64,000 nt of DNA, taken from positions 1,302,001 to 1,366,000 of the forward strand of contig LSRY02000021.1 in the NCBI GenBank assembly GCA_001643675.2. Direction: 5' to 3'. A program made the translations under genes and the position numbers. Below are positions 1 through 64,000 of this stretch, piece by piece; within the stretch, counting starts at the first letter, position 1, and each line of letters opens with the position of its first letter. Source of the DNA: Monocercomonoides exilis PA203 (Eukaryota > Protista > Preaxostyla). The notes beneath the pieces were generated by a model. It was not told the DNA's origin. It made no database searches and saw nothing but the letters and a program-made list of their open reading frames with translations.

Positions 1-18
1 TTAAGAAAAAATCGATAA

Positions 19-346
19 TTTGTTCCATGCAATTTCTGCATCGAATACTTGCAATTCTAACATTCTCATGCAAAATAAAATATTTAAATATTAAAAAGTT
101 GATGAAAATTTTTGAAAAGATTGTGTGGAACAAAATTCATAAAGCATATTATTTTGTCCCATTTGTGACTGAATTCTTTAATTTATGAAAAATTCAATGA
201 TTTGTTCCAAACTTTTTCTGCAATCGAATGATTATTATTCTAATGTTATCGTGCAATATTAATTATTAAAATATAAAAAATCGAAAAAAATCTTTGAAAG
301 AACTGTGTGGAACAAAATTCATGAAACATAAAATTTTGTCCCATTT
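19..346. repeat. Two tandem diverged ~145-bp units (period ~181 bp), each bounded by TTTGTTCCA...TGGAACAAA
   Basis: Units at about 19-164 and 201-346 both start tttgttcca and end tgtgtggaacaaaattcat..a.cata..attttgtcccattt. A third copy lies at about 6736-6880. Confidence 0.75.
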
Positions 347-403
347 CGAATGTTTATCCATCGTTTTTTGTATAGGCATTTTGCTGTCTGAATCTGAAAA
401 ACT

Positions 404-666
404 ATATGGGTCATTATTTTTGAAAACATATTTTTTTTCGGGGAATTGATTTATAAAAGATTGTTTGTCAATGGGAAGTGTTTTTGTATTCAGATGAATA
501 TATAATCACAACTGTTTCAAAAATAAATGTTATTTTCGAATCAAAGATAAAAATGTCTTTAATAAACCTTTTCACTTTTCAATGTTCATTGGCTAATATT
601 TAAAAGAAAATTTTGAACCGAAATTTTTGAAAGAAAAAATGTGCTTTCAAAAATAATCACCCATAT
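404..666. mobile_element. MITE-like unit A (~263 bp) with ~25-bp terminal inverted repeats
   Basis: Starts atatgggtcattattttttgaaa and ends tttcaaaaataatcacccatat. Its reverse complement aligns by eye along the whole of 1403-1666. Confidence 0.55.
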
Positions 667-721
667 GTAAAAAAAATTTTGTTTAGAATCACTTTTTAAA
701 ACTTGCAGAAATACACCAAAA

Positions 722-1816
722 ATAATTCAAAGTCGAAAAACTTTCAAGCAAAGTCGAAAGTTCGATTAACTTCAAATTTTCAAAAAGTGACAAAAATCAA
801 TAATAGTCGAAAAAACATTGTTATTGTTGAAATACTAATGATATTTGTTATTTTCATGACTTTTCATCTTTTTTCCCAATATAATTTTTTTTTTATTTGT
901 CCTATTACAAATTTAAAATTATGAGAGAAATTCTGACATATTTTTATCTCATTTCAATTGAAAGCACTCTTCTTCACAGAAATTTCATTATAGAAATTTT
1001 TTATTTTTTTTCCTGTTTTATGCAGAATGAAGAACACAGTTTGGGCTCTCTTATTTTTTGTTTTTTCATCACAAACAACTCATTTCTTATTGAAAGAAAC
1101 AAATGTTCTTAGTTATGTTAAGATTTTATTTTTGAGTTAATTTTGGTTCAAAATCTTCATATTTTGCAGAAATCAACGATACACACATTACTGATAATGT
1201 TCGCAAAAATAAAAGTACAATATGGGTAATTCTTTTTGAAAAGTCGCAAATGTGTAATTTTCAAATAAATCAAAAATTTCATATTTTGCTCAAATTAATG
1301 TTTCCACTCACCAAACTTCACTTATATGGAATATATTTCTGGATAAAGCTATTTCATTCATTCTAAAGAAATTTCGTGAGTGGAAACATTAATTTGAGCA
1401 AAATATGGGTGATTATTTTTGAAAACATATTGTTTCATACAAAATTTTCAGTACTAAAATATTTCTTGAATATCAATAAACAAAAACTGAAAAGTGAAAA
1501 GGCTTATTGAATGCATTTTAATCTTTTATTCGGAAAAAGCATTTGTTTTAAATAACAATTGTCATGCTATTTCTCTTTTGAATTAGAATTTTCTTTCAAA
1601 AAACATACAATTTTTGAAAATAAACACCCCGAAAAAAGATATGATAAAAAAAATCATCACCCACATTCAAATTTTTATTAATTTGAAAATTAAACATTTG
1701 CGACTTTTCAAAAAGAATTACCCATATTTTTCTTCAATTGAATTCTCTTTATTTAAAGTTATTTTTTTTTTGTCAAATTTTCGATTTCGTTTGAAAGTTT
1801 TTCGACTTTGAATTAT
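722..1816. repeat. Nested inverted-repeat (foldback/MITE-like) complex
   Basis: Perfect IR pairs: 722-747/1791-1816 (26 bp), 1219-1253/1694-1728 (35 bp) and 1280-1311/1376-1407 (32 bp). It encloses unit B (1403-1666), an inverted homologue of 404-666. Confidence 0.75.
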
Positions 1817-2010
1817 ATTTAATGTATTAAATAGACCAAATGTTAAAAAATTGTTCATTTATTGATAAAAAATAAATATCTATTTAACAATTTAAGAAAT
1901 GTTTTCATATTATTTTAGAAACAGCGTTTTTTAATTTTTCAGTTTTTTCTTTTCTTTTCTTTTTTTTTTGTGATTCAATTTTTTTTAAGTTTTCATAATT
2001 TCTTTGAAGA

Positions 2011-2277
2011 AGATAATATTCTTATCAAAGAGAGTTTTTTAAAAAATTCAAGTTCCAATTTGAAGATTTTCTATAATTCAACTGTTTTCAAAATTTAATT
2101 TATCAATAATACTTTTTTATTGAGAGTTTCATTCAACATAATTTGATTTTGTTGCTTTATTTTCGTTATCTCAAAATTAATGAATTTCACTATATTTTTA
2201 AAAAAATAATAAATAACAATCATTTTATATCTATTCATTCAAAAAGAATTATTAAAAATATGTATTTTTCTTTTTGA
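2011..2277 (+). repeat. Left inverted arm (267 bp)
   Basis: Base-by-base match to the reverse complement of 6165-6431, with a single mismatch at 2041. Confidence 0.92.
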
Positions 2278-2738
2278 TAAGTCACAAATATATTTTTTTC
2301 AAGATGCATATTTTTTTGAGTTTTTTAATCAACACTTTCAATCGATCTGTGTTTAGTTGCAGTCATACAAATTTTGTCTATTAAAGATATCCAACAAACA
2401 ATGAATTGCATTGCTGCCAAATTTGACAAAATATAGGCGAGTTTTTGTGAAAAAAGCCAAATATTTTCTCACTTGAAAATAAAACATTGGCAAATGAGTA
2501 TTATACGACCAGCTGAAATAAACAAAATTTTCTTCTTTTTTCAATTATTGTGTGTCAAAAAGATATGAAACACAAACATATTTCTGTGTTTATATATGAA
2601 AAGTGTATGTGTTGAATATTCTGAAATATTCATGAACCCATTAATAATAAAAATAATTTGTGTGCAAATATTCATTAATTCAATAAGTATATATAAAAAT
2701 ACAAATATAAAACTTATTTTAAATTGATTTATAGAGTG

Positions 2739-3773
2739 ATGTTGAGCATATCGTGTTCAAAACAAGAGATAAATGAATTGAAAATATAATTTTCATGCAA
2801 CGAATGTTCATTTGACAGGATCATCAACAATATCCTAAACACGAATGAAGAAAACTGTTCAAATTGTGGATCAAAAATGTGTGTTTATAAAAGATCTGAA
2901 ACAAAAAGACTAAATAGATGCTCAAATTGAGGAAAATCTATAAGCTTATTTCATATTGCTTCCTTTTTCAATATCAAAATTCATTTTAACAAATTATAGC
3001 ATATTCTTCTAAAAAACTGTCTAAAAATTAATATCTCACAGACGTGTTTGTAGCGGAATCCTGATAGAAGAACAGTTTCATTTTGGCATTCTCATTGCAG
3101 ATCATCTTCTGTCAAGTTCTTATTTGAAGATTTTGAAGCGATCGGAGGTGAGGTGAGAATTGTTGAAATCGATGAAACACCGTTGAGAAGAAGGAAATAC
3201 CACAAAGGAAGGAGGAATTTTCAAATTTGGTTATTTGGAGGAATTGAATGGGCTGATATAGAAAGAAAGAGCAGATTTTTCATTATTAGAGTTGAAAAAA
3301 GAAATAAAAGAACATTATTACCGTTAATCCCATCAAATATCAAACCGTAAACAACAATTTATACGGACGAATGACCAGTCTGCAAGTGTTTGCTGGAGTA
3401 TAACAATATTCATCAAACTGTGTGTCATAAGTTTCACTTTGCAGATCCAATCACAAAAGTGTGCACAAACAGCATAGAGAGCTTATGGTCGAGATTTCGG
3501 AATTGTTTACCAAAATTTGGAGTGAGAAACAAATATATTGGCGATCGCCTTGCTGAGTTAATGTTTCATAAAACCAAAAAAATGAAATTTCATTCATTCA
3601 TAAAAAGAATATTGTATTCAATTCCAGAATCTGAAAACCCCGATGAAGATCCAGAAGATAAAACAGAAGATGAGTCAGTTACGCCTTTTTTTGAAGAATC
3701 ATTAGAAGATACATATTAAGATGAGTTTGGGGCAGGAGATGGAGAATCAGCATCAGAATATCAAGAGGATTAA
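2739..3773 (+). pseudogene. Merlin / IS1595 (ISXO2-like) DDE transposase pseudogene
   Basis: One continuous frame from ATG 2739: Zn-ribbon CSNC...CSN*, IGGEVRIVEIDET, RKYHKGR, WLFGGIE, TLLPLI, TTIYTDE*, HQTVCH..F.DP..VCTNSIESLWS, then an acidic tail. In-frame stops at 2787, 2928, 2997, 3051, 3348, 3372 and 3717, with no frameshift. Confidence 0.9.
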
Positions 3774-3863
3774 AAATTTGATCCCACAAATTTTTATTTT
3801 TCGTTTATTTTATTTTTCGTTTTTTTCGTCATTATTTGAAACAACATTGTTTCAAACATGATA

Positions 3864-6062
3864 TAGCCAGGGACAAAACCCGGTATACTTCAGTATAGAA
3901 TAATTTTTTTGAATGTTTATTTAAAACAATTCCAAATCAAAAAACAATTCTTGATTAACTTTCTTGATTATTTCTTTTGAATGCCTGTCAAAAATTTAAT
4001 CTCTTCAATAAGAAATTATATCAAATAGAATGATCAAACTTCCATAAATCATATGAAAAAAGCAAACGTTTCTTCGCCTCTTCCTTTCAATAAATTATCA
4101 CCGATTAAGGCCTCAGCAGAGTTTCGCAGGCTCCCTTCCAAAGTGGAAAAAGTTGATTATCTTCTGAAACAAGATGGAATTAAACCTTCAGATCTTGTGA
4201 AAGATAAAATAATTACTCATTCTTCCATTTACCGGCATCTGGCTTAAAAAAAAGCAGGGCGTGATCCTCAACATGCTGGAAGACCAGGACTATTCAATAA
4301 AGAGGAAATCGAGGAAATAGAGGATTGTGCAATTGCACAAATATCATCCACAAACAAATTGACAGTTTCATACATTATCAGATTCGTGTGTTGTTATTTG
4401 TTTGTTTTATTTTTTAATTGTGCATTTTTGATAGTCAAAAAATGTGCTGATGAAGAAAAAGAAGGGATGCACGCAAACGCCTGAAGTCAGGAAAATCAGC
4501 AAAAAATGGGCACGCAGGTTGAAAAAGAAAAGTGGATTACTCAAATTAATAAAACCAACTTTTATAGATTTTCATCGCCTTCAAGCATCTACCATTGATA
4601 ATATGAGGAATTGGTTTTCGTTGTTGAAAAATGTGATTGATGATTGTAATATTTCATCAGATTTAATCATCAATATGGATGAAACTGGTATCTTGATGAA
4701 GCAGTCGGACGAGGAAATAGTAGTAACAAAAGAATCTCAACATGCTTTTTTACCAGAAGCACAGAGAAGGAAAAATGCTACATTATTTTTTTCTATTTTT
4801 GCAGATGGGACGTCACTTGATCCAATCATGCTATGGCCTTCTCAGACCATTTCCGAGGATCTAAAGGAATTGAAGTATCATCGAATTAACTGTTTGGCAA
4901 ATGGGACAGGCTGGATGACAAGAAGAGATTTTGAAAAGGTTATGATAGAAATATTATTGCCAAAAATAAATGAGAAAAGAGTTGAGCTTCATGGACCGTC
5001 TTCCTACGCTTTGATTATTCTTGATGGGCATTCCTCTCGCCTAAGTTTTCCAGTGATATCTTGGTGCAGAGATCACTTCATCCATTTATTGATTCTTCCA
5101 TCACATACAACACATCTTACTCAGCCGCTGGATAGGTTTGTATTCGCGCATTTCAAAAGTAGCTTAAAAAGAGCTTTCTCGGTTCCTTCTGATTCGTCAA
5201 TTTCTTCTTACAGAAAATCATTAATACCAGCAGTATCAGAAGCGGTTAATAACTCTCTCTCTCCAAGAATTGCGAAAAAGTCATTTGAAGCATGCGGAAT
5301 TTTCCCATTTGACCCTTCTATCGTATATCAGTGCCTTCCGCAGAACATTGAAGCCTCTTCGATAGCAGAAAAAGTGGTAAACAATTCTTCTCTTTCAAGC
5401 AGTATCAGCATGAAATTACTAACAGGAGATAATTTTTTCGAAAGCTTTTCCATGCAATTAGATAAAAAAAGAAAAGTCAGCCAAACAGCTCAGAAACAAA
5501 GCAGGATGTTTCAATTTCTAAGGTGAAGGAATCATCTAATGTTAAGGACAAAAGCTCCAATGAAACAGGACCTGTTGAAAATGTCAACTTAAAAAATCAT
5601 AGAAGGAAAACAATTATTCACGATGATGTTTCTTCGGAACAATCTGATTATTCAGAGGATCGGAAAGAGCAACGAGATACATCAGAAGAAGAGATTCTTT
5701 TCCCCAGTGAAAAAAGGAAAAGAAAACCAACTTCAGAAAGCAAATGGGGTTCCATCTTCAATTACAGTTAAAAATATTTAATGTGAGTTACAAATTATTT
5801 GTTCTTTGCTTATATAAACATGATTCGACGTTATTCAACAGTGCTTTGTTTTCAATTGCTTTTTAAGCGCCAATCTTTTTTAACTGTTATTTTTTATGCA
5901 AATTCAATTCAGGCATTTTTATTTGGCTTGTTCGATCCACCTAAATACACGAAAAACTCGATATTCAGTTATTTTTACCATATAAATGTATTGAATTGTG
6001 TCAAAAAAAGCTGAGTGGAATATCCCGGGTTTTGTCCTTGTCCCGGGTTTTGTCCCTCACTA
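3864..6062 (+). mobile_element. pogo/Fot1-like (Tc1/mariner superfamily) DNA transposon with TA target-site duplication
   Basis: Left TIR tagccagggacaaaacccgg (3864-3883) and right TIR ccgggttttgtccctcacta (6043-6062), flanked by TA at 3862-3863 and 6063-6064. Encloses a DDE_1 transposase. Confidence 0.88.
4053..5526 (+). pseudogene. pogo-like DDE_1 (DD35D) transposase, 2 exons (4053-4385, 4435-5526), with a premature TAA at 4245
   Basis: Catalytic motifs INMDETG, LIILDGHSSR and LPSHTTHLTQPLD, with 35 residues between D2 and D3. The N-terminal HTH-type region (GRPGLFNKEE) joins in frame through a GT..AG intron at 4386-4434. A probable frameshifted basic C-terminal tail lies at 5523-5771. Confidence 0.85.
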
Positions 6063-6164
6063 TATATCAGAAGTTGGTTGCAGTTAAATCCTTTATAACT
6101 CGTTTTTTTAATCATTTTTTAAACTGGCCGAATGATTCTTATTTGCCTAAACATTGGCGACTTT

Positions 6165-6431
6165 TCAAAAAGAAAAATACATATTTTTAATAATTCTTTT
6201 TGAATGAATAGATATAAAATGATTGTTATTTATTATTTTTTTAAAAATATAGTGAAATTCATTAATTTTGAGATAACGAAAATAAAGCAACAAAATCAAA
6301 TTATGTTGAATGAAACTCTCAATAAAAAAGTATTATTGATAAATTAAATTTTGAAAACAGTTGAATTATAGAAAATCTTCAAATTGGAACTTGAATTTTT
6401 GAAAAAACTCTCTTTGATAAGAATATTATCT
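6165..6431 (-). repeat. Right inverted arm (267 bp)
   Basis: Reverse complement of 2011-2277. Confidence 0.92.
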
Positions 6432-6735
6432 ACTTTATAGAAATAATGTGAATTATTTTTGAAAAAATAGGTGATGAACTTCATTGAGCAACAGAAAATT
6501 TGATAACAGTTAAGCATATGAAAGACAACAATACACAAAATCTGAGATCTCTTCTCATTTTTTGAAGATTTCAAAATCATTTTGAGAAGAAGAAAATTAT
6601 CATATTTTGAAGGTTTTTGCTTTATTTTTAAAAATTGAAAATTGTTTAATGATAAAGAAAAAATTCACTTCAAATTTGTCGATGAGGCTGTGAAAAAATG
6701 GGGCAAAAATTTTGCAACTAAGAAAAAAACTGAGA

Positions 6736-6880
6736 TTTGTTCCAAACTTTTTCAACAATCTTTTCATTATAAATCAACCGAAACTATGCAAATAATTACA
6801 GAAAAATTATAAGATTGAGAAAAATATTTGTCAGAGAAGGATGGAACAAAATTCATGAAGCAAAATATATTGTCCCAAAT
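6736..6880. repeat. Third copy of the TTTGTTCCA...TGGAACAAA unit
   Basis: tttgttccaaactttt ... tggaacaaaattcatgaagcaaaatatattgtcccaaat, in the same orientation as the copies at 19-346. Confidence 0.65.
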
Positions 6881-6916
6881 AAAATAAAATAAAACTCATG
6901 TTAATTTAAGGCGAAT

Positions 6917-6960
<44 letters not shown>

Positions 6961-7081
6961 ATTCAAACAATAAAATTGAAAACATAAAAATTACCATATT
7001 TCAAATTACTGACAAATTGCTAGCAGATGACAAACAAAAAATTAAATTATATAAAAAGATATTTTGTTGTATTTCACTTTC

Positions 7082-8508
7082 TTAAACATTCACAAAATAA
7101 TCAGAAACATTCAAAGGGAATTGACAATAATACATTTTGTTATAAAAATCAAATGTTTTATGAAAGTTTATAATGACATCTTCATATCCTTCTTCTTCCA
7201 TCTTTTCGTATATCTCCATTTTTGCTGCTTTTCTTTCCTTTTCTTTCATTTCACGATCCTCCTCTTCTTTCATTTTTTTTGAAATCCACTGACATAATTT
7301 CAGGCAATCAAATGTTATTTCATCATTCAACGTTGATTGCTGAATCTCCCCCAAAATTACATCAGCAACTCCTTCATTAAATAAAGCAACAATACTGACA
7401 CCCTGGAGGTCTGATATAGTAATTAAAAGACGAATGCACCATTCACATACTTTTCTTTCATTCTCTCTTGCTGCCATATACAGTCTAACCACACAAGAAA
7501 TCACTCTAATATATTCCACTTTCCATGACTGATAATAATAAAAACAAAACTCTATGACGATAAGCCATCTTATTATCATATTTTCTCCTTTACTTCCTTT
7601 CCCTCCCTCTTTTCTCTTCCAATCAACATGCTTTGCCAGCTCTTCCAGTTCTTTTGTTGCCTCTCTGATGAAATGCAGTTCATTCACAATCACCTCTTCA
7701 AATGTTATTTCAGAATACAATCCATAAATCAGAAGCTTCCAAGCAGAATGATATGCAATTCGCGATAGATTGTGATGTTCCTGATGATGTTTTATAATCT
7801 CTTTGATTTTATTTAAATATAGCTCTTTTTGTATTTCCTATTAAAAAAAAAAAAACTCGAAAAAGGAAGTAGAACAGAACATACATTTATTCTAAAAATG
7901 TTACTCAATGCAAGCAAAGCAATTTCCACATCATTTTGCGTTTTCTCATTTTCTTCCGTATTCAATGCAACTTTTAGAAGACGAGGCATGCAAATTGAAA
8001 CATAATCTTCTGAAATAAAACCATTAAAGAGCAGCAGATAACATTCACAAAGATCAACAAAGAGCTTTTCACGCTTTTCCTCTTTCCCCTTTTCTTCTAC
8101 AATCAACTTCTCAATCTTTATCTTCAAGGAAGAATTTCCGAAACCTTCATTCCTAAAACTCTTCAAAACTTTGCGATATCCGAGGTGCTTTAATATTAAA
8201 AGTAAATTTTTTAAAGGTATTTTGCTTTCTTCAATCATTTTCCCCATTTTATCGGGAACTTTTGCTGCAAAAATTGATTCAATTTCCTTTTTATCTATTC
8301 CCTCTAACATTGTAATAATTTCTTCAATTTTCTGTTTTTGCACTATTTCTGTACAGCTCTCCAGTTCGAAAAGCAATTCTTTAAAAAAAGTTCAAGCACA
8401 AATATTTCACTTTTAATCAACAATTAAAATAATCGAACTTGAAAAATGTTCGGTCACTGATATCTCTTTAATATTTTCTGTAATCTTATTACCAGTGCAC
8501 ATACACAT
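7082..8508 (-). CDS. Lineage-specific alpha-helical (ARM-like) multicopy family protein, 3 exons, ~439 aa
   Basis: Exons 8508-8439, 8378-7885 and 7837-7082 join in frame through GT-AG introns 8438-8379 and 7884-7838. Motifs VDLCECY, PRLLKVAL, VEIALLALSNI, HQEHHNLSRIAY.SAW, VNELHFIREA and EKMEEEGYED resemble a highly expanded Monocercomonoides hypothetical family (recalled, not searched). Confidence 0.8.
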
Positions 8509-9955
8509 TCTATTTATGCAAAATATGTTCAATTTGTGGAGTTAAGTTTTACAATTAATAGAATAATCAAAAAATACAAACATCAACAATTATCTTACAA
8601 AACGAAAATGCAACAGTTGGAATGCCAAGTGATTTGATTTATAAATATTAATTTAAAGAAGAAAAATTTTCACAATCAACGAATTTTGTTGTATAATGCT
8701 AAAAATACTTTCGTTCTTTTGATTAAACAAACAGAAAATAAAATTGGGTGGAAAATTTTTATTGTCTTTGCTTAAAAAGAAGAGAGTATTTTACGTTTTG
8801 GAATTGACTTCAATTCTTAAGTGCGAATGAAGAATGTGAAGGAGACAACAAATACAAGCAAACAACCAAATTATCAATGAGAAAATATTTATCGTCGTTT
8901 TGCGAAGTTGATAGAAACTGAAAGAGAGCCCAACGAATGCTTGCATTCTCAAATAATTTCATTTGTTGTTGACTTGAGCGATTTTAAATTCATTCAAAAT
9001 AAATTGTGAGATCGTTGAAGATAAACGAAACGAAAACTTTAAAAATTTAAAAAATATTGAGTGAACAAAAGCATTGGAGGGCCAATATAAAGAATATGAA
9101 TAAACTGTTAGTCAAATGACAAAAGAACAATATTTAGAAATTCAACTACAGAAACAGTTCAATTCTTGAGAAATGGAATTTTAATTGAAAATTTGTAGAC
9201 ATGCTCAAACTGCAAAGTTACAGAACACAACACTTGATAATATAACAGTCGTAGCAACATCAAGCTAATATTTTAGTTCCCTTTTGGACTAATTTATCAT
9301 CAACAATCATTTATTTTCTGTTGAAAGGAAAATAAATGTGAGATATGTCGAAGACTTCATTGCAGCGATTCTTTTCACAAACTCAAAATCATTTTCCTAG
9401 CGACCAAAAGCAAAATTGCAATTTTTATGAAAAAATAGACAGCAATAGCTTTATCATGAGCAAGCCGAAGTATGAGAGAAATAATCTATTTTATTTATTT
9501 TCTGAAAGTTAATTTGCTTCTTTGAGATCTTTTTTAAACACTCAAGACGTACCTCCGCTATCCAGTAAGAACATATTTGGACAATGAAATTTGCATGTAA
9601 TTAAATATCCTTCTGAACACATGCTAATCAATATTGACTTCTAAATAACCATCGTATCCTTTAAAATTTTCATTCTCTTTTCAACATTTGAACTTGCATA
9701 AACGTATCGTTTAAAAATTTCGTTCCTTTTTTCTTATTTATTTTTATTTCTCAATCAGCAACAAAAGCATTCATCATTTTCCTCATTATCCTTAACCTTT
9801 ATCTTTAAAATGCGAAAATATTTCTGCTTTTCTATCAATTTTATCATCTCCTTGAAGAGCGCAGATGGACTTGTTTCATTTATTTAACAAATTTGCATTC
9901 TTCTGTTTTCCACACATCCCTGAATGATACCCATAAAAATTGTTCTTTTTAAAAT

Positions 9956-12900
9956 ATGAAAACGGTTTTTGATGTTTCTCCAAAGGAAGTTTGGTTCAAT
10001 GACTTTGAAAATGGAGAAACATACACAAAGCAGATTGTTGTACACAACTCTTCTCTTCAGACCCGACAGCTTAGAGTTCTAAAGCCACACCATAATGAAT
10101 TTCAACTCAAAAATGTTAATCAAAATATTTCAATTGCCCCAGGATTATCGTATTCGTTTCAAATTACATTTTGTACATTTGATGATTTGATTTTTGATGA
10201 TGAACTTGTATTACATTCTGAATCAATATTTCGATCAAATGAAAAGGATCAATGGACTTTTCGCCTTCCACTTCATGCACGACTTCCATCTCCAGACATC
10301 AGATGGGATCCAATAATAGATTTTGGATCAGTGAGCAGTGGATCGATTCCATCTGGATATCTTCGCATTTGGAATGCTGGAACCAGACAAGGTTCATTTC
10401 GATTCATCATTCCTCCAGACTCACCGATTCGAATCCTTCCTCTTGGAGGAACATTATCGCCAATTGATGAAGAAGGTCAAATGATTTTAGCAATGGGGGA
10501 TTTTGAAAATTCAACATTTCAGACAACACAAGGAAGTACAATGTATTTGACTGAAAGTCAGACAACTTCTCAAAGTGATCTATTCAGCACGATTGAAACA
10601 AAAACACAGAAAAGAAGAGGAGAACTTACAGAATTCACTCATTCCGCATCGGCGACAGCAACAGGCACCTCTTCCTTCAGTCAATCAAGCGTTTTGCGTG
10701 CTCGTGTTGAATTCAATGCACAGAAAACAGGAGAATTTCATTGCGAAATCGAAGTGGAAGCTGAAACAAAGATGGAAGAAAAACTTCTTTATATAAAAGG
10801 AACAGTTGTACAACAGCGAGTAAAACTGGCACTTCGCACCTCTCCTGCATGCCCACTCACTCAGCTGAACTTTGGCAGTCTTTTTTATGGAGAAAATAAA
10901 ACAGTAGAAGCGATCTTGTCGAATACAGGTCCTCAAAAATGCTCATTTGCCCTCTCTCAACATTCGAAGGAGCTGCAGCTTCTTGTTTACTCGATTAATA
11001 ACACAGAAATTGATGGAACAAGTTTTGCAGGCTCAATAACCAAATCCACCACAACAAACGTAAATTCTTCAACATCTCCTCAAATACCAGAATTTGGAAA
11101 ATCAAAATCACGAGGAAACACAAGAGCCAGCGCACGTGATGAAAAATCAAAAGACAGATCATTGAATCTCGATCGCAGCTCAAGCGACGGGATGCGGCAA
11201 GAGTTATCTCATGTGGCAGACAACGATGAAGATCCATTCTTGAGTGGAATGCCACCTCCAATGAAAAGAATAACACCCCGCGACTCCACAGAAGGACCAT
11301 CTCCCTTCACAGAACTTATCTCTAACAGGTCGAATTGCAAGCACATTGCAGTGACGCCCACCATCGGATCAATACCCCCCTTCGGCTCAGTCACTCTTTC
11401 GTTTGCCTTCAATCCACCGCCGCTTTCTCTCACCCGTGACATTTTCCCGGGGCAGCACATTGAAGGCGAATCCGTGAACCTGATGATGACAATGGATGTG
11501 GCAGAAACTGGGCAGAAGATGTATGTCTCATTGAACGGTACAGTTACTCAGCCTCTTGTTGTGCTGGACAAAGAAACGATTGACTTCGGCGACTGTTTTC
11601 TGAACGATCGGGCAGATGTGCTTTTGCGCATCCGAAACGACACGGAGAATCTGCCTGTTTCGTTTGCCTTTGGAAAGATCGCCTTCGTTTCAGCTAAGCC
11701 AGCGGAGGGAAAGCTGAAAAGTGGAGAAACAGCAGTCGTGCGCGTCACTTTTTCGCCTGCACAGCTGGGTTTCCTTTCAAGCAAGCTTCCTATCAAACTG
11801 TGCGGTGGTGTGAAAACCATCTATGTAAGCTGCACGGGCCATACCATTACTCCAATCCCTGCCACCATTTCCCTCTCCTCCACGCCTGTGCCTGGGGCAA
11901 TGACAAAGAATTTTTCGAGTCCAGGCTCTTCAAGGCTGTTAACTCCTTCTGTAGCATCACGGGGGCTCAGTCCTTCATATTCTTCACATCCACGTAGTTC
12001 CAGCACAGGGGCATCTTCATCTCCAGCTCACAGTTTGTTTTCCGGCGGGTCTCCGTTCGCGAAGAATAAAACGCAAGTTGCGAAGTCTGTTGCGGAATCA
12101 AAGCCCAGCACCGCAACGCTGCTTCGGAGGCAGATGCGGAGTGCCAGCGTAGCTGCCACAGGCGGAGTGACTGTCGCTACGCCAGGCGATTTCCAGCATA
12201 AAAGAACGTTTGCCGCGGGAACACTGCGCTCGTTCAATGAGTTCCAAGACTCTCCTAACTTTGTTGATTCTGACAATGCGTTATCGTCTTTGCTATTTGG
12301 CGAGAACAAAGGGAAGAGAAGGAAAGACAGTGAAGACGAAGACGGACAAGGGCCAAATCCATTTGCTTTGAAGAGGCGTCCAGCCACATCTGCATCAACA
12401 TTCCGGTCTCAATCGTCCCATCACCTGGGCAGACTTGGAAACGACCGAGACGGAGAACAGAGATTTGGTCTGACAAACAGAACAGGACGCTTTTCGTCTG
12501 CAACGCTGCACTCATCGCACAGTGTGCAAGGGATACGTGGGCTTTCGCCAGCAGAGAGGAGGATAAAGTACTTTCAGCTGCTGCAAGAGAAGCGCTCAAT
12601 GAGTGCACAGCGAAGTGCTTCACAACCATCTGAAATGAAGACGAATGAAATGCAAACAAAAACAAGAGATTTCACTGACAAGGCTGAGACGGATGAGGCA
12701 AACAAAGAGCATTATACACAATTCATCCGAACAAAACACATGGAACGGACGATGCAGCAAGCGAAACGAAGTGACGGTGCGTTGATTGTGAAGAAAGATG
12801 GGCTTCCGACGATTGTCCGTTTGAAAGGCATCCGCTCGAAGAGAAGCGACGAAGGAAATCTCGACATGACCGGAAGTATGAACATGGAGTTTGGATATGG

Positions 12901-15900
12901 CAATGGAGACGAAGGAACAGGCGACGAGCGAGACGTGGTGAGAACTGGCTATGACGCTTTCAACGATTCAGACCTGGGGCTGGCTACAGACCTGCTGGAT
13001 TCTGAAGCATCCGTGCCTCTTCTGTCTGAGTGCGTGCGCCCAGAGCGGGTCTTCCAGCTGAGTCAGCCTGGCACTGGAGGTGCAGCGGGAGGCAGGAATG
13101 GAGGACAGCAAGGAATGCTCAAGCCGAAAGTGCGGGCGCAACTGAGTGATGTTTTGAAGATAATAAAGCACAAATACAAAGCAGAGCCGACAACCGCAAT
13201 TGAATTCAAAGAGATCCGCTCGCAGCTGTCTGCCAGCGACATTGCGCTTCTGTCAATTGGAACTCGGATGATTGACTTTGGCAGAGTTTGCGTGTATTCA
13301 AGAACGGTTCGTTCGCTCAACATCGCAAACGACCTCCCTTCGAACGTGCGTGTTGGGCTTGCCATCACAAACCCAGAACTGCGACTCTCTGCGCCTCATT
13401 CGCAGATTGTGCCTCCTGGTGCGATGGCTGGCTTCGATATTGTCTTTCTTTCAGACGTTCCACAGTCTTTTTCAGCGCAGATACTTGTCCAGTGCAACGA
13501 GGCCAATGTATTCAATGTGGCTGTGAAAGCAGATGTGATCCCGATTTCCCTCGAACTGTCTTCAAACGAAGTCCAACTCGCATTTAACTCGTCCAATCTT
13601 TGCCGAAGCTGCGGGGAAACGATCCTCATCAACAATCCAGGCAACCATCCAGCCGACTTTGAGTGGGAGCGGGACGTATCATTGCCTTGCATTGAAGAAG
13701 GGTTGTACACAGACGGCGGCATGTTTGTGGAAGGCGAAGGGATCGACACCACAGCGCTGGTGCCTGTGGATCTCACGAAACAGCAGCTGCTTATGTTTGG
13801 CAGCCGGAACAGAGAGATGGAGTCGATTGTAGAGATTGAACAATCAACAATATCAACATGGGCTGCGATGGGGAAAAGTCGTGTTGACTTAACGAGCGAT
13901 TCCCAGGATGGCAAAATAATGAACGAAAGCAAAGTGAGTGAAGCGAAAATGACCACAGAACAGCAGGCGGAAGAGCTTGAGCCTATGCAACACACTTTGC
14001 GAGCAGACAACTTCTTCATCACTCCACAGCGAGGAACAGTTCCAGCATTTGGATCTGTTGCTGTGCACATCACGTTCGATCCAACATCGCTGCCTGCACC
14101 TCCTCCGTCATCGATGCAGACTTCTTCTGCTTCTGCCTCTTCTTCTTCTTCTTCGTCGCACCAATCCCATCTGCAAACAGCTCTGTTCACGATGCATGTT
14201 GACGGAGGTGCGGATCGGAATTTGCGTGTGTTTGGAGAAGTGGCAGAAGGGAAAGCGGAGTTTGTGGAGAAAAGTATTGACTTGGGACAGTTTGCAGTAG
14301 GAACAGAAGCAGTGCGTCATGTTACACTGAAATGCATTGGAAAGCAAGATGCTGTCTTCTTTGTCGAAAACACCAAGAAAAAGAAAGCCGAGAAAGAGCA
14401 AAATGAAACAGATGAGGCAGCTGAACCAGACAAAATTGAAGGAGAAAAAGAAGAGGAAAAAGGAGAGATAACAGTTACACCAGAGATGGGTGTGATATCA
14501 GCTGGCTCGCAGCAGATGCTGACAGTGCGTGTTTGCTCGCACCGCGCCCAGAAAATAGCGGAGACGGTCACTTTGTCCATCCGAGGCGGCGCGGAGGCAC
14601 TCCTCAAAGTGGCAGCAGAAGCGGTGGAGCCACTGGTGGAGATTGTGGAGCAGAACACCGACTTTGGCGAAGTGGTCGTAGGAAACAACAGAAAGCGCAG
14701 AATAACACTTGCTAACAGCGGCAATATTGCAGCTGTGCTTTTCTGCGATCTCTCTAACAAGCCAGAGTTCACACTCAGTCAAATAAGCAATGCGTCTCAG
14801 CGGCTTCCCACTCCTGCCACGCCAACAGCGTCTGCCTCAATAACACAAACACCTCGTATGCGCCCGCTCTCATCACGCTCTTCTGTTACATCGAGAACAG
14901 TTTCATCTCCGTTTGCTTCGCAGTTTAATCAGCCAATTCCACTTGGAGCACAAGCAACAACACGCACTCCTCTTCCGCCTGACCAAAGCAGCATTTACAA
15001 GCCCAACAACAAACAAACAGCATTCTCTCACGATCAGCTGCCGGGGAATCGGGGAAATTTGCTGACGGCTATTTCTCCGTCGTTCATCCCGCAGGATGTT
15101 AGAGCGGCGATAGCAGCACGGAGAAGAAAGAAAGGAGAAGGCAATGGTTTTGATGATGGAGAGGATGGGAATGCGGACAGCGACAAGTATGCGTTTGACG
15201 ACGACAGTGATGATGTGGCTGAAAAAGCACAGGCAGCTCACATTCGAACGCTTTCTGTGACGACGACACTTCAGAACACAAAGGATGCACTCCAAAGAGC
15301 AATCCAAAGCGAATCTGAGCGAGAAAGGAAGAGGAAGAGAAAGAAGCGGAGAAGAAGAAGAAAGGGGAGTAGAGGGAGCGAAATAGAAGGGAAAGAAGGA
15401 ACAGGAGCATTTGGAGAATTTAGCAATATTTCAGACGGCGAAGACAGCAGCACCTCTTCACAGACAGATCGCTCACTCTTCTCTAAAAGCAACTCAGAAT
15501 GGGACGAAGACTCCAGCTCAGAAGAAGAAGGAAATTCCGCGTCATATCAGCCGCTGAACGCGACTTCTCGAACAATGAACACACAATCCACACAAAACAG
15601 GCCAGGTACAGCTCTTTCACGTCTCTCCACAAGTTCTACTGGAACTGCTGCAAAGTCAGCTTCAGGTGCAGCGGGATCTGCGTCTCAGCCTTCGCAGTCT
15701 TCTCTTCTGAGCACCATTTCCTCCTCCACAACAATATCAGACGTGTGGGGCAAATGGAACGGGATGGGTGCATTCAAGTCGTATGAAGTGCCATTGCAAG
15801 GCTGCGAGGACTATTTGGCAATCCACCCCGAATGCAGCCAGCTTCCCAGCTTTTCTCGTCCGGTGCTGCCAAACAATGCTCCGCTGAAAGGCACCCGCAT

Positions 15901-18900
15901 TGCCGAGCCACCGTTTGCACTGATGTCGCAGAACGTGCAGCAGGAGATGCTGCGGATGGGAGGAAGCAACACCCACAGGAATAGCACAGACGATTTGCTT
16001 CTGTTGGATCCGAAGCAGACGATGCAGCACAAGAAGAGGAAGAAGAGAGAGTTGGAGATGTCAACAATTGAAGAAGTGGAAGAAGAAGAGAGGAAAGAGA
16101 AGAGTTCGCACAGAGGCTCCAGCGGAAAAGACGGCAGAACAACACACAGATCAAAGCACGGAAGAAAGCATCGACACCATCTCTCAGGCTCTCCATCTGC
16201 TTCACATCATCGAAGGAATTCATCCAAACGCAATTTTGGCTCTGCTGGTGCAGATTCCGCAACAACATTATCTTCACGCGCTGCAAATTCTTCTTCATCA
16301 TCTTCTCCTTCAGAACTAATCACATCTTTGGAAGAAGCTCAAAACTTAACAGCATATCGCATTGAAATTCAACCTCAATCTTCCCTGATTCTCGAACTTA
16401 TATACACTGCTGCTGAAATCGGAGAGCACGAGTTCTCTTTCTTCTTCCTTTTGTCTGCTGCGCAGTCTGAAAGCGCCACAACTTCACTAACTCGCGCAGT
16501 CTTCGCACGGGGAGTGCCGCCGCGTCTGATTGTGACTCCGCGGGTGATTGAGTTCGGTGCTCGTGTAGTGTCTACGCTCTCCAAGCCTCTCCACAAAGAG
16601 GTCGTCCATCTCCTCAACTGCGAAAAGACTCCGCTGCACTGGTCGGTGCGGAACGAGGAAGAAATTGATGGTGTCACCAATGTGTTTCAGATCAATCCAA
16701 CAGAAGGTACGTTGGCAGCAGGGCAAGAAGAAGACGTTGTGATCACATTCCACCCGACTGAGCTGAAGGCGTACTCTGCCACACTTCCTATCCACCTCAA
16801 TGACGATCCAATTGAATACTGCCAGCTCGAGCTGTCTGCACTGGGTGTTCCTCCTCTTCTCATCTTTGAGCCAAGAGAGATTGTTATTCCACCAGTGCCA
16901 CTCGGTTTCACATCAGTCGCTCGTGTTGTTATCAGAAATGTGGGGTATGAGAGTGTGGATGTGACGGCACAGCCGCCTGCTGACTCTGCGCTGCTTCCTT
17001 TGCGTGTCTCATTTCCTGATGGAAACACGCTCACTATCAACAAACAGACACTTACTGCAGAAATATCCTTCGTTTCCTCAAAAACAACTTCATTCTCCAC
17101 CACAATCAACTTTTTCGATTCCTTTGCGAACTCCTTCCCACTGGTTGTGCATGCAGCATCCGATAACGATATTCTTAACACAACTGGCTATCTCCTCAGA
17201 ACGTTCTCACTCAACCGCATTGTCCAAGACAAGATTGACAGCATCCCTCAGCTGAAGGAAAGTGCACTGTGCTCAGAGCAGACCGCCCATGCGGCTGGTC
17301 ATTTGGGAAGATACGGACTCAAACAAGAGAGTAACGAGAAGGCGAAAACAGATGAGTCGAAAAACGGAGAAGCTGATGAACAATTATTAACAGTAACAGA
17401 TCAGACACAAAACAGATCGAAATCACCAACAACTTCAATTCTATCGAGCACTTCCACTTCTAGTGGATTGCCTTCCTCCTCCTCCTCCTCCTCCTCTTCT
17501 TCTTCGTCAGCAAGCACATCAACTCAGCAGCAAGAAACAAGCCAGCTCAATTCGACGAGTCAGATGACTGGCGCGATGACTTCGTCACTTGCCTCATCTT
17601 CATTCACAATGTCTTCCAATGCACCTCAATTCTGCCTGCCTGCCATTCCTTCTTCACTTCCAAATGTGCTTCTTCGCTTTCTGAACTCATTTTTCCTCAT
17701 TTCTCAAATCGCCTCGTGGCCTGGCTCGATAGTCGAACAGTATGGCATCCCCTTGTTTGAGTCACTGGAGCACTTATATGGACAGGAAATACCTGGGAGA
17801 CTAACCCTCGAAAAGATACATGCTGCCTCCACTTCATTCAATCCCGAAGTTTTGAAGCCACATCAGTCCATTTCATGTGTTATTTCTTCCTCTTCCTCTT
17901 CTTATTCTTCAACAAGTGGATTTTCTACCTTCACTTCAACACCTTTAAGCCCCACTGCTTCTATCAGTTCCGCGCAACCATCCACCACTTCGATGCTATC
18001 CGTCTCCATACCAAATCCATCTTCTTCATATTTGCCTCCTTCTTTTGGCGCCATTTCACCCACATCCTTCATTTCATCTCTTTCCAGACCATCCACACAG
18101 TCATCAATGCGAGGTTCACAGAAGAGCGTCTACACACAAATGTTCCCAATTGACTCATCATTCGCCCAATCTGCCACAAAGGGCATCCAACTCCTGCAAC
18201 AGCTGACTTCTCGCACTGTTCCACACAGCGAGTATCTCCGAAAGCTACTGTCACATTTTGATTCCGTTCTCCTATTTCTCCGAGAGCATGGCGCAGCACT
18301 TCCTGGTTTGAAGGCAGAGTATTTACTAAGCTACACTGACTTTGTTCGCTTTGCAGCAGATAATTTCTCCGCTTCTCTATTTGAGTACCCGCCCCCGGAT
18401 TACAACAAAGTGCTGTTTGCCTTCCAACAGAGCGAAGAGCTGCAGCAGACGTTTCAGATAGTGTCTCTGAATGCATGGACCTTCCTGACGTTTCAAGTGC
18501 TGAAGATGTTCCTGTTCTCCAAGTTGAATGCAAAGAAGTTCAAACAGACACCAGGCATTGCGTTTATGAAGGAAGTGAAGGAGGAAGACGAGATGCAGTC
18601 GAAAAGAAGCAGAGACAGCAGGCCAACAAGCAGCATAGGCACAAAATCCCGCATTTCACCAAAGACGGTAACTGTTCAATCTTCAAAGGCATCTGGCAAG
18701 ATGGGATTGAATGCTATTTCTCCTTCACTTTCTGGTAAATCTGCAACTGATGCGTCAAATGCAAGCAAAGACAGTAAGATCACTGATAGAAGTTCAATCA
18801 AAGGATTTAAACCAGCAACAAAAGCAAGTCTTAATCAGCAAGAAAATAACATTTCTTCTGGGAAAGCCGCAACAACTCAAAGAAGCACGAGCCCAGGCGA

Positions 18901-21900
18901 TGCAGGAAGGATGCGAGCTTCGCTCATTGTTGCGCAGCCATTTGACTTGCTTGTTGCCAACAAAACGCTCAGCCGAATCAACAGCTCGAATGTTTACTCA
19001 TCTGCACAGGTGCTCCTCCTGCGGTGGATTTCGTATCATACGCTAAGAAACGCACCCCGAAGACGTTCTTTTGTGACGAACTACTCGTCTGATTTATCAG
19101 ACGGTGTTGCGCTTCTGACACTCATTAAAGCACATGCACCATTCTTGCACTTCCATTTGTATGAATCTCCGAAGAACGAAGAAGAGAGAATGAAAAATGC
19201 AAGAAATGTGGTAGCGTCTGTGAAGCAACTGGGCATTCAGTGTCTCGTGAATGAATCGGACATCATTCATCCTGATCCGCGCAGCCTATTTCTGTTTATC
19301 TATTCGCTCTATCAAACCCTTCCTTTCTGTGTACCGCAGACAATTGTTGATATACCTGCATGCGCAGGTGTAGCTTCAACACAGATGGTAACAGTGAACA
19401 ACTCAGGCCATCGCACCATCACATACGCACTGCGCATCGAAGGCGAAGGGAAAGAGGACTTCAGCACAGACATTGACTCAATCACAATCGAGCCGGAGTC
19501 GAGTGAAGATATCGCAGTGACGGTGAGGCCCAGATTCTCAAAGACAACTCATGCTGTTTTGTTCCTGTTGCCAAAGAATAACACAGGACTGCAAACTCCT
19601 CCTCTGTCGTTCCGTCTCAAAACAAGCGTGCTTCCACCACAGCCAATTGCGAAATACTCAGTCGCTGCTCCTTTGTATTGCACTGCTTTCACAGAAATTA
19701 AGATCACAAACCCGTTTCTGTCAGAGTGCACGCTTATTGCGAAGCTGTTGAGACCAAAAGAGAAAAAAACTGAGGATAATAAAGAAAATCCAAATGTTAG
19801 GAGTAACATTTCCTCTCAGGCTCCGATGAATAAAAACGTAAAACCAACACAAAGTCGAAAGAATACATCGTCTTCATTGGATGGACTTCTTGGAATTTTG
19901 GAAGGAATATCAAACGACAAGCAAAATGATCAAAAGAAAGATGTAAATGAACAATCTGATAGCAAAAAACTGGTGAGAAAAGGGTCGCACTCAAGAAACG
20001 GATCAGCATCTGTAATTTCATCTCCAGCTGCTCTATCTGCATTCAACATTGTTGTTCCTCCAGAAGTGAACATTGGCTCAAACATCGATTACCTTCCCTT
20101 CAGAATACACGCCTCACAGTTCACACTCCCAATTGGCGCATCTGTCGCACTTCAGGTCCGCTTCTCACCAGTCAGCTTGGGTTTGCAGAAGTGCCAGATA
20201 TTCTTCCGCGATGATCAGCAGGGCGAGTTCACCATCGAGATTGAAGGGATAGCCACAATGCCGGAACCCGCAGAAGTGGTTACAATTACATCCGTAGTTG
20301 ACAAGAGCACAACACACGATATGCTTGTGAGCGCCAGAAACAGAAACTTTGATGCATTGCGTGGAGAAGTTGCTACATTCGACAAGGCTTTGTTTGCATC
20401 GTCGCCTAAACAGGGTGAGTTGGTGCCATACAAGGTGGAACTTTCGTCGTCTGCATTCACTGCTCCAAAAGAAATCAACATTCCGTTTGAATCAGCACCT
20501 ATTGTTGAGAAGAAGAAAGCCAATGACAGAGACTCATCTGTGGGTGGCAGCTCATTACTTACGTCAACAACAACTGGAATTGTGGGGAATATAATTCGTC
20601 TGCCTGTCACATTTGCACCAAAGGCGCTTGGCGAATACCGCTGCAGACTTCTACTTCGGTCAGCATGGGACATGCGTGTGTTTGAACTGAAAGGAATTGC
20701 GCAAGCGCCTGGAATCCACGGGTCTCTTGAGATGGTCACGGCAGCCAGACATCCAATCAAGCAGGAAATACCAATTGTCAACAACACAATCACAGAATGG
20801 TTCATCAAAGCGCAGATCAATCCAACGAACGGGCAGTGCGGTGTTGGGTACAATATGGTGTTTTCAGGGCCTGCCTCAATTCGAATACCAGGGAAATCAA
20901 CTGTGTGCTATCCACTTCTCTTCAATCCACGAAAGGCGTGTGAAGCAACCGCAGAGCTGGTCATGTGGAACACATCGCTCCAAGCAGCCTCTACAAGTTC
21001 TTCCTCTTCATCACCATCGCCTTCGGTTGGCGCTGAGAAAACAGTTTATACAATCAAAGGAATCAGCGATGATCCACTTCCTGAAGGTACACTCACATTC
21101 GATTGCATTGCACGACAAGAGATCAAACAGGCAATCAAAGTGCCTGCCATCACATCGCACCTTGCTTCTCGATACAGTGTGATATGCGATGTTTCCTCCT
21201 GCAGCGGAGCTTCTACACTTGTTGCATATCCGGTTGACTATTCTCCGGAAAGCGCTGCAAATGTTCTTTTTGCTGGTGAAGATGATGCAAAAATACAGAA
21301 AGACAGACAAAGATCAAATTCAGTTTCTGCCAGATCATCTCCAATCAATTCTCCAAAAGCACAATCAAGCTCTTTTTCAGAGCAAGCTTTCGAACAGCCT
21401 GTTTCTTATACTGGCTTTGCAGATTACGAACTGACAATATTTAGTCCGCATTCAGGGATTGAAGAAGGAAAGCTTCTGTTTTCAACCGATGATGGAGAAT
21501 GTGTCTGGTGGAAGGTGAGAGTGGAGTGCAAGCAACCTGCCATTGAAGAAAGCATTTCTGTCCAGACAATTGTGCGCCAGCCTGTTTCTGTAAGCATCTC
21601 GTTGTTTAATCCAAGTGAAGAGCGAGTGACATTTAATGTGTCTATTTATGGAACGAATGCTCTGACGGGACCCGAAGAGATGCTCCTGGATCCATTTGAA
21701 ACAGGGTCATATCAACTGATATATGCTCCGATTGAACCAACTCTGCTTTCAGCTGCTGAAAAATCTCGATCCAATCGAAGGAGTTCGACTCCTGGCACAC
21801 CATCACAATCATCACGCGAACATTCAAATCCATCTTCCCCTAGAACACATTCACCATCATCGCATGGTTCGTCTTCTCCGTCCACGCCTCGCTCCTCTGT

Positions 21901-24463
21901 TCGAGCTGAGCCTGGCGAGGAAATTGCAAGTGTCTGCTTTTCTTCACCATCAACAGGCGAGTTCTGGTACGAGTTGCGACTCCGTTGCGAAGATGTGGAA
22001 CCTGAAGTACTGCCAGAGATGGTGTGCGAGCTGGGAACCAACGCGATTCAGACTGTTGAAATCGAGAATCCACTACCAATCACCATCCATCTACAGTGTC
22101 AGTCGTCAAATCCATCGATCTTCACCATATCGCCTGTCTCAATTTCATCTGCAGGTCTGAGAGGAAATGCACCCCGCACGCTGACTGAGTCTCTGAAGCA
22201 GGCAGGAATAGTTCCATTGTCTGTCACACAAACAGCCAAAGGCACAACTCTTATGACGACACGCGGTGCAGATGCGATGTCGCTGGGAATGGCTGTCAGT
22301 ACCATCGGCGTCGATCCATACGGCAAAGCACAAGCATTGGTGAAGTACCTGCCGTCCGCTGTGGATCGCGTAGAGACTGCGACACTGTCACTTGTGTCAG
22401 AAGATGCAGGCACCTGGACATTCAAGGCATCTGGAAAAGCGACAAAGCCAACAGTTCTACCTCCAATACAGATTGTTTCACTGGTGCAGGAGAGTTCGTC
22501 AAACATTGTGTCGTTTTCGAATCCGTTTGCATATCCGCTTCTGTGCGATATCCTTTTGGAAAATGACCCCATCCCATACGATCCATTACAGCCACTTTCT
22601 TACACACACTACATTTCATCAACCGGAACTGCTCCAAAATCTACCACATCATTTTCTTCGTCAACATCACCTTCTTCTTCTGATCCTTCCAGAACACCTT
22701 CATCGTTCACTTCAACTCCTACTGGCTTCGTTGCACAGACACCCATTTCATCGTCTTCTTCTTCCACTTCATTGCACTCACAGTTCAGATCTTCGCTTTC
22801 CCGATCTTCAGCTTCTTCCACTCCCAACCGCATTTCGACTGCATCATTTTCACCACAGCGACATGGTGCTGTCGCATCATCAGCTTCGTCTTCTGTTTCC
22901 TCTTCTTTGGCAGATCTTCCCGAAGCTATTGATCCGCGTTCTGCCAATCCTTCAACGTCAACTGCACCGAAAATGCCCAACAAGCTATTTTCAATCCTAC
23001 TCAAAAATCTTTCACATGTTCGTGTTGAAGGAAGAGATACGCTCCAAATACCCGTTCTGTTCTCGCCCAACGTGCTCACGACAACATACTGCCGTATCTT
23101 CATTCGTGCATATGCTGACAAAGCACATCCATACAGCGAAAAATCACCCTTCACACCTGCTTCACCGCTGACGTGGACACAGCCAATTATTGGCATTTCA
23201 GAGAATTACTTCCCACGCCTGCCAATTGTTGCACTGAGGCCATCAACCTCTGACGATCCCTCTGCACTCCGCCAATTGCAAGCAGACCGCTTTGAATCGA
23301 CGATGGGATCGCGCAAGACAGCACAGATGATGGCTGCACAGGGAGTGCAAGACAGCTTTGTTGCTGCTATCAGCACAATCACAGGAACGCCTGCATTCAA
23401 AGAATTCACGCTGCCACTTTCTGGACTGAATATTACAAAGCGGGTGGTGGACGAGTTTATCAGGCTGTGCGTGGCAAACAACTTGATTGAGCTTCCTGAG
23501 ATGTATCTGAGGAGACAGGAAATGAATGGGCTGATGGCTATTCATTCAGCAGGATCTGAACAAGATGTCTCCAAATACGTCTCTGCTGCCTCAGAGCTCT
23601 CCGCATCGCCTTCATCTAGTCGGTTGGGAAGCAGACAGGGCTCTCGTAACATGCTGTCTGCTGGGTACTCTTCGCAGGCAGGAACACCATTTTCTGCCAC
23701 AAATCGAAGTGCTCGCTATTTCGGAGGTGCTGACAAGCGAAGTGAAGGACTCACGCAGCTTGCGCTGCCAACAGTGTCAGAAGGGATGGAGACAGACACA
23801 CCTCCGTCAGATGAAGAATGGAACACATTCTATCAAATACTATGCGAAGTGATAGATGTCAGCATTGAATGCGATGATGAACGAATTCAGTCCGCATTGA
23901 CCGTCCCATTGGCTCCCTCTTCTCCTTTGGATTCATCTCCCAATCCAGAAATATTTACTCGCGATCCAACAAATATTTTTGTGTCTCTTCCGATTGATTT
24001 TAATCCATCAGAAACAATTCCTCGCACCCGCGCGAGCATCGTGCTTACAAGACTACCTATTGCAGGAGGAGGACGCTGGCGTTATTCGCTGACATTGGCA
24101 TCGACACAACCACCCGATGTGGTTGAGCAAGGCCCGCTGCTGACAGCGCTTGTTGGACAGCAGTCTGTTGGAGTGATAGAAGTGTTTAGCCCACAGCACA
24201 AGAATTGCCCATTCCATGCAACTTTCAAGTCTGGTCTGATTGCTGAATTTGCGCTGGGGCAAAGAGATGGAGAGTTTGATGATGAAGGAAGATTGCGCCT
24301 TCGTGTCTCATTCCATCCAACACGATATGCGGGAACGCGAACTGCCATTATCTCGTTGACATCCGAATCAAAGCAATGGCTCTTCTCAGTGAAAGGAGAG
24401 TTGCCCCCTTACGAAGCTCCTACTGGCAGTTCGAAGGTTAATTCTTTCAGAACTGGCAAGTAG
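9956..24463 (+). CDS. CFAP47: Cilia- and flagella-associated protein 47-like (tandem ASH/Ig-like domains plus a calponin-homology domain), 4835 aa
   Basis: Uninterrupted ORF with many ASH/PapD-like repeats (IDFG.V, P..G.L..G). CH domain LLLRWISYH...VTNYSSDLSDGVALLTLIKAHAP...HPDPRSLFLFIYSLYQTLP, followed by C-terminal Ig-like repeats (GEFWYELRL, DAGTWTFKASG). This is CFAP47 architecture. Confidence 0.85.
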   Translation: MKTVFDVSPKEVWFNDFENGETYTKQIVVHNSSLQTRQLRVLKPHHNEFQLKNVNQNISIAPGLSYSFQITFCTFDDLIFDDELVLHSESIFRSNEKDQWTFRLPLHARLPSPDIRWDPIIDFGSVSSGSIPSGYLRIWNAGTRQGSFRFIIPPDSPIRILPLGGTLSPIDEEGQMILAMGDFENSTFQTTQGSTMYLTESQTTSQSDLFSTIETKTQKRRGELTEFTHSASATATGTSSFSQSSVLRARVEFNAQKTGEFHCEIEVEAETKMEEKLLYIKGTVVQQRVKLALRTSPACPLTQLNFGSLFYGENKTVEAILSNTGPQKCSFALSQHSKELQLLVYSINNTEIDGTSFAGSITKSTTTNVNSSTSPQIPEFGKSKSRGNTRASARDEKSKDRSLNLDRSSSDGMRQELSHVADNDEDPFLSGMPPPMKRITPRDSTEGPSPFTELISNRSNCKHIAVTPTIGSIPPFGSVTLSFAFNPPPLSLTRDIFPGQHIEGESVNLMMTMDVAETGQKMYVSLNGTVTQPLVVLDKETIDFGDCFLNDRADVLLRIRNDTENLPVSFAFGKIAFVSAKPAEGKLKSGETAVVRVTFSPAQLGFLSSKLPIKLCGGVKTIYVSCTGHTITPIPATISLSSTPVPGAMTKNFSSPGSSRLLTPSVASRGLSPSYSSHPRSSSTGASSSPAHSLFSGGSPFAKNKTQVAKSVAESKPSTATLLRRQMRSASVAATGGVTVATPGDFQHKRTFAAGTLRSFNEFQDSPNFVDSDNALSSLLFGENKGKRRKDSEDEDGQGPNPFALKRRPATSASTFRSQSSHHLGRLGNDRDGEQRFGLTNRTGRFSSATLHSSHSVQGIRGLSPAERRIKYFQLLQEKRSMSAQRSASQPSEMKTNEMQTKTRDFTDKAETDEANKEHYTQFIRTKHMERTMQQAKRSDGALIVKKDGLPTIVRLKGIRSKRSDEGNLDMTGSMNMEFGYGNGDEGTGDERDVVRTGYDAFNDSDLGLATDLLDSEASVPLLSECVRPERVFQLSQPGTGGAAGGRNGGQQGMLKPKVRAQLSDVLKIIKHKYKAEPTTAIEFKEIRSQLSASDIALLSIGTRMIDFGRVCVYSRTVRSLNIANDLPSNVRVGLAITNPELRLSAPHSQIVPPGAMAGFDIVFLSDVPQSFSAQILVQCNEANVFNVAVKADVIPISLELSSNEVQLAFNSSNLCRSCGETILINNPGNHPADFEWERDVSLPCIEEGLYTDGGMFVEGEGIDTTALVPVDLTKQQLLMFGSRNREMESIVEIEQSTISTWAAMGKSRVDLTSDSQDGKIMNESKVSEAKMTTEQQAEELEPMQHTLRADNFFITPQRGTVPAFGSVAVHITFDPTSLPAPPPSSMQTSSASASSSSSSSHQSHLQTALFTMHVDGGADRNLRVFGEVAEGKAEFVEKSIDLGQFAVGTEAVRHVTLKCIGKQDAVFFVENTKKKKAEKEQNETDEAAEPDKIEGEKEEEKGEITVTPEMGVISAGSQQMLTVRVCSHRAQKIAETVTLSIRGGAEALLKVAAEAVEPLVEIVEQNTDFGEVVVGNNRKRRITLANSGNIAAVLFCDLSNKPEFTLSQISNASQRLPTPATPTASASITQTPRMRPLSSRSSVTSRTVSSPFASQFNQPIPLGAQATTRTPLPPDQSSIYKPNNKQTAFSHDQLPGNRGNLLTAISPSFIPQDVRAAIAARRRKKGEGNGFDDGEDGNADSDKYAFDDDSDDVAEKAQAAHIRTLSVTTTLQNTKDALQRAIQSESERERKRKRKKRRRRRKGSRGSEIEGKEGTGAFGEFSNISDGEDSSTSSQTDRSLFSKSNSEWDEDSSSEEEGNSASYQPLNATSRTMNTQSTQNRPGTALSRLSTSSTGTAAKSASGAAGSASQPSQSSLLSTISSSTTISDVWGKWNGMGAFKSYEVPLQGCEDYLAIHPECSQLPSFSRPVLPNNAPLKGTRIAEPPFALMSQNVQQEMLRMGGSNTHRNSTDDLLLLDPKQTMQHKKRKKRELEMSTIEEVEEEERKEKSSHRGSSGKDGRTTHRSKHGRKHRHHLSGSPSASHHRRNSSKRNFGSAGADSATTLSSRAANSSSSSSPSELITSLEEAQNLTAYRIEIQPQSSLILELIYTAAEIGEHEFSFFFLLSAAQSESATTSLTRAVFARGVPPRLIVTPRVIEFGARVVSTLSKPLHKEVVHLLNCEKTPLHWSVRNEEEIDGVTNVFQINPTEGTLAAGQEEDVVITFHPTELKAYSATLPIHLNDDPIEYCQLELSALGVPPLLIFEPREIVIPPVPLGFTSVARVVIRNVGYESVDVTAQPPADSALLPLRVSFPDGNTLTINKQTLTAEISFVSSKTTSFSTTINFFDSFANSFPLVVHAASDNDILNTTGYLLRTFSLNRIVQDKIDSIPQLKESALCSEQTAHAAGHLGRYGLKQESNEKAKTDESKNGEADEQLLTVTDQTQNRSKSPTTSILSSTSTSSGLPSSSSSSSSSSSSASTSTQQQETSQLNSTSQMTGAMTSSLASSSFTMSSNAPQFCLPAIPSSLPNVLLRFLNSFFLISQIASWPGSIVEQYGIPLFESLEHLYGQEIPGRLTLEKIHAASTSFNPEVLKPHQSISCVISSSSSSYSSTSGFSTFTSTPLSPTASISSAQPSTTSMLSVSIPNPSSSYLPPSFGAISPTSFISSLSRPSTQSSMRGSQKSVYTQMFPIDSSFAQSATKGIQLLQQLTSRTVPHSEYLRKLLSHFDSVLLFLREHGAALPGLKAEYLLSYTDFVRFAADNFSASLFEYPPPDYNKVLFAFQQSEELQQTFQIVSLNAWTFLTFQVLKMFLFSKLNAKKFKQTPGIAFMKEVKEEDEMQSKRSRDSRPTSSIGTKSRISPKTVTVQSSKASGKMGLNAISPSLSGKSATDASNASKDSKITDRSSIKGFKPATKASLNQQENNISSGKAATTQRSTSPGDAGRMRASLIVAQPFDLLVANKTLSRINSSNVYSSAQVLLLRWISYHTLRNAPRRRSFVTNYSSDLSDGVALLTLIKAHAPFLHFHLYESPKNEEERMKNARNVVASVKQLGIQCLVNESDIIHPDPRSLFLFIYSLYQTLPFCVPQTIVDIPACAGVASTQMVTVNNSGHRTITYALRIEGEGKEDFSTDIDSITIEPESSEDIAVTVRPRFSKTTHAVLFLLPKNNTGLQTPPLSFRLKTSVLPPQPIAKYSVAAPLYCTAFTEIKITNPFLSECTLIAKLLRPKEKKTEDNKENPNVRSNISSQAPMNKNVKPTQSRKNTSSSLDGLLGILEGISNDKQNDQKKDVNEQSDSKKLVRKGSHSRNGSASVISSPAALSAFNIVVPPEVNIGSNIDYLPFRIHASQFTLPIGASVALQVRFSPVSLGLQKCQIFFRDDQQGEFTIEIEGIATMPEPAEVVTITSVVDKSTTHDMLVSARNRNFDALRGEVATFDKALFASSPKQGELVPYKVELSSSAFTAPKEINIPFESAPIVEKKKANDRDSSVGGSSLLTSTTTGIVGNIIRLPVTFAPKALGEYRCRLLLRSAWDMRVFELKGIAQAPGIHGSLEMVTAARHPIKQEIPIVNNTITEWFIKAQINPTNGQCGVGYNMVFSGPASIRIPGKSTVCYPLLFNPRKACEATAELVMWNTSLQAASTSSSSSSPSPSVGAEKTVYTIKGISDDPLPEGTLTFDCIARQEIKQAIKVPAITSHLASRYSVICDVSSCSGASTLVAYPVDYSPESAANVLFAGEDDAKIQKDRQRSNSVSARSSPINSPKAQSSSFSEQAFEQPVSYTGFADYELTIFSPHSGIEEGKLLFSTDDGECVWWKVRVECKQPAIEESISVQTIVRQPVSVSISLFNPSEERVTFNVSIYGTNALTGPEEMLLDPFETGSYQLIYAPIEPTLLSAAEKSRSNRRSSTPGTPSQSSREHSNPSSPRTHSPSSHGSSSPSTPRSSVRAEPGEEIASVCFSSPSTGEFWYELRLRCEDVEPEVLPEMVCELGTNAIQTVEIENPLPITIHLQCQSSNPSIFTISPVSISSAGLRGNAPRTLTESLKQAGIVPLSVTQTAKGTTLMTTRGADAMSLGMAVSTIGVDPYGKAQALVKYLPSAVDRVETATLSLVSEDAGTWTFKASGKATKPTVLPPIQIVSLVQESSSNIVSFSNPFAYPLLCDILLENDPIPYDPLQPLSYTHYISSTGTAPKSTTSFSSSTSPSSSDPSRTPSSFTSTPTGFVAQTPISSSSSSTSLHSQFRSSLSRSSASSTPNRISTASFSPQRHGAVASSASSSVSSSLADLPEAIDPRSANPSTSTAPKMPNKLFSILLKNLSHVRVEGRDTLQIPVLFSPNVLTTTYCRIFIRAYADKAHPYSEKSPFTPASPLTWTQPIIGISENYFPRLPIVALRPSTSDDPSALRQLQADRFESTMGSRKTAQMMAAQGVQDSFVAAISTITGTPAFKEFTLPLSGLNITKRVVDEFIRLCVANNLIELPEMYLRRQEMNGLMAIHSAGSEQDVSKYVSAASELSASPSSSRLGSRQGSRNMLSAGYSSQAGTPFSATNRSARYFGGADKRSEGLTQLALPTVSEGMETDTPPSDEEWNTFYQILCEVIDVSIECDDERIQSALTVPLAPSSPLDSSPNPEIFTRDPTNIFVSLPIDFNPSETIPRTRASIVLTRLPIAGGGRWRYSLTLASTQPPDVVEQGPLLTALVGQQSVGVIEVFSPQHKNCPFHATFKSGLIAEFALGQRDGEFDDEGRLRLRVSFHPTRYAGTRTAIISLTSESKQWLFSVKGELPPYEAPTGSSKVNSFRTGK

Positions 24464-24833
24464 ACTTATGAAGTTTTTAATGTGAAAAAAATCATTTTTA
24501 GTTGTGTTTTTCGTTCCGTTTGATAACTTTTGTTCTCTATTGTGATGATGAGATATTCTCTTCTTGTTTTGTTTTCATTTGATTGAAATGTTCAATCATA
24601 TTTTATGTTTTTTTAGAAGCACTTTTGCAAACACTTTTTACAATCCGCAGACAAAAGTGATTTGACACCTTTATGTCTCTTTGTTTTTCATTTTTTTAAA
24701 AAGCAAAATTCCGTTAAACAGTTATTCAACTAAATAAACATATATATTTCAAATAACACAAAAAATATTATAACTTTTCAAAAATCTACAATGTTTTATA
24801 AGACTTACTCTTTTCTTCTTCTTCACTTTCATT

Positions 24834-27800
24834 TTAATTATTATTATCTTTTTTGTTGTTGTCTTCGTCACCATCTTCATCTTCATCTTCATTTTCATCT
24901 TCTTCATCTTCTTCTTCCACAATATCATCCTCCATAGCTTCCAATGGTATTTCTCCACTCGAATCAAAAGTGTACCAAACACCTCCAGATTCTCCTCTCC
25001 TCGGATTCAATTCCAGCTTCGGTCCCATCATAGAAGCTGAGCTGGCATCAGCATTCATATCATATGGATTATTGTTGACGTCTTCACCATCAGCTTCTCC
25101 ATCCATGCCTTCTCCTTTCTCTGCCAGTTTATCCTGCCTCCAACGCTCTGCTTCCTTGTCAAGCTCTTCTTCTTTTTCTTTTAAAAATGTATCAACAATA
25201 CGTTGAGCTGTTCGCGATATCTTTTCAATGGGAGATTGAGTTAGAAGCATCAGATAAAACGAGCCGTTTTCTTGGTCAATCAAATCAATCAGGTCAGCCA
25301 GCCTACTCCTCTTCGCTGCGCTTCCCGATGAAGAAGACTGCTGCTGCTGAAACAGCTCAATTAAGTGCTTGTCTGCCTCTGACAGCTGAGGAGGCGTTTG
25401 AGTTGCCGTCTGTGATCCAAATCCACACTGCAATGCACTTCCACTGCTTGGTGCAGCAGCTTCTCTTTCTCTCTGCCTCATCGCACTTTCTTCCTGCAAT
25501 GTTTGAACAACGTCGCTGAGTGTCAATTCTTCGTTATCGTCTTCATAATACTCATCTGAGTCTTCAAACGGATCTTGTGGATAAGAATAATATTCTTCCT
25601 CTTCATCCTCTTCTTCTTCTTCATCTTCGCCTTCATCTTCATCTTCTGATCCACTGCGATTTTTACCACGCCCTCCTCCGCTTTTTCCCTTTCCTTTGCC
25701 TTTTGATGATTGATCGTTATTTTCAACTTCCACATCCATTCCTCCACTTTCAACAGAAGTGCATGTTCGATTTTTCTTTCTCTTTGCATGTTTCCTTTTG
25801 TCATTTGAAGCCGCCTCTCCTGCATTCAAAGGATCTGTCAGTATCTTCCTCTGCCTGTCCAGCACTCTCAGCAGTCTTTCATTGTCCATCCTCCTTGCTG
25901 CCACCAGCAGCGCCTCGATGCAGCGGAGCGTCTGCTCCACGATCTCCTTGTCGTTGTCTCTGAGCCTGTCGACGATCAATTCCACTGCTCCTTCGCCAAT
26001 CATCCTCCGCGCGCCAATGTTCGGCCCTTCTGCCACATTCGCCATGATGCGCATGGCAAGCCGCGCTTGACCGACGGAGTCTGCTGAAGCAATGGCACAT
26101 ATGCGGAGGAACGTGATGGAAGCCGAAAACAACTTCAGAAACTCGGCAGACGACTCGCAGCTCAGGTTGTGCAGGATCAGCAGAGCGAGCTCCTTGATGG
26201 AGCACACGCAGTTGTACAGCAGCCGGTTGAGTGCCTTTATGCGGTTGTCGTGCATGAAGAAAACGGGGATGCGCTCGTCGTCGCCTTCAGTCGTGCTTTG
26301 AATGAAACGGAGCACAATGTGCATTGAAGAGTGCTCTGGCTCGCTGAAAAAGCAATGTCAGAATAAAATTTTAATACGTTTGTTATTAAAAGTGAATTGA
26401 CGGGCAGGCAAGCAGGTAAGCAGATGGACGAATGGATTACATAAATAGATGAGGCAATTTAAAAAATGACCGGTTGAATAAACGATAATATTCAATAAAG
26501 GAAGATATTAAAACATTTGGTCAATTTTGTATCAGAAAAAAAATAATTCTATAAATATAGCAAACCGATAATTGAAAAACAGCTGGAGAAAGAAAAAGGC
26601 GTCGTAAATCATCTGCTCGTCTACATAATTCAGGTTTTTCCCTTCTTCAAAACAGAGATTGAGCCCTAGAAACGCATCAAGCAACTCGCGAAGTGGCTTC
26701 AGCGGCCCCCTTTCTCGCTGAAAAGAAATAAAGTCTGCAAAGATGCGCACAAGTACTTTTCTCTCTTTTTCACTCATCGTCGCTTTCGCAAGCCGGCCAA
26801 GCGTCCACATGGCCACAATCACAATTGACTGTCTGGTACGGAATGTGCCGTCGGGTCGCAAGAGGGAAATTCTCCGTCGATTGGCGCGTGGATAGTATTC
26901 TTCACTCGGCTGCTTATGAGGATTTTCTGTGGAATCCATGTGAGTTGGACTTTGCATCTGTAAGTGCTGTGCAATAGGTAAGCTTGAATTTGATGTTGAT
27001 GTTTCAATGTATTCGGATGGATTCGAATATGATGATGCTTCATTTGGATGGCATGATTGTTGCAATGGACTATCTTCGTCAATGCATTCAAAATCATAAC
27101 TTCCTAAAAGCTCCCTTGCAATGTGCAAAATAGCACCTTGACCAACAAAAATAGAAGCTGAATGTTGACTCTCTCCAGACATGTTAGCAATGAGCCAAAG
27201 TGCCTGTTCAAACAGATCTGGAAACGGTGAAAGCAGATAATTAATAATTTTTGATTCTATTCCAGCAACGATGATTGGGGTACAAATTGGTGCTGGTGCG
27301 TGTGCAATATTGCACATTATAAAAAGACAAAGTTTTTGCAATTCGACGCTTCGAGAATCCACAAGTAAATTTATCAATTTTGGAACGATTCCTTGATCTA
27401 CCATAGTTTTAATAGGGCTAACTGACTCTAAAATAAAACCGATTGGATTGCATTATGAAAAATCAATTCAATATATCATAACTCAATTCCAAACTTTCAC
27501 ATGACATATTTTTTAAAAAAATTAATGATGGAATTAAAACATCCTCAATTTGAGAATCTAAATTTAGTACGTTCTGTGGTATTTGTTGAAGGCTACGTTG
27601 CTCTTCTTCGGGTAAAGATTCAATTGTATCATTATCAAAAAGTCTTCTCTTTTTTTCGCAAGTTGCTTCTCTATTACGTTCACGTAAGGAAAATATTGAT
27701 GTTCCTTTAAATTTTACATCATCTTTGTGATTGTAATCTTTAAAACAAAGTGGAAAATTTATAAACAACAATATTTAAAAAATACATTCTTATACATCAT

Positions 27801-27877
27801 TAAAAATATAAAACACCTGAGCAAAATCCACGCTGTCTAAGTGAAGAACGAGTGTTACTATCCCATTGAAATGACAT
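24834..27877 (-). CDS. Divergent importin-alpha-like ARM-repeat protein, 4 exons, ~890 aa
   Basis: Exons 27877-27817, 27737-~27495, ~27427-26566 and 26343-24834 join through GT-AG introns (intron 2 boundaries ambiguous). IBB-like LRERNREATCEKKRR, ARM motifs PIKTMVDQGIVPKLINLL, EQALWLIANMSGES and GAVELIVDRL, C-terminal KISRTAQRIVDTF, then an acidic tail. Confidence 0.72.
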
Positions 27878-27990
27878 CACGTATTTATCACGCTCTGATG
27901 CCTTTACGTTTTAATGAGACATATAAAGGGTTATCAAGGTTTTTAATTTATTATAGTTAAAAGATCGTTTTTCTTATTTGGTTTTTGCAG
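27878..27990. promoter_or_regulatory. Putative compact bidirectional promoter
   Basis: Only 113 bp separate the divergent predicted ATGs at 27877 (-) and 27991 (+). Confidence 0.45.
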
Positions 27991-28812
27991 ATGTCTCAGG
28001 CGGTATGTTGATAATGCATTGCCTTTTTTAAATATGCCTTATATCTGTGCTTAATTCTTTATTTATAAAAACTTCAAAGGATCACAGCACATACCTTTCT
28101 GATCATTCTGCAACGAATGAAAAGAAAGTCGCATCGAAAGCAACGATCAGAGATCTTACCATTGAGAATTCTGCACCTGATGAGGGTTTTTTATTTTTCA
28201 GAATTAATAACGTGTTAATTCTTTATTTCAAAATTTGCGAACAATTTTTAATCAGGAACAAAGTTTCATCTTGACGTTCTTGACGAAGATCAGCCTGCTG
28301 TAAGATCAAAAACTGCTCCTGTTTCTAAAAGAAAATATGCCCACACAAAAGCTGTCCAACATCCAGCGATTGTTGAAGTGCAAACAACACCCGGAACTCA
28401 AAAAAAACGATTATTTGACTCATTAACTCCAACGGGATCACATGATTCACGAGCAAAAACTGCGTCAGCTTCTATGCGTCAAACACGCACTTCATCTTCT
28501 TCTCTTACACCCTCATCTTCCATTTCATCTTCTTCCACATCTTCAAGTACTCCAAAAACTTTATCTTCAATCGCAACAAGTGGCTCTGCTACTGGCCCTA
28601 TACCATCTGGTCCAACGTCTACTGCTTCTGTTAAAAAGATTTCGTCATCAGAAAGACAGAAAGCAACATTGGAAGCTTCGTTTGGGCTAAATGTTTCTAG
28701 TTCTTCAAAAACAGAAAAAGAAACAGTTCAAAGTAAAGAATCAGATTCAAAGGATGAAAATGTTGTTGACGAGAATGATTTATTGGGACTTATGGATAGC
28801 TTGAGTGTTTAG
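27991..28812 (+). CDS. Hypothetical Ser/Thr-rich protein, 3 exons, ~224 aa
   Basis: Exons 27991-28002, 28080-28185 and 28256-28812 join in frame through GT-AG introns 28003-28079 and 28186-28255. No recognisable domain. Confidence 0.65.
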
Positions 28813-29532
28813 AATTCGGGAAAAAAGCCTTTTTTCCACAAACCACGTAATTTTTTTATCTTTTCAGACTTATCTTCACAAAAAAGAAAAAAAGAAAGAA
28901 AAGAAAATACAAAAATACAATGACTTTTTGAATTATCACAAATAGAATTATGTCGTATTTGTTCGACGCTTTATTTTTCACCTCATCTTAGTTTTGGTTT
29001 GCTTCAAAATGTTATGATCCATGCACATTCCTAGTGTTTTTTATTTTTAAATATTAAAAATGTAATATTTCTTGTAATTGCTTTTTGAAAATGACATTTC
29101 AAAATGGAGCTAACAAAATTGACTCAATGAAAAGAAAATTGGCGGAAAGTCAACGCAAGAATATCTCTGGAGAAACAAGTTTCTTATTGAATTCCTTTAA
29201 AATGCAATTAATGCTACTCAATGATTTTTAACTAACATATTCCATCTCACAACTGAGAAAGAATCTTACAAGATAAACCTGTGATTTATAACCAAAAATT
29301 ATTTCCTTTTTAGAGATTGAACGGAATTGCTTGAAGCAGTTCATTTCATTCTTTCAGAATTTTAAACATGAATTGTCAAGATTGTGTTATTCAAGAAAAT
29401 GCACACGAATCAGAGATTGCGTGAAGTGTATTTTTATGCTAATTTCCACAATTTGCAATAAAAAAAAAAGAAGCGCTCCAAAATCAAACAGAAAAGAAAA
29501 AAAATTGATAGAAGAAGTGACTCAAATATGTT

Positions 29533-30968
29533 TCAGTCAGAGATTCCTTTCCCTTCACTTGATAAGGCTCCACTACTGTTTTTGAGCCAAACAGCTTGTT
29601 TTGAAGGAACGTCGCTTCTGTTTCCTTCTTCTGTTTGTTGGCCATCTTCTTCATTCGCTTCTTTCCTTTCCTCGTCATTTTGCTTCTCGGCCTCTTTCTC
29701 AATCTCACTTCTGCTCTTCTCTCTATCTCTATCTCTATCTCTGTCCTTTTCCTTGTCTTTGTCTTTATCCCGTTCTCTTTCTCTTTCAATGTCTCTTCTT
29801 ATCAAATCCGGATGAGCAAACTGCCTCGCTTCTTCGGTCTCCTGCGAAGGCTGGCGAAATTGCATCGCTGCCAGCTGCGCTGTTTCTGAGGCGGCAGACG
29901 AAGGCGAAGGGCGCGGCAATGCAGAATTCCAGTTGAGCGTTGATGGCACAGCGGGTGAAGCATTTTTGGAGGGAGAGAAAGAATTGGTTTCAGAAGAAGA
30001 AACAGATGCTGAGGCAGAATCTGAGGAAGACGACGATGAAGAAATGGCAGAGGGAGATAACGATTCACCAATTGTTTTTTGCGTCCCAGTTCTGCTTGTC
30101 TTGATGGACTGCTGGAACCCAAGCTTTGGAAAGTACATTCCAGATTGCTTCAAATACGTGCTCAGGTCTGTATCGTTGATGTGCTCTTGCCGCAACTGCC
30201 TGTCTGCTGGTGGGATGCCCGAAACAAACAGAACCATCACCGAAATAAACAAAGGTGCCAGCACAATCAGCCATTCGGTCTTCATCAACGATCGCGTGCT
30301 CAGCATGAAAATGCCCCACCATTCCAAAAATTCCCCAAAATAATTCGGATGGCGCATCCTTGCCCACAATCCTTTGTCGCAAATTGAACCTGCTGTCTCA
30401 GGGCTGTGATTCCACTTAAACAGTTGGAGGTCTGCAACAAATTCCAATATAAATCCACCTAACCAAAAGACAATTCCAATGGCATCCATCACTCCAAAAG
30501 CAGGCTGAAGTTCGAGTTTTATTGAGTCCACAAGCACAAACGGAAGCACACATGCAAATGACATTAACCCCATTCCCAGAAAAAAACCAATTTTCTTCCA
30601 AGGATTTTCTCTCATCTCATTCAAACGAGAATCAATTTTGTCAACCAAAATTCTTCTTGAAAGATGAAATGTGAGCCTTAATCCCCATATTGTAGAATAA
30701 GCAAAAAGAAGAACCTAAATAAAAATAAAATTTATTGCTTATGCCTTACGAATAAAAAGATTCAAACTTGTCTGAAGTTGAAGTGAGATGAAAGAGTTAA
30801 AACAGTTGTCAGAACAATCAAGGCTGATATTGGAAACATTAAAGTAAATTTCTCAACATCAAAGACAAAAGACAGAAGAAATGAAATGACCATCAACCCT
30901 CCAATAATGATTAGTGACACATATAAATTGCTTTTAAGCAGATTACGAGATAATAAAATTATAACCAT
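29533..30968 (-). CDS. DUF1295 / steroid 5-alpha-reductase-like membrane protein, 2 exons, ~460 aa
   Basis: Intron 30767-30715 joins hydrophobic exon 1 to WGLRL..HLSRRI...DSR, LEFVADLQL and GLWARMRHPNYFGEFLEWWG (the DUF1295 signature). Ser-rich and charged low-complexity C-terminal extension. Confidence 0.85.
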
Positions 30969-31678
30969 CAAAAGACAACTTCTTTAAATTGTTCATCAAA
31001 TGGAATCACAACAAATAAATATCATGCCTTTAGAAGCAATTTTGATAACCTATTTGCAATACAAATATACGAATTCTTATCTCGTCATTCACAACAACTG
31101 TAAAATTTGGAAAATTTCATTAGTATTGATCTTAAGTGTATGTTTTTTATGAAGAGAAAAATTAATTAACTACTTAAAAAAAAAAAAGAAAGAAAGAAAT
31201 TGAACTCCAACAGAATTATAAAAACATGTTTTACATAGTAAGACAAATACAAATAATAAACTCGTATCTTAAGTTTTGCCTTTACTCGAAAAAATAAATC
31301 TATTTTTAAATCACAATAAATGATAAGTGAAAAAAAATGAACACGCACCAATACATTATCATTTTCAAAAGACATACAGACGATTAAATAAATATTTATA
31401 ATTCTAAAAGCTAATTAAATACATCTTTCAAATCAATAAGAATATTAATATTCTCATGACATTTAAAAGAAAGATTAATAACTTGTGTTAATTCCCAATA
31501 AATGCAATTAAAATTGAAAAAATGAAATAATATAATAAAATAAAAAAATGAAATAAATTAAAAATAATTTAAAAATAATTTTTTGAAAATTACATTCAAT
31601 AATAACGACATAATTAATTGTAGACAAAAGTTAAAAAAAATAAAAATAAAAATAAAAAATACATAATATATTTGGAAT

Positions 31679-32714
31679 TTATTTCAGTCCTTCTTTCTCA
31701 GCCGCATGCTCCGACCGCAGACGAGCTGGTCTCCAAAGGAACTGAGATTCATTTCTAGCAGAATACCCATTCTTTCTTTCATTTACAGAAAAAGCTGTCG
31801 AATTATAATGGGACGAAGTTCTTTTGAATGAATAAAATGATGAAGCTGCTGCAGAGGAAGAAGGAGGAGGCAAAGAATTACTCAAATTTTGAGGCGAAGA
31901 CCGATCTGCCGAATAATTCCGCTGCTGGCGAGGCATCTTGAAGCACTCAGAAGATATGGTACTATTTTGCCGGCAGGGCGAGCGGGGGAATAAAAATGGG
32001 GCAGGAGGAGGGAAAGGAGGGGGAGGCGGAGGTGGAGGAGGAGGAAGGGGAAGGATAAGAGGAAGAGGAAGAGGCTTTTGATATGATGTTAGTTTTTGCT
32101 GAGGAGGTTTGGGATATAAAGGAAGATGGTTATTTAATGTCTGTTTCGAGGATAATGAAGAAGCAGAAGAAGAAGAAGAAGAAAGCGAAGAAGAAGCGAC
32201 AAAAGTAGAAGAAGAAGAGAAGGAGGAGGAAGCAGAAGAAGCAGAAGAAGCAGAAGAAGCAGAAGAAGCAGAAGAAGAAGAAAGCGGATAAACATTCGAT
32301 TGTCCAGCAGTTTTCTGAGGTCTGAAGCACATGTTGTTGATGATAGAAGGCAGCTCAGGAATTAAACAGGAATGTATTTGGATGGGAGACGAAGGATGGG
32401 CAGGGAGAGTGATTTGATGAGAGAGATCAGCAAAATGAGAGGAAGAAGAGGAAGAAGAGGAAGAAGAGGAAGGATAACAAGGAGAAGAAGAAGAGGAGAA
32501 GGAGGAAACTGGAAAAGAGGAAGAGGAAGAAGAGGAAGAGGGAGATGAAGATGATGAAACAGATAAAGAAGAAATTAAAGAGTTAATATCATTTTTTGTT
32601 GAAGCACATAAATTTGTTGGAAAAGTCAAAGAATCATTACGAATTGGAAGAACAGCAGGCAAAACGATTTGTGAAGGCTTAACACAATTTGGATATGAAA
32701 TAACAGAAGAAGAA

Positions 32715-32745
<31 letters not shown>

Positions 32746-32813
32746 GCAAATGATACTGCCTGCTTTGAAGAATAGGCTCAGATGATGGAGATTTCTTTAT
32801 GTTACCACAAGAA

Positions 32814-32848
<35 letters not shown>

Positions 32849-34181
32849 AGACCCAAAAGAAGAAGAATTAGAAGAATTATTATAAATGCAATTACAACCA
32901 CAAGAGCAATCATGAGGAAAGATGTTATTCGAAACTGGAGGAGAATATGAGTGTCTGTGAGAACGAGGCAGAAGAAGAGGAATTTCTGGGTTTAGCTTTT
33001 CAGACGGAGAAGAAGAAGAATTTGTGGAAGAATTTGTGGAAGAATTTGTGGAAGAATTTGAAGAAGAAGAAGAGGAAGTGCAAGAAGATTGAGGCAGTGT
33101 TTTGTGGTTGACAGAAGGGAAATGAAAAGAATGGCTGTTTGCGGGAGGGAAGAGGGAAGAAGTTTTAGTGGAGGAAGAGATAAGATTGGAAGGGGAAGTA
33201 GAAGGAGAAAGAAAATGAGAAGAAGAAGAAGAAGAAGAAAAGGAAGAAGAATATAAAGTTGAAGTTGAACACATTTTGTCTTTATTAGAAACAAAAGGAA
33301 TGTTGTTCAATTTGCTAACAAAAGGTGACAGCTCATTTTGGATTGAAAATTTAATCCGGTTTTCCATCTCTTTCTTAATCCTCAATTCTTCGTCATTTTC
33401 TTCTTCTTCTTCTTCTTCTTCTTCCTCTTTCTCTTTCCCTTCTTCTTCTTTCTTTTCTTCCTCTTCCACTTTTTCTTCTTTTTTCCCTTCCTCCTCATCT
33501 TCCCCAAACAAAAACCCATCAAACACAGAAACCATCGCTTTCTCACTAGCATTCCCTTCCTCCTCTTTATTTTCTTTATTCTTTTCTTTCTCTTCCTTCT
33601 TTTTATTCTCTTCCTTCTCTTCTCCTTCTTCTCCCTCATCTTCTTTTTCTCCTTCTTCTCCTTCTTCTCCCTCTTTCCCCATCAAAAACACAGTTCCAGG
33701 CAGTTTCTTCATCATTTTCAATGACATAGTCACAAGCGCTGCCACAATTGGATGGCAAAGCTGAAGATCAATCGGTTTTAAAAGGGAAATCACAGAAGAA
33801 GGAAGAGAAAGAAGAGAAGAGGGAAATTTTTGTTCTAATTGAAAGAGAGAAAGAAATTGGTTGTTTGAAAGTTGGAAGGATGGAATTATTAAGCGTTTAT
33901 TGGAAGAAAGGGAATAATTCAGAGAAAAAGGAAAGTTGGCAAAGGAATGGAACAAAACGTCGTTTTGTTTGGGGTTAATGAAAGGAGAAGGAGAAGGAGG
34001 AAGAGGAAGAGAAGAAGAAGAAGATGGAAAAGGAGGAGGAGAAGAAGGAAAGGAAGGTAAGGATGAGGAAGGTGATTGAGATATCTGCTGTTGTTGTTGT
34101 GGCTGTGCTTGTAGAGAAAGAAATTGTGCCGAAGAGGAGGAGCAAGAGGAAGGGGAAGAGGAAGAAGAAGAAGAAGAAGGT

Positions 34182-34213
<32 letters not shown>

Positions 34214-37056
34214 AGAAGAGGAAGAAGAAGAAGAGGAAGAGGAAGAGGAACGAGAAGGAGAAGAAGGAGAATGAGAAGGAGAATAAGAAAAAGAAAAAGA
34301 AGAAGAAGAAGATGATGATGATGATGAAGGAGAAGCAGAAGCAGAAGAAATTGTTGGTAAAATTGAAGGAATTGCTGGCTTCTGTAGTAACAACGGTGGT
34401 AGATTAACTTTGCTTTTCCAATCATTCTGTGAACTTCTTTCGAACAACTCTTCTTCTTCCATTCTTTCCATTCCTTCTTTTCCTTCTCTTTCTCTTCTTC
34501 CTTCTCTATTTCTTTCTCCTTCCTCCTCCTCCTCATCATCATCATCAACATCAACATCTTCTTCTCCTCCTTCCTTTCCCCCTTCTACCTTCTCACTAAC
34601 ATCCCCCTTATAAATATCAGAAGAATTCTTCATCGCCTTCAAATCACTCAAATTGTCTATGTTTTCTCTCAAACACTTCAAAAGAGGAAGTTTTCCTGTC
34701 GAATTGAATTCACATGATGGCTCAATTTCTTCAAATGAACAAAATTTTCTGTCTGAAGATGATGCTGTGGGTGAAAAGCAGGCGAAGGAGTGTCTGTAGA
34801 ATGAATGAGAAGGCGGAGGAGGCGGAGGAAGAGGAGGAAGAGGAAGAGGAAGAGAAAGTGGTAAAGGCAAAGATAGAGGCAGCAGCTGTTGCTGTGGTGA
34901 AGTCGTGTCAGACGCAAGCGCTGTGGGAAAGGAGTTCAAAGAATCGACAGAATTAATAGAATTAGCAGAATTTACAGAATTCAAATAATTGGCAGAAATA
35001 ACAGAGTTCATAGAATTCACAGAGTTCACAGATCTCTCATTCACATTCAGCCCAAACGATGATGATGACAAAGATGATGATGATGTAGTAGTAGAAGAAG
35101 AAGAAGAAGAATACAACGAATGCGGAGGAGACGAGCGCTCGCTGTTTGAAGAGAGCGAGTCGCTGAACAGACTTCTCGGTTGCGGCAGGTCTGTTTGAGA
35201 AGAGCCCTTTGAAGAGGGTTTGTGGCTCCCTTCAGAGAAAGTCCTGTCTTTTGGGCTTTGATAGTCGTATCTGTTGGCTTCGCTTCCGCCAAAAGCAGAA
35301 GTTGCTATGTGAGTGACGCTGTTGTGTGTGCTTGGCAGAGGATTGCCTTGCGCTTCAAACGGGAATTTTTGGAAATTCTCATTTTTGATTGTGCTCAGAG
35401 GCATCGAAACTCTTTTTTTGACATTCGCTCTGTCTTCTCCACTAATTTGTGTTGGGGCAAATAAAGATTTGACTGCATCATCATTGATCGGCTCAATCTG
35501 AATATGAGAGCTCGAATGCTTATCTAACTGAAAAGAAAGAGGGAATGGAGGGGATGAACATGACAATTGCTTTTGGCACTCACAATTTGACATGCTGTTT
35601 TCAAGAGCGTTTGAGTGATGACAAGAAGAGAATTGTTGTTGAGAACAATCGTTATCCAATGATTTACAAATTGATAACAAATACGATGGAGTGTTATGAT
35701 GCAGCGAAACTGAACTTAAGCTTGAAATTATTGGTGAATTGTCTTTAGCCAATGGTGATAAATATTTACTGTTTGATTGTGTTTGATTGCTTTCTGATCT
35801 TGAATCATTCAAATCAGAATCTTTTTTTCCAGTAATAAAATTCTCCTTCTCAAAACAGTTGCTCTCTTTTTTCTCTGATACTCCAATATCATGAACAGCA
35901 TTTAATGAAATTCTTTCAAAATTTTTATCTATTTTTCTATGATTCATTGAAACTTCTGATTCTAAATATTTGCTCTCTGATGGAAATGCTTTTGTTGAAT
36001 GTTGTGATATGTCATCCCTTTCAAAATTATATCGTTCGGCTGATGGATTAAATGAATTTGTTGAATTATTCAATAATGATTCCTGTAAATGTCCCATAAC
36101 ATTAGTATCATTGTTTGATTTGCTTTTTATATCTTTGTCGAACTGTCGATCTGTGCCCTTATCTTCATCCAATTGTAGGAAATTGTTAACAGAATTGATT
36201 TTGCTTGAGATATTTGAAGGAATGTTATCTTCTGACTTTAAAAATTCCGGAGTTGAACAAAGAGAACACTGTAGAATATTTTCGCGATAAAGTTGTAAAT
36301 CTGGTAAACAATCTTCGCTAAGTATTTCTTCACTTATGTTTTGCCCCTTTTGATGGAGAAAATTATGAATTTCAAATTCTTCTTTTGTTTGGTCAGGATA
36401 ACAACAAAGATCAAGCAAAGAAATTTGTTTTGAAAAATTATTTTCAAAATTTGTTGAAATGTCATTTATTGCATTTATTGGTTGTTTGTTTCGCTGTTGA
36501 GCCGCTTGAAAAGGAAAGTCATGCTCATTTTGTTCATCACAGATCAATGAATTGCAAATTTGTTCTTCTTTTGATTTTTGAACTGCAAACGATTTTTTGT
36601 GGAAATTCGTTATCATCTCATCTCGTATTTGTGCTGCTGCTTTCTCATCACCGAAAATTTTCAAGGTATGCCCTGAATTAACACAAAACTGGTTGTTTTC
36701 ATTTTCAGATTTTGATGAAGCAATTCTTTCACCCTCCTCCTTTTTGTGCTTTGAAGAAGATATTACATGTTCAATGTCTGCAAAATTTTGAAGCGAAGGA
36801 AATGATCCTATGTTATCGAACATTGCGATGGAATTTTTAAACACTGGAAAAAAGCCATCATTACTTGATTCCTGTGAAGACCTACAACGAAATATTTAAA
36901 AATGTAATATTTTCATCACATGAAGATTAAAAGTGCATTAGAAAGAGCAATATCAAAGTTAGAATAAGAAAAGCAATAATACTTGTCTGTAAATAAAGAT
37001 CTTGAAAACTGACTGCCTGTAGATATGTCATTTAATGAGATTTTAATATCAGACAT
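31679..37056 (-). CDS. Hypothetical low-complexity (poly-Ser/Glu/Pro) protein, 2 exons, ~1758 aa
   Basis: 5.2-kb ORF extended by exon 37056-36983 through a GT-AG intron at 36982-36882 (phase 2, in frame). No recognisable domain. Confidence 0.7.
32155..34345. repeat. Coding (GAA/TCT)n microsatellite tracts plus 9-bp and 12-bp minisatellites
   Basis: Repeated gaagaagaa/gaggaa runs, (gcagaagaa)x5 at about 32232-32276 and (gaagaatttgtg)x3+ at about 33015-33060. Confidence 0.8.
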
Positions 37057-38977
37057 GTTCGTTAGAACAAGAAATTTGATCTTCTAACAAGTCAAGAGGC
37101 AAAGAAAAAGAGAATAAACTGGAAAACGGTTGTTCGAGTGATCTGAAAAATAAAATGATGAATTGAATTCGAGATGATCAACGATTATTCAACTTTCGGT
37201 GTTGAAAATGTTACAAGAATTGCAGAAAATGAGTTTTCAGATTGAAATCAACTTTCAGAGAATAATTCAGTGGATGTGTGTTCCATAATTATTATGAGTG
37301 TGTTTAACATAAAAATCAGTTGGTCAAACTCATTCTTTTATTCGTTTGAACACAATTTTCAAACGAAGTGATATTAGACAAATATAAAGGATATGTCAAA
37401 TATGCAAATAAATGATATGGAGCAATGGTGAATTGGTGATCCGCTCTTGGGTTATTTTCTGCAAGTTGCATTTCGTGATAAAGAAAAAAATATTTTCCTA
37501 AAACTCCAAAGTACATCTGATCAAAGGTTGATCCAGCAATTTAAGCATCTTCATATACATGATTAACTTTGAAAAAAGAACAATCAATGCATTTTGAAGT
37601 GAAAAAGTATTTCTTCAAATGGGAAATCAAAAATTTTTCACAAAACTATTTAGAAACAAACAAATGGGAGAAGAGTAATATATTTTGGATTTGGTGGAAT
37701 AACAATTTTTCCGTTTTGGTCGCCATTGTGTCTTTGGGGGGAAATAATGATTAAAGCATTTTCACTTTTTCACTGTTTTGTGGATTCTACGTTGAATTAA
37801 ATAAATTGTGTTGTTCAACGATAGAAAAATCTGAATTACAAATGTTGAGAATGCAGAGATCTGGAGGTGGATGAAGTGAAGATCTCAATACGTTATTTCT
37901 CCACATATCATAATCTCAATTGGCCTTTCATTTTAGTTGCAGAAAAAGTCCGCAACTGTTGATTTGGGTTATGCTTATTTGTGTTGTTGCAAATAAGATC
38001 AAAATTGTGAAGTAATCTTTTCAATAATATTAGCGAACATATATTTTACGCATAAAATGGACTATTGGTTAATTGTTCCATGTGAAACAATTATGAATGA
38101 GAAGTAACTTTGTTTTTGTTTTCTTCATTCAATAGGAATTAAACGAGCCAATAAAATTCATATGTGTATTTTTTGAACTTTTATGTTAAAATTTTTGCAT
38201 TGAACAGCATTTTACGTTGATCTCTGAATTGATTGATTTTTCGTAATTATTGATCATTCATTTTTTATTTGAATTTGATGCTACAATTTTGTCTTTCATA
38301 ATATATGTATATGTTAAAATAAAGTTGTATTTTAATCGTTGGCAATATTTTTATTTTTTTTTTTCAAATTTTTTGAAGTTTTTGAAATTTTTTTGTGTTG
38401 AGAATGTGGAAATTTTATGAAATTATCAATGTGAAGAGAAAATTATCTTTCATGAAATGAATTTACTTAATTTTTCGTTTTCTTACTGAATGGTATTGGT
38501 TTATTGAACTTAATTTTCTTCATGATTGCAGATGAAAATATTTGGGAATTTTTTTTTAAAAAAAATGCAAGAGTATTTCAAACATCATCTCAAAAATAAC
38601 TAATATTCTTTGAGTTCATTCATATGTGAATGCATAAAAGCCAAAGTCATTTCAAAAATAAAAACAGTTAAATTTGAAATGCCGGATAAACGATTAGTAA
38701 AAAATGCCAATTTGCAAACGAAAAGATTTTAAGACTCAAAATAAAATCTGTGTTTTGAAAATGAAAATTCATAATGAAACAAATAAGTCGTAGATAGTAT
38801 TACATAAACACTTATAATTGTAAAATGGAACACAAAATTTTTAAAATAAAAGAAGGTTATAAGCAAAATTGAATAGAAAAAAATAGTATCATCTTTGAAA
38901 TTACAAAATCAAAGATATATATTTTTATTAAAAATTGTTAATTCTTTGTTTTTGTCAAGTTCCTTAAAAAATCCCAC

Positions 38978-41401
38978 TTACTCGAAGCAATTTAACTTAT
39001 CCACTGAATACTCATTAAATCTGGCAAGATTTGTTCCGCTTTTGTCATTTCTGCGAACAGCCTTTTTTTCGTCGACTAAGATTCCCTTGAAGTCTGTTTC
39101 ATCCAATTTAGCCCGCTTCAGCTGAATGCTCAGCTTCAACAAATTTATGAAATCCTGCTCATAACACTGAACTCTCTGCCAATATTCCTTATGATTGGAA
39201 ACGATGATAATATTCTTACGGATTTCATCTGCATTTATCATGCACCTGCATCCTTTTGCAAATTCTTCAATATATTGTGGAGATAAATTCAATTCGGGGA
39301 ATTTGTGTTCCAAATAACTGGTCTCATTCTGAGAAATGTTTTCTTTTTGTGTTATATCTTCATTCTTGGTTGAATCTTTTTTATCAGTCTCTTCCTTTTT
39401 ATCGGCTTCGTCTTTCTTCGTGGTGTCTTCTTTTTTGTCGGCTTCTTCTTTCTTCGTGATATCTTCTTTTTTGTCAGCTTCTTCCTTTTTGCTTGTTTCT
39501 TTTTTTTCTACTTCTTCTTTTTTATTTGTTTCTTCGATCTTTGCAGCATTGTCTTTTTTGTCAATTTCATTTTTGTTTTCGATACCTATCCAACTTTGCA
39601 TCTTTCCTTTTATCCATTGTTTGAATGCACCTCCAATTTCCACCAAAAAACCATTCGACTTTCCATCAGCTGCTGGAGCGCCAGGACGGCTTGCCAAAGT
39701 CTTCTCCCATTTTGCCTTTTCTGCCAAAAATTCCTTCGCTTTGTCGATTCCCCATTCCACGCATTCAGAGCCAAATTTTGCAACAGATCCAATTAAGTTA
39801 AATTGACTTAATGTTGATTTCGAGAAGTACTCCTCTGCAAAAGCTTCCATTTTCTCGGCATCTGCTTCCATTTTATTTTGCTCTTTCTGTAATTTTTCGA
39901 CCATATCTTTGTATGAGTCCGGATTCAATTTTTCAGCAATTTCTCTAATCTCCTGACTTGAAAAATTCTCATCTGGATAGGTTCTTGATATATTCTCCGC
40001 TTTTTTATCAAAAGCTTCATTGATATTTTGCCGGAAATGTAATGCGTCCATCTTTTCCAGAAAAATCATTTTGCGAAAAGGATTATCAACAACAACTTTG
40101 CATCGACTTATTCTTACTCCAAGAATGGGCTCTGTTTGTGATGCATACTTAATTTTGTATTCAATAACATATCTATTGAGATCTTTTCGTAGTTTGTACA
40201 TAGCTTTCAGCTCCTCCAAAGTTTTGCCTTGCCTGTAGTTTTCGTAACCTTCCAATATGTGGCTTATTCTACATATCAATAAGCAAAATACTCCATTAAC
40301 TTCAGGATCTCGAATCCTTGGACTTAGCTCTTCTTCTTCTTTTTTGATATATTCATGCAATGACGTAAGCTTGCTTTCCAAAGAAACGCTTGAGCAAACA
40401 ATTGAATCGATATTTTTTTCGAAATCTTGAAGTAATTCATCGCTATTAACTTTTCTTATCGCTAAGTAATTTGATTTCTTCTCAAAGCTTACAACGCACA
40501 TTGACTTGTCATAACCACATTCGCATCCATAATCTTCGATGGCTTTTCTTAAAAGGGAAATTGATGCAGCAAACATTTTTGACTGAACAAGAACATCTCG
40601 GTATTTCTCACATTGCTTCTCGAAATTTTTTATCAATTTTTCGTTATCACTATTTGCTTTAAATTGATAAAAAGGAATTAAACATTTCCAAGGAGAATTC
40701 CATTCAGAAAATATATCTTTACAAGTTACGTTTATTTCAAGCTCAAAAACTTTGCTAAAATCATCACAGCTCTCTACGGACTTCTGACGTATTCTGTCAA
40801 CAAAAACCTTTCTTATATTTTCATCGGTTTCCAAACAACAAATGTTTTTGTCAAGATGTTTTTGCAATAATTGCATCATTGGTGCTAGTGAATCATTAAG
40901 TCCAACATAATAATCTGTGCCATCAATTTCTTCCTCAACGCAAGGAATGTAATCTTCTGCTGTCTCCCAAAAAGAAGCATTTGTCTCAATATTTTCTACA
41001 ACATCTGATGTGACTTTGGGCCTTTTGAGTTCCAAAAATACCCTTTGGAGCTTGTTGATATCCTCAGGATAGTCAAATAATATCTGTATTTTTCGAATCT
41101 CATTGATGCATTCTTTCAAATCTTTTATTGACTGATTGTTAATTGGTGTTTCATCATCATTTCTCAAATTGTTATCGATAAATTCTTCATAGCAGTCTAT
41201 TTGTTGTATTAACTTATCAGTAATCAGTCCTTGTCCAATTTCTTCCATTATCAAATCAGCTGTTTCCCTAATCCTATTCTGATCGTCTGGATTAAATAGT
41301 AAAAATGTTCTTTGCGTGCAGGCAATGATATTATCTGCCATTCGAAGTGGCAGACGTAAGCTTATTTCATGTGCTTCTGAGATCATTTGCGTAATACTCA
41401 T
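38978..41401 (-). CDS. Hypothetical intronless coiled-coil protein with a KKEE.. hexapeptide repeat, 807 aa
   Basis: Long ORF rich in E and K, with a 6-aa (18-bp) tandem repeat KKEEADKKEDITKKEEADKKEDTTKKDEAD at about 39375-39530. Confidence 0.75.
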   Translation of the reverse strand: MSITQMISEAHEISLRLPLRMADNIIACTQRTFLLFNPDDQNRIRETADLIMEEIGQGLITDKLIQQIDCYEEFIDNNLRNDDETPINNQSIKDLKECINEIRKIQILFDYPEDINKLQRVFLELKRPKVTSDVVENIETNASFWETAEDYIPCVEEEIDGTDYYVGLNDSLAPMMQLLQKHLDKNICCLETDENIRKVFVDRIRQKSVESCDDFSKVFELEINVTCKDIFSEWNSPWKCLIPFYQFKANSDNEKLIKNFEKQCEKYRDVLVQSKMFAASISLLRKAIEDYGCECGYDKSMCVVSFEKKSNYLAIRKVNSDELLQDFEKNIDSIVCSSVSLESKLTSLHEYIKKEEEELSPRIRDPEVNGVFCLLICRISHILEGYENYRQGKTLEELKAMYKLRKDLNRYVIEYKIKYASQTEPILGVRISRCKVVVDNPFRKMIFLEKMDALHFRQNINEAFDKKAENISRTYPDENFSSQEIREIAEKLNPDSYKDMVEKLQKEQNKMEADAEKMEAFAEEYFSKSTLSQFNLIGSVAKFGSECVEWGIDKAKEFLAEKAKWEKTLASRPGAPAADGKSNGFLVEIGGAFKQWIKGKMQSWIGIENKNEIDKKDNAAKIEETNKKEEVEKKETSKKEEADKKEDITKKEEADKKEDTTKKDEADKKEETDKKDSTKNEDITQKENISQNETSYLEHKFPELNLSPQYIEEFAKGCRCMINADEIRKNIIIVSNHKEYWQRVQCYEQDFINLLKLSIQLKRAKLDETDFKGILVDEKKAVRRNDKSGTNLARFNEYSVDKLNCFE

Positions 41402-42651
41402 AATTGTAATGATGAATTTGTTGATAGAAAAAAATAAAAATTAACACCCATAAATAAATAAAATATTCTGATCAAAGAAATTAATTATACCATAAATTAA
41501 TAATTTTTTTATGAAAAAAATCAATTTTGAAAGATATTAACTTATTTCTAAATTAAATTTGCAAGGAATGTCAGAATTCTATCCGTGAAATGTGATGACA
41601 AAATATTTGTTAAAAAAACAAGCTTTCCAAAGTAAAGAGAAAGAAAGAAAAATATTAAAAAAATGAGAGAAGTGATTAGAACAATTTGCAGCAATGATTA
41701 TTGAACCAATATTGGTTGTTTTGTTGTTGAATGTACCAAAAGTCTCCATTATTGTTTCAAATCGGTTGAGAACACGAATGAAAGAGGATGAAGACCAGAA
41801 ATAATTTTACAAAATATGGCAATTTATTTTTTTTTCTTTATTTTATTTATTTTTTTTTTATTTTATTTATTTATTTATTTTATTTATTTATTTATTTTTT
41901 TTGATAACTTCCTTTTGTTTAATTGTCAAATTAAATAAAAATTTCATCAAATTTCTGTTTTCACTCAGAAGTTTCACTAAAATGGAAACAAAACCTTAAC
42001 ATTGTTATTATTATCATTGTAGTGAAGTTACGTAAGTGTGAACAGAAATGTGATGAAAACATGGGGGAAAATACGGACTTTCAAACTTTTTATGCACAAA
42101 ACATGAAACAATCTTTTCTCTCAAAGCTTTACACATCTTTCTCAGATTTCAAAATAAATTGGATTTTCATATCAGTCCACAAACTTCATTGATACCATGT
42201 AATAAAGTTCTGTCACATCCCACAAATGTCAGAAAACGATCCCATTTTCGTTGCATTTTTCAATCACAAAAAGCTCATCTTTGGTGCATAATTTGTCAAT
42301 GAAATGTTTGAAATCAAATATTGTGCCCCATGTATTAAAATTTCAATTTTTGACAAATAGTAAAAATCTCGCAAGTCTTTTTATCACTGCTTTGAAATTC
42401 TCTTGTCATGTTAGAGATGTCAAATTTCAATTTGAAGTTCGGATGATGAAGGAAATCAAAAATATTACACAGAGAAGTGAGGTGCTTCTGCGCAGATGGC
42501 TTGCTTCTTCAACGAAAAGCAATGCAAGGCTTTGGTGAAAAAGCAATTATGAAACAACATTTGTTGAAACCAGATGGCATTTCCTTTAAACCTGTGTGAC
42601 GTGATGAAGATTTTGTCTTCACGTCCGTCAGTTTTGATTTTTCACGTCAGT

Positions 42652-42700
<49 letters not shown>

Positions 42701-43149
42701 CGTTGATTTAACATTCTCGATAAAATTTTCCATTAGCAATTGTTCTTTTTCAATTTTAAATAAATATTCACATAACTGGTTAAAAAAATAGTTCTCGTAA
42801 CTATCCCTTAATTATTTTATTAATTTTTGATATGAATGAATTATGCTAAAGAAAGAAACATCAGGAATATTCTGCCAGACAATCTTCATATTGTGTACGC
42901 ATGCTTATTCATGTTTATGCACATAAGTTCTATTTGGCTTAACAGAATGTATTTATGTTTGTGGTATGTTTTTTCTTTTTGAAATTATTTTCTTTATAAT
43001 TAAACTTTATGTGATATTTCTGATGCACTTCACATTAATCTTTTTGTGTCGGATTGAGGATTTGAAGCAGACACATTATTCCTCTTTTTATAAATTTTTA
43101 TTGGGATTTTTTTTTTTTTTTGATTCGAATTTATAATATATATTTTACC

Positions 43150-43925
43150 ATGGAATTCTCTTTTTCATCTTCTCCTCCACCTTTGTTATATCATTCTTCA
43201 TCTCAGTAGCTTCCTCATCATTTTTTACACAGCAAACACTTCCACAAAACACGCTCTTCATCAAATGGATATGTGAAACAAATTGGAACTGAATTCTAGC
43301 AAGAAACACATGAAAAACTGACTTCGTTTGATCAGAACAGTCATCGCTTTGAATAATGTGAATGGGATGATTCAAATGGAGGATCAAGTGATGGAACAGC
43401 GCTTTATGTTAACAGAACAAATGCAAATCTCTCAATCAATTCTTCTTCATTTCATTCATCAATATCTTCTTCACCAGATCCATCTGCCTCTTCTGCTCTC
43501 TTTCAACAGACCCAGGGTTCCCTCACAGTCTCTGTAATCTCCATCGCTCACAACTCCTCAAATCCAATCACACCCATCCTCTTCCACCTCTCCGAAAACT
43601 CCCCTTCCCTCTACCTCAGCACGACCACCATCACCGGAAAAACACCATCTTCTTCATCAATCACAACCCCCCTCTTCTTCCTGGCTGCTGGCTCCCTCGC
43701 CCTCAACCACACAGCAATCACCAGTCTCGCCCTCAACAGTCAAAGCATCTTCCACCTCACCTCCCTCACAACACCCCTCACCCTCAACTCCTCCAACATC
43801 ACCGATATCACCTCCACTGCCTCCCCCACCAGCTGTGTCCTCTCCTCTGCCACCTCCCCTGCCCTCTCCCTCTCCCTCACAAACTGCACCATCACCAGCA
43901 TCGACTCAGCTCCACAACACCAACA
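43150..43925 (+). pseudogene. Captured fragment of a beta-helix (pectin-lyase-like) surface-protein gene inside the transposon
   Basis: ATG-less open frame from about 43357: CEWDDSNGGSSDGTALYVNRTNANLSINSSSF...LFQQTQGSLTVSVISIAHNSS...LTLNSSNITDI...LSLTNCTITSI. It resembles the family members at 60887-62036 and 47536-55389. A hydrophobic signal-peptide-like remnant (ILFFIFSSTFVISFFISVAS) lies at about 43155. Confidence 0.65.
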
Positions 43926-45361
43926 GAGTGCCACAAATAGCTGGTGCATGTTATTCGCCTCATCTATTTCTGCCTGCATGCTTTTTATTTTAAAGCTCAA
44001 ACAAAGCAAGGTGCGGTGTGAGCGAAGAAGAATTTAAGAATTAGAAAGAGAGAAAAATTAAACCTCAGCTATTGGATAGGGTGGATGAACATGAAAGGAA
44101 AACCCAAATGAAACCTGTATCAAGTTGATCAAGGAAGAGCTTTCTGCGGGGATGATGGGAAAAAGAATGATACAAATGATATTTTAAAAGAAAGAAGAAG
44201 AGAATTGAAATAAGGAGAAAAGATACAAAAGAAGATGAATGAATAAGCCAAATGGCTGTTTCATTTCGCAAGCTTTAAATGATTTATTGGTTAATAAAAA
44301 CAATTAAATAAAATGTGTTAATTTTTTTTTAATTTTCAAGATGAATTACAAAGTATTATTTAATTAAAATAATAAAAAATCAAAAGGCTTTCAAAATATC
44401 ATCTGTATATTTCTCGGGTTTGATGTGAGATATTGAAGAAAAAATATAAAAAATTTAATGAGCATAAGCTTAAAATAATAAATAAACTTATTCAACAATG
44501 AATCCACTTTCATAACTTCCAAGAAAAATCACGAAACAAAAAATATTACATTCATTCGAACAATGATTCGTCCCTTCCTTTTCATTGTGCAAAGAAAAAA
44601 AGAATCTAGCATTGTTATGAAAGTCTTTTGTGATTATCTTCATTCAATGCAAAAATCAAATTAAAAATTTTTGATCATCTTTCAATTCTTCCAGCTGTTA
44701 ATAACTCGTCCATTTCGCAATCCTCATCCTCAAGAACATTTGTTGAATGTTTGCACCATCAAAAATTTTTTTTCTATCACTCGTTTTTGAAGAACAATTT
44801 TTCAGTCGTAATGTTCAGTTGGTTTTTTTTTGAAAAATTGATCCCAATTTTTCAAGAGATAAAGATGAAGAAAGCTAACGATCCAAATTGATTGAAGATA
44901 TTGATATCCGCTTATCAACGTTGTCGGGAAAAAAAGATGAATGGGAAAAAAAAACGAAAATAACATTTTTTGAAGAGGAATTTGTCGAAGCCGAATCTTC
45001 AATATATTTGAAAGTTAAAACAATGAAAAGAAAACTTTATGATGACTGGCTTTGGTCATTTTTGTGAATTTTGTGAGCTTGTCAATAAAAAAATTGTTCA
45101 ATGAAATTTCTCTTTTGAAACAAACCATTTTCCGATGTTATTTCAATCTGGATGAATTGTTAAATTTCCTTGAAATCAAGTTTTCTTTGTGTGTTCTTGC
45201 TGCACGTGTTCAATATTGATTTGTTCCATAATAATTTGATTAAAGCGTTAAAAAACTTCATCGCACGATTCTATTTCACCTTCAGCAAAGCAAAATGCAA
45301 CTTTTTCACCAATTAGTATTTATTTCTAATTTTTGTCCAACATTGAAATGCAGACTTGCCT

Positions 45362-45379
45362 TGACGGTCATGACCGTCA
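45362..45379. repeat. Perfect 18-bp palindrome TGACGGTCATGACCGTCA
   Basis: Read directly. It is built from the same TGACG/CGTCA motif as the element's TIRs and subterminal repeats. Confidence 0.85.
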
Positions 45380-47535
45380 CCGACGATCTAAAATTCCTTT
45401 TTTGCCTATTCGTCAGTATCCCATTGTAAATTTTTTTTTGCAAAGTGAGAAAAAAATGTTTTTTGATTTTCTTATTATAAATAATAATTTATAATAATTA
45501 ATTAAAATAAATTATTTGATTTTTTTGAGTTTCAGCGAATAATTTTAAAAAAAAAATATTAGTGACGTGAATATTTCAGATGAGTCCGTCAGAATTGAAA
45601 TTTTTCACGTCAATGGTCATTACGTCACACAGGTTTAATTTCCTTTTTAATATTTGTTGTTTTGTTTGAAAGTATTGTAATTTTTATTTTTGTTTTTGTT
45701 TATTTCTTTATTTAATTCATTATTTTTTTTTATGCAGAAAAAATGGTTGTTTTAAAAAAAATTCTTTTTGTTAAATTTTTAAATTAAATAAAGTCGATTA
45801 TTTTCTCAAATCTCAATCGACGCTCAAGAAAATCACTGAAATAACAATTATAACTTGATAATACTATTACACACATTCTTGTTCAAATACATGAGTGGAA
45901 ACAAAAATTTGATAAAAATATAAAATTTATGTTTTATTTGAGAATAAAACTAAAGAAAATTAAAAAAAAAAATCACACAGATATTATTTCTTTTTCTTGT
46001 GCAGTGGAATTATTTAACAAGTCTGTCAAAAAATCGTAAAAAAAAAAACATCAGGTGTCAGTTAGTCACTCAGTGTTTTTTTGCATTTTGTATTAAAAAT
46101 TATCATTTTTTTAAGAAAATCTTTTGGAGTAATTTCTGAAATTAGAGAAGGAACCATCTGTTTGACTGATAAATAATTTGAATCAATCACGAACCGTTAT
46201 TCCATTAATTTTTTATAAAGAATTCAGAAAAGACCAATTTGGTGCGATAGAAGAGTTGATGTTCATCATTCATTCAGAAGTGCCTCGTAAAGAGCAATTA
46301 GGGTGATGTCTTTATTGGTAGCATGGAATACGAGAAGCTGCGATATCTTCAAACCGGGAAAATGCTTTGAATATTCGGTTTTTAAAAAAATCTCATGATT
46401 TTCCTCCCCCAAAACATAAAAATAAAAATGGTAATTATTCACTTTCCAGAGTTTGTTTTTTCCTTTTGCTTTGTGATTTCATTTCATTTCTTTTCTTTTC
46501 TTTTTTAAACAATTGAAATATGGAAACCCCCCGCTATCTGAAAAACAAGACATGAAAATAGGCCCATTGCTGGGACTAAAAATGGGCAAATGAAAGCATT
46601 CTTGTTGTGAAAAGACAAAAAGAAAATATGCTGACGATATTCTTTTTCACTCGACACATGTGCATCTTCTGGACAGATTATCACTTTTTGTTATTGTGAT
46701 CAGCAGGCATTTGTGTCCTTGCAACATCTTTGTCGATAAATCAAAACAGATTGTCCTCGCATTTGGCATGCACAAAATAAGGAAAGCGTGTGCACTCTCC
46801 AAAGCGCCCGTTTTCCGAGTTGGAGCACAAACAAGAGCAGATAGGCATCGTCTGGGTTTCTGATTTTATTGCTGTCTGGAGAGGCGAAGGATTCAGGGGT
46901 GGGGGTGGGTGAAAGAATGCTTCTGTGATGAGAACGCTGCCATCAAGCGAGATGCGCTTGTTGGAGCTGGAAGCATATTGCTCTTTGAATCGAGATTTTG
47001 GAACAGATTCCATTTCTTCGGGTCTTTGAAGGCACATGCACATTAAAGCTATTTATTATTTTCACAACAGCCTTGAAATGGATCGAAGCTTCTGTCAAAG
47101 AACTGGTGAAAAGAAAAGAAAAGAAAGGAGAGAAATGGAAAGAATTCTGCGTATTTGTTGATTGCCATGAATAAAAAAATAAAATAAAATAAAATAATAA
47201 ATATTTTTGCAGCATCTGCGCAGCTGCACCCGATCAAAAACGAAAGTCTGGCCAGCAAAACAAGATTACAAAACATACGAAAAGGCACGGTGATTGTGAG
47301 ATCACACATTGCTTGGATGGAGGTGCGCAGAAGCGAAGTGGCAATGCTGCTGGCTTGGAAACGCAACACAAACACCAAAAACTTGAATAGCTGAGAATGC
47401 TGCAAAAGCAATTGTCATTGATATTTCTTTCTTTTTTTTCTTTCTCCCCTTTTTTCTTCATTGCGCGATGCAAGCCAGACGGTGGGTGGTGCACAGGCAC
47501 ACAGACACACAGGCTCAAATGCTGGAGGGAGCCAG

Positions 47536-50500
47536 TCAAAACGAGGTGAGCGTCTCTGAGACAGCGGAAGCAGGCAAAGCGGAGGGAGGGGGGATGCCTG
47601 TGGCATCGACGAGGTCGATTGCGTCAGAGGCTGTGAGCATGGCAGAGGCAGGCGGAAACAGCGCGATGAACGCTTTCTTGAGCTCCTGGAGCGTGGGCCT
47701 GCTGTGGGGCTGCTGCGACATTGCGGCGCATGCTGTCTGGCCGAGCGAAATGCCCTCGCAGCTGCACAGTGTTGGCCTCTCCCCGTTCGCAATCTTCTGC
47801 CCGGCAGCTTCTGCTTCGTATTCCCCAAACGGGATCTGCAGCGTCAGGCACTCCCACACCATCATCCCGATCGAAAACACCACCGTCTTCTTTGTTGCGT
47901 GCCCCTTTGCGCCGCTCAGCAGCTCCGGCGCCTTCCACCGCATGCACTCCTTCCTGAAATCATCTTCATCCTCAAACGCCGATGAGGGCGGAGGCGATCC
48001 TCTGCCGTTCCCATTCGCACACGAGCAATCAGAGGAAGAGGTGGCAATAGTTGTGGTTGATGAGATGGACGAAGAGTCAGAATCATCTGAGGAGCAGTCG
48101 GAGTGGAGCGCAATGCAGATGACCATGTGTTCCGAGAACAGCACAATGTGCGGACTCAGATTGGCCAACGATTGGAGCGGGTTGTTCATTTCGTCGAAGG
48201 AGTGGAGCGCAAGATTTGCCACCCAGAACAGGATCTGAGCAGCTGTTTGCTCTCTTTCCTGCAGAGTTCCAATTGCCATCTCCTTTGTCTTGTTCCTCCC
48301 GTGAAGCAGCATGAACATCGAATCCCTCAGATCCACAATCAGCTTTTCGTGAGGCGATGAACAGGCCATTGCATCCACCAGATTCGACATCGACGAGGTG
48401 GTGGGGCACAGATCCTCTCCCCGAACAAAAGTGGATTCAGTGTCTGAAGTGTCTGTGGTTGAAGTGGATGAAATGGATGGTGATGGTGTTCGCTTTCTGG
48501 TCTCTTCCTCCTCCTCTTCTTTCTCATCCACCTTCTCCAGCATCCATTCTGGGATCTTGTCTGAATCCCTTCCCAAAATATATTCAGTTGATCCACTCTC
48601 AGAAAGAAGGTGCTCTGATGACTCCGAGTGTCCCAAACTTTTCTCATACACCCTCTTCTTCATCCTCTCTTCGTTCTTCTTCTCTGCCTCCCTCTCAGCT
48701 CTCCTCCACTGCTCTTCAGGCGACATCTCCATTGTCACCATCTCAATCAATTTCGGATCTTTTCTCACTGTATCATTCACAATCTCCCTCAGATCTTTCG
48801 CTTCATTCTTGACCTTTCTCCATCGAATTGTCACAACAATCGATACAATCAGAACAATCACAAGAATAACTGCCATGATTATAACAATAATCGGCCATAT
48901 AGATTTTTCTTTCTTTCCTCCTTCAACAATCTTTTCATCTCCTTTTGGTTCAGATTCACTTTTGTTCTTCAGAACAAAAGATTCTGTGGAAGATGGATTA
49001 GAAACATTTCCAAACAATATGCACACAGCCACTTCTGCTTCTGTTGGAGCAGAGCTTACCAAAGACGAACCTATCTTGCCCTGGACTTCTTCCTCAGAAA
49101 CAAACTCATCTTCCGCAAAAGCGTGAGTCTCGATTGAGCTGACATTGTTTATTTTTGACACAATCTGGAATCCCAGATTGCATGGCAGAAGAAGCGTCCC
49201 TCTGAAAGTCAGTTCAACAGTATCTTCTTTTTGAGTTGTTTCAACTGACTTCAGCGTTGGAATGAAGAACTCGGATGATCTTTCAGCAGCAATCCCCAAC
49301 AGCTTGCATCCTTCATTCAAAATCCAAAGTGAAGTATTTCTTTCCCATCCATCTCCTCCTTTCAAATCAACAACATTGAGTGTTCCGCTGCCTGTGCAGA
49401 ATACATTTCTTCTTGCAGACCTGTATCTTTCGATTCTTTTGCTGTTATTCTCAAACAAGCAGCTTTCGATAACAGCACTTCCACCACTGATCGACAGCCC
49501 GCCTTTTGAAGAGTTTGTGATCGATGTGTCCTTCATCTCCAGCAACCCTTCACACACATCAACAACCGATCCAGTCCATTTGCACACATCCTCATCTGCT
49601 CCATTCTTTTCGCTCTGATGCTCATCCTCACATCCAATCAGTTCGCATGACTGCAGAGACAGAGATGCCCCAGATGATATTTCCACCAAGCTCCCTTTCT
49701 CTGAAGGTGTGAAGCATCTTTCAAACGAACAATTCAACAATTGGCTTCTTGTTTTTTCACACGCCGACTCAACCACATGGGAATTGCTGCTGCTGCTGCT
49801 GCTGCTGGTGATGTTTGAGAACGATGATATGCCCATCTGCAGAACAACCCTTTCTCCAGCATCTTTCTCATTCACATGCTGATTCTTCCCCTTTGCCAGA
49901 GAAATAAAGTTTTCCCCACACAGCCGAATGTCAGATGCAGCCAGCTGCATGATGTTCACTGATGCACTCGACTCAACAATCATTGCAGTTGCAGTTGTTT
50001 TTATTGTGGATATCTCGATCTGGTTCAGAGTGGCAGCTGACCCACCCTTGAAGAGGAACAATGGCTGAGCTGTGCCCATCACACATATCGAGCTCTTCTC
50101 CATCTCAAACACTCCTCCTTCAACCACAATAACACTCGAATTGAGAGTAGACTCAACAGATGATGACTGCAGAGTGCAGCCTGAAAATGCCAACGATCCA
50201 TTCAATTGCTTCATAATCGCTGTGTGCTCTGCTGAGAAATGCTCGTCAAACGAAAACAAGCAGTCTTCGACCAAACACTCGTTTTCAAACAACATGATCC
50301 ACGATCCCTCAGACTCCTCTTCAATCGATGAATTGAAATGAATTGCTGATTGGTGTTTGGTGATCGACTTCAGCGTGAGATCGCTGACGACTGTCGGCTC
50401 AGCCACCACACTCGATGAGTCAACACATATCGCATTGAACAGCCCAGCCTGCACATGCCTCACTCCGTGTGACACGCTTCGACAAGGATTGTCCTGCTTC

Positions 50501-53500
50501 CCACACTGGTTGCTGTCTTCAGACTCCATCGACACAAACACCTGCGGCGTGTACAGAAATGTGATCAGCGGGATGAGATCGATGTCTGAATGTGCTGAGT
50601 CGCTCCCACAGATCGATGTGTTCATGCGCAGCGAGGGCTGCGAAAAGTCAAGAGCGAAAAGTGTTTCGTTGATCTGCTCACCGATCGAATGGCAGTTGAT
50701 AAACACATCCTTCCCCATGAATGCACTGTTCATCATGAATTGAACACTCGCAACGTGAAGAAGAAGCGGTTTGGAAGGGGTTTGAAAGGGAGCATCTGGA
50801 TCGCAAAAGTCCAGCATCATCCCGCCTCCTCTCCCTGTGCTCTCAGAACAAGCACACAACACAAATGTGCAGTTTTTCACTCCCAGGCTCGACTCCTCAT
50901 TCTTCATGTGCATCATCAGCCCTCCTCCTCTGTTGCTTTGCCGGCTGAGGCAGTTCCAGAACGTGCAGTTCTCCATTCCACACTTCAATCCAGCAAACTC
51001 ATCCACACCCAAAAACACTGATCCTTCCTCAGTTCTCGACACATTCTCGACTGTGACAGATGTCATGTTCATTGATGGGCAATCCACTGGCAAATCGGGT
51101 GAATCTCCTAAAGCCAACTGATTTGAATGGAGTCCAGTGGGGAAAACTGATATGAAACTGTCAGAAGAAACAGACGAATTGATGAACGATGTGTTGTGCA
51201 TGTGCGCTGAATGGAAATTGGCTGACAGTCGCAGAAAAGGATTTGCCAGAGACAAAGTCGCAAGTGCACAGTGCTCCAGGGAGACATCCCCTTCCGCAAT
51301 GTCAAGCACACACAAGGAAGAAGAAGAAGGAGACAAGGTGTCAGATGGAATGAACCTGCAAAGAGAGAAAGACACCGAATACACAGAGCGGATGAATGAT
51401 TTGTGGAACTCATATCTGCTCGGAAGATCGATTATTAGGTTTGAAAAGGAAGCATTCACCGAGTTGGAGATCAGCGAGCCATCATCCGAGGAATCTCCAT
51501 CACCAGATACGAACAAGTGCACAGCCTCATCACCTCCTTCAACTGAAATCAAAGGCCGGTTTTCATCAGACGGTTTGGAAGGCAGCAAGGATACTGAATG
51601 TTTGAGTGAAGCTGATCCTTCCACTTTGATGATCGATTTCTCCAAACCAACTGGAGAGAATCGCATTTTGATCATGTGGTCGATCGAGGAGCATGGCGCT
51701 TCTGAATATCCACATCCACTGAAGCCTCCTCCTTTCTCTTTCGAAACAAACCCTTTCCCACTCCAATTTGACCACAAATACACAACAAGCGGGATCTCAT
51801 ATTCTTCTCCTGTTGTCATCCCTTCCCATCCACACAACTCATCCAGTGATTCCAACTCCTCTGAACTCATCTCCCATTTCAAATGATCCTTGTTCACAAC
51901 TTCCCTCAAATCCCATCCTGAAACAAACAGATTCTTCCCTTTCCAGGCATTGCATCCCTCAAATGTCATTCCTTCCATCACAAATTTCTCTATTTCCTCT
52001 GGCAATGCAACAAACATTCCTCCTCCCATTCCCTTTCCTCCATCCTCAATATCCACTGACGGAACTTCACATTCAGACAAATTCACATTTTTCATTTCCA
52101 AACTCCCTCCACTTCCAATTAATATCATCATCCCTCCTCCTCTCAGTCCTTCTTCGTTTTTGCACTTTGATGATATGTTCGTGTTTTTGATCGATATGGT
52201 TCCTCCCCCACTCGTTTCCACTTTCACGCATCCTCCACTTCCTCCCTCGTTTGCCATCTCTGTCAATGTGCATCCCTCAACTGCCACTCGTGATGCTCCG
52301 TTCACATTGATTGGCGAAAGCTCAGCGAAAGTGATATCCTCAGAAACAACCAATCCTGTGAGCTCCAATTCACCTCCACTCACATGAATTAACGAAAATG
52401 CCACAGAGCTCGCAAGAGTGTCAGCTGAAAATACAATCGAAATATTGCTCAAAGAGAGAAAGATTGATGACTGAATAATCGAAGATATTGAGGAAGGAAG
52501 AACACGAGGAAGAGCAAAAGAGAGAAAAGACAGAGAAAAGCTGCCAGAGCACTGAATAACATTGTGGCAGTCAGTGGAGATATTGTCAGTCAAGCCAACA
52601 TTCACCAAGGGATATTGGCTCGAAGAAGATGATGCAGATGAAGAAGAAATTGATATTTGAGATGTTTGAAACAACGGCACAACAAACGGATTCTTGATCG
52701 ATGCTGATGATATCACTTCCATCGCATTCACAAGCTCATTCACTCGCTCACGAACACAGAAGTCGATTGTTGAACAGCAGAAAACGGAATATCCGCAATG
52801 CGAATGATCTGCACCACTCCTTTCGTCAACTGATATGGGAGATTCAAAATCACACAAATACACACACAGCGGAATAACTGGCAACGATGTCCCATCCTCG
52901 CATCCACACAACTTCTCTTCATTATTCATGCAGTTTCCATCTTTGAAGAATCCAAAGGATGCTTGATCAATTATCTCTTCCAACAAAAGCCCGCTTCCAC
53001 ACTGAACAAACACATCACTTCCATGAAAAGCTCTGTTTGGGTTTTCTTCAGAAAATATCACAGATTCATAAATGGTGAAATCCGATTCAGTCGAATCAAC
53101 ATTTATGAACAACCCTCCTCCTCTCCCCTTTTCCTCAAGACTTCCTGCACAACATCCCTCAAACATTGTTGTTCCATTCACAATCAACTCTCCTTTCCAT
53201 TCTCCTCTCATCCCCAGACCACCACCATCTTTTCCTGCTGACACATTCTCAAAATGGCAGTTTTCAACAACAACACTCCCAGAGGATGCATCATTTCTCT
53301 CAATTATTCCTCCACTTCCTGATTCCCTTTGAATCGATGTGATGTTTGTGTTCACCACGTGCAACACCGATCCAGACTGATTCACATTGAATGAAATCAA
53401 ACTGTCAGAAATGAAATTCATGTCAGAAATTCCAACTCCTGACAATTCCACATTTCCTCCAAATATCTGCATGAAAGACACCTCAAGCAGCAATTTACTG

Positions 53501-55389
53501 TCAACTGATGATATTTCGCATTCCTCCATTGTCAATGATCCATCGCCATCCATCACCACAAATGGCTTGCTTGTCCCACTCTCTGCATCCCCTTGCAGCA
53601 TTGTCACTTTCTGAACACAAAAGGTTCCAGATGAAATTTGAAAAACTGATTCAAGCGATGATGCTGATTGCACAACACATTCATTCTTTGACAATCCACA
53701 AACGCTGAATTCATTGGATGAAATTGATATTTGTTCTTCTTTGAACACACTTGGTCGCAGGATGAGAGTTTTGTTCGAATTGCTTGTTGATCTTCCGAGC
53801 GAATATTTGATAGAGCGACAAAAAGGGGCAAAACCACACTGCTCATGATCAATGCCAACTGAATAGTCAGCTGTTATTTGATAATTATTCTCATTATTGG
53901 TCATCCACGAACTCAGATCTGATATATCAGTGCAAGTGTAATCACCGTTTTTGCATCTTGTGATTCTCGGGGAAGCACTTGAAGAATAGCAATCAGTAAT
54001 GTTGTTTTCATCAATCGTCATCCACTGATGATAACATCCAATGTGAATATCATGTCCGTAAGCATTATTTTTTGCTGTATTGTTATGGAAAAGACAATAT
54101 TTAATGTTTATTGAAGGATTATTAAGTTCTTCTTCTTCTGCGAAGAATATACAAGGAGCATAATTCCCACTTTTGCAATTCTGCATCGAACAATTTGAAA
54201 TCAATATAAATGTGCTTACGCGCCATATATGAGTAACTGCTGAATATGCTTCTGAGCTTGCATTGTCGAAAACACATGAAACAACGATGCATGGATTCTT
54301 ATTGCATGCAGCCCAATAAAAACATGTTTTGCTGTTTGAAGAACAATTGATCATCGAAGTCACATTTATCACTCCAGAATCAATATCCCCACATTGAAAT
54401 CCTCCTGTTTCTCCTGGAGACGAACATTTGCACACATAACAATTTTCAGAAACAAATATCCCATTTGAATGATACATAGCAACAGCACCACAACCGATTT
54501 TTGAAGAGCATTCCAAGAATGAACAACGGTGAAGTATTATTGATGCATTTCCCTCTGCTTGCAAGGCGCCACCAGCTTCATCACTCTGAACATTGAATGT
54601 GCCATCGTCAAACACATTTTCTCCTTCTGTGAAAATTTGTCTTTTGTTATAAGTTGTGAAGCATTTCAAAAACGAACAATTTCCACTTCGAAAAGAGATC
54701 ATCGCAGGCGAAAGAATGCCTCCAGAATATGGACTTTCACAACCAATCATCTCCGTTCTTTCCACCAGGACTCGGTCAGAGCATCCATTTCCATTGTCGC
54801 ACTTTTTCATTGATTTTGGCAAAGTGATATTTTCGAACAAAGAATCCGATACAGATATTGATGAAAGACAACTTGAAGAAAGAAATGGCTCATTTCCATG
54901 AACTTCAAATGATGAAATCCTTGAAGAAGACAAGCACAATTCACCACAATGATGAAGAACTTCCTTTGAACGATGTGCAATCAAAGACGATAATTGGCGA
55001 TCATGAACCACAAAATTGATTGAAATATTGCTGAGACATATTCGGCCTGCAGAACAGCCAAGCAGATTTTTTGATTGTGGATGGACTGAAAACGAACAAC
55101 AGCAAATATCCAGTCTCGAATGTGAATCAACTGATGCAAAATACTTCTCCATGTTCATGAAATATGAAAGTGTAGACAAGTTAATTGTTGAATTCTGGAC
55201 AACAAAAAATGAATGATCATTTTCCGCTTCACCTTGCATGCTCTTTTCTTTGTTTGTCTGCTCAAATGATAATCCTTGATTATCTGAACTCAAAATTGTT
55301 GTTGAACAACAACAAAATTCAATTCCATCAATGTTGTTTCCAGAAACCAACAAACAAAATAAGAGGCACCCTATAATGAGCAAATTCAT
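47536..55389 (-). CDS. Type I membrane receptor-like protein: signal peptide, tandem beta-helix modules, TM helix, cytoplasmic TKL-like pseudokinase, 2617 aa
   Basis: N-terminal MNLLIIGCLLFCLLVSG, GGA(I/L)/F..C repeats, four G.D...CG....C.S(I/V) module starts and TM IWPIIVIIMAVILVIVLIVSIVVTI. Kinase C-lobe RWKAPELL, VVFSIGMMVWECLTLQIPF, IANGERP and RPTLQEL is present, but no HRD or DFG motif. Confidence 0.85.
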   Translation of the reverse strand: MNLLIIGCLLFCLLVSGNNIDGIEFCCCSTTILSSDNQGLSFEQTNKEKSMQGEAENDHSFFVVQNSTINLSTLSYFMNMEKYFASVDSHSRLDICCCSFSVHPQSKNLLGCSAGRICLSNISINFVVHDRQLSSLIAHRSKEVLHHCGELCLSSSRISSFEVHGNEPFLSSSCLSSISVSDSLFENITLPKSMKKCDNGNGCSDRVLVERTEMIGCESPYSGGILSPAMISFRSGNCSFLKCFTTYNKRQIFTEGENVFDDGTFNVQSDEAGGALQAEGNASIILHRCSFLECSSKIGCGAVAMYHSNGIFVSENCYVCKCSSPGETGGFQCGDIDSGVINVTSMINCSSNSKTCFYWAACNKNPCIVVSCVFDNASSEAYSAVTHIWRVSTFILISNCSMQNCKSGNYAPCIFFAEEEELNNPSINIKYCLFHNNTAKNNAYGHDIHIGCYHQWMTIDENNITDCYSSSASPRITRCKNGDYTCTDISDLSSWMTNNENNYQITADYSVGIDHEQCGFAPFCRSIKYSLGRSTSNSNKTLILRPSVFKEEQISISSNEFSVCGLSKNECVVQSASSLESVFQISSGTFCVQKVTMLQGDAESGTSKPFVVMDGDGSLTMEECEISSVDSKLLLEVSFMQIFGGNVELSGVGISDMNFISDSLISFNVNQSGSVLHVVNTNITSIQRESGSGGIIERNDASSGSVVVENCHFENVSAGKDGGGLGMRGEWKGELIVNGTTMFEGCCAGSLEEKGRGGGLFINVDSTESDFTIYESVIFSEENPNRAFHGSDVFVQCGSGLLLEEIIDQASFGFFKDGNCMNNEEKLCGCEDGTSLPVIPLCVYLCDFESPISVDERSGADHSHCGYSVFCCSTIDFCVRERVNELVNAMEVISSASIKNPFVVPLFQTSQISISSSSASSSSSQYPLVNVGLTDNISTDCHNVIQCSGSFSLSFLSFALPRVLPSSISSIIQSSIFLSLSNISIVFSADTLASSVAFSLIHVSGGELELTGLVVSEDITFAELSPINVNGASRVAVEGCTLTEMANEGGSGGCVKVETSGGGTISIKNTNISSKCKNEEGLRGGGMMILIGSGGSLEMKNVNLSECEVPSVDIEDGGKGMGGGMFVALPEEIEKFVMEGMTFEGCNAWKGKNLFVSGWDLREVVNKDHLKWEMSSEELESLDELCGWEGMTTGEEYEIPLVVYLWSNWSGKGFVSKEKGGGFSGCGYSEAPCSSIDHMIKMRFSPVGLEKSIIKVEGSASLKHSVSLLPSKPSDENRPLISVEGGDEAVHLFVSGDGDSSDDGSLISNSVNASFSNLIIDLPSRYEFHKSFIRSVYSVSFSLCRFIPSDTLSPSSSSLCVLDIAEGDVSLEHCALATLSLANPFLRLSANFHSAHMHNTSFINSSVSSDSFISVFPTGLHSNQLALGDSPDLPVDCPSMNMTSVTVENVSRTEEGSVFLGVDEFAGLKCGMENCTFWNCLSRQSNRGGGLMMHMKNEESSLGVKNCTFVLCACSESTGRGGGMMLDFCDPDAPFQTPSKPLLLHVASVQFMMNSAFMGKDVFINCHSIGEQINETLFALDFSQPSLRMNTSICGSDSAHSDIDLIPLITFLYTPQVFVSMESEDSNQCGKQDNPCRSVSHGVRHVQAGLFNAICVDSSSVVAEPTVVSDLTLKSITKHQSAIHFNSSIEEESEGSWIMLFENECLVEDCLFSFDEHFSAEHTAIMKQLNGSLAFSGCTLQSSSVESTLNSSVIVVEGGVFEMEKSSICVMGTAQPLFLFKGGSAATLNQIEISTIKTTATAMIVESSASVNIMQLAASDIRLCGENFISLAKGKNQHVNEKDAGERVVLQMGISSFSNITSSSSSSSNSHVVESACEKTRSQLLNCSFERCFTPSEKGSLVEISSGASLSLQSCELIGCEDEHQSEKNGADEDVCKWTGSVVDVCEGLLEMKDTSITNSSKGGLSISGGSAVIESCLFENNSKRIERYRSARRNVFCTGSGTLNVVDLKGGDGWERNTSLWILNEGCKLLGIAAERSSEFFIPTLKSVETTQKEDTVELTFRGTLLLPCNLGFQIVSKINNVSSIETHAFAEDEFVSEEEVQGKIGSSLVSSAPTEAEVAVCILFGNVSNPSSTESFVLKNKSESEPKGDEKIVEGGKKEKSIWPIIVIIMAVILVIVLIVSIVVTIRWRKVKNEAKDLREIVNDTVRKDPKLIEMVTMEMSPEEQWRRAEREAEKKNEERMKKRVYEKSLGHSESSEHLLSESGSTEYILGRDSDKIPEWMLEKVDEKEEEEEETRKRTPSPSISSTSTTDTSDTESTFVRGEDLCPTTSSMSNLVDAMACSSPHEKLIVDLRDSMFMLLHGRNKTKEMAIGTLQEREQTAAQILFWVANLALHSFDEMNNPLQSLANLSPHIVLFSEHMVICIALHSDCSSDDSDSSSISSTTTIATSSSDCSCANGNGRGSPPPSSAFEDEDDFRKECMRWKAPELLSGAKGHATKKTVVFSIGMMVWECLTLQIPFGEYEAEAAGQKIANGERPTLCSCEGISLGQTACAAMSQQPHSRPTLQELKKAFIALFPPASAMLTASDAIDLVDATGIPPPSALPASAVSETLTSF

Positions 55390-57313
55390 AGAATGTTGAG
55401 AATCAATAATTTTATTATGGTTCTGAAAGAATTATCTCAATTATTGTTTGTTTCAATAAAAAAGTTTTTCTCTTTCAAATCGAGAATTTGACAATCTCAG
55501 CCCAATTAGATCATGAGCAGTTGTAATCAAAGAAAAAGATAGATGAATATTTGATTGTGGAAGAATAGATTGTGAAATTACCAATTCATCAATGATCCAA
55601 ATGAACAAATTCCAATCAATTCCTTCTGCACGAATCTGTATCTGTGAATTAACTAATAAATAATAGAATTCCGTTCAAAGAGCACTTCAAATTAATCTCT
55701 GTTGTGGTGGTTGAAAAACATTCCAAAAAAAAATCAGAAGATAGATTTTTTGTTTGTGAATATCTTCCGATGTTTCATTCATCAGTTTTATTGGTTCTTG
55801 AAAACGTTATCAACAGAATTTCACATGCGTTTGAACCACATCTCCAAAAAAGTCGTTGAAGAAGAAAAGTTGAAAGAACATGGTAGCCGAATAAATGAAT
55901 TAGAGAAAATGCGCTCACAAATGGAATACATCAGAAGTTCAGTGAATTCCTCATATGAGTTCAATTCGAGGTATTTTTTAATATTCATTAATATTTGCAT
56001 TTCAAGAATATATTTTTCTGTTTTGATCATTCCTCATTATGAAAGTGTTGAATTTGAAAAATATTGAAATTGCCAAATGTGAGCAGCTGAAGTTTGTCCT
56101 GTTTTAATTAAGCTGAAAACATCTTCTTTTGTTGATTGGGCATCTTCACAATCATGGCTTTGTGTGCTGGATGCATTCACCAACGGTCTTGTGAAAATGA
56201 AAATTAAGATTGTCATTCTTTTCAATGTGCAAACTGTTCTCCAACACCTGTGGTTATCGTGTGTTGAGATAATGAAAGAGCTTGATGATGTCATTTTCAT
56301 GTGATGTGCAATGTGTTCTGTTTTTTTGAGTGTCAATGAATGAGAACTTACAAATGCGAACTCTTTGCAAATCCATCAAATGAACTGCGGAAATGATGCG
56401 AAATCAGATGCACGACACGCATTTATTCGGACCAAGTGTGTGGTTTGAACCAATCGCTTTTGTTATTCCTTGACGCCCAAATTTCACAGCGAGCACAGTC
56501 AAGTGTTTTTCACAACCATATTCTATTATTAGATGAATTGCACAATTTTTGTATAATTGTGAAATTATTGAAATAATTTGAAATTCGTTTATGTTATTTT
56601 GAAATAATCAAGTAATTTTGAAATTTTTCAGAAAAATTGAAAATAAGGCAGTTATTTTAAGTTCCACCAACAAATTTCAAGTTTTATAAAATTGTGGGAA
56701 GATCTCATATTTTTCACAGTATTTTTTGCACATTCGAAAATAGCTGTTTATTTGTCACAACTGTTATTAAATATTTAATATTCAATTATCAGAACATTTA
56801 CCAACAAATTTTTCGAAATAAATCCTTTTTCGTATTTTTGTGAAAATCGTTAAGAAAAAAAATATTATTCAGCGTTTTCTACGATTATTGAAATGTTTCC
56901 ATGAACAATAAATGATTGTTCTTATTTAAAACATTTCAAAAATTTAATATTAAATGGTTAAATATTACTGATTTGCAAAAATCAACAGAATACATCAAAT
57001 ATCAAAAAAGAGAGCTATTTAAATTTAAGAACATTTCAAATATTGATGTTATGCACAATAATGAATATTTCCTGGAGAAAAAAATGTCACTGTTTCTTGT
57101 AAAACAAGGCAAAAAAACTGAAAAAGAAAATCAAATTAGATTTCGATAATGCATGCTCATTATACAATTCTATTAACAATAAAAACACTATTCAAAGCTT
57201 TTTGCAAATCTTATTGTTTCTTCGTTTTCCTCTTATTCTACTTCTCAATATATCATTTTTTTAATCTTCAAAACTTATTTGATCCATTTCTCTTGTTTAT
57301 TTCAATGTGAATT

Positions 57314-58270
57314 TCATCGCCTCCTTTCTGCCTTCCAAAAAAATTCATCAAAGCCTAATCGTCTATTCTGCTTCCACTTAAATAACTCTGCAAACTCCAT
57401 TCTATAAAAAACAGTCAAAGAAGAAGATTCCTTCAGAAGAATCACTTCCCATCCCTTGTTGATGTATTGCCTTCTTCTTCTCTCCATTTCCTCCAAAACA
57501 ACATCACATCAACGCATCCACTTCCCAATCTGACCATTCTCCCAACCAAAAAAAATCTATTTTCATTCTTTTTCTATCTCCTTTGAAAGGTACCTTCCCA
57601 TAGTCAGCCCCTCATCTCGTTCCATCCCTGTCGCACCTCTGTCTCCACACCCCCAATGCAAAGTGCTGCGTTCAATGTTCCTTCTTCCTCTCTTCCTCCA
57701 CCTCAGCCTCCATCCCCAACCCAGAAAATGAGAGGCGCGTCTAAACCGTTCATCTAATAAAAAAAAAAATCAAAATAAAAAATTCTTCCTCACATTTTTC
57801 CCCCTTCAACCCCACTTCTCTTTCTTATTAAACACTCACTCACAAATACTCTTTCTCTTGCTCCACCTCATTCGCCTCCTCCCTTTCTCTGCATTTAAAA
57901 AATAACATCTCCTCCCCATTCCTTTTCCATATCTCTCCATTTCCGATCCAACTCTAATCCTCCCCTCCAATAAATATACTCCATTCACTCCGCCCATCTT
58001 CTTCCCTTCTTATCTTCCATCTCATCTTACCTCCTCAACATCAAATTCCATTTCTCCAATAATTAACACAACACCCACTCCTTTCAAATAACATAAATCT
58101 CAAAAACAACTATACAGCTTCATTTCAATCCATCTCCAACACATACATTTCCACAACAAAACTCCACAAAAATGCCTGTTTCTCTCCCCAAAAAACCCCT
58201 CACACTCTCCATTCAACTTTAAAACCCTGTTTCTCCCTAACCACTCAAATCCTTCCTAAAGCACAATAAA
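57314..58270 (-). pseudogene. Decayed purine-rich coding relic, possibly the inverted C-terminal part of an IQCH-like gene
   Basis: Minus strand reads ...RHFCGVLLW...LYSCF*DLCYLKGVG...EFDVEE..., reminiscent of the IQCH C-terminal YS.FF.LCRLKG..FD motif. Many stops and frameshifts. Confidence 0.35.
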
Positions 58271-58289
58271 TCCATTCTTTTGTAATCAC

Positions 58290-60145
58290 GTTGTCTTCAT
58301 ATGTCATTTCAGCCACAGCGCATCGTGTTGTGCCCCTTTTCTGAATCTGCCCCAAATCTGTTATGGAGACGATCAAACCAAGCCAACTTCAACAAAAGTG
58401 GCACAACCACCCGCAGAGCGGAAGTTCCATGCACTCAAAATGTGGCTGCTGGAATAGGTAAGTTTTATGCAGCGATGAGGCCAATAGGATTGCAACTGTA
58501 TTTTTCTGAGGGAAGTGAACGCTGAATAATCTGATTGTTGGAAGGTGTGTTGGAGCACGAGCTTCCACAATACCACCAAATAGAGGCGCAGTATGTGCTT
58601 TAATTTTTTGTTTGTGTTAACTGATGAATTTAATTCTTATTTTCATCTTCATAATTGAAAAGGTGTGATGATATTGTTCGAAATGGACAAATAACAGATT
58701 CATTTGATGAGTGAGGAGTGAAAAGCAACTGAGAGGTCACTATTTCAGAAATATGAGGGAAGTGAAGCAAAGGAAGGATATAATGATTACATGTTTTTGA
58801 AAAAATATGGAAGAAAAAAATGAGTCAATACGAATTAGAAAGAGCTTGAAGCAGAAGCAGGAGGAAAAGGAGAAGAGGAAGAAAAACATGAAGAAGAAGA
58901 AGATGATGATGATGAAAGAGATGAATGAGGAAGCAAATAGTTGATTATTGGGTGAAGAATAAAAAGAAAAAAAAGGATTTGATGACTTGAAGACGACACA
59001 CAAGAATTTCTTGTTTTCTGGTTGAATGATTGAAAATCAGTCACATTTGAAGGAAGAATTTATTATATTGTTTCAAAAATTGAATTTGACGTGTTTGGCA
59101 GCAAAAGGGTTCCTAAAACGGAAGATTAGAATTCTGAAGATGAAGCGATGGAAGGGAAATGGCAGATGAGAAGTTGAGGCGGAAGAGGAAGAAAAGAAAA
59201 AGAAGAAGAAGAGGAGGAGGAGGAGGAAGAAGAAGAGGAAGTTGTTGTTGTTGGAATAAATCCTGGATTGATTATCAAGTTGGTGCAATTCCTGGATTGG
59301 AAAATGTATTTGGTGAAGACAAAGCATTAACAGAAGAGGGGGAAGAAGAATTTGAAGAAGAAGAATTTTGTGAAGAAGAAATAGAAGAAGAAGAAGAAGA
59401 AGAGGAAGAAGAAGGTGAAAAAGATGTTGAAGAAGAAGAAGAAGGTGATTGAGGAGGAGAAGAGGAAAGAGAAGAAGAGGAAGAGGAAGAGGAAGAAGGA
59501 GAAGGTGAAAAAATTGATGATAATGTCCAATCCCTGGAGGAGAATTATTTGCAAAGTTTTCCTGTGAATGTGAGGCATGAGATTGTTGAAGGAGAATGAA
59601 CGAATGGGAGATGGCGGGACAATCTTATAATGGTGAAGGTGAAGGAGGAGCTGGTGGAGCTGTGTGTAGAGCGGGAGCGGATTGTTGGGAAGCCAGTTGT
59701 GGAAGGGATAATACAGCCGGACGGGACGATGAGCATCACGTTTATTGGGGAGAGGCTGTTTGGGAGGAGAGAGAGAAGAGAAGGGGGTATGGGTGGGGAT
59801 AAGTGTGAGCGTTTGGCATGTGATGGGGTGACGTTGCATTTGAGCTCGGACAGGCAGAGAGAGAGGATGGACGAGTTTGTTGCGATAGGGGCGGTTGTGC
59901 CGCAGGAAAGTGTGCCGTCGATTGCTCTGCGGGATGCGACGTATGCGATTGGGCAAGTGTGCCACGGGAAAGGGATGATTGGGGTGTTTAGTGTTTCGTA
60001 TTGTGTGTTTGTGGACGAGTGGGAGTCGCTGCGGATGTGTGCGGTGGATCTTTCGGTGGGTCCGCTGGCAGCATCGTCGGCGTTCCGTTGGATGTCGTAT
60101 CTGCTGCAGGGGGGCATCGAGATCGCGTCTGGAAACTACCTCCTT
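58290..60145 (+). pseudogene. IQCH: IQCH-like (IQ-motif-containing H, ATP-grasp-like) pseudogene
   Basis: Frame from 59630: IVGKPVVEGIIQPDGTMSIT...GAVVPQESVPSIALRDATYAIGQVCHGKGMIGVFSVSYCVFVDEWESLRMCAVDL...SAFRWMSYLLQG. This matches the recalled IQCH motif G.P...FIEPDG.V..PQTSVP..AL..A..A.G..C..KG.IG....DFV.F......WAVDLN. The upstream part is interrupted by stops and poly-Glu tracts. Confidence 0.6.
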
Positions 60146-60886
60146 CCGCGCCGCTGCGGCACAGCCGCTTTGCATGTGCGTGCTCCGTCCTCTGATTCTG
60201 CGCATTCTGCCTGTGCTCGGCCTCAGGGCTGTTCGAGCGGAGCACACAGGTCGGACTCGCCGCTCCATGTGGCAGGTGTGGAGAGAAAGTGTCTTCTCAA
60301 TCGTAGTTTGTCCCCGCTGATTCCTCTGAACAAGCATGTTCATGTCTCTCTCCAATGGCGACACACAGCTTTGTGGTGGTGCAGTTGTTCTACTAGCCTG
60401 AGCTGTCGCTTGTTCAGCTTGAGTTATTCTTTCCGAACGGTCAGGAGCATAATATTACGTTTGACTTTGTAGAGAAGTTCGGTATTCTGTTCCAGCTGAT
60501 CGGGTATCTCATCGCGGTGGAAGTGGGGTTTGTAGTGTGCGAGCTGTAGGCGTTGCTTGCAGCGTGAACAGCAGCGCGAGCACCTGAAATAATGGATACT
60601 CAAAGAACAACTCAATATTCATTCGCTTTTCCTTTTTCTCACGCATTTGTGTCTATCTCTTTCTTTTCTCATTAACAACTTGCATATTCCTAATAATTCT
60701 TTCAATTCCATAAAAAGCAAATTCAAAATGCCTATAATGAAACTTTAATTGTAAAAGAATGTGTAAATAACGAAATATTTAGATGACATTTGCTCTGTTC
60801 ACATTATCCATTAATAATTCTTGATAAAAAATATTAATCAACTTTGTAGAAACTTATATTAATGTGGAGTGTCAGCTTCCAGCTGA

Positions 60887-62036
60887 TTAGTTCAGCGCGC
60901 TTATCCTCAGCTCTCCTGCTCCAGTAATCGCAAACATCTTTGATCCGCGATTATTAGATTGAGCTGAGTTGTGCACAAGAACAAAGTCCCTTGTAGTCAA
61001 GGTGCCTGTCGAATCAGAAAAAAGAGACAGCCCAGATGCTCCTAATTCTGTTCGGATTACTGTGCTCATATCACTTTGGCCATAAGCAGTAAAACTGTCT
61101 GATCCACAATCAAAACTATTTGTTTCGATTATTGTTCCTGCGAGCATCCAGACATCCGTCACATAGTCAGAAATAAGTTAAGTCAAACAATGGGTGATTG
61201 TATTTCACGGATAGCTTTCATAGATCCAACTTGAAAAAGTGCATTTGGAATTTGTTTGTGCTGCAGTTGAAAAAACAAATCTGGTTCTTCCTCCAGCATT
61301 ATTAAGCCATTCACTTCTGTTAATGATTGAACCAGAGTTTGTGTTAACTCTGCTTGTTGTCTGTCTTGTTGAATAGCACGTGAAATCAATGTTGTTTGAT
61401 GTTGAATTGTGGAGAGCAATATCATGACCCCCTGCAACGCACGTGTTATTGTGGAAAAAACAATAGTAAAACAAAAATACCACTGTTATTCGTATCAATC
61501 AATATTTTGACAGCGCCTCCTCAGCACATGGAATAACAATTGCAGAATTGGTAGTTTGAAATTACAACTTGACACACATGACCCCAATGTTCTATGGAAC
61601 CTCCAATGCCGTTAAATGAGCTATTGCACCTGTAGTTTTCTTAAAAGGAACCCGCAACGCAGTGCTTTTGTTTTTGAGCAGTTTCTTGATGAAAACTAAT
61701 TCCTCCTCCATTGTCTCCAGAAGAGTAATTTTGAAAGGAGCAATCATCAACAACTGGTTGGACATGAATGTTCTCAATCATTATTCCTGCACCACCAAAC
61801 TGTGTGGTTGTTGCAGCCGAACATTTGGTGAATGTTGAATGAAGCATTGTGTGTTCAGCGATTTTGAAGACAAATATTCCCCCACCTCTTGTGGAAGTAC
61901 CATTGCAGTTTGTGAATGAAGAATTCTCAACTGTGAAAGTTGCATTTTCGTTATCTTGCACATAAATAGCACCTCCTTGTGCTGTGCAGCCAACCCATCC
62001 GCACAATGAAAAGGATTGGCTTTCCATTGTGTCCAT
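60887..62036 (-). pseudogene. Beta-helix surface-protein family pseudogene (truncated, frameshifted)
   Basis: Fragments GGAIYVQDN..FTVENSSFTNC, GGGIF, FGGAGI and YCFFHNNT..GHDI..CYSTR..SRV..SEWL parallel YCLFHNNT..GHDIHI..CYSSS..PRI..SSWM in the 2617-aa gene. Split over several frames with internal stops. Confidence 0.75.
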
Positions 62037-62759
62037 TTTATTTTTCCTTGAATTTGATTATTATTCAATTCTATTTAACATTGATGAGAAAAATTTTTCA
62101 TTTGAATTGCTTTAACCAAGAAAAACAGTGAAAATGAAAGAATAAGTTATTTCAAATCTAAATAATTTTTCAAGGTAAAAAACTTGTGAAACACATTGCA
62201 CATCAAATATCTTGTTCAGATACTTTCATGATAAAATCCAACAACTCTTATTACACCAGATAATAAATTTTCGAATTGATCAAAAAACAACATTAAAAAT
62301 TTTCATGAAGAACTGATTTTTTTTAGGATGCTGAAGTTTTTCAAGATATTCTTTCTCATTTATGAATTTTTGAATATTGATGATTTATAATTGCAACGGA
62401 GTGTTTCATTCCTTTCTCCAATAGGTAAATATTTTTATCCTTGGCGACTTTTCAAAAAATGTGACCCTTTTCATTCATCCGTGAAAGAAATGAAATGAAA
62501 ACCTTCAAACTTTAATGATAATGTTTTAGAAGAGAGCAAAATTGGTTTCTTAAGCTTGTTTCAAAAAATCATAAATAATTTCCGAAAAGGATCGTTAATA
62601 TGTTTGTTTATTTAACATTAACAATAAAAACACAAGAGAATAATATGAAAATATGATTTAAATAACTTTGGTGCATGCATAATATATTTTAAGCATAGAA
62701 AAAATTCGTCTACCCGAGTTATTGCAAAATTCCCCAAAAATTTCAAAATTTCCATAGAC

Positions 62760-62809
62760 AATTTCAAAATTATTGGGTAATTTTGAAATAACCCAATAAT
62801 TTTGAAATT
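62760..62809. repeat. Hairpin with a 19-bp perfect stem, related to the TGGGTAATT..TTGAAA motif of the left-end repeats
   Basis: aatttcaaaattattgggt / acccaataattttgaaatt. Nearby ttggcgacttttcaaaaa (62441) matches 6154-6171 and resembles 1698-1714. Confidence 0.6.
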
Positions 62810-62954
62810 TTTTTTTATTTCACAATTCATCTATTCGATTCAGTTTTTTGTTTGTGTGAAAATTACAAAAATTGTTTTCTGCAACAATTATTTCAATCTC
62901 AGTTTCTCGTCTCTTTTTGCGATAGAAACAGTGTTAATATTTTTTCAATCCGGT

Positions 62955-63090
62955 ATTTTCTTTCTTTCTTTCTTTCTTTCTTTCTTTTTTTATTTTTTTC
63001 CTTTTTTCTTTCTTTCTTTTTAACATAATCATTTTTCATAGATAAATAAATAAATAAATAAATAGATAAATAAATAAATAAATAAAAAAA
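62955..63090. repeat. (TTTC)n and (TAAA)n microsatellites
   Basis: Read directly. Confidence 0.8.
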
Positions 63091-64000
63091 CATTTGAATC
63101 CATTCTTTTCCACAAACGGCAAAATAATTGTATTTGTGAAAATAAACAATGATTTGTATCTTCCTTTTCTGCTATTAATTCATTTTAAGTCTCATATTCA
63201 TATGTAATAAAATATAGGGTGGTTTTTTTAACCTTACATTTTTTTTTAATCCGGACATTTTTTTTATTGGCGTATCTCACTAAATAAAAACTAAAAACAA
63301 AAAAAGCATATTGCACCAGGTTTGAGCACGTATTAAATGTTCATACAAAAAGATTTTTTTGTCAATTTTTGTTTTTGATGAAGATCTTGAGAATTTTTAA
63401 TTTATTTTTGTACATTTGTTTTGCTCGTTTTTAATCGACTCTCTTTTTCTGTCAGTTTTTAGCTACTGGACCATGAATCATTCATAATTATCATATACAA
63501 TTTCAAATCTTTTTTGTTTTTTCTTATTTTTTTCACGAGTTTTTCGCATTTCATTGTTTTTGAAGAAAATTATAAAAAAACTCATATTTTCTCAACTGTT
63601 TTTTGTTCTTTCATTAAAAATATTAAAATTTAGTGCAAATTAGATAAAAATGCATTGCTACTCAAAATCGTTTGTCATATTTCATAAAATCAAAAACAAA
63701 ATGAGAAATTTTGTCAAAATGAAAAATCTATTTGTACTGTTTAAACAACAACATTTTATAAAAATTTCACATGGTATATATTTACTGCAAGTATTTATCT
63801 TTTTATGCACATCTCCAAAAACATCTAATAAATATTGTGTAGCTCATTATTTTCAGATTTTTGTAATTTTCTTTAAAAATAATGAAATGAGAAAAACTCG
63901 TGAAAAAATAAGAAAATTCGCAATAGAGCGAATCTACGAACGCAAGGAGCAGGTTTGCTCCTCAACATTGAGTCTTGATCACGATTTATGGGTTGTTTAA

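Follow-up and report, generated by a model that had tools for sequence, protein, structure and literature searches.

Plants, animals and fungi all provide well-known cases of gene capture of the kind considered here. The plant Pack-TYPE elements (Pack-MULE, Pack-CACTA and Pack-hAT) are non-autonomous TIR elements with a TSD and no transposase, whose interior consists of host-gene fragments and which were mobilised and amplified after capture (PMC8903248, PMC6379663). The Pack-TIRs of animals, from a survey limited to metazoans, demonstrate that gene capture by TIR elements extends beyond plants; what they carry is mostly fragmentary and mostly decaying (PMC8277862). The hAT-mediated transduplication in Pyrenophora tritici-repentis, at least as outlined in its report, is comparable in that a DNA transposon copies and spreads host sequence (PMC3538342). 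For Monocercomonoides exilis, the genome papers assign 4.5% of the assembly to 'DNA transposons' and 35% to 'unclassified repeats' that overlap the tyrosine-kinase-like family, and they contain no description of such gene-carrying elements (PMC8767320, PMC6759080). A limited literature search found no gene-capturing hAT element in metamonads, in agreement with a preliminary description of this DNA, which was aware of none.

The locus analysed here lies in a stretch of 64,000 nucleotides of the M. exilis genome (the window), and it very probably represents an old, dead, non-autonomous hAT copy with a captured receptor fragment that later suffered a deletion. It shares with the plant Pack-TYPE elements all of the features listed above, but it resides in an oxymonad protist, its lineage of about 20 copies is dominated by one captured fragment, and no multi-gene chimera is evident in the window copy. 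Ac/Ds-type hAT pairs and hAT MITEs are likewise similar in their 8-bp TSD, in the short TIR and subterminal motifs common to long and short copies, and in the presence of internal-deletion derivatives and MITE-sized members (304-333 bp in the family described here). In contrast to Ac/Ds-type pairs, the TIR (TAAACCTG...) is not of the canonical CAGGG/TAGGG type, and similarity between short and long copies is confined to about 65-100 bp per end, so that the former are not simple deletion derivatives of the latter.

Boundaries and anatomy of the element

The preliminary description had placed a segment of about 3.05 kb between 21-bp TIRs and an exact 8-bp direct repeat, and re-reading of the coordinates bore this out. 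From TIR to TIR, the element occupies window positions 42587-45637 (3,051 bp), the TIR pair matches at 20 of 21 positions, and the TSD, ATTTCCTT, is exact. The TIR pattern was found at only two sites in the window, which are the two element ends, compared with 0.00 expected from 100 shuffles. The features of the element are as follows, in window coordinates:

42579-42586, no strand: left copy of the 8-bp TSD, ATTTCCTT, identical to 45638-45645
42587-42607, plus strand: left TIR, TAAACCTGTGTGACGTGATGA, 21 bp, with a 16-bp core, TAAACCTGtGTGACGT, that is kept family-wide
42608-42653, plus strand: left subterminal region with the conserved motifs CACGTCCGTCA and TCACGTCAGT (alignment of 25 left ends, 80% consensus)
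42654-42700, plus strand: long poly-T tract within the left arm; T-runs are similarly placed in other copies
42701-43239, plus strand: remainder of the AT-rich left arm, TE-specific, with 92%, 83% and 75% identity to copies L061, L065 and L080, respectively
43240-43431, plus strand: cargo piece 1, matching receptor aa 311-374 of P0056 with 47% identity and equivalent to L074 element positions 644-826
43432-43456, plus strand: internal-deletion junction (about 950 bp; L074 element positions ~827-1777 absent), the same in L061 and L065
43438-44001, plus strand: cargo piece 2, matching receptor aa ~687-863 with 77-82% amino acid identity, 51-58% GC
44002-45559, plus strand: non-coding right arm, specific to the TE; about 14 near-full-length TE copies have it, with shorter partial matches elsewhere
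45560-45616, minus strand: right subterminal region with TGACGTGAA, CTGACGGAC and CACGTCA motifs (sequence and end alignment)
45617-45637, minus strand: right TIR, reverse complement TAAACCTGTGTGACGTAATGA (TIR pattern match)
45638-45645, no strand: right copy of the 8-bp TSD, ATTTCCTT, identical to the left copy

In the alignment of 25 left ends, the spacing of CACGTCCGTCA and TCACGTCAGT is identical in the 8.3-kb copies and the window copy, and these motifs are presumed to be transposase-binding sites. A scan of 42587-45637 found no open reading frame of 100 aa or more, in line with the earlier statement that a transposase ORF is lacking, and the open reading frames of the flank (41935-42584) had no Pfam match. 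The right arm was also considered as a transposase remnant or as host DNA, and both were ruled out because it matches TE copies only and has no match to the long copies. The empty site with a single ATTTCCTT that the preliminary description had suggested seeking was not found among the genome matches to both flanks, which matched only themselves across the junction.

Copies of the family and the hAT assignment

Elements of the hAT superfamily are characterised by 8-bp TSDs, TIRs of about 10-25 bp that classically start with YARNG, subterminal repeats, and a target preference of nTnnnnAn. An autonomous hAT transposase comprises a C-terminal dimerisation domain (PF05699), an RNase-H-like DDE core and a BED-type zinc finger. 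Searches of the M. exilis genome with the two ends of the window element yielded about 36-40 matches per end, which makes the family multi-copy, and exact 16-mer TIR ends were found in numbers of 33 + 12, as opposed to 0 for a reversed-pattern control. Twenty paired copies were retrieved (19 of them independent), and their 8-bp TSDs are distinct and nearly all perfect; those of four copies of 8.3-8.6 kb are all perfect and distinct, which results in 23 independent insertions (19 + 4). T occupies position 2 of the TSD in 18 of the 23 and A occupies position 7 in 11; the two positions combined (29/46 against a background of 31%, p~8e-6) show a bias of which the A7 half is weak, and the preference nTnnnnAn fits the 23 TSDs mostly through T2.

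The termini and subterminal motifs are common to short and long copies. The TIRs are 16-21 bp in length, the (T)GACG/CGTCA subterminal motifs are repeated, and the tip is TAAAC, so that position 5 is not G. Matches to PF05699 were located in four long copies (C46, C6, C69 and C91); three of the four 8.3-8.6-kb copies hold one, and C91 is an additional long copy that does. The 8.3-8.6-kb copies are located at C46:166025-174322, C6:1160235-1168544, C69:1778451-1786756 and C1:418297-426891. In all four copies with PF05699, the match starts at a distance of 5.11-5.23 kb from the left end and has the same relative strand (antisense); the open frames there span 138-284 aa, and the matches are known by their coordinates and scores (22-24 bits, just above the curated cut-off of 21.4). 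None of 14 control genomes contained the PF05699 family.

The marginal PF05699 scores, and a TIR that begins with TAAAC and not with YARNG, might suggest another superfamily with 8-bp TSDs (P element, Merlin or similar), with the PF05699 matches being coincidental or derived from a nested, unrelated hAT. M. exilis is indeed rich in Merlin and further DNA transposons (PMC8101967), and nesting is conceivable given the 73 or more PF05699 matches in the genome. However, this explanation is very unlikely, as the offset and strand of the domain are constant in four copies, every one flanked by a TSD of its own, which places the domain in the element before the copies spread; furthermore, the TSDs carry the hAT-typical T2/A7 bias, and the short TIRs with subterminal repeats resemble those of hAT elements. 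The hAT-like assignment made at first reading is thus retained on the 8-bp TSDs, the T2 bias and the presence of PF05699 in longer copies with the same ends, and the longer, transposase-encoding relatives that it called for have candidates in the four copies with the dimerisation domain. The three 8.3-8.6-kb copies with the domain, together with the C91 copy, are the likely transposase source. The long copies are only 84-90% identical to one another, and for this reason they may all be dead. Their first 1.5 kb had no match to the receptor proteins.

The captured receptor fragment

Between the AT-rich arms (21-30% GC) lies a GC-rich island (~43240-44001, 51-58% GC) with homology to a family of receptor genes of the host. 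The cargo of the window copy totals about 0.75 kb, close to the 0.8 kb of the preliminary description, and consists of two pieces with an internal deletion between them, whose junction sits in a TC-rich, low-complexity stretch of serine codons. In the 4-kb subfamily the full captured fragment is about 1.7 kb (L074 element 636/645-2331/2336), and in an alignment to MONOS_16610 (P0056) it covers aa 310-863, a part of the receptor ectodomain; the window copy keeps less than half of it, the 3' boundary of piece 2 being set by homology to L074 element 2331-2336. Piece 1 has two in-frame stop codons and piece 2 is an open frame with no start codon. No function is evident for the window cargo, which is a pseudogene fragment.

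Receptors of the parent type are single-pass proteins of roughly 2,600-3,000 aa with a kinase-like tail. The hydropathy profile, with a signal-like N-terminus and one transmembrane helix (~aa 2205-2221) followed by the kinase-like domain, agrees with the surface protein of the preliminary description. The beta-helix fold also proposed there held up less well. A Pfam search with the cargo and the TE-borne ORFs gave nothing significant, the AF2 model of the cargo protein is poor (mean pLDDT of 49), and Foldseek returned no match at E<=0.001; the top weak matches are all parallel beta-helix proteins, which tentatively hints at such a fold.

A search of the genome with the cargo identified the parental gene family and no donor locus. 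The nearest genomic copies are 80-85% identical at the DNA level, many of them at loci with open frames of 2,700-3,100 aa; the search yielded no donor above 85% DNA identity. The best matches to the 4-kb element L074 include C25:1528613-1530308, C25:889703-891403 and C25:1790991-1792687, and several of the top-ranking 'host' matches on this contig may be parts of other repeats. The neighbouring receptor gene (47536-55389, minus strand) was ruled out as the donor because it is a 31%-identical paralogue, and the sole tblastn match to the cargo in the window was the element itself. Matches of only 80-85% identity, many in the repeat-dense C25 arrays, would also be compatible with the reverse direction of transfer, in which a native TE segment was domesticated into the receptor family. 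This is extremely improbable, because the segment lies internally and in frame (aa 310-863) within open frames of 2,600-3,100 aa, the neighbouring paralogue aligns through the same region over 2,470 aa, the segment is GC-rich as in genes and unlike the TE arms, and the TE-borne versions carry stops and deletions.

History of the element and its significance

Copies of 4 kb, of 3.2-3.5 kb and of the window type have TE/cargo junctions in common and differ in their TSDs. Transposition therefore occurred after capture. Many copies hold this same cargo, in a TE lineage of about 20 or more copies, and another subfamily carries a different gene fragment. Apart from the empty site, each check suggested in the preliminary description turned out as its reading predicted. 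These results uphold the Pack-type reading of the preliminary description, that of a non-autonomous transposon moving a receptor-family fragment, but the window copy that it had put forward as the carrier is itself a decayed deletion derivative.

An ancestor of the subfamily acquired, once, a stretch of about 1.7 kb from the ectodomain-coding part (aa 310-863) of a giant single-pass receptor/kinase-like gene; gap repair following excision, or template switching, may have been the mechanism. The 4-kb Pack-type element that arose in this way was then amplified, as the common junctions and different TSDs indicate, with one capture leading to about 20 or more copies. A later deletion of about 950 bp of cargo produced the window-type derivative, which moved again, since its deletion junction is common to the window copy, L061 and L065. 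Insertion at the present site was by cut-and-paste with duplication of the 8-bp target ATTTCCTT. The transposase of the 8.3-kb relatives may have mobilised the element in trans, given the shared 16-bp TIR core, the subterminal CACGTCCGTCA/CACGTCAGT and the hAT dimerisation domain.

Some 4-kb copies retain open frames of 372-492 aa, and one TE-borne frame, a 100% match to L078, is annotated as the gene MONOS_3202 (P0009). The fragments could be functional, either through expression of small proteins that are secreted or act as decoys or as a source of antisense or small RNA regulating the receptor family, but this is quite unlikely: stops interrupt the window copy, which also lacks a start codon, many TE-borne copies hold 1-5 stops, and the open frames fall short of the parent in length and have neither a signal peptide nor a transmembrane helix. 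A broader possibility, which we regard as rather unlikely, is that the hAT family actively captures one gene after another in this oxymonad. Its lineages would then carry different host-derived inserts: the fragment of the receptor ectodomain, sequence of a second gene family confined to M. exilis, and, in the copies that bear the transposase, a segment of the C25 array. The L071/L072 pair, about 99.8% identical with differing TSDs, would in that case imply mobility near the present. If serial capture is true, recombination or small-RNA cross-talk with the largest gene family of the cell could draw on the receptor fragments in the TEs, and oxymonads would have in the element a possible native transposon tool.

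For the window element as an old, dead hAT copy with a captured fragment, a role in building the receptor family, as suggested in the preliminary description through duplication and shuffling, is not supported, because about 20 decayed copies of an internal ectodomain fragment with stops compare with a first-look count of at least 1,997 candidate loci for the family. The accepted view of the expansion of the receptor family is unchanged by the element. TE-borne receptor fragments annotated as genes, such as MONOS_3202, inflate the counts for the largest family of the genome. The base-level boundaries document hAT gene-fragment capture and spread in Preaxostyla, which are deep-branching amitochondriate eukaryotes.

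The window copy and its transposon family

Reading of both ends placed the element (WIN) at 42587-45637 of the window (3,051 bp), where the sequence runs ...ggc ATTTCCTT / TAAACCTGTGTGACGTGATGA ... TCATTACGTCACACAGGTTTA / ATTTCCTT ttt....

TSD: ATTTCCTT, 8 bp, an exact direct repeat at both flanks
Left terminus: TAAACCTGTGTGACGTGATGA; right terminus: TCATTACGTCACACAGGTTTA; inverted pair I16 in the repeat search

The preliminary description of a segment bounded by TIRs and a TSD and without a transposase ORF was borne out. The 21-mer TIR, with up to 3 mismatches, occurs at just these two sites in the 64 kb, compared with 0.00 matches expected from 100 shuffles, and inside WIN the ORF search returned nothing that reached 100 aa. 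A GC-rich, strongly C-skewed island (~43450-44050, 51-58% GC) lies between AT-rich arms (21-30% GC).

Searches were performed on the genome of the oxymonad M. exilis (82.3 Mb, 101 contigs), figures that match the published ONT assembly (PMC8767320); the preliminary placing in the metamonads was correct. The left 74 bp of WIN gave 36 matches and the right 78 bp gave 40, and exact 16-mer TIR ends numbered 33 (ACGTCACACAGGTTTA) and 12 (ACGTCACTYAGGTTTA), while the reversed control patterns gave 0 genome matches. Both TIRs were present in all 20 paired copies that were fetched (L061-L080), and nearly all carried a perfect 8-bp TSD that differed from copy to copy; in three copies the initial T of the TIR is mutated and the TSD is read with a 1-base shift, and L062/L063 and L068/L069 are segmental duplicates with common flanks. 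The ends are thus multi-copy with differing TSDs. The copies fall into size groups of 304-333 bp (MITE-like), 2.8-3.5 kb, 3.9-4.0 kb and 8.3-8.6 kb, the last resting on paired coordinates. Among 23 independent insertions, TSD position 2 was T in 18 and position 7 was A in 11 (29 of 46 in total, where the background is 31%; p~8e-6). The target preference of hAT elements is nTnnnnAn, and we take the bias to be this preference, with its A7 half weak.

The left flank of WIN (42428-42511) is 80% identical to sequences tied to another hAT family (contigs C52, C43, C33 and C24), which sit ~2 kb upstream of matches to PF05699 (the hAT dimerisation domain) on the same strand; the insertion site may be a remnant of that different transposon. 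Pfam gave no match for the ORFs of the flank. Elsewhere in the window, an ORF of 360 aa at 4444-5526 (+) encodes a pogo/Tigger-type endonuclease domain (DDE_1, E 2.6e-12) and probably represents another DNA transposon; one frame at 9956-24463 (+) stays open for 4,835 aa.

The captured receptor fragment

WIN is collinear with the 4-kb copies L070, L074, L076, L077 and L080 except that it lacks L074 ~827-1777 (WIN 668-850 = L074 644-826; WIN 857-3051 = L074 1778-3983; 79-83% identity). L074 holds a 492-aa ORF for which Pfam gave no match. The genome search with its residues 1-434 yielded 1,997 first-look candidates and at least 87 scored loci, the latter with identities of 73-86%; open frames of 2,700-3,100 aa enclose many of these loci, and the last ~55 residues of the ORF matched TE copies only. 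The DNA homology of L074 to non-TE loci (79-85%) has sharp edges, from element position 636/645 to 2321/2336, which puts the length of the captured piece at about 1.7 kb.

The cargo aligns in a single frame to aa 310-863 of MONOS_16610 (P0056; 2,645 aa). The N-terminus of this protein is signal-like, a lone hydrophobic helix lies at ~aa 2205-2221, and the C-terminal domain is kinase-like, with a Pfam match confined to the C-lobe (PF07714 positions 162-258). By these predicted features P0056 is a giant type-I receptor whose kinase is probably degenerate. This make-up fits published statements: no M. exilis family is larger than that of the tyrosine-kinase-like proteins (PMC6759080), and its members overlap 'unclassified repeats' (PMC8767320). 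The cargo of WIN is arranged as follows.

43240-43431: cargo piece 1, receptor aa 311-374, with two stops
About 43432-43456: deletion junction, in a TC-rich low-complexity stretch
43438-44001: cargo piece 2, receptor about aa 687-863, open, without a start codon

The segment had been described as a beta-helix surface-protein fragment. Its origin in a surface-receptor gene is supported; the beta-helix fold is not established, as the AF2 model of the cargo has a mean pLDDT of 49 (residues 256-427 are all-beta) and the top Foldseek rows, all parallel beta-helix enzymes or tailspikes, have E values of at least 0.27.

The TE/cargo junctions are common to the 4-kb type, the 3.2-3.5-kb type (L066, L067, L075, L078 and L079, all five retaining the L074 stretch 1-2129) and, in the window type, to WIN, L061 and L065, which indicates one capture followed by amplification. 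The same cargo is thus carried by all three types, and the TE-specific right arm is found in about 14 copies. L061 is 91-92% identical to WIN, and since WIN, L061 and L065 have the internal deletion in common and different TSDs, the deleted derivative itself transposed. Differences between copies amount to 8-25%, and nothing found in the genome comes nearer to the cargo than 85% DNA identity; judged from this divergence the capture is old, and the search for the parental gene yielded its family but no donor that can be named. A receptor ORF beside WIN was considered as donor.

47536-55389, minus: neighbouring receptor ORF, 2,617 aa, 1.9 kb from WIN

Its topology is P0056-like: there is a signal peptide, a single transmembrane helix spans aa 2161-2179, and the kinase match covers the C-lobe only. 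It is 31% identical to P0056 over 2,470 residues and gave no cargo match by tblastn, and it was rejected as donor; by sequence comparison it is a paralogue of the cargo's parent family.

Two further occurrences of the receptor family were observed. In the gene model of P0015 (M. exilis 'putative nuclease HARBI1', 764 aa), a Harbinger-type DDE_Tnp_4 nuclease (aa 184-355) is joined to part of a receptor-family protein (aa 375-637) that is 77% identical to the hAT cargo; it is either a Harbinger element with a similar fragment or a fused annotation. On contig C25, at 0.2-2.5 Mb, receptor-family copies occur by the dozen; their open frames reach just some 700-780 aa, and they often lie in inverted pairs separated by a few kb.

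Long copies and a candidate transposase source

The TIR of four long copies reads TAAACCTGAGTGACGT, and their TSDs are perfect and distinct.

C46:166025-174322: long copy, TSD AAAGACAG
C6:1160235-1168544: long copy, TSD GTTAATGA
C69:1778451-1786756: long copy, TSD CGTTGTTT
C1:418297-426891: long copy, TSD GCTCAGTC

Such copies number at least 8, and six of them are 85-90% identical to one another over their first 1.5 kb. When the genome was searched in six frames with the Pfam model PF05699, the matches over the curated cut-off included these.

C46:171126-171242 (-): PF05699
C6:1163312-1163428 (+): PF05699
C69:1781528-1781644 (+): PF05699
C91:681800-681916 (+): PF05699

All four lie 5.11-5.23 kb from the element's left end, in antisense, and the same search found no PF05699 match in 14 control genomes. 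The proposed hAT transposase-bearing relatives were thus found at the level of a domain in four long copies (on C46, C6, C69 and C91), whose transposase is predicted. Long and short copies have in common a 16-bp core of the TIR as well as, at equal spacing, the subterminal motifs CACGTCCGTCA and TCACGTCAGT. The natural reading is that the short copies, WIN-type copies among them, would be mobilised in trans through these motifs by the putative transposase of the long copies.

From ~617 bp inward the long copies contain a stretch of at least 950 bp that has over 30 counterparts at 79-84% identity, most of them on C25.

L022:2117-3065: C25-like segment of the C46 long copy, element ~617-1565, 32% GC, 276 candidates

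The C25 counterparts (e.g. 2425706-2426670) lie 2.3-2.7 kb downstream of receptor-cargo homologues, often in inverted pairs, and the segment gave no match to receptor proteins. It may be a second capture or shared TE sequence.

Other cargo, mechanism and role in the receptor family

Subfamily C (L068, L069, L071 and L072) has only ~95 bp and 54-80 bp of ends in common with WIN. As cargo it has a homologue, frameshifted and almost complete, of a second family found only in M. exilis (29 or more annotated proteins, 230-370 aa long and without a Pfam domain); this family also has members in the window.

7082-7720 and 7813-8376, minus: ORFs of the second family
C17:79859-83340, minus: L071, 3.48 kb
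C17:74570-78050, plus: L072, 3.48 kb

L071 and L072 are ~99.8% identical, inverted and 1.8 kb apart, with perfect, different TSDs (CATTACAG and CATTTATC), and two further 99% copies are on C62. Such similarity points to hAT transposition that was recent and perhaps local, or else to gene conversion.

The assignment of WIN as a Pack-type non-autonomous hAT element is well supported. Pack-type elements are known in fungi. Elements of the same kind are also known in plants (PMC8903248) and animals (PMC8277862), and no description in metamonads was found in the open-access texts searched on Monocercomonoides transposons and protist Pack elements, in agreement with the preliminary description, which was aware of none.

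The copies show cut-and-paste insertion with an 8-bp TSD, a relation through shared ends to copies that bear the transposase domain, and a single capture with amplification afterwards and later internal deletion. Capture may have come about through template switching or through aberrant repair of a double-strand gap, as is usually proposed for Pack-type elements (PMC6379663, PMC8277862). The same cargo junctions with different TSDs uphold the view that a non-autonomous DNA transposon moved a receptor-gene fragment. The further proposal, that it helps to duplicate or shuffle the receptor family, is unsupported: what the element carries is an internal piece of the ectodomain, most of the ~20 TE-borne copies have stops, and chimeric genes were not seen. 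The receptor fragment within one hAT copy, at L078:1534-2607 (-), is nonetheless entered in the public annotation as the protein-coding gene MONOS_3202 (P0009), with a 100% match over aa 35-392.
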